Source of the DNA: Escherichia coli
GTDB lineage: Bacteria; Pseudomonadota; Gammaproteobacteria; Enterobacterales; Enterobacteriaceae
Assembly (NCBI RefSeq): GCF_003790525.1
Contig: NZ_CP033635.1
Direction: 5' to 3' (one strand)
Length of the DNA stretch: 64,000 nucleotides
In this document: positions 1 to 64,000 of the stretch, one piece after another
How the letters are laid out: each line of letters opens with the position of its first letter
Position numbering within the stretch: position 1 is the first letter of the stretch
The notes under the pieces: generated by a model
Told to the model about the DNA's origin: nothing
The model's database searches: none
What the model saw: only the letters and a program-made list of their open reading frames with translations
Translations under genes and position numbers: made by a program

Positions 1-538
<538 letters not shown>

Positions 539-556
539 TCTCGATTTATATCGAAC

Positions 557-580
557 AAAGGGCCTGCGGGCCCTTTTTTC
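557..580 (+). terminator. Rho-independent terminator of ompC (GGGCC-loop-GGCCC hairpin followed by a T-run)
   Basis: GC hairpin aaagggcctgcgggccc followed by tttttt, directly after the ompC stop. Confidence 0.6.
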
Positions 581-649
581 ATTGTTTTCAGCGTACAAAC
601 ACAGTTTTTTGGTGTACTCTTGCGACCGTTCGCATGAGGATAATCACGT

Positions 650-1705
650 ATGGAAATAAGCTTTACCCGCGTGGCACTGCTGGCTGCCGCGCTCTTCTTT
701 GTTGGTTGCGATCAAAAACCACAACCCGCCAAAACCCACGCTACTGAAGTTACCGTTCTTGAAGGCAAAACCATGGGTACCTTCTGGCGTGCCAGCATCC
801 CGGGCATTGATGCCAAACGCAGTGCCGAACTTAAAGAAAAGATTCAGACCCAGCTGGACGCCGACGATCAGCTGCTTTCGACCTATAAAAAAGATTCCGC
901 GCTGATGCGCTTTAACGACTCGCAAAGTTTGTCGCCGTGGCCGGTAAGTGAAGCGATGGCCGATATCGTCACCACCTCGCTGCGCATTGGCGCAAGGACC
1001 GATGGTGCGATGGATATAACCGTCGGGCCGCTGGTGAATCTGTGGGGCTTTGGCCCGGAACAACAGCCGGTTCAAATTCCGAGTCAGGAACAGATCGATG
1101 CGATGAAAGCCAAAACCGGCTTACAGCACCTGACGGTGATTAATCAGTCCCACCAGCAATATCTGCAAAAAGACCTGCCGGATTTATATGTCGATCTCTC
1201 TACCGTCGGTGAAGGTTATGCGGCGGATCATCTGGCACGCTTGATGGAGCAGGAAGGGATTTCCCGCTATCTGGTGTCGGTGGGCGGCGCGCTGAACAGC
1301 CGTGGTATGAACGGTGAAGGCCAGCCGTGGCGAGTGGCGATTCAAAAACCAACCGATAAAGAAAACGCGGTTCAGGCGGTGGTGGATATCAACGGCCACG
1401 GTATCAGCACCTCCGGCAGCTATCGCAACTATTACGAACTGGACGGCAAACGTCTTTCTCATGTTATCGATCCGCAAACCGGGCGTCCCATTGAACATAA
1501 TCTGGTATCCGTGACGGTGATTGCCCCGACGGCGCTGGAAGCCGACGCCTGGGACACAGGTTTGATGGTGCTCGGGCCGGATAAAGCCAAAGAAGTTGTT
1601 CGCCGGGAAGGGCTGGCGGTCTATATGATCACCAAAGAGGGCGATAGCTTTAAAACCTGGATGTCGCCGCAGTTTAAAAGCTTCCTTATCAGCGAAAAAA
1701 ATTAA
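650..1705 (+). CDS. apbE: FAD:protein FMN transferase (ApbE/Ftp family lipoprotein)
   Basis: 351-aa ORF with lipoprotein signal and lipobox (LLAAALFFVGC); recognised as E. coli ApbE. Confidence 0.93.
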   Translation: MEISFTRVALLAAALFFVGCDQKPQPAKTHATEVTVLEGKTMGTFWRASIPGIDAKRSAELKEKIQTQLDADDQLLSTYKKDSALMRFNDSQSLSPWPVSEAMADIVTTSLRIGARTDGAMDITVGPLVNLWGFGPEQQPVQIPSQEQIDAMKAKTGLQHLTVINQSHQQYLQKDLPDLYVDLSTVGEGYAADHLARLMEQEGISRYLVSVGGALNSRGMNGEGQPWRVAIQKPTDKENAVQAVVDINGHGISTSGSYRNYYELDGKRLSHVIDPQTGRPIEHNLVSVTVIAPTALEADAWDTGLMVLGPDKAKEVVRREGLAVYMITKEGDSFKTWMSPQFKSFLISEKN

Positions 1706-1745
1706 AGCGCAAGATTGTTGGTTTTTGCGCGATGGTGACCGGGCA
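1697..1745 (+). promoter_or_regulatory. ada promoter region with Ada box (AAAGCGCA) overlapping the apbE stop codon
   Basis: Sequence aaaaattAAAGCGCAagattgttggtttttgcgcgatgg about 70 bp upstream of the ada start; the Ada-box consensus is read by eye. Confidence 0.45.
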
Positions 1746-1778
1746 GACTAAAGGCTATCCTTAACCAGGGAGCTGATT

Positions 1779-2843
1779 ATGAAAAACGCCACATGCTTAA
1801 CAGACGATCAACGCTGGCAATCTGTCTTAGCCCGCGACCCGAATGCCGACGGCGAATTCGTTTTCGCCGTGCGCACCACAGGTATCTTTTGCCGTCCGTC
1901 TTGCCGCGCCAGACATGCCTTGCGGGAAAATGTCTCCTTCTACGCAAATGCCAGCGAGGCACTCGCCGCCGGATTTCGCCCCTGCAAACGTTGTCAGCCA
2001 GACAAAGCCAATGCCCAGCAACATCGCCTTGATAAAATTACCCACGCCTGCCGACTTCTGGAACAGGAAACGCCTGTAACGCTGGAAGCCTTAGCCGACC
2101 ATGTGGCGATGAGTCCGTTCCATCTGCATCGGTTGTTTAAAGCGACTACCGGAATGACGCCTAAAGCCTGGCAACAGGCCTGGCGCGCTCGCCGTTTGCG
2201 CGAATCGCTGGCGAAAGGGGAGAGCGTGACGACGTCTATTCTTAACGCCGGATTCCCCGACAGCAGCAGTTACTACCGCAAAGCTGACGAAACGCTGGGC
2301 ATGACGGCTAAACAATTCCGTCACGGTGGCGAAAATCTGGCGGTGCGTTACGCGCTGGCTGATTGTGAGCTGGGCCGTTGCCTGGTGGCAGAAAGTGAGC
2401 GGGGGATTTGCGCGATATTACTGGGCGATGATGACGCGACACTAATCAGCGAGTTACAGCAGATGTTTCCCGCTGCCGACAGCGCGCCTGCCGATCTGAC
2501 GTTTCAGCAACATGTGCGTGAAGTGATCGCCAGCCTCAATCAACGCGATACGCCGCTGACGTTACCGCTGGACATTCGCGGCACTGCTTTTCAGCAACAA
2601 GTCTGGCAGGCACTGCGCACGATACCTTGCGGTGAAACCGTCAGTTATCAGCAACTGGCTAATGCCATCGGCAAACCGAAAGCGGTACGGGCTGTTGCCA
2701 GCGCCTGTGCCGCCAACAAGCTAGCTATCGTTATACCTTGTCATCGGGTGGTCCGTGGTGATGGCACACTTTCCGGTTACCGCTGGGGCGTGTCGCGCAA
2801 AGCGCAACTGCTGCGCCGCGAAGCTGAGAATGAGGAGAGGTAA
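1779..2843 (+). CDS. ada: Bifunctional transcriptional activator / O6-methylguanine-DNA methyltransferase Ada
   Basis: 354-aa ORF; N-terminal Cys-rich methylphosphotriester acceptor region (FCRPSCRARH...PCKRCQP), AraC-type HTH, C-terminal PCHRV active-site motif. Confidence 0.95.
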   Translation: MKNATCLTDDQRWQSVLARDPNADGEFVFAVRTTGIFCRPSCRARHALRENVSFYANASEALAAGFRPCKRCQPDKANAQQHRLDKITHACRLLEQETPVTLEALADHVAMSPFHLHRLFKATTGMTPKAWQQAWRARRLRESLAKGESVTTSILNAGFPDSSSYYRKADETLGMTAKQFRHGGENLAVRYALADCELGRCLVAESERGICAILLGDDDATLISELQQMFPAADSAPADLTFQQHVREVIASLNQRDTPLTLPLDIRGTAFQQQVWQALRTIPCGETVSYQQLANAIGKPKAVRAVASACAANKLAIVIPCHRVVRGDGTLSGYRWGVSRKAQLLRREAENEER

Positions 2844-3493
2844 TGTTGGATCTGTTTGCCGATGCTGAACCGTGGCAAGAGCCACTGGCGGCTGGTGCGG
2901 TAATTTTACGGCGTTTCGCTTTTAACGCTGCGGAGCAACTAATCCGCGATATTAATGACGTTGCCAGCCAGTCGCCGTTTCGCCAGATGGTCACTCCAGG
3001 CGGATATACCATGTCGGTGGCGATGACCAACTGTGGGCATCTGGGCTGGACGACCCATCGGCAAGGTTATCTCTATTCGCCCATTGATCCGCAAACAAAT
3101 AAACCGTGGCCCGCCATGCCGCAGAGTTTTCATCATTTATGTCAACGTGCGGCTACGGCGGGGGGCTATCCAGATTTCCAGCCAGATGCCTGTTTGATCA
3201 ACCGCTACGTTCCTGGCGCGAAACTGTCGCTGCATCAGGATAAAGACGAACCGGATCTGCGCGCGCCAATTGTTTCTGTTTCTCTGGGCTTACCCGCGAT
3301 TTTTCAATTTGGCGGCCTGAAACGAAATGATCCGCTAAAAAGATTGTTGCTGGAACATGGCGATGTGGTGGTATGGGGCGGTGAATCGCGGCTGTTTTAT
3401 CATGGCATTCAACCGTTGAAAGCGGGGTTTCATCCACTCGCCGGCGACTGCCGCTACAACCTGACATTCCGTCAGGCAGGTAAAAAAGAATAA
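2843..3493 (+). CDS. alkB: Alpha-ketoglutarate/Fe(II)-dependent DNA dioxygenase AlkB
   Basis: 216-aa ORF, start overlaps the ada stop by 1 nt (translational coupling); contains the LHQDKDE motif. Confidence 0.95.
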   Translation: MLDLFADAEPWQEPLAAGAVILRRFAFNAAEQLIRDINDVASQSPFRQMVTPGGYTMSVAMTNCGHLGWTTHRQGYLYSPIDPQTNKPWPAMPQSFHHLCQRAATAGGYPDFQPDACLINRYVPGAKLSLHQDKDEPDLRAPIVSVSLGLPAIFQFGGLKRNDPLKRLLLEHGDVVVWGGESRLFYHGIQPLKAGFHPLAGDCRYNLTFRQAGKKE

Positions 3494-3568
3494 AAATAAG
3501 AATTATTATTGCTGTGCGCGCGAAGATGTTTAAACTGCGGGCTGTAATTCATTGTCCGGGTTTTCTGC

Positions 3569-5212
3569 ATGGAACTTCTTGTACTTGTCTGGCGGCAGTA
3601 TCGCTGGCCATTTATCAGTGTGATGGCGCTAAGCCTCGCCAGTGCGGCATTAGGCATTGGCTTAATTGCTTTTATCAATCAGCGCCTTATCGAAACGGCG
3701 GATACCAGTCTGCTGGTGTTGCCGGAGTTTCTGGGATTATTGTTGCTGTTGATGGCAGTCACTCTCGGATCGCAACTGGCGCTCACCACTTTGGGGCATC
3801 ACTTCGTTTACCGACTGCGTAGTGAATTTATCAAGCGGATTCTGGATACCCACGTCGAGCGCATTGAACAACTTGGTAGCGCTTCGTTGCTGGCGGGGTT
3901 AACCAGCGATGTGCGCAATATCACCATTGCTTTTGTGCGTCTGCCGGAACTGGTGCAGGGGATCATTCTCACTATCGGTTCCGCGGCGTATTTGTGGATG
4001 CTGTCGGGCAAAATGTTGCTGGTAACGGCTATCTGGATGGCAGTCACCATCTGGGGCGGTTTTGTGCTGGTGGCGCGGGTGTACAAACATATGGCGACCC
4101 TGCGTGAAACCGAAGATAAGCTGTACACGGATTTTCAAACCGTACTCGAAGGGCGCAAAGAGCTGACTCTGAACCGGGAACGCGCCGAGTATGTGTTTAA
4201 CAACCTCTACATTCCTGATGCGCAAGAGTATCGCCATCATATTATCCGCGCAGACACCTTCCATCTTAGTGCCGTGAACTGGTCAAACATCATGATGCTG
4301 GGCGCTATCGGCCTGGTGTTCTGGATGGCGAACAGTCTCGGTTGGGCTGATACCAACGTTGCCGCGACCTATTCGTTGACGCTGTTGTTCCTGCGTACGC
4401 CGCTGCTTTCGGCGGTTGGCGCATTACCGACGCTGCTGACGGCGCAGGTGGCGTTTAACAAGCTGAACAAATTCGCGCTCGCGCCTTTCAAAGCAGAGTT
4501 TCCGCGTCCGCAGACGTTTCCCAACTGGCAAACGCTGGAGCTGCGCAATGTTACGTTTGCTTATCAGGATAACGCGTTTTCCGTTGGGCCGATTAACCTC
4601 ACCATCAAACGTGGCGAACTGCTGTTTCTGATTGGTGGCAACGGTAGTGGAAAATCGACGCTGGCGATGTTGCTGACGGGCTTGTATCAGCCACAAAGCG
4701 GCGAAATCTTGCTGGATGGCAAACCTGTCAGCGGCGAACAACCGGAAGATTATCGCAAACTGTTTTCGGCAGTGTTTACCGATGTCTGGCTGTTCGATCA
4801 ACTGCTGGGGCCGGAGGGTCAACCCGCTAACCCGCAACTGATTGAGAAGTGGCTGGCGCAACTGAAAATGGCTCATAAGCTTGAGTTAAGCAACGGGCGT
4901 ATTGTTAACCTGAAGTTATCAAAAGGGCAGAAAAAACGCGTCGCGCTGTTGCTGGCGCTGGCAGAAGAACGCGATATTATCCTGCTGGATGAATGGGCGG
5001 CGGATCAGGACCCACACTTCCGCCGTGAGTTTTATCAGGTGCTGCTGCCGCTGATGCAGGAGATGGGTAAAACCATATTCGCCATCAGTCATGATGATCA
5101 TTACTTTATCCACGCTGACCGCCTGCTGGAAATGCGCAACGGGCAACTTAGCGAGCTGACAGGCGAAGAGCGCGATGCTGCTTCGCGTGATGCCGTTGCC
5201 CGGACGGCATAA
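3569..5212 (+). CDS. yojI: ABC exporter, fused permease/ATPase (microcin J25 efflux YojI)
   Basis: 547-aa ORF; N-terminal TM domain and C-terminal ABC ATPase with Walker [10 protein letters not shown]. Confidence 0.92.
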
Positions 5213-5417
5213 TATTTCGACGCTGACCTGGCGGACTGCTGCCGCCAGGTCAATATGCTAAAAATCCCTTCGTTTCTAATAACCCTATAATTAATCAACG
5301 AAATTATAATGTTTCTAAAATTAGAATATAATTTATAAACATTATTTAAATGTTGTTACTTAAGTGTTACCGTTGGTGCCGCGCAAATCTCACCTGCAAT
5401 AAAGCGACTAAAAGTAA

Positions 5418-7076
<1,659 letters not shown>

Positions 7077-7077
7077 T

Positions 7078-7215
7078 GATGTGCCACATCCGGCATGGTT
7101 TGCCGGATGTGGCGTATGCTAATAAGACGCGTCAGCGTCGCATCAGGCAACCGGCTCGGGCGTTAGATGTCGGATGCGGCGTAACCGCCTTATTCGGCCT
7201 ACAGGTTGCAGCACT
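7078..7215. repeat. REP/BIME-type repetitive extragenic palindromes (two or more units) between the mqo and eco 3' ends
   Basis: GCCGGATG...GGCGTAACCGCCTTATTCGGCCTAC-type palindromic units typical of enterobacterial REP sequences, in a convergent intergenic region. Confidence 0.7.
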
Positions 7216-7225
7216 TCACAGCAGT

Positions 7226-7714
7226 TTAGCGGACAACCGCGTTGTCAATTTTCTCTTCCGCCTTCCAGACACGGTACTTCACATCCACATTGTCTGGCGT
7301 ATACACCACGATCGGCAGCTTGCTGTTGTAACGCAGCATTCCAGCATCGCCCAGATACGCGGTGACAAATTTCTTCTCTTTCTTGCCATCCGGGCAAGCC
7401 ATCATCGTGGAAACCGGCGAGCTAACTTTATCAAAGACATAATAATCATAGCCCCAGCCTTCCAGCGTTTTGCTTTCCAGCTTCCCGCCGAGACGATGCA
7501 AATTGCAGTCGACTTCCAGCGTCTGACCGATTAACAGTTCTACTTTCAGGGTAGATTCATCTTCTTGCGGAGTTAACTGAATCACCTGACGCTTCATGCC
7601 TTTTTCAGCTTGTGGATAAGGTGCGATTTTTTCCAGTGGCTGGACGCTTTCTGCCGCCCAGGCGGAAGTGGTGGCGAAAGCGGCAAACAATACTGCAGGT
7701 AGAATGGTCTTCAT
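7226..7714 (-). CDS. eco: Ecotin, periplasmic serine-protease inhibitor
   Basis: ORF 7226..7735 trimmed to the [20 protein letters not shown] signal-peptide start (162 aa), preceded by a GGAAAG Shine-Dalgarno. Confidence 0.93.
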
Positions 7715-7848
7715 TTTTTTGCTTTCCTTCTTCATTTATAGGTTTTCACCGATGATGTCGCTGAAGGTTAACATATTCATCAGATTTATTAATTTGCTTT
7801 ATGAATAACTTAAAGAACATTCAGATAATTTTACCTGCTCTTTTAGTG

Positions 7849-8013
7849 TTAAATTCTGATGAGAAAACAAACCAGCAGAAATATCTCTGGCGAATTAATC
7901 GCTATATAAATATGTTTATAACCATTTGAAATGTGAGCAAAAGCCCGTTTTTGCCACGCTTCCCGCCACTCTTTTGATCCTGCTACAGGTTTTACCCCGA
8001 TCGGGGTATGCAT
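7849..8013 (-). CDS. yojO: Small protein of unknown function (54 codons), divergent from napF
   Basis: Hand-translated minus-strand ORF MHTPIGVKPVAGSKEWREAWQKRAFAHISNGYKHIYIAINSPEIFLLVCFLIRI-stop. Length and position agree with my recollection of the K-12 small gene yojO next to eco, but this is not verified. Below the 60-aa cutoff of the ORF track. Confidence 0.4.
   Translation of the reverse strand: MHTPIGVKPVAGSKEWREAWQKRAFAHISNGYKHIYIAINSPEIFLLVCFLIRI
7897..7921 (+). promoter_or_regulatory. Candidate ModE operator in the napF control region
   Basis: atCGCTATATAaatatgtTTATAAcc resembles the ModE consensus (CGCTATATA-N-TATATAACG); the napF promoter is known to be molybdate/ModE-responsive. 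Confidence 0.4.
7974..8008 (+). promoter_or_regulatory. napF promoter: candidate FNR half-site (TTGAT) and a perfect NarP/NarL 7-2-7 palindrome TACCCCGATCGGGGTA
   Basis: Perfect 16-bp palindrome at about 7993..8008 matching the NarL/NarP heptamer pair (TACYYMT-2-AKRRGTA), about 115 bp upstream of the napF start; TTGAT about 15 bp further upstream. Confidence 0.6.
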
Positions 8014-8121
8014 CTTTGACACATCCTTTAATATCTTAGCGGCTATAAAAATGGCTTATTAATTATGCGGTTTATTTGGTCGCTCTCAATTTTCAGAGCG
8101 CGTTAATGATGGAAGGTCAAT

Positions 8122-8616
8122 GTGAAGATTGATGCATCCCGTCGGGGCATACTCACTGGTCGCTGGCGCAAAGCCAGTAACGGTATCCGTCCGCCCTGGT
8201 CCGGTGATGAATCTCATTTTCTGACCCATTGCACCCGCTGTGATGTCTGTATTAATGCTTGTGAAAACAACATTCTGCAACGCGGCGCGGGTGGCTATCC
8301 GAGCGTTAATTTCAAAAATAACGAGTGCAGCTTCTGTTACGCCTGCGCGCAGGCTTGCCCCGAATCGCTATTTTCTCCGCGCCACACCAGGGCCTGGGAT
8401 TTGCAGTTCACCATTGGGGACGCGTGCCTGGCGTATCAGTCAGTTGAATGCCGCCGCTGTCAGGATAGCTGTGAGCCAATGGCAATTATCTTTCGCCCGA
8501 CGCTCTCCGGGATCTACCAGCCGCAACTTAATAGCCAACTTTGCAACGGATGTGGAGCATGTGCAGCCAGCTGTCCGGTATCAGCCATAACTGCGGAGTA
8601 TCTCCATGCACACTAA
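8122..8616 (+). CDS. napF: Ferredoxin-type protein NapF (4Fe-4S clusters)
   Basis: 164-aa ORF, GTG start; several CxxCxxCxxxCP-type ferredoxin motifs. Confidence 0.93.
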   Translation: MKIDASRRGILTGRWRKASNGIRPPWSGDESHFLTHCTRCDVCINACENNILQRGAGGYPSVNFKNNECSFCYACAQACPESLFSPRHTRAWDLQFTIGDACLAYQSVECRRCQDSCEPMAIIFRPTLSGIYQPQLNSQLCNGCGACAASCPVSAITAEYLHAH

Positions 8617-8869
8617 CTGGCAAGTTTGCAGCCTGGTCGTGCAGGCCAAAAGCGAACGAATTTCAGACATCAGCACCCAACTGAACGCCTTTACCGGCTG
8701 TGAAGTTGCTGTCAGCGACGCGCCGAGCGGTCAGTTGATTGTGGTGGTGGAAGCAGAAGACAGCGAAACGCTGATCCAAACCATTGAGTCAGTACGCAAC
8801 GTAGAGGGCGTGCTGGCGGTGTCGCTGGTTTATCACCAGCAGGAAGAGCAAGGTGAGGAAACACCATGA
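8606..8869 (+). CDS. napD: NapA signal-peptide chaperone NapD
   Basis: 87-aa ORF overlapping the napF end and the napA start. Confidence 0.93.
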
Positions 8870-11352
8870 AACTCAGTCGTCGTAGCTTTATGAAAGCTAA
8901 CGCCGTTGCGGCCGCTGCGGCGGCTGCCGGTCTCAGCGTGCCGGGCGTTGCCCGCGCCGTTGTTGGTCAGCAGGAAGCCATTAAATGGGATAAAGCGCCG
9001 TGCCGTTTCTGCGGTACGGGTTGCGGCGTTCTGGTCGGAACGCAGCAGGGGCGTGTGGTGGCCTGTCAGGGCGACCCGGACGCACCGGTTAACCGTGGCC
9101 TGAACTGCATTAAGGGCTATTTCCTGCCCAAAATCATGTACGGTAAAGACCGTTTGACGCAGCCGCTGCTGCGTATGAAAAACGGTAAATATGACAAAGA
9201 AGGCGAATTTACCCCAATCACCTGGGATCAGGCCTTCGATGTGATGGAAGAGAAATTTAAGACTGCCCTGAAAGAAAAAGGGCCGGAATCGATCGGTATG
9301 TTCGGTTCTGGTCAGTGGACTATCTGGGAAGGTTATGCCGCGTCCAAGTTGTTCAAAGCGGGCTTCCGTTCGAACAACATCGACCCGAACGCGCGTCACT
9401 GTATGGCGTCGGCAGTAGTTGGCTTTATGCGTACCTTTGGTATGGATGAGCCGATGGGCTGCTACGACGACATCGAGCAGGCTGACGCGTTTGTGCTGTG
9501 GGGCGCAAACATGGCGGAGATGCACCCGATCCTCTGGTCGCGCATCACTAACCGTCGTCTCTCTAACCAGAACGTTACCGTGGCGGTGCTTTCTACCTAC
9601 CAGCATCGTAGCTTCGAGCTGGCGGATAACGGCATCATCTTTACGCCGCAATCTGACCTGGTGATCCTGAACTATATCGCCAACTATATCATTCAAAACA
9701 ATGCGATAAATCAGGACTTCTTCAGCAAACACGTTAACCTGCGCAAAGGGGCGACGGACATCGGCTACGGTTTACGTCCGACCCATCCGCTGGAAAAAGC
9801 AGCGAAGAATCCGGGTTCTGACGCCTCCGAACCGATGAGCTTTGAAGATTACAAAGCCTTCGTTGCTGAATATACGCTGGAAAAAACCGCCGAAATGACC
9901 GGCGTGCCGAAAGACCAGTTAGAACAACTGGCGCAGCTGTATGCCGATCCGAACAAGAAAGTCATCTCCTACTGGACGATGGGCTTCAACCAGCATACCC
10001 GTGGTGTGTGGGCCAACAACCTGGTCTACAACCTGCACCTGCTGACCGGCAAAATTTCCCAGCCGGGTTGCGGTCCGTTCTCCCTGACCGGGCAGCCTTC
10101 CGCGTGTGGTACTGCGCGTGAAGTGGGCACCTTTGCTCACCGTCTGCCTGCGGACATGGTGGTGACTAACGAGAAACATCGTGATATTTGCGAGAAGAAG
10201 TGGAATATCCCGAGTGGCACCATTCCGGCGAAAATCGGTCTGCACGCGGTGGCACAAGACCGTGCGCTGAAAGACGGCAAACTGAATGTTTACTGGACCA
10301 TGTGTACCAATAACATGCAGGCCGGACCGAACATTAATGAAGAGCGTATGCCGGGCTGGCGCGATCCGCGCAACTTTATCATCGTTTCCGATCCGTATCC
10401 GACGGTCAGTGCGCTGGCAGCGGACTTGATCCTGCCGACCGCAATGTGGGTAGAGAAAGAGGGCGCTTACGGTAATGCCGAACGCCGTACTCAGTTCTGG
10501 CGTCAGCAGGTACAGGCACCGGGTGAAGCGAAATCGGATCTCTGGCAGTTAGTTCAGTTCTCCCGCCGCTTCAAAACTGAAGAAGTGTGGCCGGAAGAGT
10601 TGCTGGCGAAGAAACCTGAACTGCGTGGCAAAACGCTGTATGAGGTTCTGTATGCCACTCCGGAAGTGAGCAAATTCCCGCTATCCGAACTGGCGGAAGA
10701 TCAGCTGAACGATGAATCCCGCGAGCTGGGCTTCTATCTGCAAAAAGGGCTGTTCGAAGAGTACGCATGGTTTGGTCGCGGTCACGGTCACGATCTCGCG
10801 CCGTTCGATGACTACCACAAAGCACGCGGTCTGCGCTGGCCGGTGGTGAACGGTAAAGAAACGCAGTGGCGTTACAGCGAAGGTAACGACCCGTACGTGA
10901 AAGCGGGCGAAGGCTACAAGTTCTACGGTAAACCGGATGGCAAAGCGGTGATCTTCGCGCTGCCGTTCGAACCTGCGGCGGAAGCACCGGATGAAGAGTA
11001 CGACCTGTGGCTCTCTACCGGACGCGTCCTGGAGCACTGGCATACCGGCAGTATGACTCGCCGTGTACCGGAACTGCACCGCGCCTTCCCTGAAGCGGTC
11101 CTGTTTATTCACCCGCTGGATGCGAAAGCGCGCGATCTGCGTCGTGGCGACAAAGTGAAAGTGGTTTCTCGCCGTGGCGAAGTGATCTCGATTGTCGAAA
11201 CGCGCGGCCGTAACCGTCCACCGCAGGGCCTGGTGTACATGCCGTTCTTCGACGCCGCACAGCTGGTTAACAAACTGACGCTGGACGCGACCGATCCGCT
11301 CTCGAAAGAGACGGACTTCAAGAAGTGCGCGGTCAAACTGGAGAAGGTGTAA
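8866..11352 (+). CDS. napA: Periplasmic nitrate reductase catalytic subunit NapA (molybdopterin, Tat-exported)
   Basis: 828-aa ORF; twin-arginine signal ([28 protein letters not shown]); N-terminal Cys cluster CRFCGTGC. Confidence 0.96.
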
Positions 11353-11358
11353 GCCATT

Positions 11359-12054
11359 ATGTCCCGGTCAGCGAAACCTCAAAATGGTCGCCGCCGCTTT
11401 CTGCGCGATGTCGTTCGCACAGCAGGCGGGCTGGCTGCCGTGGGTGTGGCGCTGGGGTTACAACAGCAAACCGCACGCGCATCTGGTGTGCGGTTGCGCC
11501 CGCCCGGAGCCATAAACGAGAACGCCTTTGCCAGTGCCTGTGTGCGTTGCGGTCAGTGTGTTCAGGCTTGCCCTTACGACACCTTAAAACTGGCGACGCT
11601 GGCTTCTGGCCTGTCGGCGGGCACGCCATATTTTGTTGCGCGGGATATTCCTTGCGAAATGTGTGAGGACATTCCGTGCGCCAAAGTGTGCCCGAGCGGT
11701 GCGCTGGATCGTGAGATCGAATCGATCGACGACGCGCGGATGGGGCTGGCGGTGCTGGTGGACCAGGAAAACTGTCTCAACTTTCAGGGGCTGCGCTGCG
11801 ATGTTTGTTATCGCGAATGCCCGAAAATTGATGAGGCCATCACCCTGGAGCTGGAGCGCAACACGCGTACCGGTAAGCACGCCCGCTTTCTGCCGACGGT
11901 TCACAGCGACGCCTGTACCGGTTGCGGTAAGTGCGAAAAAGTGTGCGTGCTGGAACAACCGGCAATCAAGGTGTTACCGCTGTCACTAGCGAAAGGGGAG
12001 TTAGGTCACCATTACCGCTTCGGCTGGCTGGAGGGGAACAATGGCAAATCGTAA
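11359..12054 (+). CDS. napG: Ferredoxin-type quinol dehydrogenase subunit NapG (Tat signal)
   Basis: 231-aa ORF; RRRFLRD twin-arginine motif; four Cys-cluster motifs. Confidence 0.94.
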
Positions 12055-12904
12055 ACGTGACGCCGGGCGCGAGGCGCTGGAGAAAAAAGGCTGGTGGCGC
12101 AGTCACCGTTGGTTAGTGTTACGTCGCCTTTGTCAGTTCTTCGTGCTGGGGATGTTTTTGAGCGGTCCGTGGTTTGGTGTGTGGATCTTGCACGGCAACT
12201 ACAGCAGTAGCCTGTTATTCGACACCGTTCCGCTGACCGATCCGCTGATGACGCTGCAAAGCCTTGCCAGCGGTCATCTGCCTGCCACGGTAGCACTGAC
12301 TGGTGCGGTAATTATCACCGTGCTCTACGCCCTGGCAGGAAAGCGATTATTTTGCAGCTGGGTCTGCCCGCTGAACCCGATTACCGACTTAGCGAACTGG
12401 TTACGCAGGCGCTTTGACCTCAATCAGTCTGCGACGATCCCTCGCCACATTCGCTACGTGCTGTTGGTGGTCATTCTGCTGGGATCGGCCTTAACCGGCA
12501 CGCTCATCTGGGAATGGATCAACCCCGTTTCCCTGATGGGGCGCAGCCTGGTAATGGGCTTCGGTAGCGGCGCGCTGCTTATTCTCGCGCTGTTTTTATT
12601 TGATCTACTGGTCGTTGAACACGGCTGGTGCGGTCACATTTGTCCGGTTGGCGCGCTGTATGGCGTACTGGGTAGCAAAGGTGTGATTACCGTTGCGGCC
12701 AGCGATCGGCAGAAATGTAACCGCTGTATGGATTGTTTTCATGTTTGCCCGGAACCGCATGTGCTACGTGCCCCGGTGCTGGATGAACAAAGCCCGGTGC
12801 AGGTCACCAGCCGCGATTGCATGACGTGCGGTCGCTGCGTGGATGTCTGTTCTGAGGATGTATTTACAATAACTACACGATGGAGTTCGGGAGCGAAATC
12901 ATGA
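12041..12904 (+). CDS. napH: Membrane ferredoxin-type quinol dehydrogenase subunit NapH
   Basis: 287-aa ORF with TM segments and C-terminal Cys clusters; overlaps napG by 14 nt. Confidence 0.94.
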
Positions 12905-13350
12905 AAAGCCATGACCTGAAGAAAGCGCTGTGTCAATGGACGGCGATGCTGGCCCTGGTGGTGAGCGGCGCGGTTTGGGCGGCTAATGGCGTCGATTTTA
13001 GCCAGTCGCCGGAAGTATCCGGGACGCAGGAAGGGGCCATTCGGATGCCAAAAGAGCAGGAACGGATGCCGCTGAACTATGTGAATCAGCCGCCAATGAT
13101 CCCGCATAGCGTTGAAGGTTATCAGGTAACGACCAATACCAACCGCTGCTTGCAGTGCCACGGTGTCGAAAGCTATCGCACCACTGGCGCGCCGCGCATC
13201 AGTCCTACTCACTTTATGGACAGCGACGGCAAAGTGGGCGCGGAAGTGGCTCCGCGTCGTTATTTCTGTCTGCAATGTCACGTACCGCAGGCCGATACCG
13301 CGCCAATCGTGGGGAATACCTTTACCCCATCAAAAGGTTACGGGAAATAA
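12901..13350 (+). CDS. napB: Periplasmic di-haem cytochrome c NapB
   Basis: ORF 12880..13350 trimmed to the MKSHDLKK start (149 aa); signal peptide; two CxxCH motifs (CLQCH twice); ATGA overlap with the napH stop. Confidence 0.93.
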   Translation: MKSHDLKKALCQWTAMLALVVSGAVWAANGVDFSQSPEVSGTQEGAIRMPKEQERMPLNYVNQPPMIPHSVEGYQVTTNTNRCLQCHGVESYRTTGAPRISPTHFMDSDGKVGAEVAPRRYFCLQCHVPQADTAPIVGNTFTPSKGYGK

Positions 13351-13359
13351 GAGGTTATT

Positions 13360-13962
13360 ATGGGAAATTCTGACCGTAAGCCTGGTCTGATTAAGCGCCT
13401 GTGGAAATGGTGGCGTACCCCCAGCCGTTTGGCGCTGGGGACGCTACTGTTGATCGGTTTTGTCGGCGGCATCGTCTTCTGGGGCGGCTTTAACACCGGG
13501 ATGGAAAAAGCCAATACCGAAGAGTTCTGCATTAGCTGCCACGAAATGCGTAACACGGTGTATCAGGAATACATGGATTCCGTGCACTACAACAACCGTA
13601 GCGGCGTTCGTGCGACCTGTCCGGATTGTCACGTTCCGCACGAGTTTGTGCCGAAGATGATACGCAAGCTCAAAGCAAGTAAAGAGCTGTATGGTAAAAT
13701 TTTTGGCGTTATTGACACGCCGCAGAAATTTGAAGCTCATCGCCTGACGATGGCACAGAATGAGTGGCGGCGCATGAAGGACAATAACTCGCAGGAGTGC
13801 CGTAACTGTCACAACTTCGAGTATATGGATACAACCGCCCAGAAATCGGTTGCCGCGAAGATGCATGACCAGGCGGTGAAAGATGGGCAAACCTGTATTG
13901 ATTGCCATAAAGGGATAGCGCACAAGCTGCCCGATATGCGCGAAGTCGAGCCAGGTTTTTAA
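13360..13962 (+). CDS. napC: Membrane-anchored tetra-haem cytochrome c NapC (NapC/NirT family)
   Basis: 200-aa ORF; N-terminal TM anchor; four CxxCH motifs (CISCH, CPDCH, CRNCH, CIDCH). Confidence 0.95.
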   Translation: MGNSDRKPGLIKRLWKWWRTPSRLALGTLLLIGFVGGIVFWGGFNTGMEKANTEEFCISCHEMRNTVYQEYMDSVHYNNRSGVRATCPDCHVPHEFVPKMIRKLKASKELYGKIFGVIDTPQKFEAHRLTMAQNEWRRMKDNNSQECRNCHNFEYMDTTAQKSVAAKMHDQAVKDGQTCIDCHKGIAHKLPDMREVEPGF

Positions 13963-13974
13963 CAGGGTTATTGC

Positions 13975-14598
13975 GTGGGTATGCTTGAAGCCAGAGAGTT
14001 ACTTTGCGAGCGGGATGAACGAACCTTATTTAGTGGCTTGTCATTTACGCTGAACGCAGGAGAGTGGGTACAAATCACCGGTAGCAACGGCGCGGGGAAG
14101 ACAACGCTTCTCCGTTTGCTGACGGGGTTGTCTCGCCCTGATGCGGGTGACGTTCTCTGGCAAGGGCAGCCCTTGCATCAGGTACGCGACAGCTACCATC
14201 AAAACCTGTTATGGATAGGCCATCAGCCGGGGATCAAAACCCGGCTGACGGCGTTAGAAAATCTGCACTTTTATCATCGCGATGGCGATACCGCACAATG
14301 TCTGGAAGCCCTGGCGCAGGCTGGGCTTGCCGGATTCGAAGATATTCCGGTAAATCAACTTTCTGCCGGGCAACAACGCCGCGTCGCTTTAGCGCGTCTG
14401 TGGCTGACCCGTGCCACGTTATGGATCCTCGACGAGCCTTTTACCGCGATTGACGTTAACGGCGTCGATCGTCTGACCCAGCGTATGGCGCAGCATACGG
14501 AGCAGGGGGGGACTGTGATTCTGACTACCCACCAGCCGCTCAACGTTGCTGAAAGTAAAATTCGCCGCATTTCACTGACGCAAACGGGGGCCGCATGA
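13975..14598 (+). CDS. ccmA: Haem exporter ATP-binding protein CcmA
   Basis: 207-aa ORF, GTG start; Walker [10 protein letters not shown]. Confidence 0.94.
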
Positions 14599-15257
14599 TG
14601 TTCTGGCGCATTTTCCGTCTTGAGCTGCGCGTGGCGTTTCGCCACAGCGCCGAAATCGCCAACCCGCTGTGGTTCTTCCTGATTGTCATTACCCTTTTTC
14701 CGCTCAGTATCGGTCCGGAGCCGCAACTGCTGGCGCGTATTGCACCGGGCATTATCTGGGTTGCCGCGCTGCTTTCATCCTTGCTGGCACTCGAGCGACT
14801 GTTCCGTGACGATTTGCAGGACGGCAGTCTTGAACAATTGATGTTGTTGCCGTTACCCTTGCCCGCCGTTGTGCTGGCGAAGGTGATGGCGCACTGGATG
14901 GTAACCGGTCTGCCGTTACTCATCCTTTCGCCCCTGGTAGCAATGCTACTGGGAATGGATGTTTATGGCTGGCAAGTGATGGCGCTGACGCTGCTGCTGG
15001 GAACGCCTACGCTTGGCTTTCTCGGTGCACCGGGCGTGGCGCTGACAGTGGGACTTAAGCGCGGTGGTGTGCTGCTCAGCATACTGGTGTTACCGCTGAC
15101 TATCCCATTACTCATCTTTGCCACCGCCGCGATGGACGCGGCTTCTATGCATTTGCCCGTTGATGGGTATCTGGCAATTTTAGGCGCGTTGCTGGCAGGC
15201 ACCGCGACATTAAGTCCTTTTGCGACGGCGGCAGCGTTACGAATCAGCATTCAATAA
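14595..15257 (+). CDS. ccmB: Haem exporter membrane protein CcmB
   Basis: 220-aa polytopic ORF; ATGA overlap with ccmA. Confidence 0.94.
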
Positions 15258-15298
15258 CGCTGGATTACTGATTTTTGTTCGAGTCTGGTATCGAAACT

Positions 15299-16036
15299 AT
15301 GTGGAAAACACTGCATCAACTGGCGATCCCACCACGGCTGTATCAAATCTGTGGCTGGTTTATACCGTGGCTGGCAATTGCCAGTGTGGTCGTGCTTACC
15401 GTCGGCTGGATCTGGGGATTCGGCTTTGCTCCGGCTGATTATCAGCAGGGAAATAGCTACCGCATTATCTACCTGCATGTGCCTGCGGCGATCTGGTCGA
15501 TGGGCATTTATGCATCAATGGCGGTGGCGGCGTTTATTGGCCTTGTCTGGCAGATGAAAATGGCCAACCTGGCGGTGGCGGCGATGGCCCCCATTGGTGC
15601 CGTGTTTACCTTTATTGCCCTGGTTACCGGCTCTGCATGGGGAAAACCGATGTGGGGCACCTGGTGGGTATGGGATGCACGTCTGACTTCTGAACTGGTG
15701 CTGCTGTTTTTGTATGTGGGTGTGATTGCCCTGTGGCACGCCTTCGACGACCGCCGTCTGGCGGGCCGTGCGGCAGGTATCCTGGTGCTGATTGGCGTGG
15801 TGAATCTGCCGATTATTCATTACTCCGTGGAGTGGTGGAACACCCTGCACCAGGGATCAACGCGGATGCAGCAAAGTATCGATCCGGCGATGCGTTCGCC
15901 GCTGCGCTGGTCGATTTTTGGCTTCCTGCTCCTGTCTGCCACGCTGACGCTGATGCGGATGCGTAATTTGATTTTGCTGATGGAAAAACGCCGTCCGTGG
16001 GTGAGTGAACTGATACTGAAAAGAGGCCGTAAATGA
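15299..16036 (+). CDS. ccmC: Haem exporter/lyase protein CcmC (WWD domain)
   Basis: ORF 15275..16036 trimmed to the MWKTLHQ start (245 aa); WGTWWVWDARL WWD motif. Confidence 0.93.
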   Translation: MWKTLHQLAIPPRLYQICGWFIPWLAIASVVVLTVGWIWGFGFAPADYQQGNSYRIIYLHVPAAIWSMGIYASMAVAAFIGLVWQMKMANLAVAAMAPIGAVFTFIALVTGSAWGKPMWGTWWVWDARLTSELVLLFLYVGVIALWHAFDDRRLAGRAAGILVLIGVVNLPIIHYSVEWWNTLHQGSTRMQQSIDPAMRSPLRWSIFGFLLLSATLTLMRMRNLILLMEKRRPWVSELILKRGRK

Positions 16037-16242
16037 CCCCTGCATTTGCTTCCTGGAATGAATTTTTCGCAATGGGCGGTTACGCCTTTTTTGTCTGGCT
16101 GGCGGTGGTGATGACCGTCATTCCGCTGGTGGTTTTGGTCGTGCACTCGGTGATGCAGCATCGCGCAATTCTGCGTGGCGTGGCGCAACAGCGGGCGCGT
16201 GAGGCGCGTTTACGTGCTGCGCAACAGCAGGAGGCTGCATGA
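16033..16242 (+). CDS. ccmD: Haem exporter small membrane protein CcmD
   Basis: 69-aa ORF; overlaps the ccmC stop and the ccmE start. Confidence 0.92.
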
Positions 16243-16718
16243 ATATTCGCCGTAAAAACCGCTTGTGGATTGCCTGTGCCGTGTTGGCGGGGCTGGCGCT
16301 GACTATCGGTCTGGTGCTATATGCGCTGCGCTCGAATATCGATCTCTTTTATACGCCGGGGGAAATTCTCTACGGCAAGCGTGAAACTCAGCAAATGCCG
16401 GAAGTCGGTCAGCGTCTGCGCGTTGGCGGGATGGTGATGCCGGGTAGTGTGCAGCGCGATCCCAATTCGCTAAAAGTAACTTTCACCATTTACGACGCTG
16501 AAGGTTCAGTAGATGTCTCTTACGAAGGCATTTTGCCGGATCTGTTCCGTGAAGGGCAGGGCGTTGTGGTGCAGGGCGAACTGGAAGAAGGCAATCATAT
16601 CCTCGCGAAAGAAGTGCTGGCGAAACACGATGAAAACTACACGCCGCCAGAAGTTGAGAAAGCGATGGAAGCCAATCACCGTCGCCCGGCGAGTGTTTAT
16701 AAGGACCCAGCATCATGA
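16239..16718 (+). CDS. ccmE: Periplasmic haem chaperone CcmE
   Basis: 159-aa ORF with N-terminal membrane anchor. Confidence 0.94.
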
Positions 16719-18658
16719 TGCCGGAAATTGGTAACGGGCTGCTGTGTCTGGCGCTAGGAATTGCGCTGCTGCTGTCCGTGTATCCGCTATGGGGCGTAGC
16801 GCGCGGAGATGCGCGCATGATGGCATCTTCCCGCTTGTTTGCCTGGCTGCTGTTTATGTCTGTGGCTGGCGCATTTCTGGTACTGGTCAATGCCTTCGTG
16901 GTCAACGACTTCACCGTCACCTATGTTGCCAGCAACTCCAATACCCAGCTTCCGGTGTGGTATCGCGTGGCGGCCACCTGGGGCGCGCATGAAGGCTCGC
17001 TCCTGCTGTGGGTGCTGCTGATGAGCGGCTGGACCTTTGCGGTAGCGATTTTTAGTCAGCGTATTCCGCTGGATATTGTGGCCCGCGTACTGGCGATAAT
17101 GGGGATGGTCAGCGTCGGCTTTTTGCTGTTCATTCTCTTTACCTCTAACCCGTTCTCACGCACGTTGCCGAACTTCCCGATTGAAGGTCGCGATCTTAAC
17201 CCGCTGTTACAGGATCCGGGGCTGATCTTCCATCCGCCTCTGCTTTATATGGGGTACGTCGGCTTCTCGGTGGCGTTTGCTTTTGCCATTGCTTCTTTGT
17301 TGAGCGGGCGTCTGGACAGCACTTATGCGCGTTTTACTCGTCCGTGGACGCTGGCGGCGTGGATCTTCTTGACGCTCGGCATTGTGCTCGGTTCCGCATG
17401 GGCCTATTACGAACTCGGCTGGGGCGGCTGGTGGTTCTGGGATCCGGTAGAAAACGCCTCGTTTATGCCGTGGCTGGTGGGGACTGCGCTGATGCACTCA
17501 CTGGCGGTCACTGAACAACGCGCCAGCTTCAAAGCGTGGACATTACTGCTGGCAATCAGTGCCTTCTCGTTGTGTCTGCTGGGGACTTTCCTGGTGCGTT
17601 CCGGCGTGCTGGTATCGGTACACGCGTTTGCCTCTGATCCGGCACGCGGTATGTTTATCCTCGCCTTTATGGTACTGGTGATTGGTGGTTCGCTGCTGCT
17701 GTTTGCCGCGCGTGGACACAAAGTTCGCTCACGCGTAAACAATGCGCTGTGGTCGCGGGAATCTCTGCTGTTAGCGAACAACGTTTTGCTGGTCGCCGCG
17801 ATGCTGGTGGTGTTGCTGGGGACGCTGCTGCCGCTGGTGCACAAGCAACTGGGACTGGGCAGTATTTCGATTGGCGAACCGTTCTTCAACACCATGTTTA
17901 CCTGGCTGATGGTGCCGTTTGCGCTGCTGCTTGGTGTCGGTCCTCTGGTGCGCTGGGGGCGCGATCGCCCACGTAAAATCCGCAATTTGTTGATTATCGC
18001 CTTCATCTCTACGCTGGTGCTGTCGCTGCTGTTGCCGTGGCTGTTCGAAAGCAAAGTGGTGGCGATGACGGTGCTCGGCCTGGCAATGGCCTGCTGGATT
18101 GCGGTGCTGGCAATTGCGGAAGCTGCGCTGCGTATTTCACGCGGCACGAAAACCACCTTCAGTTATTGGGGAATGGTGGCGGCTCACCTGGGGCTGGCAG
18201 TGACAATTGTTGGTATTGCCTTTAGCCAGAACTATAGCGTTGAGCGTGATGTGCGCATGAAGTCCGGCGATAGTGTCGATATCCATGAATATCGCTTCAC
18301 CTTCCGTGATGTCAAAGAGGTGACTGGCCCGAACTGGCGTGGCGGTGTGGCGACTATCGGCGTAACGCGCGATGGCAAGCCGGAAACGGTGCTGTATGCG
18401 GAAAAACGTTATTACAACACTGCCGGGTCGATGATGACCGAAGCGGCGATTGACGGCGGCATCACGCGTGACCTGTACGCCGCGCTCGGTGAAGAGCTGG
18501 AAAACGGCGCGTGGGCCGTGCGTCTTTACTACAAACCGTTTGTTCGCTGGATTTGGGCGGGCGGGCTGATGATGGCGTTGGGCGGACTGCTGTGTCTGTT
18601 TGATCCTCGCTATCGTAAGCGCGTGAGTCCGCAAAAAACTGCGCCGGAGGCTGTATGA
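16715..18658 (+). CDS. ccmF: Cytochrome c-type biogenesis haem lyase subunit CcmF
   Basis: 647-aa polytopic ORF with [15 protein letters not shown] motif. Confidence 0.95.
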
Positions 18659-19212
18659 AGCGCAAAGTATTGTTAATTCCGTTGATTATCTTCCTGGCGA
18701 TTGCCGCGGCGCTGCTGTGGCAGCTGGCGCGTAATGCCGAAGGGGATGATCCGACCAATCTGGAATCGGCGCTCATTGGCAAGCCAGTGCCGAAGTTTCG
18801 CCTCGAATCACTGGACAATCCGGGGCAGTTTTATCAGGCGGATGTGCTGACTCAGGGCAAACCTGTGCTGCTTAACGTCTGGGCGACCTGGTGTCCGACC
18901 TGCCGTGCGGAACATCAATATCTGAATCAGCTTTCTGCGCAGGGCATTCGCGTGGTCGGCATGAACTATAAAGACGATCGCCAGAAGGCAATCAGCTGGC
19001 TGAAAGAGCTGGGCAATCCTTACGCACTAAGCCTGTTTGATGGCGACGGCATGTTAGGGCTGGATCTCGGTGTCTATGGCGCGCCAGAAACGTTCCTCAT
19101 CGACGGCAACGGCATCATTCGCTATCGCCATGCGGGCGATCTCAATCCTCGCGTCTGGGAAGAAGAGATCAAGCCGCTGTGGGAGAAATACAGTAAGGAG
19201 GCCGCACAATGA
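18655..19212 (+). CDS. ccmG: Thiol:disulfide interchange protein CcmG/DsbE
   Basis: 185-aa ORF; thioredoxin-fold WCPTC active site. Confidence 0.95.
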   Translation: MKRKVLLIPLIIFLAIAAALLWQLARNAEGDDPTNLESALIGKPVPKFRLESLDNPGQFYQADVLTQGKPVLLNVWATWCPTCRAEHQYLNQLSAQGIRVVGMNYKDDRQKAISWLKELGNPYALSLFDGDGMLGLDLGVYGAPETFLIDGNGIIRYRHAGDLNPRVWEEEIKPLWEKYSKEAAQ

Positions 19213-20261
19213 GGTTTTTATTGGGCGTGCTGATGCTGATGATCTCCGGCTCAGCGCTGGCGACCATCGACGTGTTGCAGTTTAAGGATGAAGCGCAGGA
19301 GCAGCAGTTCCGCCAACTCACTGAAGAACTACGCTGCCCGAAATGCCAGAACAACAGCATTGCCGATTCCAACTCGATGATTGCCACCGACCTGCGCCAG
19401 AAAGTGTATGAACTGATGCAGGAAGGTAAAAGTAAGAAAGAGATTGTCGATTATATGGTGGCGCGTTACGGCAACTTCGTCACTTACGATCCGCCGTTAA
19501 CGCCGCTGACCGTGCTGCTGTGGGTGCTTCCGGTAGTGGCTATTGGCATTGGCGGTTGGGTCATTTACGCCCGTTCGCGGCGTCGGGTACGCGTGGTGCC
19601 GGACGCGTTTCCTGAACAAAGCGTGCCGGAAGGTAAGCGTGCCGGATATATTGTTTATCTGCCGGGTATTGTGGTGGCGTTAATTGTGGCTGGCGTCAGC
19701 TACTACCAGACGGGCAATTATCAGCAGGTGAAAATCTGGCAGCAGGCCACGGCACAGGCTCCGGCGTTACTGGACAGGGCGCTGGATCCGAAAGCCGATC
19801 CGCTCAACGAAGAAGAGATGTCGCGCCTGGCGCTGGGGATGCGTACTCAACTGCAAAAAAATCCGGGAGATATAGAAGGCTGGATTATGTTGGGCCGCGT
19901 TGGCATGGCGCTGGGTAACGCCAGTATTGCCACCGATGCATACGCTACTGCATATCGCCTCGATCCGAAGAACAGTGATGCGGCGCTCGGATACGCTGAA
20001 GCGTTGACACGTTCATCTGATCCCAACGACAACCGCCTGGGTGGTGAACTGCTACGCCAGTTGGTGAGAACTGACCACAGCAATATCCGTGTGTTAAGCA
20101 TGTATGCGTTTAATGCCTTTGAGCAGCAGCGATTTGGCGAAGCCGTTGCCGCGTGGGAGATGATGTTGAAACTCTTACCTGCCAATGATACTCGCCGTGC
20201 GGTGATTGAACGTAGTATCGCGCAGGCGATGCAACATTTGTCGCCGCAGGAGAGTAAATAA
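19209..20261 (+). CDS. ccmH: Cytochrome c-type biogenesis protein CcmH (fused CcmH/CcmI type)
   Basis: 350-aa ORF; LRCPKCQ motif and TPR-like C-terminal region. Confidence 0.94.
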   Translation: MRFLLGVLMLMISGSALATIDVLQFKDEAQEQQFRQLTEELRCPKCQNNSIADSNSMIATDLRQKVYELMQEGKSKKEIVDYMVARYGNFVTYDPPLTPLTVLLWVLPVVAIGIGGWVIYARSRRRVRVVPDAFPEQSVPEGKRAGYIVYLPGIVVALIVAGVSYYQTGNYQQVKIWQQATAQAPALLDRALDPKADPLNEEEMSRLALGMRTQLQKNPGDIEGWIMLGRVGMALGNASIATDAYATAYRLDPKNSDAALGYAEALTRSSDPNDNRLGGELLRQLVRTDHSNIRVLSMYAFNAFEQQRFGEAVAAWEMMLKLLPANDTRRAVIERSIAQAMQHLSPQESK

Positions 20262-20263
20262 AA

Positions 20264-20299
20264 AGAGGCCCGATGGTGATGCCATCGGGCTATTTTTAT
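20264..20299. terminator. Bidirectional Rho-independent terminator shared by ccmH (+) and narP (-)
   Basis: Hairpin gcccgatgg-loop-ccatcgggc flanked by an A-run upstream and a T-run downstream, between the convergent ccmH and narP ends. Confidence 0.55.
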
Positions 20300-20943
20300 T
20301 GTGCCCCGCGTTGTTGCAGGAACAGAATGGTGGCCGCCACGCGTGAGCGGACATTGAGTTTACGCAGCAGATTGCGAATGTGTACTTTTACTGTCTGCTC
20401 GGAAATATTCAACACCGAGGCAATCTGTTTATTTGACAGCCCCTGTGCCAGCTCGTGCAGAACATCCAGCTCGCGCTCCGTCAGCACGCTGAAGGGATCT
20501 TCTTCTGCGCCAAACATTTCACGTTCACGTAAGTACTGATTGACGCGTTCGCTAAAGACTTTGCTGCCTTTCGCTCCGGCACGAATCGCTTCCAGCAACA
20601 CTTCCGGGTCGCTGTCTTTCAACAGATAACCGTCTGCGCCTGCGTCTATCAGCGCAAAGACATCGCTGGAGGCATCTGATACGGTCAGGATAATAATTTG
20701 CGCGGTAACGCCATCCCTGCGCAAGGCATTGAGGGTATCCAGGCCACTCATACCTTTCATATTGAGATCCAGTAAGATCACGTCGATATCCAGCCTATTC
20801 GCCAGATCGATCGCGCTCGCGCCGTCGCCCGCTTCGGCGACCACTTCAAAGCCAGGATCAAGCTCCAGTAACTGACGAACACCGCGTCGCATAAGTGGAT
20901 GATCATCCACAATCATCACCTGAAAAGGCGTTGCTTCAGGCAT
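20296..20943 (-). CDS. narP: Nitrate/nitrite response regulator NarP (receiver + LuxR-type HTH)
   Basis: ORF 20296..20973 trimmed to MPEATPFQVMIVDDHPLMRRG (215 aa); receiver domain and C-terminal LuxR/FixJ HTH. Confidence 0.94.
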   Translation of the reverse strand: MPEATPFQVMIVDDHPLMRRGVRQLLELDPGFEVVAEAGDGASAIDLANRLDIDVILLDLNMKGMSGLDTLNALRRDGVTAQIIILTVSDASSDVFALIDAGADGYLLKDSDPEVLLEAIRAGAKGSKVFSERVNQYLREREMFGAEEDPFSVLTERELDVLHELAQGLSNKQIASVLNISEQTVKVHIRNLLRKLNVRSRVAATILFLQQRGAQ

Positions 20944-21262
20944 AGTAGTCTCCTGAGGTTTTATTAGAATCATTATGTTTGAGCGTAGCGTTGGTAACGC
21001 TACCAGGCGCGTGAATGTTACCCCATTTTATGTATGGACATGTAGTGAAAACTACAACCTTGTCGTTCGCTTTGGCATCATTTTCATTATAAAGACGGAA
21101 TTTTGCATCAGCTTCTCATCAAGAAAAACAACTAAAAAATCAATCACAATACTTGTGCATTTCTTTAAACAGTTTTTAAAAACTGACTCCGGGTATGGAG
21201 CTATGGGTATTTTCTTTACCCAATGCTTTTAACAGCAATTAATTTCATAGGATGAAAGCTCA

Positions 21263-23854
21263 ATGCATCAATCTGGTTCTGTTTCTCTTTGTCGTTCCGC
21301 AATATCTGTTCTGGTGGCTACAGCGTTATATTCACCCATAGCATTGGCATCAACAGTTGAGTATGGTGAGACAGTTGATGGTGTTGTCCTGGAAAAAGAT
21401 ATCCAGCTGGTTTATGGGACCGCCAATAATACGAAAATCAATCCTGGCGGAGAACAGCATATTAAAGAATTTGGTATAAGTAGTAATACTGAAATTAACG
21501 GCGGGTATCAGTACATTGAAATGAATGGCACCGCAGAATACTCAGTATTAAATGATGGTTATCAAATTGTTCAAATGGGTGGCGCGGCAAACCAGACTAC
21601 CCTCAATAATGGTGTGCTACAGGTTTATGGCGCGGCGAATGAACCTACGATTAAAGGCGGGCGCTTAATCGTTGAAAAAGATGGGGGGACCGTCTTTGCC
21701 GCTATCGAAAAGGGAGGACTACTGGAGGTTAAAGAGGGGGGATTTGCGCTTGCGGTAGATCAGAAAGCAGGCGGTGCGATTAAAACAACCACGCGGGCCA
21801 TGGAGGTATTCGGAACAAACCGTCTCGGTCAGTTCGATATCAAGAATGGTATTGCTAATAATATGCTGTTGGAAAACGGCGGAAGTTTGCGAGTTGAAGA
21901 AAATGACTTCGCTTATAATACCACTGTGGATAATGGCGGCTTACTGGAGGTTATGGATGGCGGGACTGCAACTGGCGTTGATAAAAAAGCAGGCGGAAAA
22001 TTAATTGTCTCAACGAATGCGCTGGAAGTGAGTGGTACAAACAGTAAAGGCCAATTTAGTATAAAAGATGGTGTGTCAAAAAATTATGAACTGGATGATG
22101 GTTCCGGGCTCATTGTTATGGAGGACACGCAGGCCATTGATACTATCCTTGATGAGCATGCCACTATGCAATCGCTGGGAAAGGATACTGGTACGAGAGT
22201 GCAGGCAAATGCGGTATATGATCTCGGTCGATCAGATCAGAATGGAAGTATCACGTATTCCTCTAAAGCCATCTCTGAAAATATGGTTATCAACAATGGC
22301 CGCGCTAATGTCTGGGCTGGCACAATGGTTAACGTTTCAGTCAGAGGGAATGATGGCATTCTTGAGGTCATGAAGCCGCAAATAAATTATGCACCCGCTA
22401 TGTTGGTGGGTAGTGTCGTGGTTTCTGAGGGCGCTTCTTTAAGAACGCATGGTGCCGTGGATACCAGCAAAGCGGATGTTTCGCTCGATGGTAGCTCATG
22501 GACCATCATTGCCGATATCACTACGACGAACCAAAACACCCTCCTCAACTTAGCCAACCTTGCGATGTCTGACGCAAATGTGATTATGATGGATGAGCCA
22601 GTGACTCGTTCATCAGTGACGGCAAGTGCGGAAAATTTCATTACGTTGACCACCAATACCCTGTCGGGAAACGGCAATTTTTATATGCGTACCGATATGG
22701 CTAATCATCAGAGCGATCAGCTCAACGTCACCGGTCAGGCAACAGGTGATTTCAAAATATTCGTTACGGACACCGGTGCCAGCCCGGCAGCAGGAGATAG
22801 CCTTACACTGGTAACGACGGGCGGCGGTGATGCTGCATTTACGTTGGGCAATGCCGGAGGCGTTGTTGATATCGGTACGTATGAATATACCTTGCTGGAT
22901 AATGGCAACCATAGCTGGAGTCTGGCAGAGAATCGCGCGCAAATTACCCCTTCAACCACTGATGTGCTGAATATGGCGGCAGCACAACCGCTGGTATTTG
23001 ATGCAGAACTGGACACCGTGCGTGAGCGTCTTGGTAGCGTAAAAGGCGTTAATTACGATACGGCGATGTGGAGTTCGGCAATTAACACCCGCAACAACGT
23101 GACCACTGATGCGGGAGCTGGCTTTGAGCAAACATTGACGGGGCTGACGCTTGGTATCGATAGCCGTTTCTCCCGTGAAGAAAGCAGTACAATTCGCGGC
23201 TTGTTCTTTGGTTACTCTCATTCTGATATTGGTTTTGATCGCGGCGGCAAAGGCAATATCGATAGCTATACCCTGGGGGCTTATGCCGGTTGGGAGCATC
23301 AGAACGGTGCCTATGTTGATGGGGTGGTGAAAGTTGACCGTTTTGCCAACACCATCCATGGCAAGATGAGTAATGGGGCAACAGCGTTTGGCGATTACAA
23401 TAGTAACGGCGCGGGTGCTCATGTCGAGAGCGGGTTCCGTTGGGTTGACGGATTGTGGAGTGTTAGACCTTATCTGGCCTTTACCGGCTTTACCACAGAT
23501 GGTCAGGACTACACGTTATCAAACGGCATGCGCGCGGATGTGGGAAATACCCGCATATTACGGGCTGAAGCGGGAACGGCGGTAAGCTATCACATGGACC
23601 TGCAAAACGGTACGACGCTGGAACCCTGGCTGAAAGCCGCCGTACGTCAGGAATACGCCGATTCTAACCAGGTGAAAGTTAATGACGATGGCAAATTTAA
23701 TAATGATGTGGCTGGAACCCGTGGCGTTTATCAGGCTGGGATAAGGTCATCGTTTACCCCGACGTTAAGCGGTCATTTGTCAGTCAGTTATGGCAATGGC
23801 GCAGGGGTAGAATCGCCGTGGAATACTCAGGCGGGTGTGGTCTGGACGTTCTGA
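21263..23854 (+). CDS. yejO: Autotransporter (type Va) adhesin-like outer-membrane protein YejO
   Basis: 863-aa ORF; N-terminal signal-like region, repetitive Gly/Asn-rich passenger with about 60-aa internal repeats, C-terminal beta-barrel translocator ending ...AGVVWTF. Confidence 0.85.
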   Translation: MHQSGSVSLCRSAISVLVATALYSPIALASTVEYGETVDGVVLEKDIQLVYGTANNTKINPGGEQHIKEFGISSNTEINGGYQYIEMNGTAEYSVLNDGYQIVQMGGAANQTTLNNGVLQVYGAANEPTIKGGRLIVEKDGGTVFAAIEKGGLLEVKEGGFALAVDQKAGGAIKTTTRAMEVFGTNRLGQFDIKNGIANNMLLENGGSLRVEENDFAYNTTVDNGGLLEVMDGGTATGVDKKAGGKLIVSTNALEVSGTNSKGQFSIKDGVSKNYELDDGSGLIVMEDTQAIDTILDEHATMQSLGKDTGTRVQANAVYDLGRSDQNGSITYSSKAISENMVINNGRANVWAGTMVNVSVRGNDGILEVMKPQINYAPAMLVGSVVVSEGASLRTHGAVDTSKADVSLDGSSWTIIADITTTNQNTLLNLANLAMSDANVIMMDEPVTRSSVTASAENFITLTTNTLSGNGNFYMRTDMANHQSDQLNVTGQATGDFKIFVTDTGASPAAGDSLTLVTTGGGDAAFTLGNAGGVVDIGTYEYTLLDNGNHSWSLAENRAQITPSTTDVLNMAAAQPLVFDAELDTVRERLGSVKGVNYDTAMWSSAINTRNNVTTDAGAGFEQTLTGLTLGIDSRFSREESSTIRGLFFGYSHSDIGFDRGGKGNIDSYTLGAYAGWEHQNGAYVDGVVKVDRFANTIHGKMSNGATAFGDYNSNGAGAHVESGFRWVDGLWSVRPYLAFTGFTTDGQDYTLSNGMRADVGNTRILRAEAGTAVSYHMDLQNGTTLEPWLKAAVRQEYADSNQVKVNDDGKFNNDVAGTRGVYQAGIRSSFTPTLSGHLSVSYGNGAGVESPWNTQAGVVWTF

Positions 23855-36067: not shown

Positions 36068-37888
36068 CTACTCTCCCTGTTGTCTGGCTGACGGCAGTTT
36101 CGTCGCTTTGTTAACGTCATACCACCAGGTATCGATACCCAGGCTGTAAACAGGGCGTACAGCGGGGTGGGAGAATTTATCCCACCAGGCGAGACGGTCT
36201 TCCGCCATATACCACATTGGCAGCATGTAATAATTCCACGTTAATACGCGATCCAGTGCTCGCCCCAACGGCAGTAATTTTTCTTTATTTCCCTGCGCGG
36301 CAATAATTTGGTTGATCAGCGAGTCGATAACCGGGCTTTGCACGCCGGGGGCATTATAAGTGGAATTGATATATTCCGATGACCAGGAAATCTGTAAATC
36401 GGAACTGGGCCACGGCATCGCCCGCCATACGCGCGGCATCATGTCATAGTCGCGACTGCGCATGCGGTTGGTGATTTGAGAGTTATCCACCTTGCGAATA
36501 TCCATGTTGATACCCAGACGTTGCAGGCTGTGCTGGAACGGCAATACCCACTGACTATTACTGCTTGAGGGAAGCAATAATTCAAAGCTGAGTGGCTGAC
36601 CCGTTGTGGCATTAACGCGTTGCTGACCCTTCAGCACCCAGCCTGCTTCGTTAAGAAGTTTGTCGGCTTTTAACAGGTTGTCACGATCGTAGCCATCGCC
36701 TTTGGATACCGGCGGCTGGTAGATTTGCGTGAAGACTTCTGGCGGTAGATCTTTTTTCATTGGTGCCAGAAGCACCAGCTCCGCGGCGTCGGGGTAATTT
36801 CTGGCCGCGTATTCGGTATTCTGAAAATAACTGTTCGTGCGACTCCAGGCATTGTAAAACAACGCTTTGTTCATCCATTCAAAGTCAAAGGCGAGAGTGA
36901 TCGCTTCCCGCACCCGGCGATCGCTGAATACCGGACGTTGGATATTAAACGCCAGCCAGCGCGTATCCTGGGCTGATTCGTTCTTTTGCTCATCTTTGAT
37001 GATGTATTTTTTATCGAAATTTTTACCGGTATAGCGCGTGGCCCAGTTTTTGGCGTCGTTTTCCATACGCAAATCAAAGGCACCTGCTTTAAACGCTTCA
37101 AAGGCGACATTATCATCGAGGTAATAATCGTAGCGAATGGTGTCGAAATTCCAGCGTCCACGGTTTACCGGTAAGTTTGCTGCCCAGTAATCTTTTACGC
37201 GGGAATAGACAATATTTTGCCCCATTTTCCAGGACGTAATGCGGTACGGACCACTGGCAAGCGGAGGCGTGGCGAGCGGGTCGCTAAGTTTGTGATCTTT
37301 CCAGTACTTTTCTGGAAATACCGGCAGCGAAAACAGACTCAGCATATCTTCTTTGCCGGGTTTAGCTAACTCAATGCGCACGGTTAACGGCGCAATGGCT
37401 TTGACGGTGGTGCCTTTGTAGACCAGACGAAATTGCGGCACGCCTTCGGTCATAAATTTTTGAAAAGTAAACTCTACATCGCGGGCAGTAATGGGCGAAC
37501 CATCATGAAAACGGGCGCGCGGATTAATAGCGACCTCCACCCAGGAATAATCGTCAGCATAGCGTGCGCTTTCAGCAATCAGCGGGTAATAACTGCCTGG
37601 TTCGTCATCGGAAGTCGTAAATAGCGTGTCGTACAGCTGCTCGGTGCGTGCGCCCGGGTTGCCGCGTAGTGCATAGCGGTTGAAATTATCGAAGGTGCCG
37701 AGGGCGGACAACGTTATTTGCCCACCTTTTGGCGCGGCGGGGTTCACATAATCAAAATGGTTGAAATTAAATGCGTACCGGGGTTCGCCCAGTACGGCAA
37801 AGGCATAGCTTTCCTTGATAGCCTGCGCCTGCGCACCAAAGGTGAACAGAGCGATAAACAGCAGCAGTATGCGCACAATCATCTGCAA
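36068..37888 (-). CDS. yejA: Periplasmic substrate-binding protein YejA (family 5 SBP)
   Basis: 606-aa ORF with signal peptide ([18 protein letters not shown]); the true start may be 2 codons downstream at 37882. Confidence 0.92.
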
Positions 37889-37963
37889 CGGATTTCCTTT
37901 TACTCATCATTAGCCGCAATCCGGCATGCTTTCACTATGAATAATAAGGGACGTAAGCACACC

Positions 37964-39520
37964 TTACCACTGCGGCGTATACGGTTTCTTCAGCCAGCGA
38001 ACAAAATCGTCCAGCGGTAACGGGCGACTAATCCAGTAGCCTTGCATGAAATTAACGCCGCGTTCGCTTAGCCATCGTGCCTGTTCTGGCGTTTCGACCC
38101 CTTCAGCAACTGTCAGCATATTGAGACGTTTCGCCAGCGTCAGCACCGCGTCAAGTACGGGTGAAGTGATCGTTTCCGTACCGATGGCGTTGATAAATCC
38201 ACGATCAATTTTCAGATAATCGAGCGTAAAACGCTCAAGATAGATAAGCGCGCTGTGCCCGGTGCCGAAGTCATCAATAGCAATTTCTACGCCGACCGAA
38301 TGCAGCCAGGCGAAGAGTTGTGTGGCTTCTCGCTCTTTCAGCATATCGCGCTCGGTAATTTCCAGCACAATCTGGAAATGGTGTGCGGGCAGGGAAGTGA
38401 GCAGTTTCTGGATATCCGCTTTAAAGCTTTCGCTGTGCAAGTGGGCCGGCGCAATGTTAATGCCAAATTTGACGCCTACCGGCAGTACTTTTTCTAATTC
38501 TGCGGCATCGCGGGCAATCAACTCAAACAGGTGCTGAGTCAGTGGCACAATCATCTTTTGCGCTTCGGCAAAGTTAATGAAGGCATCCGGGGGGATTTCT
38601 CCTGCTACTGGATGCCGCCAGCGTAGCAGTACTTCCAGGCCCGTTACCCGCAAAGCTTGTGTATCAACCACCGGTTGATATACCACGTAAAATTGTTCGC
38701 GCTTGATGGCGGTCATGATTTCTCTGCCTGGGCGCATACGCACACTCATCAGGTAATAGCAGAGAAGTCCAACGAAAGTTCCACTCATGCCACCCAGTAA
38801 AAATGCGTACCACACATCGTTCCATGTCCAGTCATCCGCATAAAGCCGAACGGTCAGAGGAATGCCCGCAATTTTAGTTTCACGGACCGGCATGTCGGTT
38901 AATTCATTAACATTCATCAAACGTGAAGAAAAGGTAGATAGCGCAGTATTACCAATAATGAGGGCGAGGCCATCGTAATCTTCCTGCCGTGAACTATAAA
39001 AGAGTGAAGGCGTCAGGTTGAGATTCAGAGCGGCAAAGACGCCGCTATTTTTCAGCAAAGGGTTGCGATACCAGATGACGATTGCGGGTTTGTTCGGCAC
39101 CATCGGCGTACCGGGTAAGATCGCCATATCGACATTTTTATTAATGTCGAGCGCCGGAATCAATTCTTTTAGTGGAATGTCCATCTCACCAGTCGCAGAT
39201 GAACAGAATGTTTTTTTATCTTTCACCAGCACAAACGTACGGACATTCATGCTAAACGCCGCGCGAGCGGTCAGTTCGGGGTTAGCCTGCTGGCAGGTAT
39301 CTAAGGTCAGCGGCTGAAGCCGGTCAGTAGTGGATTTCAGGTCGGCAAAATAGGTATCGAGATACTTTTGTACGTCGGTAATCAGTGTGTCGTATTTGAC
39401 TTCGTGCTTATGCCAGGCCACTAAAAACTGAAGGCAGCTCACCAGTATCGCAATCATCACGCCTGCAACAATGCAGGTAAGCAGGAGCTTACGTCCAGAA
39501 TTGGGAGCGCGTATGAACAT
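37964..39520 (-). CDS. rtn: Membrane-anchored EAL-domain c-di-GMP phosphodiesterase Rtn (PdeN)
   Basis: 518-aa ORF; N-terminal TM/periplasmic sensor region and C-terminal EAL-type domain. Confidence 0.9.
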   Translation of the reverse strand: MFIRAPNSGRKLLLTCIVAGVMIAILVSCLQFLVAWHKHEVKYDTLITDVQKYLDTYFADLKSTTDRLQPLTLDTCQQANPELTARAAFSMNVRTFVLVKDKKTFCSSATGEMDIPLKELIPALDINKNVDMAILPGTPMVPNKPAIVIWYRNPLLKNSGVFAALNLNLTPSLFYSSRQEDYDGLALIIGNTALSTFSSRLMNVNELTDMPVRETKIAGIPLTVRLYADDWTWNDVWYAFLLGGMSGTFVGLLCYYLMSVRMRPGREIMTAIKREQFYVVYQPVVDTQALRVTGLEVLLRWRHPVAGEIPPDAFINFAEAQKMIVPLTQHLFELIARDAAELEKVLPVGVKFGINIAPAHLHSESFKADIQKLLTSLPAHHFQIVLEITERDMLKEREATQLFAWLHSVGVEIAIDDFGTGHSALIYLERFTLDYLKIDRGFINAIGTETITSPVLDAVLTLAKRLNMLTVAEGVETPEQARWLSERGVNFMQGYWISRPLPLDDFVRWLKKPYTPQW

Positions 39521-39622
39521 GATTCCGTTAATTTCCTGAAATTACGACAACATTTAAAAGATAACAATGACCGGACTATAGCCTGGATCAAGACGCGGAA
39601 ACATCATTTTCTCTGATGAATG

Positions 39623-39653
39623 AAAACAAAAAAGCACTGCCTAAGCAGTGCTT
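39623..39653 (-). terminator. Rho-independent terminator of mepS
   Basis: Hairpin agcactgc-ctaa-gcagtgct with a T-run on the minus strand, about 50 bp downstream of the mepS stop. Confidence 0.5.
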
Positions 39654-39700
39654 TCAGTTAACTCGTCAGGATAGCCAAGGGATTGCATCCAAACGGTTTA

Positions 39701-40267
39701 TTAGCTGCGGCTGAGAACCCGGCGTGCTTCGTTGTAACGCTTCTTCCAGTATGGTTCATTCATGCTGGAAATAATAACGCCACTGCTGGTGGAAGCATGG
39801 ACAAACTGGTTGTTGCCGATATAAATACCGACATGGCGTCCCGTTGAACCGGCACGGAACAGAACTAAATCACCCGTACGCAAATTACTGCGGGAAACAG
39901 ATTTACCCATTTCCTGCTGTTCATAAGTCGAACGCGGAAGTTCTAAGCCAAATTGCTCACGGAATGTACGCTGTACGAAACCAGAACAATCGATGCCTTT
40001 TTTAGTGCTGCCGCCCAGACGATAGCGTACGCCTTTCCAGTCAGCATACTGATCCATAATTCGCGATTTTACGTCGACATTACGAACCAGGTTTTCAAAT
40101 TCATCCTGAGAAGCTTGCAGTGATGATGTTTCACTACCCACTGCACGTGTCTCAGGATGCATATTCTTTGCGGTGTTATTTGCACTACATGCAGAAAGCA
40201 GAACCGCTACTGCAATCGCGGGGATCCCGCGCAAGATATATCTCAAAATCGGTTGAGATTTGACCAT
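39701..40267 (-). CDS. mepS: Peptidoglycan DD-endopeptidase/LD-carboxypeptidase MepS (Spr), NlpC/P60 lipoprotein
   Basis: 188-aa ORF; lipobox LLSAC; NlpC/P60 catalytic Cys in DCSGFV. Confidence 0.94.
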
Positions 40268-40678
40268 GTTGTTTGTTTTCCCTTGAAGTCCTTAACGACA
40301 AATATCGTTATAAAAAAATGCCAAGCGACACGAGACTAATTACCTGGGCATGTTGAAACAATTCCTTAAGGCCAAATCTGTGGACTAACGCACAAAATTA
40401 TATGCTGTGAGGATAATCTACCGCCGAGGCAAAACGAGTTCGAGATTACCCGATTGGTGCGGTCTTGGCGAGCGGTTTTACATGATTTTTTATAAGAAAA
40501 AGTGATACAGAAAGTTAATAAGCGGGATTGGTCAATTAAAGTACGATTGAGTGAAACGCATGCAATACATTCATTTACTTAGAGAATGATTTTTGCGTTC
40601 GATAGATGAAAGCACGGTGCGCATCATCAGGATTATCCTCACTATAAAAATAACCCTGATGATGTTAATTACTGTGAG

Positions 40679-41392
40679 TTATTTGTTTTGGAAATGTTTG
40701 TTTTTTCCCGGTAGTGATTTGTCAAAAAAGGTGATTAATCGATCACTTAATGGCGTCAGCAACACCCAGGGCAAACCGATCAATATCACGGTCATCGAAC
40801 CAACAATGATGTCAGTAAACCAGTGTGCGCCAATCATTACTCTGGGAAATGCAAAAACCACAAAAATAATAAGGGCGATAAGGCCTGCAACTTTGCCGAA
40901 ATAACGCCACATGAATGCCGAAAAAATAAGCAGCATCATACCGTGATCGCCGGGAAAGCTATCTCGTGAGGCATCTTTCGTGGGAACAGAGAGCAGTTCG
41001 CTGACGCGGTTAATATCGGTAAAAGTCAATGTTGGGCTGGCCCGTTTTACAGGAATTAATGCCTGACCCAGCTGGTTTAATACTACTGCAGTTAATAGCA
41101 TGACCAGACCAATAATCACGATACGTCGTCTGCCAGGGGCGTTTTCTTTCAGCCAGAAACTCAGCATCAACATACCCATCGCCAGCAGTGAACAACCGTC
41201 GAAGGCGCGATTGTTGGTCAATGCAACCAGCCACAAAAAGGCCTTACTTTCGACCAGTTTCTGATTAAAGAAATAAAAAATATCCGCATCAATCGGCAAC
41301 CAGAATCCATGATTAACGGGAATATACCAGGAAAGAAACAGCGCGAGGCCGACAATATTCAACAACACTATTTGCGGCAAATTTTTAATCAT
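40679..41392 (-). CDS. lpxT: Lipid A 1-diphosphate synthase LpxT (PAP2 family)
   Basis: ORF 40679..41428 trimmed to MIKNLPQIVLLNIVG (237 aa); polytopic PAP2 phosphatase-like. Confidence 0.92.
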   Translation of the reverse strand: MIKNLPQIVLLNIVGLALFLSWYIPVNHGFWLPIDADIFYFFNQKLVESKAFLWLVALTNNRAFDGCSLLAMGMLMLSFWLKENAPGRRRIVIIGLVMLLTAVVLNQLGQALIPVKRASPTLTFTDINRVSELLSVPTKDASRDSFPGDHGMMLLIFSAFMWRYFGKVAGLIALIIFVVFAFPRVMIGAHWFTDIIVGSMTVILIGLPWVLLTPLSDRLITFFDKSLPGKNKHFQNK

Positions 41393-41430
41393 ATTTTCTC
41401 TAATTATCTTACTGAAAAACGCAGGCAACC

Positions 41431-42417
41431 TTACGCGGTAGTCGCTAAACGAAGCTTCAACAGCGCGCTCTGCAAGGCATTCCAGTCAGCTTCGCTGCTG
41501 GAAATCAGCTCAATACGGCTGTCCGGTGGCGCAACGTTTTGCGTTTCAATGTGCAGGTCATCGCCCTGACGGTTGATTCGCACCAGCCCTTCGGGAATAC
41601 GCAGCACGCCTTTGACGCGTTCTACCGGTGCAAGTCGCGCCCATTCCAGAATGCCAATGGTGTCGAATACCGTATCAGCGTCGAATATCCAGCCGCAGGC
41701 CTGATATCCTTGCCCGCTGTTCAGACTGCGACGCCAGCGTTGATGCTCTGGCAGGCTTAACGCTGCTAACCCTTTTTTCACGACATGCTGATGAGAATGC
41801 GCGGCGCTGGCGGGCAACTCGGCTAAATTGCGACGCGGCAAATCCAGAAGATGACCGTCAACTTTCCCATGCGCGCTGTGAATTAATTGCCGATCGCCAC
41901 CATTTTGCTGCCACCAGCGCTGTAGCGCTTGCTCACTTTCGGGCGTCGCACGGTCGGATTTATTGGCGACAATAATGTCTGCGGCAGCCAGCTGGTCACG
42001 GAAGTTTTCATTGCTGGCGCTTTTTTCGTCCAGCAGCAGGCGTGGATCGAGAATGCACAACGTGGCGCGCAGATCTATCCACGGTTCATACACGGGCGCG
42101 GTTAAGAGATCGAGGATCTGTTTCGGATGGCCCAGCCCGGTCGGCTCTATCAACAAGCGGTCTGGTTTTCCCTGACGCAGTAAGGTATTCAACCCTACCT
42201 GCATGGGTAAACCATTAACGCAGCACATACAGCCGCCGGGGATCTCTTTCAACAATGCGCCGCTATCGGCGAGCAAAGCACCATCAATTCCGACTTCCCC
42301 AAATTCATTAACCAGTACCGCCCATTTTTCGTTGGGATCTTTATGGGCTAACAGATGAAGAATCGACGTAGTTTTCCCGCTGCCGAGAAAACCGGTGATG
42401 AGGTTGGTTCTGGTCAC
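41431..42417 (-). CDS. yeiR: Zinc-binding GTPase YeiR (CobW/COG0523 family)
   Basis: 328-aa ORF; P-loop GFLGSGKTT and CxCC motif (GGCMCCVNG). Confidence 0.92.
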   Translation of the reverse strand: MTRTNLITGFLGSGKTTSILHLLAHKDPNEKWAVLVNEFGEVGIDGALLADSGALLKEIPGGCMCCVNGLPMQVGLNTLLRQGKPDRLLIEPTGLGHPKQILDLLTAPVYEPWIDLRATLCILDPRLLLDEKSASNENFRDQLAAADIIVANKSDRATPESEQALQRWWQQNGGDRQLIHSAHGKVDGHLLDLPRRNLAELPASAAHSHQHVVKKGLAALSLPEHQRWRRSLNSGQGYQACGWIFDADTVFDTIGILEWARLAPVERVKGVLRIPEGLVRINRQGDDLHIETQNVAPPDSRIELISSSEADWNALQSALLKLRLATTA

Positions 42418-42534
42418 AACGGCTCCGCAATACTCTTAAAAGTTAACTGAGCGTTAATCCTGGCTAAAAAAGGCAGAAAAGAGAAGGGGAGAGCGGACGA
42501 AGGCGAGCTTCATCCGCTTTAACCGCAGAAATCG

Positions 42535-44001
42535 TTAAATTTTGAGGGTGTTTAATAGCGCTTGATGCGCGCCGAATTGTGCGATTTGTTGCCAGGCTTG
42601 TTCGATTGCCTGCACAAAATGCGGGTTATCTGGCAGATCATCACTGAAAACTTCACGCAGAGAAAGCAGGGCGGTTACGCGTTGTTCACTGTTACTGCCC
42701 GCAACAAGTTCGCAAATTTTATCGCTAAGCGGATCGCGAACATCAATGGCATTTCCGGCATCATCAACGCCGCTGACGTAACGCATCCAGCCTGCAACGC
42801 CTAATGCCAGCAACGACCAGTCCGTTTCGCGCGCCAGATGTATGCGAATACCTGCCAGCATACGTTGCGGTAATTTCTGGCTGCCATCCATCGCGATTTG
42901 CCAGGTCTTATGTTTCAGCGCCGGGTTAGCAAAACGTGCAATTAACTTATCCGCATATTGTGTTAAATCGAAATCTTTAATCCGCAGTGTCGGCGCTTGC
43001 TCATCCAGCATTAATGTTCTGGCGGCATGGCGAAATGCGCGATCCTGCATGCAATCACTGATATGGGCGAATCCTGAGAGGTAACCCAGATAAGCGAGAA
43101 AAGAGTGGCTGCCATTAAGCATACGCAGTTTCATCTCTTCCCATGGCAGGACATCATTCACCATTTGTACACCTGCGACTTCCCAGGCAGGACGCCCAGC
43201 GACGAAGTTATCTTCCACCACCCACTGGATAAACGGTTCGCAGCTAATCGCACAGGGATCATTCACCCCCAGATGCTGGCTGATTTCCGCCAGTGATTCG
43301 TCGGTTGCTGCCGGAACAATACGGTCGACCATGGTTCCCGGAAAACTGACGTGTTCTTTTATCCACCCGGCGAGTTCTGGTGAACGTTTTTCCGCCATCC
43401 CCAGCACCGCGTTTTTCACCAAATGGCCATTGTCGGGAATATTGTCGCAGGAGAGTACGGTAAACGGTGCAAGGCCGCGTTCACGGCGTCGTTTCAGTGC
43501 TTCGACGAGAATACCCGGCGCGGAGTGAGGTTCTTCAGGATTTTGAAGATCGTGAATAATCCGCGGATTGCTGGTGTCGAGTGCACCGGTGGCCGGGTCA
43601 ATACAATAGCCTTTTTCGGTAATCGTCAGGGAAACAATTGCCACCTGTGGCTCGCAAAATTTCTCAATAATTGCCGCTAAGGAATCCAGTTTTGCATTCA
43701 GGCAGTCGTGAACGGCACCGACAATTATCGCCTGATTGCCGTCCGCACCTTTCTCCAGCACGGTATATAAATGGTTCTGTGCGCGGAGCTGGCTCATCAG
43801 TTGATCGCCGCTGAACAAGCTGATCTCACAGATCCCCCAGTCGCCGCCCTGGGCATTCAGCACACGATCGGTCAGTAACGCCTGATGAGCGCGGTGAAAG
43901 GCTCCAAAGCCAAAATGAACGATACGTGATTGCAACTGCTGGCGATCGTAGCGTGGAGCGTGTACATGATGCGGGAGCGTAACGGAGGCGATTGTATTCA
44001 T
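42535..44001 (-). CDS. yeiQ: Putative NAD-dependent polyol dehydrogenase YeiQ (mannitol dehydrogenase family)
   Basis: ORF 42535..44010; Rossmann-type N-terminus (HFGFGAFHRAHQALL); start trimmed to MNTIAS. Confidence 0.9.
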   Translation of the reverse strand: MNTIASVTLPHHVHAPRYDRQQLQSRIVHFGFGAFHRAHQALLTDRVLNAQGGDWGICEISLFSGDQLMSQLRAQNHLYTVLEKGADGNQAIIVGAVHDCLNAKLDSLAAIIEKFCEPQVAIVSLTITEKGYCIDPATGALDTSNPRIIHDLQNPEEPHSAPGILVEALKRRRERGLAPFTVLSCDNIPDNGHLVKNAVLGMAEKRSPELAGWIKEHVSFPGTMVDRIVPAATDESLAEISQHLGVNDPCAISCEPFIQWVVEDNFVAGRPAWEVAGVQMVNDVLPWEEMKLRMLNGSHSFLAYLGYLSGFAHISDCMQDRAFRHAARTLMLDEQAPTLRIKDFDLTQYADKLIARFANPALKHKTWQIAMDGSQKLPQRMLAGIRIHLARETDWSLLALGVAGWMRYVSGVDDAGNAIDVRDPLSDKICELVAGSNSEQRVTALLSLREVFSDDLPDNPHFVQAIEQAWQQIAQFGAHQALLNTLKI

Positions 44002-44173
44002 AGGAGTCACGTCTTAGTAACGATTAATTAACAATGACAGTGTAAAGTTATATGACAGCAATTGAAATTGGTCTGGATTGTTAATGCGATGAAGTGTGAG
44101 GGCGATCAATCAACGAGTGAAAATTGCGGGCGTAAGGTGTTCAGGAAGCGCAAAATAGAAGATTGGTATAATA

Positions 44174-44205
44174 AATTAAAAAAGGGACAGCCTGAGCTAT
44201 CCCTT
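44174..44205 (-). terminator. Rho-independent terminator of yeiP
   Basis: Hairpin gggatagctcaggctgtccc followed by TTTTTT on the minus strand, just downstream of the yeiP stop. Confidence 0.5.
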
Positions 44206-44223
44206 TTCTGCATGCGGCTGAAG

Positions 44224-44796
44224 TTAGTCAGCACGACCCATATAACGGCGTTCTTCGATATGGATACGAATTTTTTCGCCCGGGCTTAAGTATTCTGGTA
44301 CCTGAATCACCAGACCAGTGCTCAATGTCGCCGGTTTGTTACGGGCGCTGGCAGATGCCCCTTTGATGCCAGGTGCGGTTTCAACGATTTCCAGATCAAC
44401 GGTCTGCGGTAGCTCAAGCGCCAGCAGTTGACCGTCCCAGGTCAGCACCTGCATGTCCGGCATGCCGCCCTCAGGCATAAACAGCAACTCTTCTTCAATC
44501 TGATCTTTGGTGAAGGTATACGGGGTATAGTCTTCTTTATCCATAAAGACATATTCGTTGCCATCGACATAGGAGAAGTCAACGTAACGGCGGGTCAGCG
44601 TCACGGTGTCAACGATATCATCACCTTTGAAACGCTCTTCTACTTTCAGCCCGGTACGGACATCAGAAAAACGCATTTTGTACAGCGTAGCGGCACCGCG
44701 GGCAGTGGGCGACTGAATATCAATATCCTTAACCAGCAGCAGTTTGCCGTTGTAATTCAGTACCATACCTTTTTTAATTTCGTTCGCTCTTGGCAT
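44224..44796 (-). CDS. yeiP: Elongation factor P-like protein YeiP (EfpL)
   Basis: ORF 44224..45051 trimmed to [20 protein letters not shown] (190 aa); EF-P fold paralog. Confidence 0.93.
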
Positions 44797-44950
44797 CGAA
44801 AAATTCCTGTAGTCGAAAATGTCAAAAATATCGCGACAAAGTACTCGCGACGGGCCTTTCGGGCAAGTGGTATTCGCACTTTTGCTGGTGCAAAAAAGGT
44901 GGTACTGTGCGCGCTCATCAATCCGGTGGTTAACCTTAAGAGAACAACGT

Positions 44951-45205
44951 ATGGAATGCCGTCCGGGTTGCGGGGCGTGTTGCACTGCCCCTTCAATTTC
45001 CAGCCCTATTCCCGGTATGCCAGATGGCAAGCCCGCCAATACGCCCTGCATTCAGCTTGATGAACAGCAACGCTGTAAAATTTTCACCTCGCCACTGCGG
45101 CCGAAAGTCTGTGCAGGCTTACAAGCCAGCGCTGAAATGTGCGGTAACTCGCGTCAGCAGGCAATGACCTGGCTTATCGATCTGGAAATGCTGACCGCGC
45201 CTTAA
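44951..45205 (+). CDS. yeiW: Small cysteine-rich protein YeiW (UPF0153 family)
   Basis: ORF 44819..45205 trimmed to [14 protein letters not shown] (84 aa); Cys cluster CxxxCxxCC; divergent from yeiP. Confidence 0.85.
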
Positions 45206-46383
45206 ACATCTTTAATCCGCAGTAAGCAAAACAGAGTGGCGATAATCATCACCATCGCAAACCAGAACACAGCGTGATAATTCCAGATCTCGGCGACGAT
45301 GCCCGCCACAGATCCTGCGATGATCCAGCCCACGCGCGACGTGTTGGTATAGAGCGTGGTGGCTGAACCTGCCTGACCGGGCATCAAATCCTGAAAATAA
45401 AGCATCCCGATGCCGCCCAGAATGCCAATAAAAATAGCATTTAGCAGCTGCAAGCCCAACAGAATGGCAGGTGAATGCGCCATCAGCATTCCTGCGTAAA
45501 AACAGACGCCACCCACGGCAGCAACGCGCATTAAGAAACGCTTACCCAGACGTTTGGCAAAATATCCGGCAATCAACATGGTCGGGATTTCCAGCCCGGC
45601 GGCGGTCCCCATCATCACGCCTGCCAGTTTCTCGGGAAGATGCAGTTCGTTGATAATAAATAGCGGCATGTTGATGATGTACAGGCTGTTCGAGCCCCAC
45701 ATCAATGTACAAATGACAAACAGCAGCAGCGTATCGCGACGGTTACGGCGCGGCGCTTCAACCGTGCCGGTCGCCAGCGGAAGCTCTTTTTGCATCGACG
45801 GTAAAAACAGCCACACCATCACGCCGCAAACAATAAACGCTACCGCTGCGCTCAGATACATTACCGTAAAGCTGAAACCCATCGCTAAGGCATAAGCCAG
45901 CGGCGGGCCAATGACCCATGCCAGTGAAACCTGAGCGCGTAAAAAAGAGCTGAACATCACCGCCTCACGTCCGGTTTTGTCGGCATGTTCACGTGCAAGG
46001 GCAAACATTTGCGGGTTAGCGGTCGAGCCAAAGCTGCTAAGAAAGACGCCAACGAATAACAAAACAAAGTAGTTGCGATTCCAGGCAAAAAGGGTGCAGG
46101 CCAGCACGCCTAACAGGCAGCAAAAGACAATCAGCGATTTGCGATCGCCGCGCTTATCAGAGCGCCCGGCGAGAAACTGACTGACCAGAATCCCAATGAC
46201 AGCGCTGCCGGTAAAGAAGAATCCCACCATCGCCGGACGGGCATGTACTTCATCGGTAAGGAAAATACTGAGTGTCGGGGTTTGCAAAGCGCCCGCAATA
46301 CCGGTGAGAAAGGCAACGATTAAAAACGCCGTCGAGGTCAGATCAAACGATTTCGCGCTGGAGACTGCGGGGGAGTTATGCAT
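45202..46383 (-). CDS. setB: MFS sugar efflux transporter SetB
   Basis: 393-aa 12-TM ORF. Confidence 0.92.
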
Positions 46384-46650
46384 GCTGGTCGATCACTGGA
46401 AGAGGAAGACGCGGAGTTTACGCTGCTTGTTAGAAAATAAACAGACAGCGAAATCAAAAGCGCCACGAATAATCAAAATGCCATTTCACTGTTGCTGATT
46501 GGCTGCTGACGCTGCTGAAATGAAATTGCTGATAACGGATTTTCCCATCAGCAATTAGGAAAAATGACAAAAAATTGTGCAGCACATCAAACTTTTGCTC
46601 ATTAGTTTGCGGCTTTCCTTGCGTGCTGAAACAGAAGTATTATGCTTTCT

Positions 46651-46736
46651 TGAAACGTTTCAGCGCGATCTTGTCTTTAACCCTAAGCCAGGTTGGCGCT
46701 TTTTTTCTCATAGAGGCTGAATCGTTTCAATTCAGC
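46651..46736 (+). promoter_or_regulatory. fruBKA promoter region with two Cra (FruR) operators
   Basis: TGAAACGTTTCAGC at about 46651..46664 and GCTGAATCGTTTCAATTCAGC at about 46716..46736; both match the Cra palindromic consensus by eye. Confidence 0.7.
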
Positions 46737-46750
46737 AAGAGAGGAGAACT

Positions 46751-47881
46751 ATGTTCCAGTTATCCGTACAGGACATCCATCCGGGCGAAAAGGCCGGAGA
46801 CAAAGAAGAGGCGATTCGCCAGGTCGCTGCGGCGCTGGTGCAGGCCGGTAATGTAGCTGAAGGCTACGTCAATGGCATGCTGGCGCGCGAACAGCAAACC
46901 TCTACGTTCCTCGGCAATGGTATTGCTATTCCACACGGCACTACCGACACCCGCGATCAGGTGCTGAAAACCGGCGTTCAGGTATTTCAGTTCCCGGAAG
47001 GCGTCACCTGGGGTGACGGCCAGGTAGCGTACGTGGCGATCGGTATTGCTGCCAGCTCGGATGAACATCTGGGTCTGTTACGCCAGCTGACCCACGTACT
47101 AAGCGATGATTCCGTTGCTGAACAGCTGAAGTCAGCAACGACAGCAGAAGAACTTCGCGCATTGCTGATGGGCGAAAAGCAGAGTGAGCAGCTGAAGCTC
47201 GATAACGAAATGCTGACGCTGGATATTGTCGCCAGCGATCTGCTGACGCTTCAGGCGCTTAACGCTGCGCGTCTGAAAGAAGCAGGGGCAGTTGACGCCA
47301 CCTTCGTCACTAAAGCCATCAATGAACAACCGCTGAACCTCGGACAGGGCATCTGGCTGAGCGATAGCGCTGAAGGCAATCTGCGTAGCGCGATTGCGGT
47401 AAGCCGTGCGGCAAATGCTTTTGATGTGGACGGCGAAACGGCAGCCATGCTGGTGAGTGTGGCGATGAATGACGATCAGCCCATTGCGGTTCTTAAGCGT
47501 CTCGCTGATTTGTTGCTCGATAATAAAGCTGACCGCTTGCTGAAAGCGGATGCGGCAACGTTGCTGGCGCTGCTGACCAGCGATGATGCGCCGACCGACG
47601 ACGTGTTAAGCGCGGAGTTTGTGGTGCGCAATGAACACGGCCTGCATGCTCGTCCAGGTACCATGCTGGTCAATACCATTAAACAATTTAACAGTGATAT
47701 TACCGTGACAAACCTTGATGGCACCGGCAAACCGGCAAACGGACGTAGTCTGATGAAAGTTGTGGCACTTGGCGTTAAGAAAGGTCATCGCCTACGCTTT
47801 ACCGCCCAGGGTGCAGATGCTGAACAGGCGCTGAAAGCCATTGGCGACGCTATCGCTGCTGGTCTTGGGGAGGGCGCATAA
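46751..47881 (+). CDS. fruB: Fructose PTS fused EIIA(Fru)/FPr phosphocarrier
   Basis: 376-aa ORF; N-terminal EIIA domain and C-terminal HPr-like domain (HGLHARPG). Confidence 0.95.
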
Positions 47882-48819
47882 TGAGCAGACGTGTTGCTAC
47901 GATCACCCTTAATCCGGCTTATGACCTTGTTGGTTTCTGCCCGGAAATTGAACGCGGCGAAGTGAACCTGGTGAAAACCACCGGTCTGCATGCGGCGGGT
48001 AAAGGCATCAACGTGGCCAAAGTATTAAAAGACCTGGGAATTGATGTCACCGTTGGCGGCTTCCTGGGTAAAGACAATCAGGATGGTTTTCAGCAACTGT
48101 TCAGCGAGCTGGGCATTGCCAACCGTTTCCAGGTTGTACAGGGGCGCACCCGAATTAACGTTAAGCTGACGGAAAAAGACGGCGAAGTGACCGACTTCAA
48201 CTTCTCGGGTTTTGAAGTCACCCCCGCCGACTGGGAACGCTTTGTGACTGATTCTCTGAGCTGGCTCGGTCAGTTCGATATGGTCTGTGTCAGCGGAAGC
48301 TTACCGTCAGGCGTCAGCCCGGAAGCGTTCACCGACTGGATGACTCGCCTGCGTAGTCAGTGTCCTTGCATTATCTTTGATAGTAGCCGTGAAGCGTTAG
48401 TAGCAGGTTTGAAAGCGGCACCGTGGCTGGTGAAACCTAACCGCCGCGAGCTGGAAATCTGGGCGGGCCGTAAACTGCCTGAAATGAAAGATGTGATTGA
48501 AGCTGCGCATGCGCTGCGTGAACAAGGTATCGCGCATGTCGTTATTTCACTGGGTGCCGAAGGCGCGCTTTGGGTTAATGCCTCCGGCGAATGGATCGCC
48601 AAACCACCGTCAGTCGATGTCGTAAGCACCGTTGGCGCAGGGGATTCTATGGTTGGTGGCCTGATTTATGGCTTGCTGATGCGTGAATCCAGTGAACACA
48701 CACTGCGTCTGGCGACAGCTGTTGCAGCCCTGGCGGTAAGTCAAAGCAATGTGGGTATTACCGATCGTCCGCAGTTGGCCGCAATGATGGCGCGCGTCGA
48801 CTTACAACCTTTTAACTGA
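47881..48819 (+). CDS. fruK: 1-phosphofructokinase
   Basis: 312-aa PfkB-family ORF (GAGDSMVGG); start overlaps the fruB stop. Confidence 0.95.
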   Translation: MSRRVATITLNPAYDLVGFCPEIERGEVNLVKTTGLHAAGKGINVAKVLKDLGIDVTVGGFLGKDNQDGFQQLFSELGIANRFQVVQGRTRINVKLTEKDGEVTDFNFSGFEVTPADWERFVTDSLSWLGQFDMVCVSGSLPSGVSPEAFTDWMTRLRSQCPCIIFDSSREALVAGLKAAPWLVKPNRRELEIWAGRKLPEMKDVIEAAHALREQGIAHVVISLGAEGALWVNASGEWIAKPPSVDVVSTVGAGDSMVGGLIYGLLMRESSEHTLRLATAVAALAVSQSNVGITDRPQLAAMMARVDLQPFN

Positions 48820-48835
48820 CAGCAGGAGAGGCATA

Positions 48836-50527
48836 ATGAAAACGCTGCTGATTATTGACGCTAATCTCGGTCAGGCACGCGCCTATATGGCGAAGACCCT
48901 GCTGGGCGCGGCGGCGCGAAAAGCAAAACTGGAAATCATCGACAATCCGAACGACGCAGAAATGGCGATTGTTCTCGGTGATTCCATCCCGAATGACAGC
49001 GCGCTGAACGGTAAAAATGTCTGGCTGGGCGATATTTCCCGGGCAGTTGCGCACCCTGAGCTGTTCCTGAGTGAAGCCAAAGGCCATGCGAAACCTTACA
49101 CTGCGCCGGTCGCTGCGACAGCACCGGTTGCCGCCAGCGGTCCGAAACGCGTAGTTGCGGTGACTGCTTGCCCGACTGGCGTAGCACACACCTTTATGGC
49201 GGCTGAAGCCATTGAAACCGAAGCGAAAAAACGTGGCTGGTGGGTGAAAGTTGAAACCCGTGGTTCTGTTGGCGCGGGTAATGCAATCACCCCTGAAGAA
49301 GTCGCAGCAGCGGATCTGGTGATTGTGGCGGCAGATATCGAAGTGGATCTGGCGAAATTTGCTGGTAAACCGATGTATCGCACCTCTACCGGTCTGGCGC
49401 TGAAGAAAACTGCGCAGGAACTGGATAAAGCGGTTGCTGAAGCAACGCCGTATGAACCAGCGGGCAAAGCTCAAACAGCGACCACTGAAGGTAAGAAAGA
49501 GAGTGCAGGCGCTTACCGTCACTTGCTGACGGGCGTCTCTTACATGCTGCCGATGGTCGTTGCAGGTGGTCTGTGTATCGCGCTTTCTTTTGCTTTTGGT
49601 ATCGAAGCGTTTAAAGAGCCGGGTACGTTGGCTGCGGCGCTGATGCAGATTGGTGGTGGTTCAGCCTTTGCGTTGATGGTGCCGGTACTGGCAGGTTATA
49701 TTGCCTTTTCCATTGCCGATCGTCCGGGTCTCACGCCGGGTCTGATTGGCGGTATGCTGGCGGTCAGCACCGGTTCTGGCTTCATTGGCGGTATTATTGC
49801 GGGCTTCCTGGCTGGTTACATTGCGAAGTTAATCAGTACGCAATTGAAACTGCCACAGAGTATGGAGGCGCTGAAACCGATTCTGATCATTCCGCTAATT
49901 TCCAGTCTGGTGGTCGGTCTGGCGATGATCTACCTGATCGGTAAACCGGTTGCTGGCATTCTCGAAGGGTTGACTCACTGGCTGCAGACCATGGGGACTG
50001 CGAATGCGGTTCTGCTGGGGGCGATCCTCGGTGGCATGATGTGTACTGACATGGGCGGTCCGGTAAACAAAGCAGCGTACGCATTCGGTGTGGGTCTGCT
50101 GAGTACTCAAACCTATGGCCCGATGGCGGCGATTATGGCGGCAGGTATGGTGCCACCGCTGGCAATGGGCCTGGCAACAATGGTGGCGCGTCGCAAATTC
50201 GACAAGGCGCAGCAGGAAGGGGGCAAAGCTGCTCTGGTACTGGGACTGTGCTTTATTTCGGAAGGTGCAATTCCGTTTGCTGCCCGTGATCCGATGCGTG
50301 TGCTGCCGTGCTGTATCGTGGGTGGGGCGCTGACTGGCGCAATCTCAATGGCGATTGGTGCGAAACTGATGGCACCGCACGGTGGTCTGTTTGTTCTGCT
50401 GATCCCTGGCGCGATTACGCCGGTATTGGGTTACCTGGTAGCCATTATTGCCGGTACGCTGGTGGCGGGGTTGGCCTATGCCTTCCTGAAACGTCCGGAA
50501 GTGGACGCAGTAGCGAAAGCAGCGTAA
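48836..50527 (+). CDS. fruA: Fructose PTS EIIB'BC component
   Basis: 563-aa ORF; two EIIB-like domains followed by a polytopic EIIC domain. Confidence 0.95.
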   Translation: MKTLLIIDANLGQARAYMAKTLLGAAARKAKLEIIDNPNDAEMAIVLGDSIPNDSALNGKNVWLGDISRAVAHPELFLSEAKGHAKPYTAPVAATAPVAASGPKRVVAVTACPTGVAHTFMAAEAIETEAKKRGWWVKVETRGSVGAGNAITPEEVAAADLVIVAADIEVDLAKFAGKPMYRTSTGLALKKTAQELDKAVAEATPYEPAGKAQTATTEGKKESAGAYRHLLTGVSYMLPMVVAGGLCIALSFAFGIEAFKEPGTLAAALMQIGGGSAFALMVPVLAGYIAFSIADRPGLTPGLIGGMLAVSTGSGFIGGIIAGFLAGYIAKLISTQLKLPQSMEALKPILIIPLISSLVVGLAMIYLIGKPVAGILEGLTHWLQTMGTANAVLLGAILGGMMCTDMGGPVNKAAYAFGVGLLSTQTYGPMAAIMAAGMVPPLAMGLATMVARRKFDKAQQEGGKAALVLGLCFISEGAIPFAARDPMRVLPCCIVGGALTGAISMAIGAKLMAPHGGLFVLLIPGAITPVLGYLVAIIAGTLVAGLAYAFLKRPEVDAVAKAA

Positions 50528-50537
50528 TAAAAGGTGT

Positions 50538-50710
50538 GTTACAGGGCAGAAATTTCCTGCCCTGTAACATTTGATGAGCGCAAAGGGAATGACCGGTTTG
50601 TGAATGTAATTTTATGAATTTAAATGGTTTTATCTTTTAGTGGAAACCTGAAACTTTCATCAAACACTAAGGTTATTTCCTCAAGGGCAGATTAATTTCT
50701 GCCCTTTTTT
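50538..50710 (+). terminator. fruA 3' region: perfect 11-bp stem hairpin (about 50538..50568) and a canonical Rho-independent terminator (about 50683..50710)
   Basis: gttacagggcag-aaatttc-ctgccctgtaac, then agggcag-attaattt-ctgccct followed by TTTTTT. Confidence 0.6.
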
Positions 50711-50950
50711 AGTGTTCCTGTTCTGTGCATCCCGTCACAAATTCCCCGTTTTTATAATTCAGGCATTTAATCGCGTTTTGTGAGCCTGCTCAAATCTGCC
50801 CATTTTGCCTCTCTGGCGGTAATTTACTTTACGTAAAACATGCATACTATGAGCACATGTTTAAATATGAACACATGTTTAAACCGTCTTTGCAGTATCA
50901 ATATTCTTGTGGATTGACAGGGTTGGTAATTTTTTACCAGAGGACGTGCT

Positions 50951-51892
50951 ATGCGCGAAAAGGATTATGTCGTAATTATAGGTTCGGCGAATATTGATGT
51001 CGCCGGATATTCACATGAATCATTAAATTATGCGGATTCAAATCCAGGTAAAATAAAATTTACGCCTGGTGGGGTAGGGCGCAATATTGCACAAAACCTG
51101 GCGTTGCTGGGTAATAAAGCCTGGCTACTGAGCGCCGTAGGCAGTGATTTTTATGGCCAATCGCTGCTAACGCAAACCAATCAATCTGGCGTTTATGTCG
51201 ATAAATGCCTGATTGTGCCGGGAGAAAATACGTCGAGCTATTTATCATTACTCGATAATACCGGTGAAATGCTGGTTGCTATAAATGACATGAATATTAG
51301 CAACGCTATTACAGCTGAATATCTCGCACAGCACCGTGAATTTATTCAGAGGGCAAAGGTCATTGTCGCGGACTGTAATATCAGTGAAGAGGCACTGGCA
51401 TGGATTCTGGATAATGCCGCCAACGTACCCGTATTTGTCGATCCGGTTTCAGCGTGGAAATGTGTCAAAGTGCGCGACCGTCTAAATCAAATCCACACTC
51501 TCAAGCCAAACCGCCTTGAAGCGGAAACCCTGAGTGGGATTGCGCTGTCAGGGCGTGAAGATGTGGCAAAGGTTGCCGCCTGGTTCCATCAACATGGCCT
51601 GAACCGACTGGTATTGAGCATGGGCGGCGACGGCGTTTATTACAGTGATATCAGCGGTGAAAGTGGTTGGTCTGCGCCGATCAAAACCAATGTCATTAAT
51701 GTTACCGGAGCGGGCGATGCCATGATGGCGGGACTTGCTTCGTGTTGGGTAGACGGAATGCCGTTTGCCGAATCTGTTCGTTTCGCACAGGGATGTTCGT
51801 CAATGGCGCTCTCCTGTGAATACACCAATAACCCCGATTTATCGATTGCCAACGTTATATCGTTAGTGGAGAACGTAGAATGTCTGAATTAA
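50951..51892 (+). CDS. psuK: Pseudouridine kinase (PfkB family)
   Basis: 313-aa ORF; PfkB signatures PGGVGRNIAQNLALLG and GAGDAMMAG. Confidence 0.9.
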   Translation: MREKDYVVIIGSANIDVAGYSHESLNYADSNPGKIKFTPGGVGRNIAQNLALLGNKAWLLSAVGSDFYGQSLLTQTNQSGVYVDKCLIVPGENTSSYLSLLDNTGEMLVAINDMNISNAITAEYLAQHREFIQRAKVIVADCNISEEALAWILDNAANVPVFVDPVSAWKCVKVRDRLNQIHTLKPNRLEAETLSGIALSGREDVAKVAAWFHQHGLNRLVLSMGGDGVYYSDISGESGWSAPIKTNVINVTGAGDAMMAGLASCWVDGMPFAESVRFAQGCSSMALSCEYTNNPDLSIANVISLVENVECLN

Positions 51893-52818
51893 AAATTTCC
51901 CCTGAATTATTACAAATCTCCCCGGAAGTGCAGGACGCTTTAAAAAACAAAAAACCGGTTGTGGCGCTGGAATCGACTATTATTTCTCACGGGATGCCGT
52001 TCCCACAAAATGCCCAGACCGCAATTGAAGTTGAAGAAACTATTCGTAAACAGGGCGCTGTACCTGCCACTATCGCCATTATTGGCGGCGTGATGAAAGT
52101 GGGTTTAAGCAAAGAAGAAATTGAATTGCTGGGTCGCGAAGGGCATAACGTGACCAAAGTTAGTCGTCGCGATTTACCTTTTGTCGTTGCCGCCGGAAAA
52201 AATGGCGCAACCACTGTGGCTTCAACGATGATTATTGCGGCGCTTGCCGGAATTAAAGTATTTGCCACCGGGGGAATTGGTGGTGTGCATCGCGGGGCGG
52301 AACATACCTTCGATATTTCTGCCGATTTGCAAGAACTGGCAAATACTAATGTCACCGTTGTTTGTGCCGGTGCAAAATCTATTCTCGATTTAGGATTAAC
52401 AACAGAATATTTAGAAACCTTCGGTGTGCCGTTAATTGGCTATCAGACAAAAGCGCTGCCTGCGTTTTTCTGCCGTACCAGCCCATTTGAAGTTAGTATT
52501 CGCCTTGATAGTGCCACGGAAATCGCTCGTGCAATGGCGGTGAAATGGCAAAGCGGTCTGAACGGTGGCCTGGTGGTGGCAAATCCGATCCCGGAACAGT
52601 TTGCGATGCCGGAGGAATCTATCAATGCAGCCATAGATCAAGCCGTCGCCGAAGCCGAAGAGCAGGGCGTTATTGGTAAAGAAAGCACACCGTTCCTGCT
52701 GGCTCGTGTTGCTGAACTGACTGGCGGTGACAGCCTGAAATCCAACATCCAACTGGTGTTCAACAACGCCATTCTGGCGAGCGAAATTGCCAAAGAATAC
52801 CAGCGTCTCGCGGGTTAA
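51880..52818 (+). CDS. psuG: Pseudouridine-5'-phosphate glycosidase
   Basis: 312-aa ORF overlapping the psuK end. Confidence 0.9.
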   Translation: MSELKISPELLQISPEVQDALKNKKPVVALESTIISHGMPFPQNAQTAIEVEETIRKQGAVPATIAIIGGVMKVGLSKEEIELLGREGHNVTKVSRRDLPFVVAAGKNGATTVASTMIIAALAGIKVFATGGIGGVHRGAEHTFDISADLQELANTNVTVVCAGAKSILDLGLTTEYLETFGVPLIGYQTKALPAFFCRTSPFEVSIRLDSATEIARAMAVKWQSGLNGGLVVANPIPEQFAMPEESINAAIDQAVAEAEEQGVIGKESTPFLLARVAELTGGDSLKSNIQLVFNNAILASEIAKEYQRLAG

Positions 52819-52911
52819 TTTCTGACGGGCAGAAAGCCGTCGCCCGTACTGATCATACATACCAAAACCTGGCGCTGACGCCGGGTTTACTGGCATGAAG
52901 GGAAAATCATT

Positions 52912-54162
52912 ATGGATATAATGAGAAGTGTTGTGGGGATGGTGGTGTTACTGGCAATAGCATTTTTGTTGTCAGTGAATAAAAAGAGCATCAGTTTGCG
53001 CACGGTTGGAGCCGCGTTGCTGCTACAAATCGCCATTGGCGGAATCATGCTCTATTTTCCACCAGGAAAATGGGCGGTAGAACAGGCGGCATTAGGCGTT
53101 CATAAAGTGATGTCTTACAGTGATGCCGGTAGCGCCTTCATTTTTGGTTCGCTGGTTGGGCCGAAAATGGATGTCCTCTTTGACGGTGCGGGTTTTATCT
53201 TCGCCTTTCGCGTACTCCCGGCGATTATCTTCGTCACTGCGCTCATTAGTCTGCTGTACTACATTGGCGTGATGGGGCTGCTGATTCGCATCCTTGGCAG
53301 CATTTTCCAGAAAGCCCTCAACATCAGCAAAATCGAATCTTTTGTTGCGGTTACCACTATTTTCCTCGGGCAAAATGAGATCCCGGCGATCGTTAAACCG
53401 TTTATCGATCGCATGAATCGCAACGAGTTGTTTACCGCAATTTGTAGCGGGATGGCGTCCATTGCGGGTTCGATGATGATTGGTTATGCCGGAATGGGCG
53501 TACCAATTGACTACCTGTTAGCGGCATCGCTGATGGCGATCCCTGGCGGGATTTTGTTTGCACGTATTCTTAGCCCGGCAACCGAGCCTTCGCAGGTCAC
53601 ATTTGAAAATTTATCGTTCAGCGAAACGCCGCCAAAAAGCTTTATCGAAGCGGCGGCGAGCGGTGCGATGACCGGGCTGAAAATCGCCGCTGGTGTGGCG
53701 ACGGTGGTAATGGTATTTGTGGCAATTATTGCGCTGATCAACGGCATTATCGGCGGAATTGGCGGCTGGTTTGGCTTCGCCAATGCTTCTCTGGAAAGTA
53801 TTTTTGGCTATGTGCTGGCACCGCTGGCGTGGATCATGGGTGTGGACTGGAGTGATGCCAACCTTGCGGGTAGCCTGATTGGGCAGAAACTGGCAATTAA
53901 CGAATTCGTCGCTTACCTGAGTTTCTCCCCATACCTGCAAACGGGCGGCACGCTGGAAGTGAAAACCATTGCGATTATCTCCTTTGCGCTTTGTGGTTTT
54001 GCTAACTTTGGTTCTATCGGTGTTGTCGTTGGGGCATTTTCGGCTATTTCGCCAAAACGCGCACCGGAAATCGCTCAGCTTGGTTTACGGGCGCTGGCAG
54101 CAGCAACGCTTTCCAACCTGATGAGCGCGACCATTGCCGGGTTCTTTATTGGTTTAGCTTGA
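52912..54162 (+). CDS. psuT: NupC-family nucleoside permease (putative pseudouridine transporter)
   Basis: 416-aa polytopic ORF; near-identical paralog of the ORF at 56099..57349. Confidence 0.9.
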   Translation: MDIMRSVVGMVVLLAIAFLLSVNKKSISLRTVGAALLLQIAIGGIMLYFPPGKWAVEQAALGVHKVMSYSDAGSAFIFGSLVGPKMDVLFDGAGFIFAFRVLPAIIFVTALISLLYYIGVMGLLIRILGSIFQKALNISKIESFVAVTTIFLGQNEIPAIVKPFIDRMNRNELFTAICSGMASIAGSMMIGYAGMGVPIDYLLAASLMAIPGGILFARILSPATEPSQVTFENLSFSETPPKSFIEAAASGAMTGLKIAAGVATVVMVFVAIIALINGIIGGIGGWFGFANASLESIFGYVLAPLAWIMGVDWSDANLAGSLIGQKLAINEFVAYLSFSPYLQTGGTLEVKTIAIISFALCGFANFGSIGVVVGAFSAISPKRAPEIAQLGLRALAAATLSNLMSATIAGFFIGLA

Positions 54163-54229
54163 GTTTCATTGCCGGATGTACGCCTTATTAAGCGTTGCAT
54201 CCGGCAATCGCGCTATTGCAGATTATTTT

Positions 54230-54889
54230 TTACTGCATCATCCCGGAGAATTTATTCTCCGGGTCCATCTCCAGCGCCAGTCCTGACAACTGCTTTCTGT
54301 TTTTAATTAGATATCCTTTCTTGCTTTTAATTAATAAACCGTCGTGAATGAATTGCGCGAGAACATATAAAAGATGTCGATAAGAAACGCCTAAATACTC
54401 TGCCGCTTGCGTATGCTTTTCGTGATAAAGATCACCTTCTTGTGAGAGTAATATAAATGCTGCCAGGCGATTCACTAACGGAAATGATTGATTCTGAGTT
54501 AAAGAAACAATATTGCGATAATTTTTATGGCTTAAACTAACGCAGAGTTTTCGTAAAAATAGCGTGTCGTTTAATAACAGCGGACGGTAATGTTTCATGG
54601 GGAGTGCAAGGCACCAACACTCTTCAATCGCCTGCACCGCACGTGGTTCATGGTCTTTATCGATTAACTCAATCTCACCAATAAAACAGGGGGCGGCAAA
54701 GAAATCGATCAGCGACACGCGACCATTAGCAAGCGTGGCGTAAAGCCTGGCGCGGCCTCGCGTCAGGTAAAACAGCCATGACGGCTGTTGCCCTTCCTGC
54801 ACAATGTAGTCACGTGCTAAAAAATGAAACAGCCGTGCATCGGCTGAAACATCCGTTGAAAAGCAATCCTTAAACGCGGATTCACTCAT
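54230..54889 (-). CDS. yeiL: Crp/Fnr-family transcriptional regulator YeiL
   Basis: ORF 54230..54928; cNMP-binding-like domain plus C-terminal HTH; start trimmed to MSESAFKD (219 aa), uncertain. Confidence 0.88.
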
Positions 54890-55057
54890 CAATTGCTGCT
54901 TAAGATCATTATTGTGGATTTCTTTCACGATATTTATCCGCTATGAGATTTCTCATATTTAGCATACGTACGCTGTTGTTAAGATTCAATCATCGGCCCG
55001 GTCGAATTTTCTTTGCTGTAGAAAAAATAACGCAACTGGAAACAGAGGAAATAAACA

Positions 55058-55999
55058 ATGGAAAAGAGAAAAATTATTCTGGATTGTGATCCGGGTCATG
55101 ATGATGCTATTGCAATGATGATGGCAGCGAAACATCCGGCGATTGATTTATTAGGTATCACCATTGTAGCGGGTAATCAGACGCTTGATAAAACATTAAT
55201 TAATGGCCTGAATGTTTGCCAGAAACTGGAGATTAATGTTCCGGTTTATGCGGGGATGCCACAACCCATTATGCGGCAACAAATCGTTGCCGATAATATT
55301 CACGGTGAAACCGGACTGGATGGCCCGGTATTCGAGCCGCTGACCCGCCAGGCAGAAAGCACTCATGCGGTGAAATATATCATCGATACCCTGATGGCAA
55401 GCGATGGCGATATCACTCTGGTGCCGGTTGGTCCGCTTTCAAATATCGCGGTGGCAATGCGTATGCAGCCCGCGATCCTGCCAAAAATCCGTGAAATTGT
55501 ACTGATGGGCGGCGCTTATGGTACTGGCAACTTCACGCCATCTGCCGAGTTCAACATCTTTGCGGACCCGGAAGCGGCGCGAGTGGTGTTCACCTCCGGC
55601 GTTCCATTAGTGATGATGGGCCTCGATCTCACCAACCAGACCGTTTGCACCCCGGACGTGATTGCTAGGATGGAAAGGGCAGGCGGCCCCGCCGGAGAGC
55701 TGTTCAGCGACATCATGAACTTCACTCTGAAAACGCAGTTCGAAAACTACGGTCTGGCTGGCGGCCCGGTACATGACGCCACCTGTATCGGTTATCTGAT
55801 TAACCCCGATGGCATTAAAACCCAGGAGATGTACGTCGAAGTGGATGTTAACAGTGGCCCTTGCTATGGGCGTACCGTCTGCGACGAGCTGGGCGTTCTT
55901 GGCAAGCCCGCCAATACCAAAGTCGGCATCACTATTGATACCGACTGGTTCTGGGGATTAGTCGAAGAGTGCGTGCGCGGCTACATCAAAACCCATTAA
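55058..55999 (+). CDS. rihB: Pyrimidine-specific ribonucleoside hydrolase RihB
   Basis: 313-aa ORF; nucleoside-hydrolase N-terminal Asp cluster DCDPGHDDA. Confidence 0.92.
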
Positions 56000-56098
56000 G
56001 TGTTGATAACAAGCCGGGACAGTATCGCAAGATGCAGGCCCGGCGATTTCTGATGGGCAGAAAGCCGTCGCCCAAAATGACATGAAGAGATAATAACT

Positions 56099-57349
56099 AT
56101 GGATGTCATGAGAAGTGTTCTGGGAATGGTGGTATTGCTGGCAATTGCATTTTTGCTGTCAGTAAACAAGAAGAGGATCAGCCTGCGTACCGTTGGCGCG
56201 GCGTTAGTGTTACAGGTCGTGATTGGCGGCATTATGCTTTGGTTACCGCCAGGGCGTTGGGTCGCTGAAAAAGTCGCTTTTGGCGTCCATAAAGTGATGG
56301 CGTACAGCGACGCGGGTAGCGCATTTATCTTCGGTTCGCTGGTCGGGCCGAAAATGGACACGCTGTTTGATGGTGCAGGATTTATCTTTGGTTTCAGAGT
56401 ATTACCGGCAATTATCTTCGTCACCGCGCTGGTGAGTATTCTCTACTACATCGGTGTGATGGGGATCTTAATTCGCATTCTCGGCGGTATCTTCCAGAAA
56501 GCATTAAATATCAGCAAGATCGAGTCATTCGTCGCGGTCACTACCATTTTCCTCGGGCAAAACGAAATTCCGGCAATCGTCAAACCCTTTATCGATCGGC
56601 TGAATCGCAATGAATTATTTACAGCGATTTGTAGTGGCATGGCCTCGATTGCTGGTTCGACAATGATTGGTTACGCCGCACTGGGCGTACCTGTGGAATA
56701 TTTGCTGGCGGCATCGTTAATGGCGATCCCAGGCGGGATCTTGTTTGCCCGCCTGTTAAGCCCGGCTACGGAATCTTCGCAGGTTTCTTTTAATAACCTC
56801 TCTTTCACCGAAACACCGCCAAAAAGTATTATTGAGGCCGCTGCGACAGGGGCAATGACCGGGCTGAAAATCGCTGCGGGTGTGGCAACAGTGGTGATGG
56901 CATTTGTTGCCATCATTGCGTTAATTAACGGTATTATCGGCGGCGTTGGCGGCTGGTTTGGTTTTGAGCAAGCCTCGCTGGAGTCCATTTTAGGTTATCT
57001 GCTGGCCCCGCTGGCGTGGGTGATGGGGGTTGACTGGAGTGATGCAAATCTTGCCGGGAGTTTGATTGGGCAGAAGTTGGCGATCAATGAATTTGTCGCT
57101 TACCTCAATTTCTCACCTTATCTGCAAACAGCTGGCACGCTCGATGCTAAAACCGTGGCGATTATTTCCTTCGCGTTGTGCGGTTTCGCTAACTTTGGTT
57201 CTATCGGGGTAGTGGTTGGGGCATTTTCTGCGGTTGCGCCACACCGCGCGCCGGAAATCGCCCAGCTTGGTTTACGCGCGCTGGCGGCGGCGACACTTTC
57301 TAACCTGATGAGTGCCACCATTGCAGGATTCTTTATTGGCTTAGCGTAG
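56099..57349 (+). CDS. nupX: NupC-family nucleoside permease NupX
   Basis: 416-aa polytopic ORF, paralog of psuT. Confidence 0.92.
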   Translation: MDVMRSVLGMVVLLAIAFLLSVNKKRISLRTVGAALVLQVVIGGIMLWLPPGRWVAEKVAFGVHKVMAYSDAGSAFIFGSLVGPKMDTLFDGAGFIFGFRVLPAIIFVTALVSILYYIGVMGILIRILGGIFQKALNISKIESFVAVTTIFLGQNEIPAIVKPFIDRLNRNELFTAICSGMASIAGSTMIGYAALGVPVEYLLAASLMAIPGGILFARLLSPATESSQVSFNNLSFTETPPKSIIEAAATGAMTGLKIAAGVATVVMAFVAIIALINGIIGGVGGWFGFEQASLESILGYLLAPLAWVMGVDWSDANLAGSLIGQKLAINEFVAYLNFSPYLQTAGTLDAKTVAIISFALCGFANFGSIGVVVGAFSAVAPHRAPEIAQLGLRALAAATLSNLMSATIAGFFIGLA

Positions 57350-57404
57350 TGCGCGAGTTATGAGCCGGATAAGACGCGGTCAAGCGTCGAATCCGGCAAG
57401 ATTG

Positions 57405-58493
57405 TTACACCATCGGCACTAATGAAAGCGCGTTATCGGCAGACAGGGTAGGGTTGTTTAAGCTGCCGCTGGCGCGTGAAATTGCCGCGCAGGCCATCGC
57501 AAAACGGGCGCTGTCACGGAAACTGCTTCCTTCCAGAAAGCTATACACCAGGCCCGCCATAAAACCATCGTCAGCACCAAAACTGTCTACCGTCGTATGC
57601 GCTGGCGCAGTCAGCAAAAATTGTTCGCCATCCTTTTGGCTGCAATAAACAGACTCATCGGGCAAATAAACAAACAGTTGCTGAACGCCTTGCTGATGCA
57701 ACGCATTCACTGCGGCATTACGATCAGCATCGCGGGTTATCGGCTGGCCCCATAAAATTTCCAGCTCCGACAAAGTGGGTTTCAGAGTGTGAATATGCGC
57801 CAGCCAGTGTTTGATTTTGCCCGCTTTGAATTCTGAAACGGTATCGACAAACACCGGGATTTCATCAGCGAGGGTAAAGACCCATTCCAGCGCCTCGGCT
57901 GTCAGGTTACAATCTGCCAGTACCACGCCCGCATGACGAAGTAAATCGCGCGACCCGTTCAGTAGTTGCGGTGTCAACTGATCCAGCAGATGGGTATCGT
58001 TAATCGCCAGCACGGTTTGATCGTCTCGATTGGCAATTGCCAGATACGTCGATGTGCTTTGACCATGTAAACGAACGCAGCCGGAGACATTCACGCCGGC
58101 GCGGCGCGTTTCTTCCAGGAGCATTTCGCCATAAAAGTCATCGCCAATCACTGAAAGCAAATGAACGTCGCGGCCTAACAGCGCCAGATTGTGGGCGATA
58201 TTGCGTCCAACGCCGCCTGCCGAGCAATGAATGGTACCGGGATGAGAAGCCGCTTGCGGGTAACGGATATCCGCCATCCCGCGAATATCCATATTGATTG
58301 TCCCCACCACTACGCAGTATTCCTGCTCGGTGAGAATGTAACCTTTGCCTTTAATCCGTCCTTTGCGCATTAAATCCATAATATGCGCTGCAACACGCGA
58401 ACGGCTGATTTGCAGCATATCCGCAATTTCGTTCTGCTGAATCAGCGGGTTACGCCTTAATATTGCAAGGATCTCCTTCTCCCGGTTATTCAT
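57405..58493 (-). CDS. yeiI: Uncharacterised fusion protein: N-terminal winged-helix HTH + PfkB-family kinase
   Basis: 362-aa ORF; N-terminal HTH (EILAILRRNPLIQQNEIADMLQISRSRVAAHI) then PfkB kinase domain (AGGVGRNIAHNLALLG, GADDGFMAG) paralogous to PsuK. Confidence 0.88.
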   Translation of the reverse strand: MNNREKEILAILRRNPLIQQNEIADMLQISRSRVAAHIMDLMRKGRIKGKGYILTEQEYCVVVGTINMDIRGMADIRYPQAASHPGTIHCSAGGVGRNIAHNLALLGRDVHLLSVIGDDFYGEMLLEETRRAGVNVSGCVRLHGQSTSTYLAIANRDDQTVLAINDTHLLDQLTPQLLNGSRDLLRHAGVVLADCNLTAEALEWVFTLADEIPVFVDTVSEFKAGKIKHWLAHIHTLKPTLSELEILWGQPITRDADRNAAVNALHQQGVQQLFVYLPDESVYCSQKDGEQFLLTAPAHTTVDSFGADDGFMAGLVYSFLEGSSFRDSARFAMACAAISRASGSLNNPTLSADNALSLVPMV

Positions 58494-58495
58494 CT

Positions 58496-59353
58496 TCAGG
58501 CTACCGCTTTTTCAGTTTGTTGCGCTTTCAGCCAGGCGATCTCTTCTGCCCAGATATCCGGGTTGATGGTTTCAAGGATCAGCGGAATGCCGTCGAAACG
58601 GTCGTCCTGCATGATCCAGCGGAACGCATCATGACCGATATTGCCTTCACCGAGGCTATGATGGCGGTCAACGCGGCTGCCAAAGGTGCTTTTCGCATCG
58701 TTAAGGTGCATCCCGCGCAGATACTTAAAGCCGACAATACGGGCAAAATCCGCGAACGTTTTCTCGCATTCGGCAGAAGTACGCAAATCATACCCGGCAG
58801 CGAAAGCATGGCAGGTATCAATGCAGACGCCGACGCGGGATTTATCTTCCACGCCGTCGATAATCGCCGCGAGATGTTCGAATTTAAACCCTAAGTTACT
58901 GCCCTGACCGGCGGTGTTTTCAATCACCGCTGTCACACCATGAGTTTTATCCAGCGCAATGTTGATGGATTCGGCAATACGCGCAAGGCAATCCTCTTCT
59001 GAAATCTGCATCAGATGGCTGCCAGGGTGGAAGTTGAGCAAAGAAAGCCCCAGCTGTTCGCAACGCTGCATTTCATCTATAAAGGCATCGCGCGATTTTT
59101 CCAGAGCTTCAGTGACCGGATGTCCGAGGTTAATCAGATAACTGTCGTGGGGAAGAATTTGCGCCGATGTGTAGTGATATTTTTCACAGGCGGCTTTGAA
59201 TTCATCGATGGTTTGCGTCGTGAGCGGTGCGGCACGCCACTGACGTTGGTTTTTGGTGAACAAGGCAAACGCGGTTGCGTCGATTTCGGCGGCGCGAATT
59301 GCGGCATTTGCCAGACCGCCAGCAGCACTAACGTGCGCTCCAATGTATTTCAT
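58496..59353 (-). CDS. nfo: Endonuclease IV (AP endonuclease)
   Basis: 285-aa ORF recognised as E. coli Nfo. Confidence 0.95.
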
Positions 59354-59426
59354 GCGAGGACTCCTGTTAAACCCGCTGGAGGAAAACGGTAATGATAGCG
59401 GGTTAACAGGAGCAAGATGTAGTGGT

Positions 59427-60476
59427 TTATGCGATGACGCTTTGAATCACATAGTTAATCGCACCACCACCAACAATCAGCCAGGCAAACAGTACCAGAG
59501 CCATCAGCAGAGGTTTCGCCCCGGCTTTTTTCAGCGCGCTGACGTGAGTGGTCAGACCCAGCGCCGCCATCGCCATTGCCAGCAGGAAGGTATCCAGCGT
59601 TACCAGCATATTCACTACGCTCTGCGGTAACAGGTGGAACGAGTTAAAGATGGCAACTACGATGAACAAGATGGCAAACCACGGAATAGTGATTTTGCTT
59701 TTCTCGCCGCTGTTCGCCCCAGACAGCTGTTTAACACGCGCCGCCAGCAGGATGAGGAACGGAGCCAGCATCATCACGCGCAGCATTTTGGAAATAACTG
59801 CTGCGTTTTCTGCATCCGGGCTGATGGCATGACCTGCCGCCACCACCTGCGCCACTTCGTGCACAGTAGAACCAATGTAGATACCGAAAGTTTCCGGACT
59901 AAACCATTGAGACATCAGCGGATATATCGCCGGGTAGAGGAAAATCGCGACGGTCCCGAAGATAACAACGGTTGCAACAGCCACGGTTACTTTACTGGCT
60001 TCTGCTTTCACTACCGGCTCAGTCGCCAGTACCGCGGCAGCACCACAGATACTGCTACCGGCACCGATCAACCAGCTCGTGTGCTTATCCAGACCAAACA
60101 CTTTCTGCCCCAGGAAGCAAGCCAGCAGGAAGGTACTGGACAGCGTCAACACGTCAATGATGATCCCACTGATACCGACATCGGCAATTTGCGAGAACGT
60201 CAGACGGAAGCCATAAAGAATGATACCCAGACGTAATAAATATTGCTTGGCAAACAGCACGCCACCGTCACAGCTTTTCCAGATGTGCGGATAGATGGTG
60301 TTGCCTAAAACCATCCCCAACAAAATTGCGAGGGTGAGGGCACTAAACCCGGCACCCGCAACCGCGGGAATGGAACCACCCCACAGGGCGACCCCGGTGA
60401 TAACTGCACTCAGGGCTAACCCCGGAATAAAATGCCACAGTGTACGATGTTGTTTCTGTAAGGTGATATTCGTCAT
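59427..60476 (-). CDS. yeiH: Inner-membrane protein YeiH (UPF0324 family)
   Basis: 349-aa polytopic ORF, divergent from yeiE. Confidence 0.9.
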
Positions 60477-60574
60477 AACCCTCTCCTTTAACCGGGCATA
60501 AGGTTACGACTAACTGGTTTAAAAATAAAATTGATTATATATTTATAATTAATCTTTATAAGTGGTAAGCGACT

Positions 60575-61456
60575 ATGCACATCACCCTCCGGCAGTTGGA
60601 AGTTTTTGCAGAAGTATTGAAAAGTGGATCAACCACCCAGGCGTCGGTGATGCTGGCGTTGTCGCAATCAGCAGTGAGCGCAGCCTTGACCGACCTGGAA
60701 GGGCAGCTTGGCGTGCAACTGTTTGATCGCGTGGGGAAAAGACTGGTTGTTAATGAACACGGGCGGCTGCTCTATCCGCGCGCGTTGGCACTGCTTGAAC
60801 AGGCGGTTGAAATCGAACAACTGTTTCGCGAAGACAACGGCGCGATTCGTATCTATGCCAGTAGTACCATCGGTAACTACATTCTGCCTGCAGTTATCGC
60901 CCGTTATCGCCATGATTATCCGCAGTTGCCGATTGAACTTAGCGTTGGGAATAGCCAGGACGTGATGCAAGCGGTGCTGGATTTCCGCGTTGATATTGGC
61001 TTTATTGAAGGACCGTGCCACAGCACTGAAATCATTTCTGAACCGTGGCTGGAAGACGAGCTGGTGGTTTTCGCCGCGCCGACTTCGCCGTTGGCTCGTG
61101 GTCCGGTCACCTTAGAACAGCTGGCCGCTGCGCCGTGGATCCTGCGTGAACGCGGTTCCGGCACGCGGGAGATTGTCGATTATCTGTTGCTGTCACATTT
61201 ACCGAAGTTTGAGATGGCGATGGAATTAGGTAACTCCGAGGCAATCAAACATGCGGTGCGTCATGGGTTGGGTATTAGTTGCCTGTCGCGACGGGTGATT
61301 GAAGATCAATTGCAGGCAGGCACATTAAGTGAAGTTGCGGTCCCTCTTCCGCGCCTGATGCGTACGTTGTGGCGTATACATCATCGGCAAAAACACCTTT
61401 CCAACGCGCTACGGCGCTTCCTGGACTATTGCGATCCCGCGAATGTACCGCGTTAA
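60575..61456 (+). CDS. yeiE: LysR-type transcriptional regulator YeiE
   Basis: 293-aa ORF with N-terminal LysR HTH. Confidence 0.92.
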
Positions 61457-61660
61457 GGTGCTGTACAAGAACATGCTGGTGCTGTGTCGATTTCGTGACG
61501 CAGCGCCCTCAGCATGCATTCGCCAGAAAAGAGATTGGCTGCTTTACTTATAATCCCTGGGCGATCATGAAGGTGTCTTATAACCGTGTATTTCTGCCGG
61601 AAGGATTGCCAATCGTCTGCTACAATCGCGCCTCATTTTTAAGATGGATAGCATTTTTGT

Positions 61661-63130
61661 ATGGGTTCCGAAACTAAAACTACAGAAGCGCCGGGCTTAC
61701 GCCGTGAATTAAAGGCGCGTCACCTGACGATGATTGCCATTGGCGGTTCCATCGGTACAGGTCTTTTTGTTGCCTCTGGCGCAACGATTTCTCAGGCAGG
61801 TCCGGGCGGGGCATTGCTCTCGTATATGCTGATTGGCCTGATGGTTTACTTCCTGATGACCAGTCTCGGTGAACTGGCTGCATATATGCCGGTTTCCGGT
61901 TCGTTTGCCACTTACGGTCAGAACTATGTTGAAGAAGGCTTTGGCTTCGCGCTGGGCTGGAACTACTGGTACAACTGGGCGGTGACTATCGCCGTTGACC
62001 TGGTTGCAGCTCAGCTGGTCATGAGCTGGTGGTTCCCGGATACACCGGGCTGGATCTGGAGTGCGCTGTTCCTCGGCGTTATCTTCCTGCTGAACTACAT
62101 CTCAGTTCGTGGCTTTGGTGAAGCGGAATACTGGTTCTCACTGATCAAAGTCACGACAGTTATTGTCTTTATCATCGTTGGCGTGCTGATGATTATCGGT
62201 ATCTTCAAAGGCGCGCAGCCTGCGGGCTGGAGCAACTGGACAATCGGCGAAGCGCCGTTTGCTGGTGGTTTTGCGGCGATGATCGGCGTAGCTATGATTG
62301 TCGGCTTCTCTTTCCAGGGAACCGAGCTGATCGGTATTGCTGCAGGCGAGTCCGAAGATCCGGCGAAAAACATTCCACGCGCGGTACGTCAGGTATTCTG
62401 GCGAATCCTGTTGTTCTATGTGTTCGCGATCCTGATTATCAGCCTGATTATTCCGTATACCGATCCGAGCCTGCTGCGTAACGATGTTAAAGACATCAGC
62501 GTCAGTCCGTTCACCCTGGTGTTCCAGCACGCGGGTCTGCTCTCTGCGGCGGCGGTGATGAACGCAGTTATTCTGACGGCGGTGCTGTCAGCGGGTAACT
62601 CCGGTATGTATGCGTCTACTCGTATGCTGTACACCCTGGCGTGTGACGGTAAAGCGCCGCGCATTTTCGCTAAACTGTCGCGTGGTGGCGTGCCGCGTAA
62701 TGCGCTGTATGCGACGACGGTGATTGCAGGTCTGTGCTTCCTGACCTCCATGTTTGGCAACCAGACGGTATACCTGTGGCTGCTGAACACCTCCGGGATG
62801 ACCGGTTTTATCGCCTGGCTGGGGATTGCCATTAGCCACTATCGTTTCCGTCGCGGGTACGTATTGCAGGGACACGACATTAACGATCTGCCGTACCGTT
62901 CAGGTTTCTTCCCACTGGGGCCGATCTTCGCATTCATTCTGTGTCTGATTATCACTTTGGGCCAGAACTACGAAGCGTTCCTGAAAGATACCATTGACTG
63001 GGGCGGCGTAGCGGCAACGTATATTGGTATCCCGCTGTTCCTGATTATTTGGTTCGGATACAAGCTGATTAAAGGAACTCACTTCGTACGCTACAGCGAA
63101 ATGAAGTTCCCGCAGAACGATAAGAAATAA
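61661..63130 (+). CDS. lysP: Lysine-specific permease LysP (APC family)
   Basis: 489-aa 12-TM ORF. Confidence 0.95.
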   Translation: MGSETKTTEAPGLRRELKARHLTMIAIGGSIGTGLFVASGATISQAGPGGALLSYMLIGLMVYFLMTSLGELAAYMPVSGSFATYGQNYVEEGFGFALGWNYWYNWAVTIAVDLVAAQLVMSWWFPDTPGWIWSALFLGVIFLLNYISVRGFGEAEYWFSLIKVTTVIVFIIVGVLMIIGIFKGAQPAGWSNWTIGEAPFAGGFAAMIGVAMIVGFSFQGTELIGIAAGESEDPAKNIPRAVRQVFWRILLFYVFAILIISLIIPYTDPSLLRNDVKDISVSPFTLVFQHAGLLSAAAVMNAVILTAVLSAGNSGMYASTRMLYTLACDGKAPRIFAKLSRGGVPRNALYATTVIAGLCFLTSMFGNQTVYLWLLNTSGMTGFIAWLGIAISHYRFRRGYVLQGHDINDLPYRSGFFPLGPIFAFILCLIITLGQNYEAFLKDTIDWGGVAATYIGIPLFLIIWFGYKLIKGTHFVRYSEMKFPQNDKK

Positions 63131-63227
63131 GTTTCCTCCCTTCCTTGCTAAGCCCTCTCAACCGAGAGGGCTTTTTCAATTCCATTTCCCTGACAAATCA
63201 TGCGGATATAAAATTTAACATTTGGAT

Positions 63228-63254
63228 TGATAATTGTTATCGTTTGCATTATCG
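63228..63254 (+). promoter_or_regulatory. Candidate Fur box(es) in the cirA promoter
   Basis: GATAATTGTTATCGTTTGCATTATCG resembles the Fur consensus GATAATGATAATCATTATC (about 13/19 matches by eye), about 170 bp upstream of the cirA start. Confidence 0.5.
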
Positions 63255-63421
63255 TTACGCCGCAATCAAAAAAGGCTGACAAATCAGAGGCTGTTCCGGC
63301 TTTCTGGGATGATCACCTGCATACAAATAAGTCCACCGCGATGCTGCCGTACGCAAGGGGACGTAAAGAAGATGTGAGCGATACCCATTTTATTTTCGTA
63401 GTTACCTCATGGAGATATGGA

Positions 63422-64000
63422 ATGTTTAGGTTGAACCCTTTCGTACGGGTCGGGCTGTGTTTGTCCGCTATTTCTTGTGCATGGCCTGTGTTAGCGGTCG
63501 ATGATGATGGCGAAACGATGGTTGTCACTGCATCTTCCGTTGAGCAAAACCTTAAAGATGCACCCGCCAGTATCAGCGTCATTACCCAGGAAGACCTGCA
63601 GCGAAAACCGGTACAGAATCTGAAGGATGTCCTCAAAGAAGTGCCTGGCGTACAACTGACGAACGAAGGGGATAACCGTAAGGGCGTAAGTATTCGTGGT
63701 CTGGACAGCAGCTACACCCTGATTCTTGTCGACGGTAAACGCGTTAACTCCCGCAATGCCGTCTTCCGCCACAATGATTTCGATCTGAACTGGATCCCGG
63801 TCGATTCCATCGAACGTATTGAAGTGGTCCGTGGCCCGATGTCGTCGCTGTACGGTTCCGATGCGCTCGGCGGTGTAGTGAATATCATCACCAAAAAAAT
63901 CGGTCAGAAATGGTCGGGCACCGTTACCGTCGATACCACCGTTCAGGAACATCGCGATCGCGGTGATACCTATAACGGTCAGTTCTTTACCAGCGGACCA
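63422..64000 (+). CDS. cirA: TonB-dependent colicin I / catecholate siderophore receptor CirA, N-terminal part (runs off the window end)
   Basis: Hand translation: [63 protein letters not shown]...; signal peptide, TonB box (ETMVVTA) and plug domain. Not in the ORF track because no stop lies within the window. Confidence 0.9.

Follow-up and report, generated by a model that had tools for sequence, protein, structure and literature searches.

Paired palindromic boxes over the predicted psuKGT promoter start of Escherichia coli as candidate operators for the kinase-like protein YeiI

What is the role of the tandem repeat that lies between fruA and psuK in Escherichia coli, upstream of the psuKGT operon? 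No specific regulator has been assigned to psuKGT in the literature that we searched, and no paper on a psuK regulator or on YeiI binding data was found there either. A first-pass annotation of the window (the whole stretch of 64 kb analysed here) had read the repeat as a pair of operator sites in an unusually long spacer. The elements needed to judge this reading are the following:

50683-50712, plus strand: fruA terminator hairpin and T-tract, found by a terminator scan and conserved
50848-50883, plus strand: 18-bp tandem repeat of two head-to-tail units TATGA(G/A)CACATGTTTAAA, found by Tandem Repeats Finder and a repeat search
50951-54162, plus strand: the regulated operon, with psuK at 50951-51892, psuG at 51880-52818 and psuT at 52912-54162 (open reading frames, SMS-3-5 RefSeq annotation, Pfam PfkB)

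The spacer measures 423 bp from the end of fruA (50527) to the psuK ATG (50951), in agreement with the earlier estimate of about 420 bp. Its length is not mysterious, since it accommodates fruA terminator hairpins, lineage-specific insertions, a promoter preceded by a CRP-like site, and ~94 nt of leader. A GGGCAGA...TCTGCCC-T6 hairpin homologous to the fruA terminator is found 3' of fruA in Buttiauxella and Enterobacter, and an extra hairpin at 50537-50569 together with ~140 bp up to the fruA terminator is E. coli-specific. The repeat was recovered much as it had been described. Tandem Repeats Finder reported a period of 18 with 2.0 copies and a 94% match over 50848-50883, matching the two copies said to lie about 18 bp apart, and in the repeat search the units TATGAGCACATGTTTAAA (50848-50865) and TATGAACACATGTTTAAA (50866-50883) were identical at 17 of 18 positions. 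The repeated 13-mers (50853-50865 and 50871-50883) lie 98-68 bp ahead of the psuK start codon, where 70 to 100 bp had been given, and both copies do contain the ACATGT palindrome. The related sequence noted to precede them is ACATGCATAC, at 50838-50847. A motif search of the 64-kb window placed the 12-mer CACATGTTTAAA at these two places only.

Comparison between species changed our view of what the repeated unit is. In the upstream regions of twelve psuK loci (alignment A2: Escherichia spp., Citrobacter, a Raoultella-labelled MAG and Buttiauxella), the blocks that do not vary are a CRP-like site, both promoter hexamers (-35 and -10) and the cores of two boxes, which in the window are:

50850-50863, no strand assigned: box 1, TGAGCACATGTTTA, with its core AGCACATGTT at 50852-50861, centred on the predicted +1
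50868-50881, no strand assigned: box 2, TGAACACATGTTTA, with its core AACACATGTT at 50870-50879, centred near +18.5 and 18 bp from box 1

The boxes follow the consensus (T/C)(G/A)AACA-YR-TGTT(T)(G/A) around a 10-bp palindromic core, AACA-YR-TGTT, and extended arms (T-R-AACA..TGTT-Y-A) give a dyad symmetry within the range of 10-20 bp. Perfect palindromes occur in the Raoultella-labelled MAG (AACACGTGTT), E. albertii (GAACATATGTTC) and Shewanella (CAAACATATGTTTG). The central dinucleotide is only ever CA, TG, CG or TA, which is how a palindromic protein site behaves. The box 1 core A-R-C-A-Y-R-T-G-T-T is present in 12/12 sequences of the alignment, as well as in B2 E. coli, Enterobacter and a Salmonella island, while GAACA-YR-TG(T/C)T of box 2 is conserved in the alignment; in Enterobacter and the Salmonella island, box 2 is degenerate but keeps its 18-bp offset. 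Two cores 18 bp apart, directly 3' of the conserved -10, are thus shared by Escherichia, Citrobacter, Buttiauxella, Enterobacter and the Salmonella island, and the divergent B2 allele of E. coli has the same arrangement. The near-perfect 18-bp direct repeat, on the other hand, is confined to the non-B2 E. coli/E. whittamii lineage, outside of which the similarity of the two boxes is limited to their core, (G)AACA-YR-TG(T/C)T. As judged from these alignments, the direct-repeat look is a derived state, in which two palindromic boxes have been homogenised. The unit kept across genera is therefore a palindrome of 10-14 bp and not the 13-mer direct repeat of the first-pass annotation.

The lineage restriction of the 17/18 unit identity, with other genera sharing the core only, is what one would expect of a neutral slipped-strand duplication of 18 bp that has no function of its own, and strain EA7, which carries a single repeat unit, indicates that the array can slip. 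However, the two boxes at their 18-bp spacing are older than the homogenisation, since five genera and the B2 allele have them. Within the species, 3270 of the 4212 E. coli genomes with this allele class carry segment 50820-50890 without any difference; it is far better conserved than a control 71-mer taken from this spacer, for which only 366 of 3292 genomes were identical. Full-length coverage of the segment is lacking in only 6/4212 genomes, of which EA7 is the one examined. Since the cores keep their 18-bp spacing in five genera and the segment is conserved within E. coli, neither chance nor recent slippage explains them; we regard a neutral duplication as hardly credible and, as far as cross-genus conservation can tell, already largely refuted. 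A variable-number tandem repeat or contingency locus was likewise rejected, as 4206/4212 genomes cover the full two-unit segment.

The boxes can be placed relative to a promoter, whose elements are:

50779-50794, plus strand: CRP-like site TGTGAGCCTGCTCAAA (TGTGA-N6-TCAWA), centre 50786.5, ~70.5-71.5 bp upstream of the predicted start
50823-50828, plus strand: -35 hexamer TTTACT, of which TTTAC is invariant in alignment A2
50835-50843, plus strand: conserved block AAAACATGC in the -35/-10 spacer, with A86, A87, A88, C89, G92 and C93 invariant in A2
50845-50850, plus strand: -10 hexamer TACTAT, 16 bp after the -35, with T95, A96, A99 and T100 invariant in A2

With TTTACT, a 16-bp spacer and TACTAT, the psuKGT promoter is by its sequence intrinsically weak. 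Hexamer geometry predicts a transcription start near 50857 (50857-50858; give or take 2 nt), corresponding to about 2259390 in K-12 NC_000913.3, so the boxes, which begin 2 bp past the conserved -10, cover the predicted start with their centres at about +1 and +18.5. The block AAAACATGC may represent part of a third box (AACA-YG), 15 bp ahead of box 1; it overlaps ACATGCATAC.

A published adaptive mutation bears on this assignment. An A->C change on the K-12 plus strand, at -126 from psuK (NC_000913.2, position 2257444), swept repeatedly in mouse-gut populations (tables of PMC7518454), is recorded for 5/7 mice in Supplementary Data 7 of PMC9509342, and also arose in long-term stationary-phase cultures (PMC7858067); the authors placed the site in the psuK promoter and tied the SNP to psuK expression and faster growth. 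Mapped through the K-12 alignment, it is a T->G change at position 50825 of the window that turns TTTACT into TTGACT. The promoter position is thus pinned by the mapping of the SNP onto the -35. Five complete genomes, K-12 lab lineages included, carry the TTGACT allele.

The putative CRP site TGTGAGCCTGCTCAAA agrees with TGTGA-N6-TCACA at 9 of 10 consensus positions, its left half is invariant in all species, and it is the sole match to the site pattern within the 64-kb window. The block TTGTGA...TCA.ATCT around it is invariant in 12 sequences from five genera and is present in Enterobacter and the Salmonella island. Its centre, at -70.5 to -71.5 relative to the predicted start, can be compared with the class I positions -61.5, -71.5, -82.5 and -92.5. 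The literature searched makes no mention of psuK (yeiC) as a CRP target.

Another question is whether the repeats act as RNA in the psuK leader, through stabilisation of the 5' end, an effect on translation or as the target of a small RNA. A leader element of another kind is conserved:

50924-50939, plus strand: leader hairpin TGGTAA-TTTT-TTACCA, found in the RNAalifold consensus and abutting the Shine-Dalgarno sequence AGAGGA (50939-50944)

Its fourth pair is U-A in E. coli, C-G in Citrobacter and Buttiauxella, and G.U in E. albertii. As for the repeats, an 11-bp hairpin can arise in E. coli when unit 2 pairs with the second half of unit 1 (GUUUAAAUAUG and CAUGUUUAAAC, recovered as an inverted repeat); it appears in the MFE structure of the predicted leader, and alifold retains a 5-bp version of it. 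Moreover, psuK is listed as a target of RprA by RIL-seq and TRIC-seq (bioRxiv 10.1101/2025.09.11.675593). Such complementarity, however, is automatic for any pair of palindromic boxes; the long hairpin is limited to the homogenised E. coli allele and is impossible in taxa with a single box. A palindrome with a 2-nt centre cannot itself form an RNA hairpin. The left arm of box 1 is conserved although, given the predicted start at ~50857, it would not be transcribed. Rfam 15 gave nothing above threshold over 50450-51050, with two sub-threshold chance matches outside the repeats. The unrestricted duplex computed between RprA and the predicted psuK leader (-43.9 kcal/mol) was equalled by 24% of shuffles and is uninformative. 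We therefore consider a role as RNA quite improbable. A relic of HTH coding sequence in the psuK leader was rejected as well, the in-frame translations having stops and the similarity being unconvincing; in tblastn, the YeiI alignment of some Citrobacter loci had run on past the psuK ATG into upstream sequence.

If the boxes are DNA sites, which protein would bind them? The best candidate lies on the far side of the operon:

57405-58493, minus strand: yeiI, candidate regulator, whose product has a winged helix-turn-helix at residues 1-48 and, fused to it, a PfkB domain resembling pseudouridine kinase

YeiI belongs to the predicted transcription factors of E. coli K-12 that are still orphans; the first-pass annotation had named it only among proteins whose ChIP-seq data should be consulted. 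Pfam finds HTH_24 (41.2 bits, cut-off 21.9) and PfkB (230 bits), pseudouridine kinase is the second-best NCBIfam match, and the AF2 model shows three helices and a wing at residues 1-55, with E. coli PsuK as the best Foldseek match (TM 0.95). The protein retains S30, N143 and K170, which are the pseudouridine-specificity residues of PsuK (PMC9061257), and differs at 18 of 67 kinase-invariant positions, including N187->T in NxxE and GAGD->GADD. A psuK mutant does not use pseudouridine despite intact yeiI (PMC12506659).

The gene is found beside psuKGT in every genome examined of the split type, that is with separate PsuK and YeiI. In E. albertii, Citrobacter, Buttiauxella, Enterobacter and the Salmonella island it is the next gene after psuT, in convergent orientation; in the island the four genes form a module in a different, mobile context, from which yeiL is missing. 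In seven distant taxa with a fused protein (Yersinia, Serratia, Xenorhabdus, Pasteurella, Shewanella, Aliivibrio and a Ruminococcaceae bacterium), the wHTH-PfkB gene is the first of the psu operon and psuG immediately follows (7/7). YeiI and the fused gammaproteobacterial proteins share 64-71% identity in the HTH, compared with only 38-47% in the kinase domain. The palindrome lies upstream of the fused psu operon in all six Gammaproteobacteria and is exact in five; for exact AACANNTGTT within 300 bp upstream, the count of 5/7 fused taxa was reached in none of 5000 shuffles (mean 0.12). Pasteurella, Shewanella and Aliivibrio even have two boxes 18-19 bp apart. No exact box was detected in the three psuK-psuG-psuT operons that have neither an HTH on the kinase nor a wHTH-PfkB gene within 7 kb. 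Exact boxes accompany the HTH in 10 of 12 genera and are found in 0 of 3 lacking it (Fisher exact p ~0.02, by hand arithmetic, for a small sample of few lineages, some of them related to each other). Taken together, the claim of a pair of operator sites for psuKGT stood up well at the level of sequence, as the cores are invariant across genera, palindromic, placed over the predicted start and recurrent in distant Gammaproteobacteria, and YeiI is most likely their binder.

We hold it rather probable that the boxes are a YeiI operator pair over the psuKGT promoter start. YeiI, which we infer to be both binder and repressor, would sit as dimers on the two boxes and block RNA polymerase; pseudouridine or its 5'-phosphate, the presumed inducer, would bind in the kinase-like domain and release the DNA; and CRP, on which the promoter is predicted to depend, would act from the class I position ~71 bp upstream of the start, itself exact only as far as the hexamer geometry allows. 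A broader proposal, which to us could go either way, is that wHTH-PfkB proteins are an uncharacterised family of enzyme-derived one-component regulators for pseudouridine catabolism. The fused pseudouridine kinases of Yersinia, Pasteurella, Shewanella, Aliivibrio and some Firmicutes would then be bifunctional kinases and autorepressors acting on AACA-N2-TGTT, and a duplication in the Escherichia-Citrobacter-Enterobacter group would have split the roles between PsuK, an enzyme devoid of the HTH, and YeiI, a pseudouridine-sensing pseudokinase that represses psuKGT.

Several observations count against the repressor model. With a spacing of 18 bp, the two dimers would not share a face of the helix, yeiI itself has no box upstream, the single box of Yersinia, Serratia and Xenorhabdus lies ~250-285 bp upstream of the annotated start, and the Ruminococcaceae example has a box with one mismatch only. 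Furthermore, as reported in the parts of the evolution experiments covered here, the repressors frlR, dgoR, srlR and glpR were lost by many different mutations that derepressed other catabolic operons, whereas psuK was altered solely via the single -35 SNP, and the supplementary text searched lists no mutation in yeiI, yeiL, psuG, psuT or the operator. The absence of yeiI mutations is unexpected if loss of the YeiI repressor alone raised expression. It may instead fit a real operator used by another factor or in another mode, be it a DeoR/GlpR-type protein on TGTT-N8-AACA, YeiL, an unlinked factor, or YeiI as an activator or anti-activator. Conservation, after all, says only that something binds, yeiL adjoins in E. 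coli, and the inter-box sequence TGTTTAAATATGAACA resembles the operators of DeoR (TGTTAGAATTCTAACA) and GlpR (TGTTCGATAACGAACA) at 11-12 of 16 positions. Yet the boxes are conserved in E. albertii, Citrobacter, Buttiauxella and Enterobacter, from whose locus yeiL is missing; the single-box Yersinia, Serratia and Xenorhabdus have AACA-N2-TGTT without TGTT-N8-AACA; the box tracks a wHTH on or beside the kinase; and activators do not typically bind at +1 to +30, where the boxes are predicted to lie. We take another factor or mode to be unlikely, if by no means negligible, and retain YeiI repression as the preferred reading.

Elsewhere in the 64-kb window, the only other exact AACAYRTGTT is at 35232, inside a 364-aa ORF and within chance expectation, and the scan found no box upstream of rihB, nupX, yeiL, nfo or yeiI, nor an auxiliary distant operator or looping partner. 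With regard to yeiI autoregulation, the box is absent upstream of yeiI in the Salmonella island and within the 3' end of nfo. Binding sites of other known regulators were compared and rejected: a PhoP box (TGTTTA-N5-TGTTTA, 11-bp period), because TGTTTA here recurs after 12 nt with an 18-bp period and its second copy is not conserved outside E. coli; a CytR site, as its TGCAA octamers are not conserved; the E. coli LexA site, as CTGT-N8-ACAG is absent; the Gram-positive Cheo box, to which the match of E. albertii box 2 is coincidental; and the FabR site, with only ACACGTGTT in common.

The assignment would provide a mechanistic frame for one of the most reproducible adaptive point mutations known from E. 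coli during colonisation of the mouse gut or prolonged starvation, as a -35 up-mutation in a weak promoter that is predicted to be CRP-dependent and apparently operator-controlled. This suggests that the cell's access to the pseudouridine released by RNA turnover is as a rule tightly shut off. If the broader proposal is true, the fused proteins would be further enzymes moonlighting as their own regulators, and in the PsuK/YeiI pair subfunctionalisation would have cleanly separated an enzyme from a pseudoenzyme sensor. Strains now being engineered for pseudouridine production could also use the box and YeiI as a biosensor that responds to this nucleoside.

Among known systems, the lac, deo and gal promoters resemble that of psuK in their weak core, upstream CRP site, operator over the start and -35 up-mutations that bypass control, with the difference that the CRP site, start point and repressor of psuK are all predictions. 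In addition to the inter-box match to DeoR and GlpR operators, the psu pathway is akin to the deo regulon in that it also yields ribose-5-phosphate and a pyrimidine; however, the conserved symmetric unit here is AACA-N2-TGTT, and no DeoR-family gene is linked to the psu operon.

ROK repressors such as NagC, Mlc and XylR are closer in design. In these proteins the sensor domain binds a substrate or product of the pathway and catalysis is dispensable. Like YeiI, they combine an N-terminal winged helix with a domain of sugar-kinase descent, and their operators are palindromic, often paired and overlap a catabolic promoter co-regulated by CRP, as is predicted for the palindromic, paired psuK boxes. 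Nevertheless, the sensor of YeiI has the PfkB (ribokinase) fold and not the ROK/ASKHA fold, neither Pfam nor NCBIfam gives a ROK match, the operator sequences are unrelated, and in many bacteria the HTH is still carried by the working kinase of the psu operon. By analogy, YeiI would work like a ROK repressor, and it is not a member of that family.

BirA and NadR, finally, are similar to the fused psu proteins, which would likewise combine the first enzyme of a pathway and a regulator of its own operon in one polypeptide; the N-terminal wHTH would bind an operator at the promoter, under the control of the enzyme's ligand. The enzyme folds differ, and whereas BirA uses biotinyl-AMP as co-repressor of a biosynthetic pathway, a catabolic inducer is expected for the psu system. 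A further difference is that in E. coli the two roles appear to be split between PsuK, an enzyme without the HTH, and YeiI, which has the HTH together with degenerate NxxE and GAGD motifs.

The spacer between fruA (ending at 50527) and psuK (starting at 50951) measures 423 bp and matches that of NC_010498.1 (E. coli SMS-3-5) at 100%. Tandem Repeats Finder detects a single array in it, at 50848-50883 (2.0 copies, period 18), whose units, TATGAGCACATGTTTAAA and TATGAACACATGTTTAAA, are alike except for a single base (17/18 identity). The first-pass annotation had described two direct repeats with a small internal palindrome, preceded by a related sequence, and all of these elements were recovered: its 13-mers lie where it had placed them, ACATGCATAC occupies 50838-50847, and ACATGT is present within the repeat copies. 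The 12-mer CACATGTTTAAA has no further copy anywhere in the 64-kb window. Two hairpins with the common arm GGGCAGA..TCTGCCC are located 3' of fruA (50537-50569 and 50683-50712), of which only the second is followed by a T-tract and conserved in other genera; the first, together with the ~140 bp between the hairpins, is an Escherichia-specific addition and explains a good part of why the spacer is so long. Another hairpin, TGGTAA-TTTT-TTACCA, directly adjoins the psuK Shine-Dalgarno sequence (together 50924-50944). One of its pairs is U-A in some genera and C-G in others, and E. albertii has the G.U intermediate, suggesting a conserved leader RNA structure or, possibly, another DNA palindrome.

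A PsuK scan with one genome per species yielded 11 loci from Escherichia spp., E. albertii, Citrobacter, a Raoultella-labelled MAG and Buttiauxella. In the alignment of the 200 bp upstream of psuK from several enterobacterial genera (mean identity 76%), the invariant positions fall into four blocks, which are listed here with the promoter hexamers.

Conserved elements upstream of psuK
Block 1, 50778-50797: CRP-like site, TTGTGA-N6-TCA.ATCT
Block 2: ATTTAC.TT, containing the -35
50823-50828, plus strand: -35 hexamer TTTACT, invariant across genera, with an adaptive SNP at 50825 that recurs very often
Block 3: AAAC..GC.TA..AT, spacer block and -10
50845-50850, plus strand: -10 hexamer TACTAT, 16 bp downstream of the -35, invariant across genera
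Block 4: boxes A-R-C-A-Y-R-T-G-T-T (box 1) and G-A-A-C-A-Y-R-T-G-Y-T (box 2), 18 bp apart

The central dinucleotide of the boxes is CA, TG, CG or TA, always pyrimidine-purine; as CA reads TG on the opposite strand, this variation is of the kind that a dyad-symmetric protein site would tolerate, and the palindrome is perfect in several of the aligned species. Enterobacter and a Salmonella island are organised in the same way; their box 1 is strong, and a degenerate box 2 stands at +18. Some 22% of the complete E. coli genomes (~1,200/5,426, B2-type) carry a divergent fruA 3' end, spacer and psuK, an allele that megablast does not align; the one such genome examined has the CRP-like site, TTTACA, TATTAT and the boxes TGAACATGTGTTTA / TGAACACGTGCTCT. 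This allele (window ~50500-51900; locus L014, 9320-9800) resembles E. albertii, has a 455-bp spacer with a REP-like sequence, and has the appearance of an ancient recombination tract. Because the B2-type allele and other genera carry two related, non-identical palindromes, the 17/18 identity of the units is a derived homogenisation within one Escherichia lineage, with two related palindromes as the ancestral state. A neutral duplication is largely ruled out by the cross-genus conservation. Within E. coli, the 71-mer at 50820-50890 is identical in 3270/4212 genomes; for a 71-mer taken from this spacer as a control, the figure is 366/3292. Strain EA7 (locus L024) has cleanly lost 18 bp, so that a single repeat unit remains, and carries an IS5 a short way upstream of the CRP-like site; spacer variants in two other strains are IS200-family insertions (matches H45 and H50).

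The psuK/fruA spacer is a well-known target in experimental evolution. In mouse-gut evolution, the Gordo laboratory found 2257444 A->C in old and young mice (PMC7518454), and an 'A -> C substitution' in the spacer is recorded for 5/7 mice (PMC9509342 Supplementary Data 7); the Gordo laboratory authors place the SNP within the psuK promoter and report altered psuK expression and an increased growth rate. The same A->C change, annotated by breseq as intergenic (-126/+297), is recorded for a 1,200-day stationary-phase culture and recurred in three of four parallel cultures, although the parental stocks were also polymorphic for it (PMC7858067). When aligned from 50775 to the psuK ATG, K-12 and the window differ by one base, with the sole indel further upstream, and the -126 SNP therefore corresponds to window position 50825. 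On the psuK sense strand it is T->G, turning TTTACT into TTGACT. We infer that the SNP creates a better -35 hexamer, which fits the recurrence of always the same single base, the reported expression effect and the invariance of both hexamers across genera. The TTGACT allele is found at 100% identity in five complete genomes, namely four K-12 laboratory derivatives (S17-1, ST18, ER1821R, ER2683) and one pigeon isolate; it is fixed in the laboratory lineages S17-1/ST18 and ER1821R/ER2683. Transcription is expected to start near 50857, which would centre box 1 on +1 and box 2 near +18.5. That the repeats act instead at the RNA level, in the psuK leader, strikes us as very improbable: in the E. 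coli leader the units could pair into an 11-bp hairpin, and RIL-seq and TRIC-seq both list psuK among the targets of RprA (bioRxiv 10.1101/2025.09.11.675593), but a palindrome with a 2-nt centre is unable to fold, taxa with a single box exist, and the predicted start falls downstream of the left arm of box 1. Simple duplex calculation gave no convincing RprA pairing site on the psuK leader.

Which protein might occupy these boxes? No specific psuKGT regulator is assigned in the searchable literature. The gene order is psuK-psuG-psuT, yeiL (convergent), rihB, nupX and yeiI (convergent, downstream of nfo). YeiL, a CRP/FNR-family protein, is a poor candidate, as the boxes are kept in genera lacking the yeiL-rihB-nupX block; in E. 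albertii, Citrobacter, Buttiauxella and Enterobacter the block is missing and yeiI directly follows psuT. Only E. coli and its closest relatives have the block (54230-57349) between psuT and yeiI, which makes it a lineage-specific insertion into a psu/yeiI module. YeiI is the best candidate binder, and we lean towards it. In it a winged helix-turn-helix (HTH_24, 41 bits; cut-off 21.9) is joined to a PfkB domain whose best NCBIfam neighbour after its own family is pseudouridine kinase. Its AlphaFold model (pLDDT 89) comprises three helices and a wing followed by a kinase fold; the closest solved structures are those of E. coli PsuK (TM 0.95, rmsd 1.7 A), none of them with an HTH. The PsuK residues S30, N143 and K170, which give pseudouridine affinity and specificity (PMC9061257), are retained in YeiI. 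YeiI deviates at 18 of 67 positions otherwise invariant in a comparison set of ten kinases. Among the changed sites are the Asn of NxxE (N187->T), the second Gly of GAGD (giving GADD) and the DSN motif; since NxxE and GAGD are established hallmarks of catalysis in PfkB enzymes, YeiI resembles a pseudokinase that binds a ligand. A psuK mutant with intact yeiI is unable to use pseudouridine (PMC12506659).

In E. coli and Enterobacter, yeiI (57405-58496 with nfo) starts 2 bp past the nfo stop on the same strand, and thus may be co-transcribed with this endonuclease IV gene; no box was found upstream of yeiI. A Salmonella enterica contig (locus L023) carries the four-gene module yeiI / psuT-psuG-psuK in a different context, among a relBE-type toxin-antitoxin pair, transposases and a gene for pyrimidine-nucleoside phosphorylase; this arrangement points to the module moving horizontally in one piece.

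YeiI homologues are widespread. In 7/7 distant contexts (Yersinia, Serratia, Xenorhabdus, Pasteurella, Shewanella, Aliivibrio and one Ruminococcaceae bacterium) a wHTH-PfkB gene lies directly 5' of psuG, usually with a nucleoside transporter next, and this HTH-bearing protein takes the place of psuK. In their kinase part, the Yersinia and Pasteurella fusions are 57-60% identical to E. coli PsuK and only 43-47% to YeiI, but in the HTH they share 64-71% with YeiI.

Copies of the palindrome upstream of fused operons
Shewanella: CAAACATATGTTTG and TAAACAAAAGTTTG, 19 bp apart
Aliivibrio: GAACATATGTTTG and AAACAATAGTT, 19 bp apart
Pasteurella: AAACAGGTGTTG and AAACAAAAGTTG, 18 bp apart
Yersinia, Serratia, Xenorhabdus: single extended palindromes of the type AACCAAACA-NN-TGTTTGGTT

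Exact AACANNTGTT occurs in 5/7 of the fused-operon upstream regions, against a mean of 0.12 and a maximum of 2 in 5000 dinucleotide-preserving shuffles. As negative controls served three psuK-psuG-psuT operons (Aeromonas, a Bartonella sp. and a Pasteurellaceae MAG) whose kinase lacks an HTH and which have no wHTH-PfkB gene within 7 kb; the exact box was found in 0/3. Yersinia, Serratia and Xenorhabdus (loci L015, L018 and L019) also have in common a conserved CTTACGATC...CTTTACT stretch, at about -80 to -110 relative to the start codon, in the long interval that separates the wHTH-psuK start from their one box (about -250 to -285). The earlier proposal of an operator pair is supported by the cross-genus conservation, and YeiI as the candidate binder allows it to be made more specific.

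We propose that the psuKGT promoter is weak and probably requires cAMP-CRP bound ~71 bp upstream. YeiI would occupy both boxes over the predicted start and exclude RNA polymerase, probably as a pair of dimers, since PfkB enzymes are typically dimeric. Binding of pseudouridine or its phosphate to the kinase-like domain would release YeiI from the DNA, and T->G, by providing a near-consensus -35, would let polymerase compete better and depend less on CRP. The main discordant fact for YeiI as a repressor comes from the evolution experiments. In the available part of those reports, repressor genes of other pathways (frlR, dgoR, srlR, glpR) are inactivated in many ways, whereas psuK is hit solely by the single -35 SNP, and the available supplementary text lists no yeiI or operator mutation. 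Derepression alone may achieve too little at so weak a promoter, or pseudouridine may already be inducing in those environments; alternatively, YeiI could be no simple repressor, or not the binder. In recA mutants of several clinical isolates under ciprofloxacin, PsuG and PsuK are among the most strongly under-expressed proteins (log2 fold change to -6; PMC11039860), and their induction is therefore RecA-dependent, possibly via pseudouridine from lysis.

The cis element, for which no earlier description was found in the searchable literature, would be of an ordinary kind, namely two palindromic operator sites serving a catabolic promoter that depends on CRP. YeiI, its likely partner, is so far an orphan among the predicted transcription factors. 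It joins an HTH to a sugar-kinase-like sensor, much as the ROK repressors NagC and Mlc do, and in the fused taxa the protein would work like BirA or NadR. The PfkB fold of its sensor places YeiI outside all of these families.

Follow-up and report, generated by a model that had tools for sequence, protein, structure and literature searches.

YeiI, a predicted pseudouridine-sensing regulator derived from a PfkB kinase, and two nested nucleoside-use cassettes in Escherichia coli

Genes of the psuK-yeiI block and its two cassettes

The window analysed here, a 64-kb stretch of Escherichia coli DNA, harbors a 7.5-kb block of seven genes running from psuK to yeiI, whose coordinates in the preliminary description were correct. 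psuK (50951..51892, plus strand) encodes pseudouridine kinase (NCBIfam NF007355, 714.7 bits, cutoff 540; the RefSeq annotation agrees), which has no HTH and in which motif analysis finds the canonical PfkB motifs NxxE, GxxG and GAGD intact. It is followed on the same strand by psuG (51880..52818) for pseudouridine-5'-phosphate glycosidase (Pfam Indigoidine_A, E = 1.4e-132; PDB 4GIJ, E = 5.9e-195) and psuT (52912..54162) for a CNT-family pseudouridine permease (TIGR00804, 516 bits, cutoff 442), the knockout of which reportedly abolishes pseudouridine uptake (PMC13090712). An inserted cassette begins with yeiL (54230..54928, minus strand), encoding a CRP/FNR-family regulator (NF007707, 418.5 bits, cutoff 180) and divergent from rihB (55058..55999, plus strand), the gene for pyrimidine-preferring ribonucleoside hydrolase (NF007417, 727.8 bits, cutoff 459; Pfam IU_nuc_hydro; PDB 1Q8F/3B9X, E about 1e-213), and ends with nupX (56099..57349, plus strand), an old paralogue of psuT. 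NupX reportedly takes up the RihB substrates uridine and cytidine, albeit at low efficiency (PMC11241209). On the minus strand follow yeiI (57405..58493), which encodes a winged-helix domain joined to a PsuK-like domain, and nfo (58496..59353), the gene for endonuclease IV, whose stop codon precedes the yeiI ATG by 2 nt.

The relationships proposed earlier among these products hold: PsuT and NupX are identical at 367/416 residues (88%) in a gap-free alignment, PsuK and the YeiI kinase domain are PfkB paralogues (39% identity over YeiI residues 54-362, E = 7e-77), and PsuG and RihB are unrelated (Indigoidine_A versus IU_nuc_hydro; best E = 4.2 in direct comparison). At the nucleotide level, the coding sequences of psuT and nupX are 79% identical (dS 1.30, dN/dS 0.06), and no gene-conversion tracts were found between them, whereas a conserved 5'-UTR element, ATTTCTGACGGGCAGAAAGCCGTCGCCC, present before psuT (52818..52845, plus strand) and again before nupX (56046..56073, plus strand), is identical at 27/28 nt. 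Its core, GGGCAG-N-GTCGCCC, is kept before every enterobacterial psuT/nupX-type gene examined.

Two self-contained nucleoside-use cassettes, one nested inside the other, make up the block. The pseudouridine unit comprises psuK-psuG-psuT and the convergent yeiI, and the uridine/cytidine hydrolase unit, which in Escherichia sits between psuT and yeiI, comprises yeiL divergent from rihB-nupX; it has a regulator and a conserved palindrome of its own and, as permease, the old psuT paralogue. nfo-yeiI is convergent with psuT-psuG-psuK, with no yeiL-rihB-nupX, in 13/20 enterobacterial species loci. A yeiI-type gene also faces psuK-psuG-psuT tail-to-tail, with neither rihB nor an nfo neighbour present, in Affinibrenneria, at one further locus (L029) and on plasmid p98228 of E. 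coli. Gene order shared by close relatives is, taken alone, weak evidence. yeiL/rihB-nupX is likewise a real autonomous three-gene unit: with a CNT permease gene of the nupX type it stands alone in Hafnia and Raoultella in unrelated genomic contexts, a YeiL homologue (60-67% identity) being encoded divergently from rihB, and these cassettes contain neither yeiI nor the palindrome motif found upstream of psuK (described below). The yeiL-rihB intergenic region, otherwise variable, carries an invariant palindrome, TATGAGATTTCTCATA (54942..54957), a candidate YeiL site with a 15-bp core shared without change by E. coli, C. amalonaticus, Phytobacter, Hafnia and Raoultella. Like xapR-xapAB (mentioned in PMC11241209), this cassette groups a cleaving enzyme with a regulator and a nucleoside permease of its own, but it uses a hydrolase rather than a phosphorylase, a CNT rather than an NHS permease and a CRP/FNR-type rather than a LysR-type regulator. 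The preliminary description had read the block as modular reuse of a permease and a kinase around different cleaving enzymes; this is borne out for the permease, as a psuT-type permease is reused beside an unrelated N-glycosidase, but not for the kinase, as YeiI lies outside the rihB-nupX module.

YeiI and its fused relatives

YeiI is composed of an HTH_24 winged-helix DNA-binding domain (residues 1-48; 58350..58493, minus strand; E = 2.3e-10) and a PfkB domain (residues 58-348). Within the YeiI clade, identity reaches 84% in the winged-helix domain and 90% in the recognition-helix region, compared with 68% in the PfkB domain, and yeiI is under purifying selection (dN/dS 0.05-0.10). Its AlphaFold model (mean pLDDT 91) superimposes on the E. 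coli pseudouridine kinase EcPUKI/PsuK (PDB 7VTD, 7VKP, 7VVA) with a target-normalised TM-score of 0.95 and an rmsd of 1.7 A. YeiI shares with this enzyme the PfkB fold, 39% identity and all pseudouridine contacts (N14, D16, S30, Y97, N112, N143 and K170 in EcPUKI; PMC9061257), including the hallmark Ser30, Asn143 and Lys170, and these contacts are kept in about 45 YeiI-clade sequences.

Across the same set, GAGD has become GADD, GxxG is lost and N187 is replaced by T. In E. coli YeiI, G306-A-D-D309 (57567..57578, minus strand) stands in place of the GAGD phosphate-donor/catalytic motif (residue roles from PMC5931981), Y276-L-P-D-E-S281 (57651..57668, minus strand) in place of S-M-G-G-D-G, the GxxG small ATP loop described for PsuK (PMC9247573), and T240-L-S-E243 (57765..57776, minus strand) in place of the Mg-binding NxxE motif; TxxE alone is weak evidence, because T or S also occurs there in otherwise canonical relatives. 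YeiI further differs from EcPUKI in its N-terminal winged helix, in a Thr for Met114 and in being encoded separately and convergently. In the closest outgroups of the YeiI clade the catalytic Asp is lost too (GADE, GIDN), and a broken GxGD is seen in 18/110 HTH-bearing but in 0/29 HTH-less proteins of a diverse set of 139 representatives (Fisher p = 0.014). Kinase activity has probably been lost, yet YeiI retains the catalytic Asp309, Lys238 and Glu243, so that residual or altered activity is possible. The PROSITE PfkB signature accepts a D preceding the catalytic D. A psuK mutant is stated to be unable to use pseudouridine, hence YeiI does not replace PsuK in vivo (PMC12506659).

A fused HTH-PsuK protein is the only PsuK in Yersinia, Serratia, Photorhabdus, Xenorhabdus, Pasteurella, Shewanella and one Ruminococcaceae genome. 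These fused proteins share with YeiI the two-domain architecture, 42-54% identity and a conserved recognition helix (ISRSxVAxHIM), but they have canonical NxxE, GxxG and GAGD motifs and their genes occupy the psuK position, directly upstream of psuG; this was the arrangement in 7/7 canonical-motif HTH-PfkB genes examined, with no second PfkB gene nearby. Each of them probably combines enzyme and regulator. A neighbour-joining tree recovers PsuK and YeiI as monophyletic (98% and 97% of bootstraps, respectively), both inside the HTH-PsuK fusion clade (93%). The ancestor of YeiI was probably a fused winged-helix/pseudouridine-kinase protein, of which, after duplication, one copy would have lost the HTH and retained the enzyme, giving PsuK, while the other, YeiI, would have retained the HTH and the pseudouridine pocket and undergone alteration of the phosphate-donor site.

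The psuK promoter and the predicted role of YeiI

Upstream of psuK lies a putative promoter with a -35 hexamer TTTACT (50823..50828, plus strand), part of a TTTAC block conserved in 21 aligned upstream regions, and, starting 16 nt past the -35, a putative -10 hexamer TACTAT (50845..50850, plus strand) in a conserved A(T/C)TAT(G/A)A block. In a published study of long-term stationary phase, a SNP at -126 of psuK turns the -35 into TTGACT, although the position is also listed there as a parental polymorphism (PMC7858067). The -10 and the start region are overlapped by two operator-like near-palindromes of consensus TGAACACATGTTCA, namely TGAGCACATGTTTA (50850..50863, 19.2 bits by position weight matrix) and, exactly 18 bp from it, TGAACACATGTTTA (50868..50881, 20.8 bits). 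They are the sole matches of at least 12 bits in the 64-kb window, and no operator-like site was found near nfo. Nearly every psuK upstream region examined retains the pair, those of Affinibrenneria, L029 and p98228 among them, with no match at the one Enterobacter sichuanensis locus, and the 18-bp spacing is invariant wherever the pair is found. As at psuK, some fused HTH-psuK genes carry this type of pair upstream, with the same spacing in Yersinia, Serratia and Photorhabdus; Shewanella has one strong site, and matches at the Xenorhabdus, Pasteurella and Ruminococcaceae loci are weak or absent.

YeiI appears to be a DNA-binding sensor derived from a kinase, rather than the kinase of the rihB-nupX cassette, and the reading we prefer, at a probability of about 0.6, makes it a regulator of psuKGT that senses pseudouridine and is the product of duplication and subfunctionalisation. 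A YeiI dimer would bind the near-palindrome pair at the psuK promoter and repress psuKGT, and binding of pseudouridine, or a very close analogue, to the PsuK-like domain would release the repression. Such an operator could also belong to another transcription factor, a point against this reading.

The preliminary description had made YeiI an active nucleoside kinase that serves with NupX and RihB in a second salvage module parallel to PsuK-PsuG-PsuT. yeiI does adjoin nupX in E. coli, and YeiI is clearly paralogous to PsuK within the PfkB family, with its catalytic Asp and its contacts to ribose and base in place; the gene contexts, however, separate it from the hydrolase cassette in both directions, as yeiI-type genes adjoin psuT in genomes with no rihB or nupX and the Hafnia and Raoultella cassettes do without yeiI. 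A nucleoside hydrolase cleaves the free nucleoside and hence requires no nucleoside kinase, whereas PsuG acts on the 5'-phosphate and does. Together with the altered donor motifs, the HTH as the most conserved part of YeiI and the position of yeiI on the opposite strand, coupled to nfo, this makes such a module very improbable. More credible, though still doubtful, is that YeiI has remained bifunctional like the fused HTH-PsuK proteins, as a slow or specialised (modified-)pseudouridine kinase and a transcription regulator: Asp309, Lys238 and Glu243 are kept together with all nucleoside contacts, some relatives combine T/S at the NxxE asparagine with an intact GAGD, and the M114T change in the pocket could shift specificity. 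This has to contend with the clade-wide Asp at the second GxGD glycine, which binds donor phosphates (PMC5931981), with the loss of both GxxG glycines and, in the nearest relatives, of the catalytic Asp itself, with the reported psuK mutant phenotype (PMC12506659) and with the lack of a match to the pyrophosphate-dependent RxGRGD signature.

Direct action on a partner enzyme is common among pseudoenzymes, and YeiI might act on PsuK, for example as an inactive heterodimer partner via the beta-clasp, with the palindromes bound by another transcription factor. PUKI dimerises via its small domain, the partner subunit supplying Ser30 to the active site (PMC9061257), and YeiI keeps this serine; we nevertheless regard this as unlikely, as it leaves the best conserved part of YeiI, the HTH, unexplained, the palindrome pair accompanies HTH-PfkB genes, fused or separate, and no other regulator is consistently linked. 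Scarcely probable, lastly, is a function of YeiI with nfo, as a regulator or sensor for oxidative or AP-site DNA repair, with the psu adjacency as inherited synteny only. The nfo stop codon lies 2-3 nt from the yeiI start in 20/20 enterobacterial loci, a gap that makes co-transcription probable, and the very probable co-transcription of the two genes in Enterobacteriaceae hints at another functional link. Against this, the yeiI-type genes of Affinibrenneria, L029 and p98228 have no nfo yet are convergent with psuK-psuG-CNT, the ligand pocket is of the pseudouridine kinase type, and the operator-like sites lie away from nfo.

The predicted role of YeiI as a sensor-regulator has parallels. ROK repressors such as NagC and Mlc combine a sugar-kinase fold with an HTH as ligand-sensing repressors of the matching catabolic genes, but their fold is ASKHA/ROK rather than PfkB and they are not homologous to YeiI. 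BirA, NadR and PutA are enzyme-repressors, of which BirA and NadR join an HTH with an active enzyme and so parallel the fused HTH-PsuK proteins, although ligands and families are unrelated. Plant FLN1 and FLN2 are PfkB-like pseudokinases that have lost kinase activity and act in transcription, without an HTH and within the plastid RNA polymerase complex.

Base composition and allelic variation

AT-richness of psuK, rihB and yejO had been put forward as a sign of horizontal acquisition. When GC content was compared across 55 window genes (mean 52.6%, sd 3.2), this was borne out for psuK (47.1%, third lowest) and yejO (48.5%, fifth lowest) but not for rihB, which is average (51.7%, rank 19/55, GC3 z = +0.08); the most AT-rich of the 55 is yeiL (43.3%), which had gone unmentioned. 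Both psuK and yeiI show deep allelic dimorphism within E. coli, where their allele types are not strictly linked, a point against YeiI as the regulator of psuKGT. This dimorphism and the patchy distribution of the yeiL-rihB-nupX block are strong signals, and it is through them, rather than through AT-richness as proposed, that horizontal acquisition gains some support.

Organization of the locus

The open reading frames of the window agree with the RefSeq genes, with fruBKA preceding psuK (50951-51892, +), psuG (51880-52818, +) and psuT (52912-54162, +), followed by yeiL (54230-54928, -), rihB (55058-55999, +), nupX (56099-57349, +), yeiI (57405-58493, -) and nfo (58496-59353, -). The 8.1 kb around the psuK-yeiI block are 100% identical to the reverse complement of E. 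coli SMS-3-5 (NC_010498.1), and at least 80% of this region was found in 5367 of 5426 complete E. coli genomes. The genes are already known, and the homologies between them, as given in the preliminary description, are real. PsuT and NupX, there aligned by eye, share 88% of their 416 residues without a gap and exceed the curated cutoff of TIGR00804 (CNT, NupC-type; 442 bits) with 516.2 and 498.9 bits, respectively. PsuK and the YeiI kinase domain are PfkB paralogs (YeiI residues 54-362, 39% identity, E = 7e-77), while the two N-glycosidases have no similarity to each other: PsuG belongs to Indigoidine_A (PF04227, E = 1.4e-132) and RihB to IU_nuc_hydro, and each matches a solved E. coli structure (PDB 4GIJ, E = 5.9e-195, and PDB 1Q8F/3B9X, E about 1e-213). 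RihB also reaches 727.8 bits on the equivalog model NF007417 (cutoff 459), and YeiL 418.5 bits on its CRP/FNR subfamily model NF007707 (cutoff 180).

With a probability of about 0.9, the locus is a pseudouridine cassette (psuKGT and yeiI) that is interrupted by an autonomous uridine/cytidine hydrolase cassette (yeiL and rihB-nupX). This corrects the earlier modular picture, in which both a kinase and a permease served two parallel modules: the permease is reused, the kinase is not. When one genome per species was scanned, 20 enterobacterial yeiI loci were obtained, and in 13 of them yeiI is directly convergent with psuT-psuG-psuK, among these E. albertii, several Citrobacter, Enterobacter, Buttiauxella, Kluyvera, Kosakonia and Phytobacter ursingii. 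Within the same 20 loci, yeiL, rihB and a second permease lie between psuT and yeiI only in Escherichia (E. coli, cryptic clades and E. whittamii), C. amalonaticus S646 and Phytobacter diazotrophicus. Hafnia, Obesumbacterium, Raoultella and Rouxiella encode RihB orthologues of 85-87% identity, and in Hafnia alvei and Raoultella the divergent unit of yeiL and rihB-permease stands in unrelated contexts, without psuKG, yeiI or nfo. The published activities fit a division into pseudouridine and uridine/cytidine cassettes, as pseudouridine uptake is blocked by psuT knockout (PMC13090712), PsuT imports neither uridine nor cytidine nor xanthosine and NupX imports uridine and cytidine with low efficiency (PMC11241209), and RihB acts on uridine and cytidine, and also on thymidine, deoxyuridine and guanosine (PMC10526354; PMC13389410).

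The gene order nfo-yeiI, with a gap of 2-3 nt, was present in all 20 enterobacterial loci, and this repeated spacing suggests that yeiI is co-transcribed with nfo, which is a SoxS-regulated gene. In the window, the nfo stop codon (TGA) lies 2 nt from the yeiI ATG (58491-58498). Beyond the Enterobacteriaceae the link of yeiI to nfo is lost and that to the psu genes persists. YeiI-like genes are convergent with CNT-psuG-psuK in Affinibrenneria salicis (GADE in place of the GxGD motif discussed below) and in a further bacterial locus, L029 (GIDN), and the E. coli plasmid p98228 (NZ_CP173464.1) carries psuK-psuG-CNT and a convergent YeiI-like gene (T187, WMGDES, GADD) amid mobile-element genes. 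This second, diverged copy (5962-10272 of the plasmid locus) has the same promoter palindromes, is bordered by inovirus Gp2-type and AlpA genes and encodes proteins of 75-78% amino-acid identity to the chromosomal ones.

The permease pair could have arisen by recent tandem duplication or been homogenized by gene conversion. Both possibilities were rejected, as psuT and nupX share 79% nucleotide identity that is evenly distributed, with a dS of 1.30 (dN/dS 0.06), no conversion tracts and no identical run longer than 20 nt. In the enterobacterial PsuT clade, the rihB-linked permeases make up a basal grade (their monophyly has 4-18% bootstrap support) and are not sisters of the local psuT copies, indicating that the permease paralogue is old and travels with rihB. 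A 28-nt element with the core GGGCAG-N-GTCGCCC is nearly identical before psuT (52818-52845) and nupX (56046-56073), exceeds the coding sequences in conservation by a wide margin and precedes all enterobacterial psuT/nupX-type genes examined; no Rfam family was found in the region and the element matched none. The yeiL-rihB intergenic region holds a 15-bp palindrome (ATGAGATTTCTCAT plus flanking bases, 54942-54957) that is identical in five genera, the stand-alone Hafnia and Raoultella cassettes included, and this sequence, TATGAGATTTCTCATA, is likely a binding site for YeiL.

YeiI as a winged-helix protein with an altered kinase site

Residues 1-48 of YeiI form a winged helix (HTH_24, E = 2.3e-10) N-terminal of a PfkB domain (PF00294, E = 8.3e-68), and in the AlphaFold model (mean pLDDT 91, target-normalised TM-score 0.95 on the E. 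coli PsuK structure, EcPUKI) the fold is intact. YeiI (b2160 in E. coli K-12) has been labelled a second pseudouridine kinase by machine-learning tools; PMC6055005 places it among hypothetical transcription factors, and it was termed uncharacterised in 2022 and 2025 (PMC9061257; PMC12506659). No paper characterising YeiI was found in the literature searched, and assay data for it were likewise absent from an in-vitro metabolomics study that covered 667 enzymes of E. coli.

When residues defined in the EcPUKI structures (PMC9061257) were mapped onto 94 full-length relatives, two groups emerged. Orthologues of YeiI, with at least 56% identity, make up the first and come from Escherichia, Salmonella, Enterobacter, Citrobacter, Pseudocitrobacter and others. 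In EcPUKI numbering, these retain the ribose and base contacts N14, D16, S30, Y97, N112, N143 and K170; K185 and the catalytic aspartate D256 are likewise conserved. In the YeiI of the window the pocket residues are S83, N196, K223, N67 and D69, the equivalents of Tyr97 and Asn112 are conserved, the PUKI hallmark residues Ser/Thr30, Asn143 and Lys170 are all present, and the sole pocket change is Met114 to Thr. In PfkB kinases, the two glycines of GxGD bind the donor phosphates, its aspartate is catalytic and NxxE binds Mg (PMC5931981), and GxxG is the small ATP loop of PsuK (PMC9247573). Throughout the YeiI clade GxGD reads GADD, so that the aspartate is kept and the second glycine replaced, and the GxxG loop is absent with both glycines gone (Y/C-L-x-D-E/D-S); its position holds P-D-E-S in the YeiI of the window, a variable residue followed by D-(E/D)-(S/A) in the clade and G-x-x-G in PsuK and in proteins that fuse a winged helix to a PsuK-like kinase. 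The NxxE asparagine is T in the clade (T-L-S-E in the window), a change that is not diagnostic alone, because T or S at this position coexists with an intact GAGD in some relatives. The second group is more distant (42-54% identity) and consists of HTH-PfkB proteins of Yersinia, Serratia, Photorhabdus, Xenorhabdus, Pasteurella, Shewanella, Aliivibrio and Ruminococcaceae; its members keep all canonical motifs. Judged by these motifs, YeiI is not an ordinary kinase; a complete loss of kinase activity is less certain, because the catalytic aspartate is retained. Pyrophosphate as an alternative donor was considered and rejected, as the RxGRGD signature of pyrophosphate-dependent kinases is unmatched.

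The yeiI gene is under purifying selection (dN/dS 0.05-0.10), and within its clade conservation is higher in the HTH (84%, with 90% in the recognition-helix region) than in the PfkB domain (68%). On the comparative evidence YeiI would probably be, with odds somewhat on the favourable side, a pseudouridine-sensing regulator of psuKGT that acts at two palindromes before psuK. This offers a specific alternative for b2160, with a target promoter, two 14-bp sites, a candidate ligand and named residues, and the predicted regulation bears on pseudouridine-production strains, in which psuK, psuG and psuT are routinely manipulated.

The psuK promoter and its candidate operators

In an alignment of psuK upstream regions from 21 sources, a conserved TTTAC(T/A) block and a (T/A)A(C/T)TAT block are immediately followed by two 14-bp near-palindromes, which are candidate operators: TGAGCACATGTTTA at 50850-50863 and TGAACACATGTTTA at 50868-50881. 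The psuK promoter went undetected in a simple promoter scan, and its assignment derives from this conservation and from a published SNP at -126 of psuK, found in a long-term stationary-phase experiment (PMC7858067). The SNP (window 50825) hits the third T of the putative -35 and yields a better hexamer (TTTACT to TTGACT), which fits the promoter assignment; palindrome 1 would then lie over the -10 and start region. The same position is also among the parental polymorphisms given by that study, making a claim of parallel selection uncertain.

The spacing of the two palindromes is exactly 18 bp wherever a pair was found, including Affinibrenneria, L029 and plasmid p98228, while Enterobacter sichuanensis yielded no match upstream of psuK. 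A position weight matrix built from these sites gave only two matches that reach 12 bits within the 64 kb window, both at psuK. A weaker single match (GGAACACATGTTTC, 11.7 bits, 35230-35243) lies inside yej transporter genes without a partner 18 bp away and is probably due to chance. With the same matrix, 18-bp-spaced pairs were also detected close before the fused HTH-psuK genes in Yersinia, Serratia and Photorhabdus; Shewanella has one strong site and Pasteurella a weak single one. Scans of the Xenorhabdus and Ruminococcaceae loci gave no convincing match, and the rihB cassettes of Hafnia and Raoultella contained no palindrome of the psuK type. The annotated start of the Yersinia and Serratia fusions falls inside the palindrome pair (positions -7 to +24 relative to that start), and their proteins exceed those of relatives by 9 residues; translation probably begins 27 nt downstream of the annotated position.

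Ancestry and allelic variation of psuK and yeiI

In a neighbour-joining tree of the kinase domain, with supports counted as bipartitions, PsuK is monophyletic in 98% and YeiI in 97% of bootstraps, and both are nested in the clade formed by HTH-PsuK fusions (93%). E. coli PsuK shares 60% identity with the Yersinia fusion protein and only about 39% with YeiI. All seven canonical HTH-PfkB genes examined occupy the psuK position directly upstream of psuG, and no second PfkB gene is nearby. The simplest history is that a fused regulator-kinase was duplicated, one copy losing the HTH (PsuK) and the other the donor site (YeiI), which, if true, would clearly exemplify the splitting of an enzyme-regulator fusion into enzyme and sensor. 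A wider survey covered 139 proteins, each representing a 50%-identity cluster; the GxGD motif is broken in 18 of the 110 that bear an HTH and in none of the 29 that lack one (Fisher p = 0.014), and 11 of the 18 have also lost the catalytic aspartate. It is an even bet that YeiI and these relatives constitute a recurrent class of PfkB pseudokinase transcription factors, with E. coli YeiI as a dedicated pseudouridine receptor. The fused pseudouridine regulator-kinase would then have lost catalysis repeatedly, with GxGD broken in about one sixth of HTH-bearing lineages, and in the Enterobacteriaceae would have separated into PsuK as a pure enzyme and YeiI as a pure sensor. If so, E. coli would possess a receptor for a breakdown product of modified RNA that controls a mobile four-gene pseudouridine cassette.

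Within E. coli, some strains carry psuK and yeiI alleles (type 2) that are only about 81% and 80% identical in nucleotides to those of the window (type 1), and in these strains yeiL, rihB and nupX are about 96% and nfo 98.5% identical to the window. The dS between the two types is 1.25 for psuK, 0.99 for yeiI, 0.40 for psuG and 0.59 for psuT, and between the same strains 0.15-0.19 for yeiL, rihB and nupX and 0.06 for nfo. The divergent stretches, seen at four loci, correspond to window 50528-51892 and 57405-58493, and between the window and the divergent strains the fruA-psuK spacer can hardly be aligned in its upstream part. Type-2 alleles share about 92% identity with E. albertii, which is the usual distance between the two species, while type-1 alleles are common to the window and cryptic Escherichia clades. 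Horizontal acquisition was proposed earlier for psuK, rihB and yejO; these genuine signs of recombination or horizontal exchange concern psuK and yeiI rather than rihB. The AT-richness cited for the proposal fails for rihB: against 55 window genes (mean 52.6% GC, sd 3.2), psuK (47.1%) and yejO (48.5%) are among the lowest five and rihB (51.7%) is average, with yeiL the lowest of all (43.3%). Strict linkage of psuK and yeiI alleles was rejected, since strains 90-9281 and S42 pair a type-1 psuK with a type-2 yeiI.

Escherichia sp. MOD1-EC7003 keeps yeiI, nupX, rihB, yeiL and psuG and has no full-length match to psuK or psuT, suggesting that its pseudouridine operon has partly decayed. A fragment with 96% identity to E. 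coli YeiI is encoded on a 390-bp contig attributed to Acinetobacter sp. A47 and most likely reflects a contaminated assembly. In some E. coli strains nupX is deleted, and strain AR_0081 has an annotated nupX remnant of 66 nt (6780-6845 of that locus) in a locus about 1.1 kb shorter.

What the first reader, a model, noticed from the sequence alone, without database searches (positions are those of the whole stretch)
52819..56080. A conserved 20-nt block and small hairpin sit in the leader of both NupC-family permease paralogs (psuT and nupX), with one compensatory base-pair change
The sequence just before psuT reads TTCTGACGGGCAGAAAGCCGTCGCCCGT (about 52820..52847) and that before nupX reads TTCTGATGGGCAGAAAGCCGTCGCCCAA (about 56048..56074). 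The core GGGCAGAAAGCCGTCGCCC is identical in both. The flanking arms can pair (CGGGC/GCCCG versus TGGGC/GCCCA), and the single difference in the 5' arm (C to T) is matched by G to A in the 3' arm, which preserves the stem. In both cases the element lies between the stop of a non-homologous N-glycosidase gene (psuG or rihB) and the permease start. The duplicated unit therefore looks like leader element plus permease, and the element is under stronger constraint than ordinary intergenic DNA. It could be a protein operator, an RNA attenuator or a processing/stability element; I know of no described regulator for these genes. One covarying pair is weak evidence on its own.
Basis: seen in the sequence. 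Interest (0 to 1): 0.5.

Follow-up and report, generated by a model that had tools for sequence, protein, structure and literature searches.

The report
Conserved RNA hairpin before nucleoside permeases
The repeated 20-base block is real: it is a small RNA hairpin kept, with compensating base changes, in front of the psuT and nupX nucleoside-permease genes across many enteric bacteria, so it is probably an undescribed control element of the permease message, though its exact job is still unknown.

Summary
The window is E. coli SMS-3-5.

The evidence for a real element:
- I collected 44 distinct versions of the leader from about a dozen enterobacterial genera and from metagenomes. The metagenome search was anchored on the coding start, not on the element.
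- Every complete psuT/nupX leader except one carries the hairpin P1: 5 G+C-rich pairs, often a sixth, and a loop of exactly 11 nt.
- Stem pairs covary (C-G/U-A/U.G, G-C/A-U). 95.5% of cells pair, against 32-53% when the partners are slid.
- One-sided changes are almost always wobbles on the sense strand. That points to RNA rather than a DNA operator.
- Neutral sites are near saturation (4-fold identity about 0.5). P1 is 0.77-0.83 identical and its flanks 0.38-0.63.

The rest of the leader:
- psuT leaders also keep a C/A-rich linker and a second, terminator-shaped hairpin, P2. Most nupX leaders have lost P2.
- So the duplicated unit was leader plus permease.

Caveats:
- The near-identity of the two E. 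coli copies (27 of 28) is higher than in other genera, which suggests local homogenisation.
- Rfam has no match, and I found no paper describing the element.
- Function is inferred only. I favour a cis-acting leader hairpin, probably read by a trans-acting factor, that sets permease output.

The parts
51880..52818 (+). psuG (pseudouridine-5'-phosphate glycosidase), the upstream gene of the first copy. Its stop codon TAA is at 52816-52818.
   Evidence: ORF; annotation of the identical SMS-3-5 record.
52818..52825 (+). 5' flank ATTTCTGA shared by both E. coli copies. It is not conserved in other genera.
   Evidence: Alignment. 5' flank identity is 0.8 between the E. coli paralogs, 0.3-0.6 between paralogs in other genera, and 0.38-0.45 among orthologs.
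52826..52846 (+). P1 hairpin of the psuT leader: CGGGC (52826-52830), 11-nt loop AGAAAGCCGTC (52831-52841), GCCCG (52842-52846). A sixth pair, A52825-U52847, is possible.
   Evidence: covariation; folds alone as predicted, -11.1 kcal/mol; model R1: 42.9 bits, E 5e-10.
52852..52867 (+). C/A-rich linker predicted to be single-stranded, motif AUCA-nnn-AUACC-nAAA. It is conserved in psuT leaders and in several nupX leaders.
   Evidence: Alignments. No pairing partner was found.
52864..52888 (+). P2, a hairpin shaped like an intrinsic terminator: A tract, stem CCUGGCG (52868-52874) / CGCCGGG (52879-52885), loop CUGA, then UUU (52886-52888).
   Evidence: RNAalifold consensus; -18.1 kcal/mol. It is present in all psuT leaders with a 3-4 U tail. 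It does not meet the stricter T-run rule of the terminator scan.
52898..52914 (+). Shine-Dalgarno-like AAGGGA (52898-52903) and the psuT start codon (52912-52914).
   Evidence: conserved in the alignment.
52912..54162 (+). psuT, a NupC/CNT-family permease of 416 aa.
55058..55999 (+). rihB (pyrimidine ribonucleoside hydrolase), the upstream gene of the second copy.
56013..56044 (+). P0, a hairpin just after the rihB stop (GCCGGG...CCCGGC). Its sequence differs between genera, but some hairpin is usually present at this place.
   Evidence: Fold; other genera read by eye, with one fold (Buttiauxella).
56046..56053 (+). 5' flank ATTTCTGA, the second copy.
56054..56074 (+). P1 hairpin of the nupX leader: UGGGC (56054-56058), the same 11-nt loop (56059-56069), GCCCA (56070-56074).
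   Evidence: -8.3 kcal/mol; 38.7 bits, E 9e-9.
56099..57349 (+). nupX, the paralogous permease: 88% amino-acid and 79% DNA identity to psuT. In this strain its leader lacks P2 and most of the linker.

Best explanation
Shown: the block is P1, a 21-nt hairpin formed by the sense-strand RNA. It has 5 G+C-rich pairs, often a sixth, and an 11-nt loop with G2, G6, C7, G9 and U10 conserved. P1 is the first module of a 60-95-nt leader that was duplicated together with the permease gene and is kept in psuT and nupX across Enterobacteriaceae. In psuT leaders it is followed by a C/A-rich stretch predicted to be unpaired and by P2, a hairpin shaped like an intrinsic terminator with a short U tract, 10-20 nt before the ribosome-binding site.

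Inferred: the leader acts in cis on the permease cistron and sets permease output separately from the upstream glycosidase gene. P2, where present, would stop part of the transcripts that read through from psuKG. P1 is the only module kept in nearly every leader, with a fixed size and a conserved loop. I take it to be a recognition hairpin for a trans-acting protein or RNA that controls read-through, translation or half-life of the permease message. The partner and the signal are unknown.
For: P1 is present in 21 of 22 leaders from genome and assembly loci. It is also in every complete psuT/nupX leader found by a search anchored on the coding start. Stem covariation on 44 distinct sequences: pair 1 CG34/UA6/UG4, pair 2 GC39/AU5, loop-closing pair GC35/GU5/AU2; 95.5% of cells paired against 32-53% when slid; 0 of 500 shuffles reach the score. 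Two competing pairings fail. In the five core stem pairs, one-sided changes give 7 wobble cells on the + strand and a single A.C mismatch; the loop-closing pair adds 5 G.U cells and 2 unpaired cells. P1 identity is 0.77-0.83, against 0.47-0.50 at 4-fold sites and 0.38-0.63 in the flanks. Loop length is always 11 nt. G9 and U10 are invariant in the first 21 leaders, which were found without any constraint on the loop. The loop positions are not explained by extra pairs. P2 is conserved, stable and followed by 3-4 U in all psuT leaders. P1 stays with the permease, not with the upstream gene: the upstream genes are unrelated, the rihB context has its own hairpin P0, and the distance from P1 to the start codon falls in discrete classes.
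Against: There is no experimental evidence of any kind, and no trans-acting partner has been identified. No transcript ends at psuG, psuT or rihB appear in a published E. coli 3'-end map. The Enterobacter nupX version turns the loop into a continuous 12-bp helix. Entomohabitans psuT replaces P1 with a 15-bp hairpin. Both suggest that a plain hairpin may be enough. P2 has only 3-4 U and fails a strict terminator rule. Its stem shows only one-sided changes, and most nupX leaders do without it. No pairing that would link P1 to P2 or to the ribosome-binding site was found.
Confidence: 0.45

Rival explanations
1. Passive processing or stability hairpin. P1 only marks and protects the 5' edge of the permease cistron after endonucleolytic cleavage of the polycistronic RNA, or blocks RNase E scanning. 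No specific partner or signal is involved.
For: Some hairpin at this place is the most general feature: 12 bp in Enterobacter nupX, 15 bp in Entomohabitans psuT and 16-19 bp in Hafnia/Serratia psuG-psuT spacers. A/U-rich sequence lies just 5' of P1 in E. coli and Citrobacter. No link to P2 or to the ribosome-binding site was found.
Against: The fixed 11-nt loop and its conserved G2, G6, C7, G9 and U10 are not needed for a simple barrier, and they are not explained by extra pairs. The stem is only marginally stable (-8 to -11 kcal/mol), which is weak for a nuclease barrier.
Confidence: 0.25
2. Hairpin-dependent transcriptional pause signal. P1 forms in the RNA exit channel and pauses RNA polymerase about 10 nt downstream, at the conserved AUCA. 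This would time terminator P2 or ribosome loading.
For: From my own knowledge, the size is like the his-leader pause hairpin (5-bp stem, 8-nt loop). The conserved AUCA lies 6-11 nt after the stem in most leaders. P1 lies upstream of a terminator-like hairpin in psuT leaders.
Against: AUCA is shifted to 14-17 nt in Leclercia and Enterobacter psuT. There is no consensus pause sequence (pyrimidine then G) at the expected site. P1 is kept where P2 is absent. These tools cannot test the idea.
Confidence: 0.1
3. Small ligand-sensing riboswitch. P1 plus the C/A-rich tail would be a compact aptamer, resembling the preQ1-I hairpin-plus-tail pseudoknot in shape. It would sense a pyrimidine nucleoside or a related metabolite and control P2 or translation.
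For: Architecture: a 5-bp hairpin with a 10-11-nt conserved loop, an A/C-rich tail and then a terminator-like hairpin. The genes take up or break down pyrimidine nucleosides, and neither paper search for these genes turned up a described regulator.
Against: No covarying loop-tail or loop-flank pairing was found. The tail is largely deleted in the E. coli K-12 and SMS-3-5 nupX leaders. The variable loop positions have no matching partner. Rfam gives no match.
Confidence: 0.08
4. DNA operator. The inverted repeat YGGGC-N11-GCCCR would be bound by a dimeric transcription factor, for example the neighbouring HTH-kinase YeiI or the CRP/FNR-type YeiL.
For: It is an inverted repeat. Two regulator-like genes of unknown function lie in the locus. 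RNA polymerase with sigma-S binds inside psuG in a SELEX screen (PMC5493296).
Against: Asymmetric variants are almost all T..G or G..T on the coding strand, never C..A at pairs 1 and 2. A symmetric DNA-binding dimer would not distinguish these. One genome carries C..G and T..A versions side by side. Loci with P1 can lack yeiI (L081, L085) or yeiL (L082) next door. No promoter-like site is nearby, and the site lies inside a transcribed spacer. The arm centres are 16 bp apart, about one and a half helical turns, which is unusual for a dimer (my own reasoning).
Confidence: 0.07
5. No function: a leftover of a recent duplication or gene conversion between the two leaders.
For: The two E. coli copies are much more alike (P1 0.86-0.90, 5' flank 0.8) than paralog pairs in other genera. 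So some homogenisation did happen in Escherichia.
Against: P1 is kept in about a dozen genera although neutral sites are near saturation (4-fold identity 0.47-0.50) and flanks have decayed to 0.38. Compensatory changes keep the stem.
Confidence: 0.03

Closest known systems
Intercistronic attenuators of enterobacterial operons (for example the rph-pyrE attenuator; the gltI-gltJ spacer that yields SroC)
   Same: A structured spacer between an enzyme or binding-protein gene and the next cistron, with a terminator-shaped hairpin just before the downstream ribosome-binding site. The expected result is lower or separately set expression of the downstream gene. The genes belong to pyrimidine metabolism, as with pyrE.
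   Different: No U-rich pause region or long U tract. Coupling to upstream translation cannot be general, because P1 lies 7-10 nt after the psuG stop but 46-70 nt after the rihB stop. Most nupX leaders lack the terminator-like hairpin altogether. The comparison rests on my knowledge of those systems and was not tested here.
Protein-binding leader hairpins (thrS operator, ribosomal-protein operators, PyrR binding loop, phage coat-protein operators)
   Same: A short stem that covaries, a fixed-size loop with a few invariant bases, and a position in the 5' leader of the regulated gene.
   Different: No partner protein is known. The loop sequence matches none of these operators that I can recall. 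P1 is 24-67 nt from the start codon and does not overlap the ribosome-binding site.
preQ1-I riboswitch
   Same: A 5-bp hairpin with a loop of about 10 nt, followed by an A/C-rich tail and an expression platform; very small overall.
   Different: The defining loop-tail pseudoknot has no support here. There is no Rfam match. The tail can be lost in some nupX leaders.
5'-terminal stabilising stem-loops (for example the ompA 5' UTR hairpin)
   Same: A hairpin at the upstream edge of a message that could shield it from 5'-end-dependent decay.
   Different: It is not known whether any RNA 5' end lies next to P1. Those hairpins do not need a conserved loop.

Membership tests
Any described RNA family (Rfam 15) | Match to a curated covariance model | tested here: not met
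   cmscan of window 50500-57600 at E up to 10 gave 7 weak hits, none overlapping either leader.
Conserved structured cis-regulatory RNA | Base pairs kept through compensatory and wobble changes across species | tested here: met
   4 pairs show changes on both sides in 23 cells; 95.5% of cells paired; 0 of 500 shuffles reach the score; slid controls give 32-53%. Pairs 1 and 2 were left free on both sides when the sequences were located.
Conserved structured cis-regulatory RNA | Conserved more than neutral sequence of the same age | tested here: met
   P1 identity 0.77-0.83, against 0.47-0.50 at 4-fold sites and 0.38-0.63 in 10-nt flanks.
Intrinsic (Rho-independent) terminator / attenuator (hairpin P2) | G+C-rich stem with a short loop | tested here: met
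   6-7-bp stem and 4-6-nt loop; -18 kcal/mol including A/U tract pairing.
Intrinsic (Rho-independent) terminator / attenuator (hairpin P2) | Run of U directly after the stem | tested here: inconclusive
   Only UUU or UUUU, followed by other bases, in all 28 distinct versions. This falls below the scan's rule of 5 T in 8. It could be a weak or partial terminator.
Intrinsic (Rho-independent) terminator / attenuator (hairpin P2) | RNA 3' ends at the U tract in vivo or in vitro | not testable with these tools
   The supplementary files of a published E. coli Term-seq study (as held here) show no hit for psuG or psuT. These genes are probably poorly expressed in the conditions used, which is my assumption.
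Riboswitch with hairpin-plus-tail pseudoknot (preQ1-I-like) | Pairing between loop and 3' tail, supported by covariation | tested here: not met
   An all-against-all column scan of 47 long and 14 short leaders found no run of consecutive covarying pairs beyond P1 and P2.
Riboswitch with hairpin-plus-tail pseudoknot (preQ1-I-like) | Ligand binding | not testable with these tools
   Needs in-line probing or calorimetry.
Palindromic transcription-factor operator | Both orientations of an asymmetric variant equally tolerated (no strand preference) | tested here: not met
   In the five core stem pairs: 7 wobble-type cells on the + strand and one A.C cell. At pairs 1 and 2: UG 4, CA 0, AC 0.
Palindromic transcription-factor operator | Co-occurrence with a candidate regulator gene | tested here: not met
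   Loci with P1 lack an adjacent yeiI (L081, L085) or an adjacent yeiL (L082). Only the neighbourhood was examined, not whole genomes.
Dispersed repeat (REP/BIME-type) | Many copies per genome in varied contexts | tested here: not met
   Median 2 and at most 3 places per genome in 5,424 E. coli genomes. No further copy in the 64-kb window or in 88 related loci with model R1.
Long-range anti-Shine-Dalgarno structure (translational coupling) | The 5' flank of P1 pairs with the ribosome-binding region more than shuffled flanks do | tested here: not met
   The flank-to-SD pairing probability beat at least 95% of the shuffled flanks in only 3 of 60 leaders.

The most novel reading that the evidence does not exclude
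P1, together with the C/A-rich tail and with P2 where present, is an undescribed and very small sensor that couples expression of the CNT-family permeases PsuT and NupX to a pyrimidine-related signal such as pseudouridine, its phosphate, uridine or UTP. It would do so either directly as a mini-riboswitch or through a dedicated RNA-binding protein. That would make it the first known regulator of pseudouridine salvage in bacteria.
Probability: 0.12. Interest if true: 0.75.

Novelty: new member of a known kind. Interest (0 to 1): 0.42.

Why it matters
Neither paper search for psuT, nupX, psuG, psuK, rihB, yeiL or yeiI turned up a described regulator of psuKGT or rihB-nupX, and PsuT and NupX are little studied. 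A covariation-supported RNA element placed exactly in front of both permeases gives a concrete 21-nt handle for asking how enteric bacteria control uptake of pseudouridine and other pyrimidine nucleosides. That question also bears on engineered pseudouridine production and on uptake of nucleoside drugs by gut bacteria. The element is small enough for complete mutational and binding analysis. If it proves to be only a stability hairpin, it remains a clean example of a leader module inherited with a duplicated gene and locally homogenised between paralogs.

Tried and rejected
- Alternative pairing GACGG/CCGUC, which is the minimum-energy fold of the E. coli psuT leader: only 70% paired and no compensatory change across genera.
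- The perfect E. coli palindrome TTTCTG/CAGAAA: 59% paired elsewhere, no better than slid controls.
- Extra pairs inside the loop (L3-L10, L4-L9), which would give a UNCG-like cap: paired in only 36-39% of sequences.
- A long-range helix between the pyrimidine-rich 5' flank and the Shine-Dalgarno region: not above shuffled flanks.
- Any further covarying helix, including a loop-tail pseudoknot or a P1-P2 antiterminator: none in the all-column scan. Candidate pairings seen by eye in E. coli are absent in Citrobacter.
- A conserved upstream ORF or leader peptide: the AUG made by GA+UGGGC in some nupX leaders and the AUGAAGGG upstream of psuT are not conserved in frame or in presence (read by eye).
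- An internal promoter at P1: no promoter-like site in the scan, and no conserved -10 by eye. The published sigma-S SELEX peak lies inside psuG, not at P1, by my rough coordinate conversion.
- More copies elsewhere, as a regulon or a repeat: none.
- Resemblances recalled from memory were not pursued, because key positions differ or vary between genera: RfaH ops GGCGGTAGCGTG, tRNA-Thr anticodon NGU, GcvB target sites, the ChiX seed.
- Literature: no paper on a psuT or nupX leader. The Term-seq supplementary files held here show no hit for psuG, psuT or rihB.
Full report
**Where the window comes from and what the genes are.** The 6.5-kb stretch around the finding is 100% identical to E. coli SMS-3-5 (NC_010498.1), read on the opposite strand. 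RefSeq annotates psuK, psuG, psuT, yeiL, rihB and nupX there. The ORFs are psuK 50951-51892, psuG 51880-52818, psuT 52912-54162, yeiL 54230-54928 (minus strand), rihB 55058-55999 and nupX 56099-57349.

- The 19-nt core occurs exactly twice in 64 kb, with no other match at up to three mismatches (0.02 expected).
- The shared stretch is ATTTCTGA-YGGGC-AGAAAGCCGTC-GCCC, 27 of 28 identical. In the psuT copy it begins at the last base of the psuG stop codon.
- The two permease genes are 88% identical in protein and 79% in DNA. They are only 52.5% identical at third codon positions and 0.47 at 4-fold degenerate sites.
- Unconstrained DNA of the age of the duplication should therefore be close to random, and the block is not.
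- In 5,424 E. coli genomes a 40-nt query that includes the element finds a median of two places per genome and at most three. It is not a dispersed repeat.

**Comparative data.**
- A protein-based scan of one genome per species gave psuT or nupX loci from Escherichia, Citrobacter, Leclercia and Superficieibacter, and more distant ones from Hafnia, Serratia and a Klebsiella-named isolate.
- Eight look-ups of encoding contigs added Buttiauxella, Klebsiella michiganensis, K. spallanzanii, Kluyvera, Enterobacter hormaechei, Entomohabitans, Citrobacter freundii and an unnamed assembly.
- I then scanned metagenome contigs with a pattern taken only from the coding start (TCATTATGGANNTNATGAGAAG), so that the leader itself played no part in the selection.
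- Of 22 leaders from the genome and assembly loci, 21 carry the same hairpin, P1, with a loop of exactly 11 nt.
- In the combined set there are 44 distinct 33-nt versions. The leaders without a match were the three Hafnia-type loci, Entomohabitans psuT, three truncated contigs and three unrelated chance hits of the pattern.

**P1 is an RNA hairpin on the sense strand.** Counts on the 44 distinct sequences:

| Pair | Types seen |
|---|---|
| 1 (outermost of the five) | C-G 34, U-A 6, U.G 4 |
| 2 | G-C 39, A-U 5 |
| 3 | G-C 42, G.U 1, A.C 1 |
| 4 | G-C 43, G.U 1 |
| 5 | C-G 43, U.G 1 |
| outer sixth pair | A-U 19, G-C 10, G.U 4, unpaired 11 |
| loop position 2 with 11 | G-C 35, G.U 5, A-U 2, unpaired 2 |

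- Overall 95.5% of cells pair, against 32-53% when the 3' partners are slid by one to three columns. None of 500 column shuffles reaches the observed score.
- Pairs 1 and 2 were left free on both sides when the sequences were located, so the absence of mismatches there is not built in.
- Two other pairings that look good in E. coli fail across genera. These are GACGG/CCGUC, which is part of the minimum-energy fold, and the TTTCTG/CAGAAA palindrome.
- In the five core pairs, one-sided changes give seven wobble cells on the coding strand and one A.C cell.
- A symmetric DNA-binding dimer could not tell T..G from C..A, since each is the reverse complement of the other. This asymmetry therefore favours RNA over an operator.
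- The sequences are related, so these counts overstate the number of events. By eye I count at least five or six independent compensatory or wobble events.

**Constraint.** Among orthologs from different genera, 4-fold sites are 0.47-0.50 identical and the 10 nt on either side of P1 are 0.38-0.63. P1 itself is 0.77-0.83. The loop is always 11 nt. G2, G6, C7, G9 and U10 are nearly or fully invariant, while positions 3-5 and 8 vary freely. G9 and U10 were required by the second search expression, but they were already invariant in the 21 leaders found with a loop-free expression. Extra pairs inside the loop are not supported. Folded alone, P1 adopts the predicted structure at -8 to -11 kcal/mol.

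**The rest of the leader.**
- Homology between psuT and nupX leaders does not stop at P1.
- psuT leaders continue with a C/A-rich stretch (AUCA-nnn-AUACC-nAAA) and then P2. P2 has an A tract, a 6-7-bp G+C-rich stem, a 4-6-nt loop and UUU or UUUU, and it ends 10-20 nt before the Shine-Dalgarno sequence.
- P2 is stable, at -18 kcal/mol, and it is present in every psuT leader. Its stem varies only by one-sided changes, and its U tract is too short for the strict terminator rule of the scan. I treat it as a weak or partial terminator, unproven.
- The K. spallanzanii-type nupX leaders keep linker and P2. Superficieibacter and Entomohabitans keep the linker only. Most others, including E. coli, lack P2. 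The sequences are consistent with a deletion between two CCTGG repeats (inference).
- K-12 and SMS-3-5 nupX leaders carry a further deletion that leaves P1 24 nt from the start codon. Another E. coli strain has a longer form.
- The ancestral duplicated unit was therefore P1-linker-P2-ribosome-binding site-permease, and P1 is the part that is almost never lost.
- In rihB-nupX spacers a separate hairpin, P0, follows the rihB stop. Its sequence differs between genera. P1 thus belongs to the permease, not to the upstream gene.

**Why the two E. coli copies are so alike.** In Kluyvera, C. freundii, Enterobacter and an unnamed relative, the psuT and nupX hairpins of one genome are 43-76% identical and their 5' flanks 30-60%. 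In E. coli the values are 86-90% and 80%, and the 3' flanks are as diverged as elsewhere. The shared E. coli flank ATTTCTGA looks like a mix of the psuT-type ATTTCY and the nupX-type CTGA seen in other genera. I infer a short homogenisation tract of about 30 nt between the two leaders in the Escherichia lineage.

**What it is not.**
- Rfam 15 has no match at either leader.
- A covariance model of P1 finds only the two copies in the window and the known copies in 88 related loci. It finds nothing before psuK, rihB or more distant CNT genes.
- No promoter-like site lies nearby.
- The K-12 record annotates nothing in either spacer.
- Literature searches found no description of a leader element or a regulator.
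- A sigma-S holoenzyme SELEX peak is reported inside psuG (PMC5493296). By my approximate coordinate conversion it lies about 200 bp upstream of the psuG stop, so it does not explain P1.
- The supplementary files of a Term-seq study of E. coli, as held here, show no hit for psuG, psuT or rihB (PMC7815308).

**Mechanism.** This part is inference.
- The anatomy says that P1 acts on the permease message in cis. It travels with the permease, lies in transcribed spacer RNA, has a fixed size and a sequence-conserved loop, and does not overlap the ribosome-binding site.
- I found no conserved pairing that links P1 to P2, to the Shine-Dalgarno region or to its own tail. A self-contained switch is therefore not supported.
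- The reading I favour (confidence 0.45 for the element as a functional cis-acting leader module working broadly in this way) is that the leader sets permease output independently of the upstream glycosidase. P2 would stop some transcripts in psuT. P1 would serve as a recognition hairpin for a protein or RNA that affects read-through, translation or half-life.
- The main rival is a passive processing or stability hairpin. It is helped by three lineages in which a plain, longer hairpin takes the place of P1: 12 bp in Enterobacter nupX, and 15 bp in Entomohabitans psuT and 16-19 bp in Hafnia/Serratia psuG-psuT spacers.
- A pause hairpin, a mini-riboswitch and a DNA operator are less likely, for the reasons given under the rival explanations.

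**Novelty and verdict.** This is a well-supported, apparently undescribed, small cis-acting RNA element of a familiar general kind, with an unknown partner and signal. I rate it a new member of a known kind with moderate interest. The evidence is comparative only, and the genes appear to be weakly expressed under standard laboratory conditions, so the experiments listed under next steps are needed to learn what it does.

Noticed in passing
L006 815-1933 (Hafnia paralvei); window 57405-58493 (-) yeiI; window 50951-51892 psuK: In Hafnia the kinase gene just upstream of psuG encodes 372 aa: a PsuK-type kinase domain (60% identical to E. coli PsuK) plus an N-terminal HTH domain like that of E. coli YeiI (51% identical over the full length). 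E. coli PsuK lacks the HTH, while the neighbouring paralog YeiI keeps it. HTH-PsuK/YeiI might therefore be a combined kinase and regulator of this locus (Pfam HTH_24+PfkB).
   Followed up: partly
L006 2918-2966, L007 2871-2914, L008 (psuG-psuT spacers of Hafnia, Serratia and Klebsiella sp. BIGb0407): These more distant psuT orthologs (73% aa) have a long irregular hairpin, CCTGAAAGG...CCTTTCAGG, of 16-19 bp and about -30 kcal/mol, where P1 would be. Its inner part (TGGGCA..GTTTGCTCTC) resembles P1 of metagenome locus L194 (TGGGCAGTTTGCTGTC). Homology was not tested.
   Followed up: partly
window 56070-56098; L209 647-745 (K-12); L001 6165-6201: E. coli carries two forms of the nupX leader. A short one (K-12, SMS-3-5) has P1 24 nt from the start codon. 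A longer one (L001) keeps TAACGGGATCAGACCTG, as in other genera.
   Followed up: no
L086 2607-2643 (Entomohabitans teleogrylli psuT leader): This is the only complete psuT/nupX-clade leader without P1. A 15-bp hairpin (CAGGCGCTGTTCCCGG...CCGGGAAACAGCGCTG) sits in its place, and the P2 equivalent has lost its U tract.
   Followed up: partly
L153 (Cebus capucinus gut metagenome contig): A divergent Klebsiella-like psuT leader has mismatches in both P1 (A.C at pair 3) and P2. It may be a decaying copy or may contain sequencing errors.
   Followed up: no
window 50537-50569 (-) and 50683-50706 (+): Two terminator-like hairpins lie in the 420-nt spacer between fruA and psuK. The second (AAGGGCAGA...TCTGCCCTT followed by TTTTT) was a weak hit of the P1 model (10.3 bits), purely because of its GGGCAG arm.
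   Followed up: no
window 52907-52922 and the same place in all psuT leaders: RNAalifold predicts a small A/U-rich hairpin, CAUUAU-GGAU-AUAAUG, that encloses the start codon and the fourth codon, which is also AUG. Its conservation may simply reflect the coding sequence and my search pattern.
   Followed up: no
E. coli K-12 psuG, about 200 bp upstream of its stop (my approximate conversion from the older genome coordinates): A published genomic SELEX screen lists a sigma-S RNA polymerase binding peak inside psuG (position 2255672 in the older K-12 coordinates). It could mark an internal promoter for psuT (PMC5493296).
   Followed up: partly
L081 5944-6003 (Buttiauxella nupX leader): The bases GA plus the UGGGC arm of P1 create an AUG that is in frame with nupX, with no stop codon in between (19 extra codons). 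The 463-aa database protein P0001 may reflect a similar start-site call. The frame is not conserved in E. coli.
   Followed up: no

Follow-up and report, generated by a model that had tools for sequence, protein, structure and literature searches.

YeiI of Escherichia coli is proposed to be a pseudouridine-sensing one-component regulator, probably a repressor, of the psuKGT genes, which would have arisen from a duplicated kinase-regulator; on the basis of sequence comparison a probability of about 0.5 is assigned to this reading. The likely ligand is pseudouridine (or pseudouridine 5'-phosphate), and the psuK promoter is probably the sole target. Both yeiI and the predicted regulated operon psuK-psuG-psuT (50951..54162, plus strand; defined from the open reading frames and the annotation of the orthologous region) lie in the window, by which is meant the whole 64-kb stretch of DNA that was analysed. 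The products of the operon are a pseudouridine kinase, a pseudouridine-5'-phosphate glycosidase and a nucleoside transporter. A one-component regulator controlled by the ligand of its own kinase domain had already been suggested in a first-pass annotation of this DNA, and the suggestion fits the comparative evidence from synteny, pocket residues, operators and conservation of the helix-turn-helix (HTH) domain. Databases and papers already contain the gene, describe its domain architecture and class its product as a predicted transcription factor; yeiI is among the remaining uncharacterised genes of E. coli K-12, appears in lists of predicted transcription factors without a known target, and its product is termed uncharacterised in the literature (PMC12506659).

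The yeiI coding sequence (57405..58493, minus strand) comprises 362 codons and a stop codon, as deduced from the open reading frame list, NCBIfam and the annotation. Since the yeiI coding sequence reaches only to 58493, the interval 57405-58498 given earlier corresponds to yeiI together with the stop codon of nfo. The protein belongs to the NCBIfam equivalog NF007416 'sugar kinase' (811 bits), and the same name is used in the annotation of E. coli SMS-3-5 (NC_010498.1; 100% identity to the window), where yeiI is listed with nfo and nupX. The N-terminal residues 1-48 (58350..58493, minus strand) constitute a winged-helix DNA-binding domain (Pfam HTH_24, E 2.3e-10, with weaker matches to HTH_11 and MarR_2), and residues 58-348 (57450..58322, minus strand) constitute a PfkB (ribokinase-like) domain (Pfam PF00294, E 8.3e-68), the match extending over model positions 2-298 of 302, i.e. 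over the full length. The AlphaFold2 model (pLDDT 89.1, pTM 0.82) contains helices at residues 3-14, 20-27 and 31-43 and a beta-hairpin wing at 46-53, and a linker at about residues 45-58, predicted at lower confidence, leads to the kinase fold. Superposition of the kinase part on the E. coli pseudouridine kinase 7vtd with Foldseek gave a TM-score of 0.95, an rmsd of 1.7 A and 38% identity, and the PfkB domain matched the PDB sequence 7vkp with an E value of 1.6e-66; the closest structural relative of this domain is the pseudouridine kinase PsuK/PUKI. The claimed fusion of an HTH domain with a complete PfkB domain is borne out by Pfam, by the model and by the superposition on 7vtd. The structure prediction that had been recommended as a check likewise showed the two-domain architecture, with an N-terminus predicted as a winged helix.

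The HTH domain is the most conserved part of YeiI. Almost no variation is seen across the family in the recognition helix (approximately residues 31-43) or in the wing KGxIKGKGY, and 17 invariant columns were found in the first 52 residues of the family alignment. The identity between YeiI and HTH-PsuK proteins is 63-74% in the HTH domain and 41-52% in the kinase part. The dN/dS ratio of the gene is 0.10, indicative of purifying selection, with values of 0.04 for the HTH domain and 0.11 for the kinase part.

The ligand pocket was examined by means of a residue table comparing 14 YeiI-clade sequences with 31 PsuK/HTH-PsuK sequences in EcPUKI numbering. The residues that contact pseudouridine in EcPUKI, namely N14, D16, S30, Y97, N112, N143 and K170, are all kept in the 14 YeiI sequences. 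The hydrophilic triad S30/N143/K170, which contacts the pseudouridine base, is the hallmark of the EcPUKI family (PMC9061257), and its equivalents in YeiI, S83, N196 and K223, are present in 14 out of 14 sequences. The ribose-binding N67 and D69 are conserved as well, and the glycine-rich signature of YeiI is AGGVGRN (residues 92-98); the family alignment shows no variation at G93, G94 and N98. The catalytic D256 (YeiI D309) and K185 (YeiI K238), a residue of EcPUKI whose importance has been described (PMC9061257), are also retained.

The phosphoryl-transfer motifs showed a different picture. The substitutions M114T, N250D and G255D occur in every YeiI sequence, and N187 is replaced in all of them (by T in 13 and by A in one); none of M114T, N187T, N250D and G255D was found in the 31 PsuK/HTH-PsuK sequences, which all have N187 and among which the single deviation at N250 is an N250S in Gilliamella. 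M114T alters the nucleobase pocket of YeiI. The C-terminal GAGD motif, which provides the anion hole and the catalytic Asp, has become GADD (G306-A307-D308-D309; 57567..57578, minus strand), the Gly before the catalytic Asp being replaced by Asp, in all 14 YeiI sequences, while the other group has GAGD (28 sequences), GSGD (2) or GCGD (1). The PROSITE PfkB signature tolerates an Asp at this position. The NXXE motif expected of the PfkB family, which serves in Mg2+/phosphate binding, is represented in YeiI by TLSE, a TXXE variant (T240-L-S-E243; 57765..57776, minus strand) seen in the residue table, K238 being kept nearby. Kinase activity in YeiI is still conceivable, since both K238 and the catalytic base D309 have been kept. 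It scored 255.5 bits against the PsuK equivalog NF007355, for which the cut-off is 540. A psuK mutant has been reported to be unable to use pseudouridine (PMC12506659), and therefore YeiI would seem to be without adequate kinase activity in vivo. In our reading the kinase activity of YeiI would have been lost or reduced.

The genomic neighbourhood was compared in 27 loci from Enterobacteriaceae and 53 loci from other lineages. In 41 of the latter the HTH-PfkB gene is directly upstream of psuG, often with psuT too, and the remaining 12, without psuG linkage, are all from Xenorhabdus. No lead came from a second Xenorhabdus paralog, next to which lie unrelated genes for a CobD-like protein, a GHMP-like kinase and regulators of the TetR and AraC types. 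The HTH-PfkB gene of a Firmicute example is likewise paired with psuG. In Enterobacteriaceae yeiI is located between nfo and the psu genes in 27/27 loci; psuK is present in 26 of these, and one locus (L005) is devoid of both psuK and psuT. In a neighbour-joining tree of the kinase domains the HTH-less PsuK is nested within the HTH-PsuK clade, which implies that the HTH domain was lost, and YeiI forms a sister group on a long branch; as the tree was built by a simple distance method, a long-branch effect might account for where YeiI is placed.

YeiI and PsuK/PUKI (E. coli YeiC; 7vkp, 7vtd, 7vva) share the PfkB fold, all pseudouridine contacts and the catalytic Asp, and they are encoded a few kb apart. 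YeiI differs in its extra N-terminal winged helix, in a kinase-domain identity of 38%, in carrying M114T, N187T, N250D and G255D, in scoring below the PsuK equivalog cut-off and in that it does not replace PsuK in vivo, judging from the phenotype of the psuK mutant (PMC12506659). The HTH-PsuK fusions, found in Yersinia, Serratia, Hafnia, Photorhabdus, Morganella, Gilliamella, Pasteurellaceae, Shewanella, Chromobacteriaceae and Firmicutes, have the same two-domain architecture as YeiI, a near-identical recognition helix and wing, and a paired operator of the same type near the psu genes. Their NXXE and GAGD motifs are canonical, whereas both are altered in YeiI, and their genes stand first in an operon with psuG, whereas yeiI is apart from psuG and follows nfo; with such motifs and such a position the fusions are presumably active kinases. 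These uncharacterised proteins are annotated variously as 'PfkB family carbohydrate kinase', 'pseudouridine kinase' or 'winged helix-turn-helix transcriptional regulator'.

A candidate binding site for the YeiI winged helix was found at psuK. Conservation predicts a psuK promoter at 50823..50850 (plus strand), with a -35 element TTTACT (50823-50828), a 16-nt spacer and a -10 element TACTAT (50845-50850). These elements are conserved in 14/14 psuK upstream regions of Enterobacteriaceae (E. coli and 13 further loci), and TTTACT also occurs upstream of HTH-psuK in Yersinia, Serratia, Hafnia, Photorhabdus, Xenorhabdus and Morganella. Directly downstream of the -10 element, two palindromes of the AAAC-N4-GTTT type, GAGCACATGTTT (50851-50862) and GAACACATGTTT (50869-50880), are 18 bp apart and make up the operator pair predicted for YeiI from a pair-spacing scan and conservation (50851..50880, plus strand). 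Pairs with a spacing of 18-19 bp precede psuK or HTH-psuK in Gamma- and Betaproteobacteria, including the HTH-less psuK in all 14 enterobacterial regions examined. The AAAC-N4-GTTT pair was absent from the upstream region of a Firmicute HTH-PfkB gene, and therefore the claim of operator conservation is limited to Gamma- and Betaproteobacteria.

Apart from the psuK pair, the intergenic DNA of the fruA-lysP region contains no pair of this type, and the exact 13-mer of the psuK operator has no other occurrence within the 64-kb window. The pair-spacing scan of intergenic DNA near nfo, yeiI, yeiH, nupX, rihB and psuT revealed no operator-like pair; a few such pairs, at chance level, are contained in the coding sequences of yeiL, yeiE and psuK. 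The only HTH of this family in E. coli is that of YeiI, to which the operator pair of the psuK promoter is assigned as a prediction. Of the regions upstream of nupX, rihB and psuK that had been put forward as possible targets, that of psuK stands, with its candidate operator pair, and those of nupX and rihB, which have no pair upstream, do not. A search of the window with CAAACNNNNGTTTG, allowing 2 mismatches, returned fewer matches than expected by chance and missed the psuK sites, since in E. coli their half-sites read GAGC/GAAC; this search was superseded by the 13-mer search and the pair-spacing scan.

A recurrent adaptive single-nucleotide change in the psuK promoter, 2257444 A>C, has been described both in mouse-gut evolution and in long-term stationary-phase evolution. 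We take this change to be at position 50825 of the window, where it would convert the -35 element TTTACT into TTGACT (NC_000913.2 coordinates). The mapping was made with the K-12 sequence and is self-consistent with the gene lengths and the required base. With the adaptive change in the predicted -35 element, the operators would be at about +1 to +30. During gut evolution the repressors frlR, srlR, dgoR and glpR repeatedly lost their function, and at the psu locus of the introduced K-12 strain the recurrent change was the same single promoter SNP. In the main texts and the supplementary files examined on gut evolution (including PMC9509342) yeiI is not mentioned. Adaptation without yeiI mutation is unexpected if a YeiI knockout derepressed psuK to the same benefit.

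Two other roles of YeiI have to be weighed against pseudouridine-dependent repression. It is unlikely, in our judgement, that YeiI chiefly works as a nucleoside or sugar kinase on a substrate other than that of PsuK, such as a modified pseudouridine or another C-nucleoside, with an HTH domain that is autoregulatory or vestigial. The complete PfkB domain, the retention of D309, K238, N67 and D69, the nucleobase pocket altered by M114T and the name 'sugar kinase' given by NCBI all agree with such a kinase, as does the strict conservation of the four substitutions under purifying selection (dN/dS 0.10); however, the NXXE and GAGD motifs are altered, the pseudouridine-specific S/N/K triad is unchanged, and a vestigial HTH domain would hardly show the strongest conservation within the protein. 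Autoregulation, for its part, would call for an operator-like pair near yeiI or nfo, where there is none, whereas an orphan pair persists at psuK, whose product is devoid of an HTH domain. Quite improbable, to a greater degree than the kinase, is a YeiI that acts at the psuK operators as a pseudouridine-dependent activator instead of a repressor. A -35 element that is weak and conserved as TTTACT would suit an activator, and so would adaptation through an up-mutation of this element and not through loss of yeiI; moreover, an alternative K-12 promoter, TTTAAA-16-TATATT, would put site 2 over a -35 element. This alternative promoter is nevertheless conserved neither in other genera nor in the present window, and the sites of the HTH-psuK species lie between a -10-like element and the start codon, a position typical of repressors.

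If YeiI is the pseudouridine-responsive repressor, its winged helix, probably as a dimer, would bind the two palindromes overlapping the psuK +1 region and keep psuK-psuG-psuT repressed until the ligand is present. In the published PsuK structures pseudouridine closes the beta-clasp dimer (PMC9061257), and by analogy the same closure in YeiI would shift the two N-terminal HTH domains and release the DNA. The ancestor was probably the widespread bifunctional HTH-PsuK, at the same time kinase and autoregulator of HTH-psuK-psuG-psuT, which would have been duplicated in Enterobacteriaceae. One duplicate, now the enzyme PsuK, would have dropped the HTH domain while its gene remained under the original promoter and operator; the second, YeiI, would have kept the HTH domain and the ligand pocket and gained substitutions in the phosphoryl-transfer motifs. 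On this view a trigger enzyme was divided in two and YeiI took over its regulatory part, as a PfkB-fold sensor with impaired catalysis that would repress psuKGT from a distance, in trans, by way of the operator pair left by the ancestor. We advance this interpretation tentatively and with rather less than even confidence.

Regulators derived from or fused to enzymes include the ROK-family proteins NagC and Mlc, with sugar-kinase-like sensors, BirA (HTH and biotin ligase), NadR (HTH, NMN adenylyltransferase and ribosylnicotinamide kinase) and the archaeal RbkR (HTH and riboflavin kinase). Like these trigger enzymes, YeiI joins a DNA-binding domain to an enzyme fold, its predicted ligand comes from the regulated pathway, and its predicted target genes are nearby. 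Unlike them, it has a sensor of PfkB/ribokinase-like fold, and one can trace how an enzyme copy, PsuK, and a regulator copy, YeiI, apparently parted. A search of the accessible literature revealed no characterised regulator with a PfkB/ribokinase-like sensor fold.

On the 5' side, yeiI is preceded by nfo (endonuclease IV / deoxyribonuclease IV; 58496..59353, minus strand; NCBIfam NF002199, 556 bits, and annotation). The junction TGA-AG-ATG (58491..58498, minus strand) reads ...GCC TGA AG ATG AAT..., with the nfo TGA at 58498-58496 and the yeiI ATG at 58493-58491; the claim that yeiI starts about 2 nt past the nfo stop on the same strand proved accurate, the gap being exactly 2 nt, which leaves no room for a terminator. 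The junction of K-12 is identical to that of the window, and an alternative E. coli allele, TGATCGATG, has a 3-nt gap. In 26/27 loci of Enterobacteriaceae the gap is 0-3 nt, and this conservation makes co-transcription of nfo and yeiI likely. The sequence upstream of the yeiI start, AAAAAGCGGTAGCCTGAAG, has no good Shine-Dalgarno match, and RNA folding at the junction gave no stable structure and no sequestration of the start codon (z +0.88). Read-through from nfo probably supplies YeiI in small amounts, through termination-reinitiation, which would amount to translational coupling of the two genes. In the translationally coupled pairs trpE-trpD and trpB-trpA the stop codon of one gene overlaps or nearly touches the start codon of the next. 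The nfo-yeiI pair resembles such pairs in being on the same strand with its stop and start codons 2 nt apart, in the weak Shine-Dalgarno sequence and in the tight junction kept across genera. It differs from them in the functionally unrelated products and in that the distal gene, yeiI, has been replaced by recombination independently of nfo; the coupling is here deduced from sequence, as opposed to the trp pairs.

The same junction could be read in two other ways. It is possible, though somewhat doubtful, that yeiI has its own promoter in the 3' part of nfo and that the 2-nt gap reflects gene packing without coupling. In genomic SELEX, performed in vitro, a peak of RpoD holoenzyme was observed at the nfo>yeiI boundary, and nfo and yeiI were taken as single-gene units, which would agree with a promoter of yeiI within nfo; a weak promoter-like match, CTGCCA-16-TATGAT, is found inside nfo at 58814..58787. 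The SELEX table, however, assigns no promoter sequence to this peak, and the weak match comes from consensus scans of 57200-60700 in which neither promoter nor terminator matches were commoner than in shuffled sequence. Synonymous-codon entropy along nfo in 22 Enterobacteriaceae showed no local drop and no clear conserved footprint of an embedded promoter, and the weak Shine-Dalgarno sequence and the gap of 0-3 nt across genera also speak against an independent unit. A promoter inside nfo would be compatible with the main functional explanation of YeiI. A functional pairing, in which YeiI aids or regulates repair or couples nucleoside salvage to SoxS stress, appears very improbable. It could appeal to the tight junction conserved across Enterobacteriaceae and to the regulation of nfo by SoxS, by which a co-transcribed yeiI would be co-induced. 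Yet nfo was within 8 kb of the HTH-PfkB gene in none of the 53 loci outside Enterobacteriaceae, and there are no operator-like sites near nfo. Moreover, within E. coli yeiI is exchanged as a separate recombination unit (dS 0.99, compared with 0.043 for nfo) with a breakpoint at the nfo/yeiI junction, as seen in divergence profiles computed against one locus only (L001), the K-12 locus L002 being left out.

The link to AP-endonuclease, which had been regarded as unexplained, loses much of its weight when 41 of the same 53 loci adjoin psuG. Since it is confined to Enterobacteriaceae, the link would be a matter of position or expression and not of shared function; the nfo-yeiI pair appears to have little functional meaning, and would be an expression arrangement rather than a partnership with DNA repair. 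As an added and less likely layer, the SoxS-controlled nfo transcript might tie the level of the YeiI repressor to oxidative stress.

The data herein presented provide a specific, testable prediction for yeiI, consisting of an operator (50851-50880), a target (psuKGT) and a ligand (pseudouridine). If the prediction is true, a function would be given to a long-standing y-gene, and YeiI would be the first characterised transcription regulator of PfkB fold and, for E. coli, the first sensor dedicated to a modified nucleoside, here pseudouridine. The psuK promoter, its operators and its regulator would help to explain adaptation in the mouse gut and in long-term stationary phase, and the regulation of psuK could be useful for the engineering of pseudouridine production strains, in which the psuKGT genes are manipulated. 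At the psu/yeiI locus it would also be possible to trace how a bifunctional enzyme-regulator was divided into a separate enzyme and sensor.

On the 3' side, yeiI converges on nupX (56099..57349, plus strand), in accordance with the first-pass annotation. The spacer between the two genes is 55 nt long in the window and 106 nt in K-12. RNA folding revealed in it a strong REP-like hairpin (57364..57397) with energies of -26.0 and -24.8 kcal/mol (z -5.15 and -3.63), which may form the end of the nupX and yeiI transcripts or stabilise them.

The window showed 100% identity to E. coli SMS-3-5 (NC_010498.1), in which the interval is annotated as yeiI, nfo, yeiH and nupX. The yeiI ORF (57405..58493, minus strand) encodes 362 amino acids and follows nfo (58496..59353, same strand), the endonuclease IV gene, the junction reading GCC TGA AG ATG AAT AAC on the minus strand, that is, with a gap of 2 nt; on its other side it converges on nupX (56099..57349, plus strand) across a spacer of 55 nt. 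Pfam searches identified an HTH_24 domain (residues 1-48, E 2.3e-10) and a PfkB domain that is essentially full-length (residues 58-348, E 8.3e-68). The AlphaFold2 model, based on an input alignment of 22 sequences, was confident (pLDDT 89.1, pTM 0.82) and contained, in order, three helices and a beta-hairpin wing, a softer linker and the kinase fold. The first-pass annotation, which had described a fusion of a winged-helix and a PfkB domain starting about 2 nt after the nfo stop and converging on nupX, and had named structure prediction as a check of the two domains, was right in every sequence-level detail.

The nearest fold to the kinase part was that of E. coli pseudouridine kinase 7vtd (TM 0.95, rmsd 1.7 A, 38% identity; Foldseek), and no solved structure carrying the HTH of YeiI was found by PDB sequence search and Foldseek. 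In NCBIfam the protein has its own equivalog, NF007416 'sugar kinase' (811 bits), and reaches 255 bits with the pseudouridine-kinase model, below the cut-off of 540. The convergent spacer between nupX and yeiI, whose length depends on the strain (55 nt in the window vs 106 nt in K-12), contains a strong REP-like hairpin at 57364-57397 (-26 kcal/mol, z -5.2 and -3.6).

Proteins with the HTH-PfkB architecture are widespread, being found in Enterobacterales, Pasteurellaceae, Shewanella, Aliivibrio, Chromobacteriaceae and Firmicutes. Gene neighbourhoods were surveyed at 80 genomic loci, searched with the proteins encoded in the window. The 27 loci from Enterobacteriaceae (Escherichia, Citrobacter, Enterobacter, Buttiauxella, Raoultella, Klebsiella spallanzanii, Leclercia, Kosakonia, Phytobacter, Entomohabitans and the Enterobacteriaceae MAG L022) showed the order lysP, yeiE, yeiH, nfo, yeiI and then, on the opposite strand, psuT, psuG and psuK, encoding a nucleoside transporter, pseudouridine-5'-phosphate glycosidase and pseudouridine kinase, with fruA usually next. 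As only some of these loci have the nupX-rihB-yeiL block of E. coli, yeiI converges directly on the pseudouridine operon in most genera. This block (54230-57349; yeiL, rihB, nupX) is missing from most of the Enterobacteriaceae loci, where yeiI faces psuT, and NupX and PsuT are 88% identical (367/416 aa), so that the block looks like an insertion including a psuT duplicate. One Escherichia locus (sp. MOD1-EC7003) keeps yeiI and has neither psuK nor psuT, and in Citrobacter koseri only partial matches to yeiI, nupX, psuG and psuK were found, which suggests a decaying locus.

Outside this set, the HTH-PfkB gene was located directly upstream of psuG on the same strand in 41 of 53 loci, often with a psuT/nupX-like transporter gene next (Morganella, Serratia, Yersinia, Hafnia, Photorhabdus, Gilliamella, Xenorhabdus, Chelonobacter, Aquitalea, Chromobacterium, Vogesella, Paludibacterium, Shewanella), and in a Ruminococcaceae example it is followed by a PF04227 (PsuG-family) gene. 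In the psuG-linked organisms the fusion protein, hereafter HTH-PsuK, is evidently the pseudouridine kinase of the operon. The remaining 12 loci all belong to Xenorhabdus, and the two species checked, X. lircayensis and X. beddingii, carry a psuG-linked copy in the same genome besides the orphan gene. The orphan proteins (L060, L062-L068, L070-L072) are about 45% identical to YeiI; the two tabulated have a canonical GAGD motif and a Y97 to C change, and the neighbours at one such locus, L065, are unrelated (a CobD-like protein, a GHMP-like kinase, TetR and AraC regulators).

The kinase domain of HTH-PsuK is 57-61% identical to E. coli PsuK in other Enterobacterales and Chelonobacter and 45% in Shewanella, and 41-52% identical to that of YeiI. 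In a neighbour-joining tree of this domain, a simple distance tree that leaves the precise branching point uncertain, the PsuK of Enterobacteriaceae, without HTH, falls inside the HTH-PsuK clade of other Enterobacterales and Pasteurellales, a position best explained by loss of the HTH in PsuK. YeiI forms a separate, long-branched clade, sister to the PsuK/HTH-PsuK group; on this tree YeiI and PsuK are paralogs, of which YeiI retained the HTH.

Directly upstream of HTH-psuK, and downstream of a conserved TTTACT element, two AAAC-N4-GTTT-type palindromes were found in Yersinia, Serratia, Hafnia, Photorhabdus, Morganella, Gilliamella, Chelonobacter, Aquitalea, Chromobacterium, Vogesella, Paludibacterium and Shewanella, with a spacing of 18 bp, or 19 bp in Betaproteobacteria and Shewanella. 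The same promoter and palindrome module precedes the HTH-less psuK in all 14 Enterobacteriaceae regions compared (E. coli and 13 loci), in the form TTTACT, about 16-17 nt, TAYTAT, RAACAYRTGTTY, six nt, RAACATGTGCTC. In the window the predicted -35 element TTTACT lies at 50823-50828, the predicted -10 element TACTAT at 50845-50850, predicted operator site 1 (GAGCACATGTTT) at 50851-50862 and site 2 (GAACACATGTTT) at 50869-50880, ahead of the psuK ATG at 50951. Within the 64 kb the 13-mer ACACATGTTTAAA has a single exact match, at site 2, and its sole one-mismatch neighbour is site 1; from fruA to lysP the psuK pair is the only intergenic pair of this spacing.

As E. coli PsuK lacks a DNA-binding domain, a protein acting in trans is needed for the inherited operator, and the sole HTH of the YeiI-type family in the neighbourhood is that of YeiI. 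This is the main argument for YeiI as a regulator of psuKGT, acting in trans on the predicted operator. The one-component regulator proposed in the first-pass annotation gains substantial comparative support and a specific form, with pseudouridine as the predicted ligand, psuKGT as the predicted target and a defined predicted operator; its suggested targets nupX and rihB did not gain support, as the pair-spacing scan from fruA to lysP revealed no operator-like pair near nupX, rihB, psuT, nfo or yeiI. For the same reason autoregulation of yeiI is unsupported. In Yersinia, Serratia and Hafnia (L029-L052, at about 7965-8003) the operator region ends 3-4 nt before the HTH-psuK start codon and contains no Shine-Dalgarno sequence, which implies a very short or unusual leader; some database entries prolong HTH-PsuK by MFKNKQVS(I/N), reading the operator as coding sequence.

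The residues of YeiI were compared in a 45-sequence alignment with those defined in the structures of E. coli PsuK (EcPUKI; PMC9061257). All the pseudouridine-contacting residues, N14, D16, S30, Y97, N112, N143 and K170 in EcPUKI numbering, are kept in YeiI as N67, D69, S83, Y150, N165, N196 and K223, including the S/N/K triad described as the family hallmark (PMC9061257), and so are the catalytic base D256 (D309) and K185 (K238). All 14 YeiI-clade sequences carry M114T, N250D and G255D, the last converting GAGD to GADD, and at N187 of the NXXE motif 13 have T and one has A. In the 31 PsuK and HTH-PsuK sequences position 114 is always M, 187 always N and 255 always G, and position 250 is N with one exception (S in Gilliamella). 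In PfkB kinases the NXXE motif contributes to Mg2+ and phosphate binding and the glycines preceding the catalytic Asp form the anion hole, and the changes in YeiI would therefore be expected to reduce phosphoryl transfer. Selection on the gene is purifying (dN/dS 0.10 for the whole gene, 0.04 for the HTH), which together with the fixed substitutions indicates that YeiI is functional rather than in decay. Conservation across the family is highest in the HTH, with 17 invariant columns within the first 52 residues and 63-74% identity between YeiI and the HTH-PsuK of Gamma- and Betaproteobacteria, against 41-52% in the kinase part.

It is tempting to speculate how such a protein could respond to its ligand. 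In EcPUKI, pseudouridine closes the beta-clasp dimer by way of Ser30 of the neighbouring subunit, a reference C-alpha distance falling from about 66 to about 51 A (PMC9061257). The HTH of YeiI and HTH-PsuK is joined a few residues ahead of the first strand of the kinase domain. Ligand-driven closure of this kind could plausibly shift the relative placement of the two HTH domains of a dimer and with it their fit to a 12-bp palindrome; the open, ligand-free protein is proposed to bind the predicted operator of psuKGT and to be released on binding of pseudouridine.

Independent information on the psuK promoter is provided by evolution experiments. The SNP 2257444 A>C in the psuK/fruA intergenic region recurs in E. 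coli K-12 colonising the mouse gut, and was placed by the authors in the psuK promoter region, with the remark that intergenic changes such as psuK/fruA can alter the expression of flanking genes, psuK being named (PMC7518454, PMC9509342); in long-term stationary-phase cultures, too, an A>C change arose repeatedly at the psuK promoter (PMC7858067). The substituted base appears to correspond to the third T of TTTACT (window 50825), which would become TTGACT, the base needed (plus-strand A) being present. With the psuK start in NC_000913.2, which we take to be 2257318, the SNP maps in the K-12 sequence 126 nt upstream of the psuK ATG; this start fits the lengths of both genes, psuK and fruA, as well as a constant offset from the K-12 record. 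The SNP thus appears to be a classic -35 up-mutation of psuK, a mapping that leans on the assumed coordinate, and its location in the predicted -35 element supports the promoter assignment. By this assignment the operators span about +1 to +30, a location typical of repressor sites.

Loss of yeiI would be an easy way to gain the benefit of this SNP if the protein acted as a simple, strong repressor. In the mouse-gut experiments the repressor genes frlR, srlR, dgoR and glpR were repeatedly inactivated, and yeiI is not mentioned in the main texts or supplementary files examined (PMC7518454, PMC9509342). Possibly the weak -35 element limits expression even when the operon is derepressed, or YeiI is poorly expressed in K-12; YeiI may also be an activator, or the assignment of YeiI as regulator may be wrong.

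In the searchable literature nothing was found on the targets or ligand of YeiI or on how psuKGT is regulated. Databases already contain the gene with its architecture, so the finding as first stated is not new. YeiI is described as an uncharacterised sugar kinase clustering with pseudouridine kinases (PMC9061257) and figures in a list of hypothetical E. coli transcription factors (PMC6055005). A machine-learning call of YeiI as pseudouridine kinase met with the objection that PsuK already supplies this activity and that a psuK mutant cannot use pseudouridine (PMC12506659). The functional prediction, which would place YeiI among enzyme-derived one-component regulators, is apparently new within this literature and directly testable.

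The stop-start distance between nfo and yeiI was 0-3 nt in 26 of the 27 Enterobacteriaceae loci, the exception being Entomohabitans with about 90 nt. The sequence upstream of yeiI (AAAAAGCGGTAGCCTGAAG) contains no good match to a Shine-Dalgarno sequence, the RNA around the start was predicted by folding to be unstructured, and no local conservation of synonymous sites indicating an embedded promoter was detected in nfo. The most economical reading of these features is that the two genes are co-transcribed and that ribosomes ending at the nfo stop reinitiate on yeiI, which would suit a low-abundance regulator. A separate yeiI promoter is possible, and genomic SELEX with RpoD holoenzyme gave in vitro peaks at both yeiH>nfo and nfo>yeiI, to which no promoter sequence was assigned, nfo and yeiI being handled as single-gene units (PMC3946193). 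The nfo promoter was not located, the sole promoter-like match near the nfo start (59370..59342) overlapping its ATG. The genes yeiH, nfo and yeiI are co-directional, with 73 nt between yeiH and nfo (59354-59426), and yeiE, of the LysR family, is divergent from yeiH (60477-60574).

Among the 80 loci the association with nfo is confined to Enterobacteriaceae, no nfo being found within 8 kb of the HTH-PfkB gene at the 53 others. Within E. coli, 2055 of the 5425 complete genomes with a match carry a version of the 2.2-kb interval of about 89% identity. As judged from a divergence profile against L001, a locus with this other allele, the divergence is confined to yeiI (68-85% identity over 57594-58493, against 6106-7194 in L001), nfo being 98-100% identical from the very first base past the yeiI start. 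Between the alleles dS is 0.99 for yeiI (dN/dS 0.10) and 0.043 for nfo, and the other allele is nearer to E. albertii yeiI (dS 0.33), with which it groups in the neighbour-joining tree, than to the K-12/SMS-3-5 allele. This pattern looks like replacement of the yeiI allele through recombination, the breakpoint lying at the boundary of nfo and yeiI. As nfo and yeiI do not share their history within E. coli, and their linkage is limited to Enterobacteriaceae, the pairing appears positional and the connection with nfo incidental. Both alleles have the tight junction, 2 nt and 3 nt, and keep all diagnostic residues; in some E. coli clusters YeiI is truncated, to 289 aa (P0032) or 260 aa (P0054).
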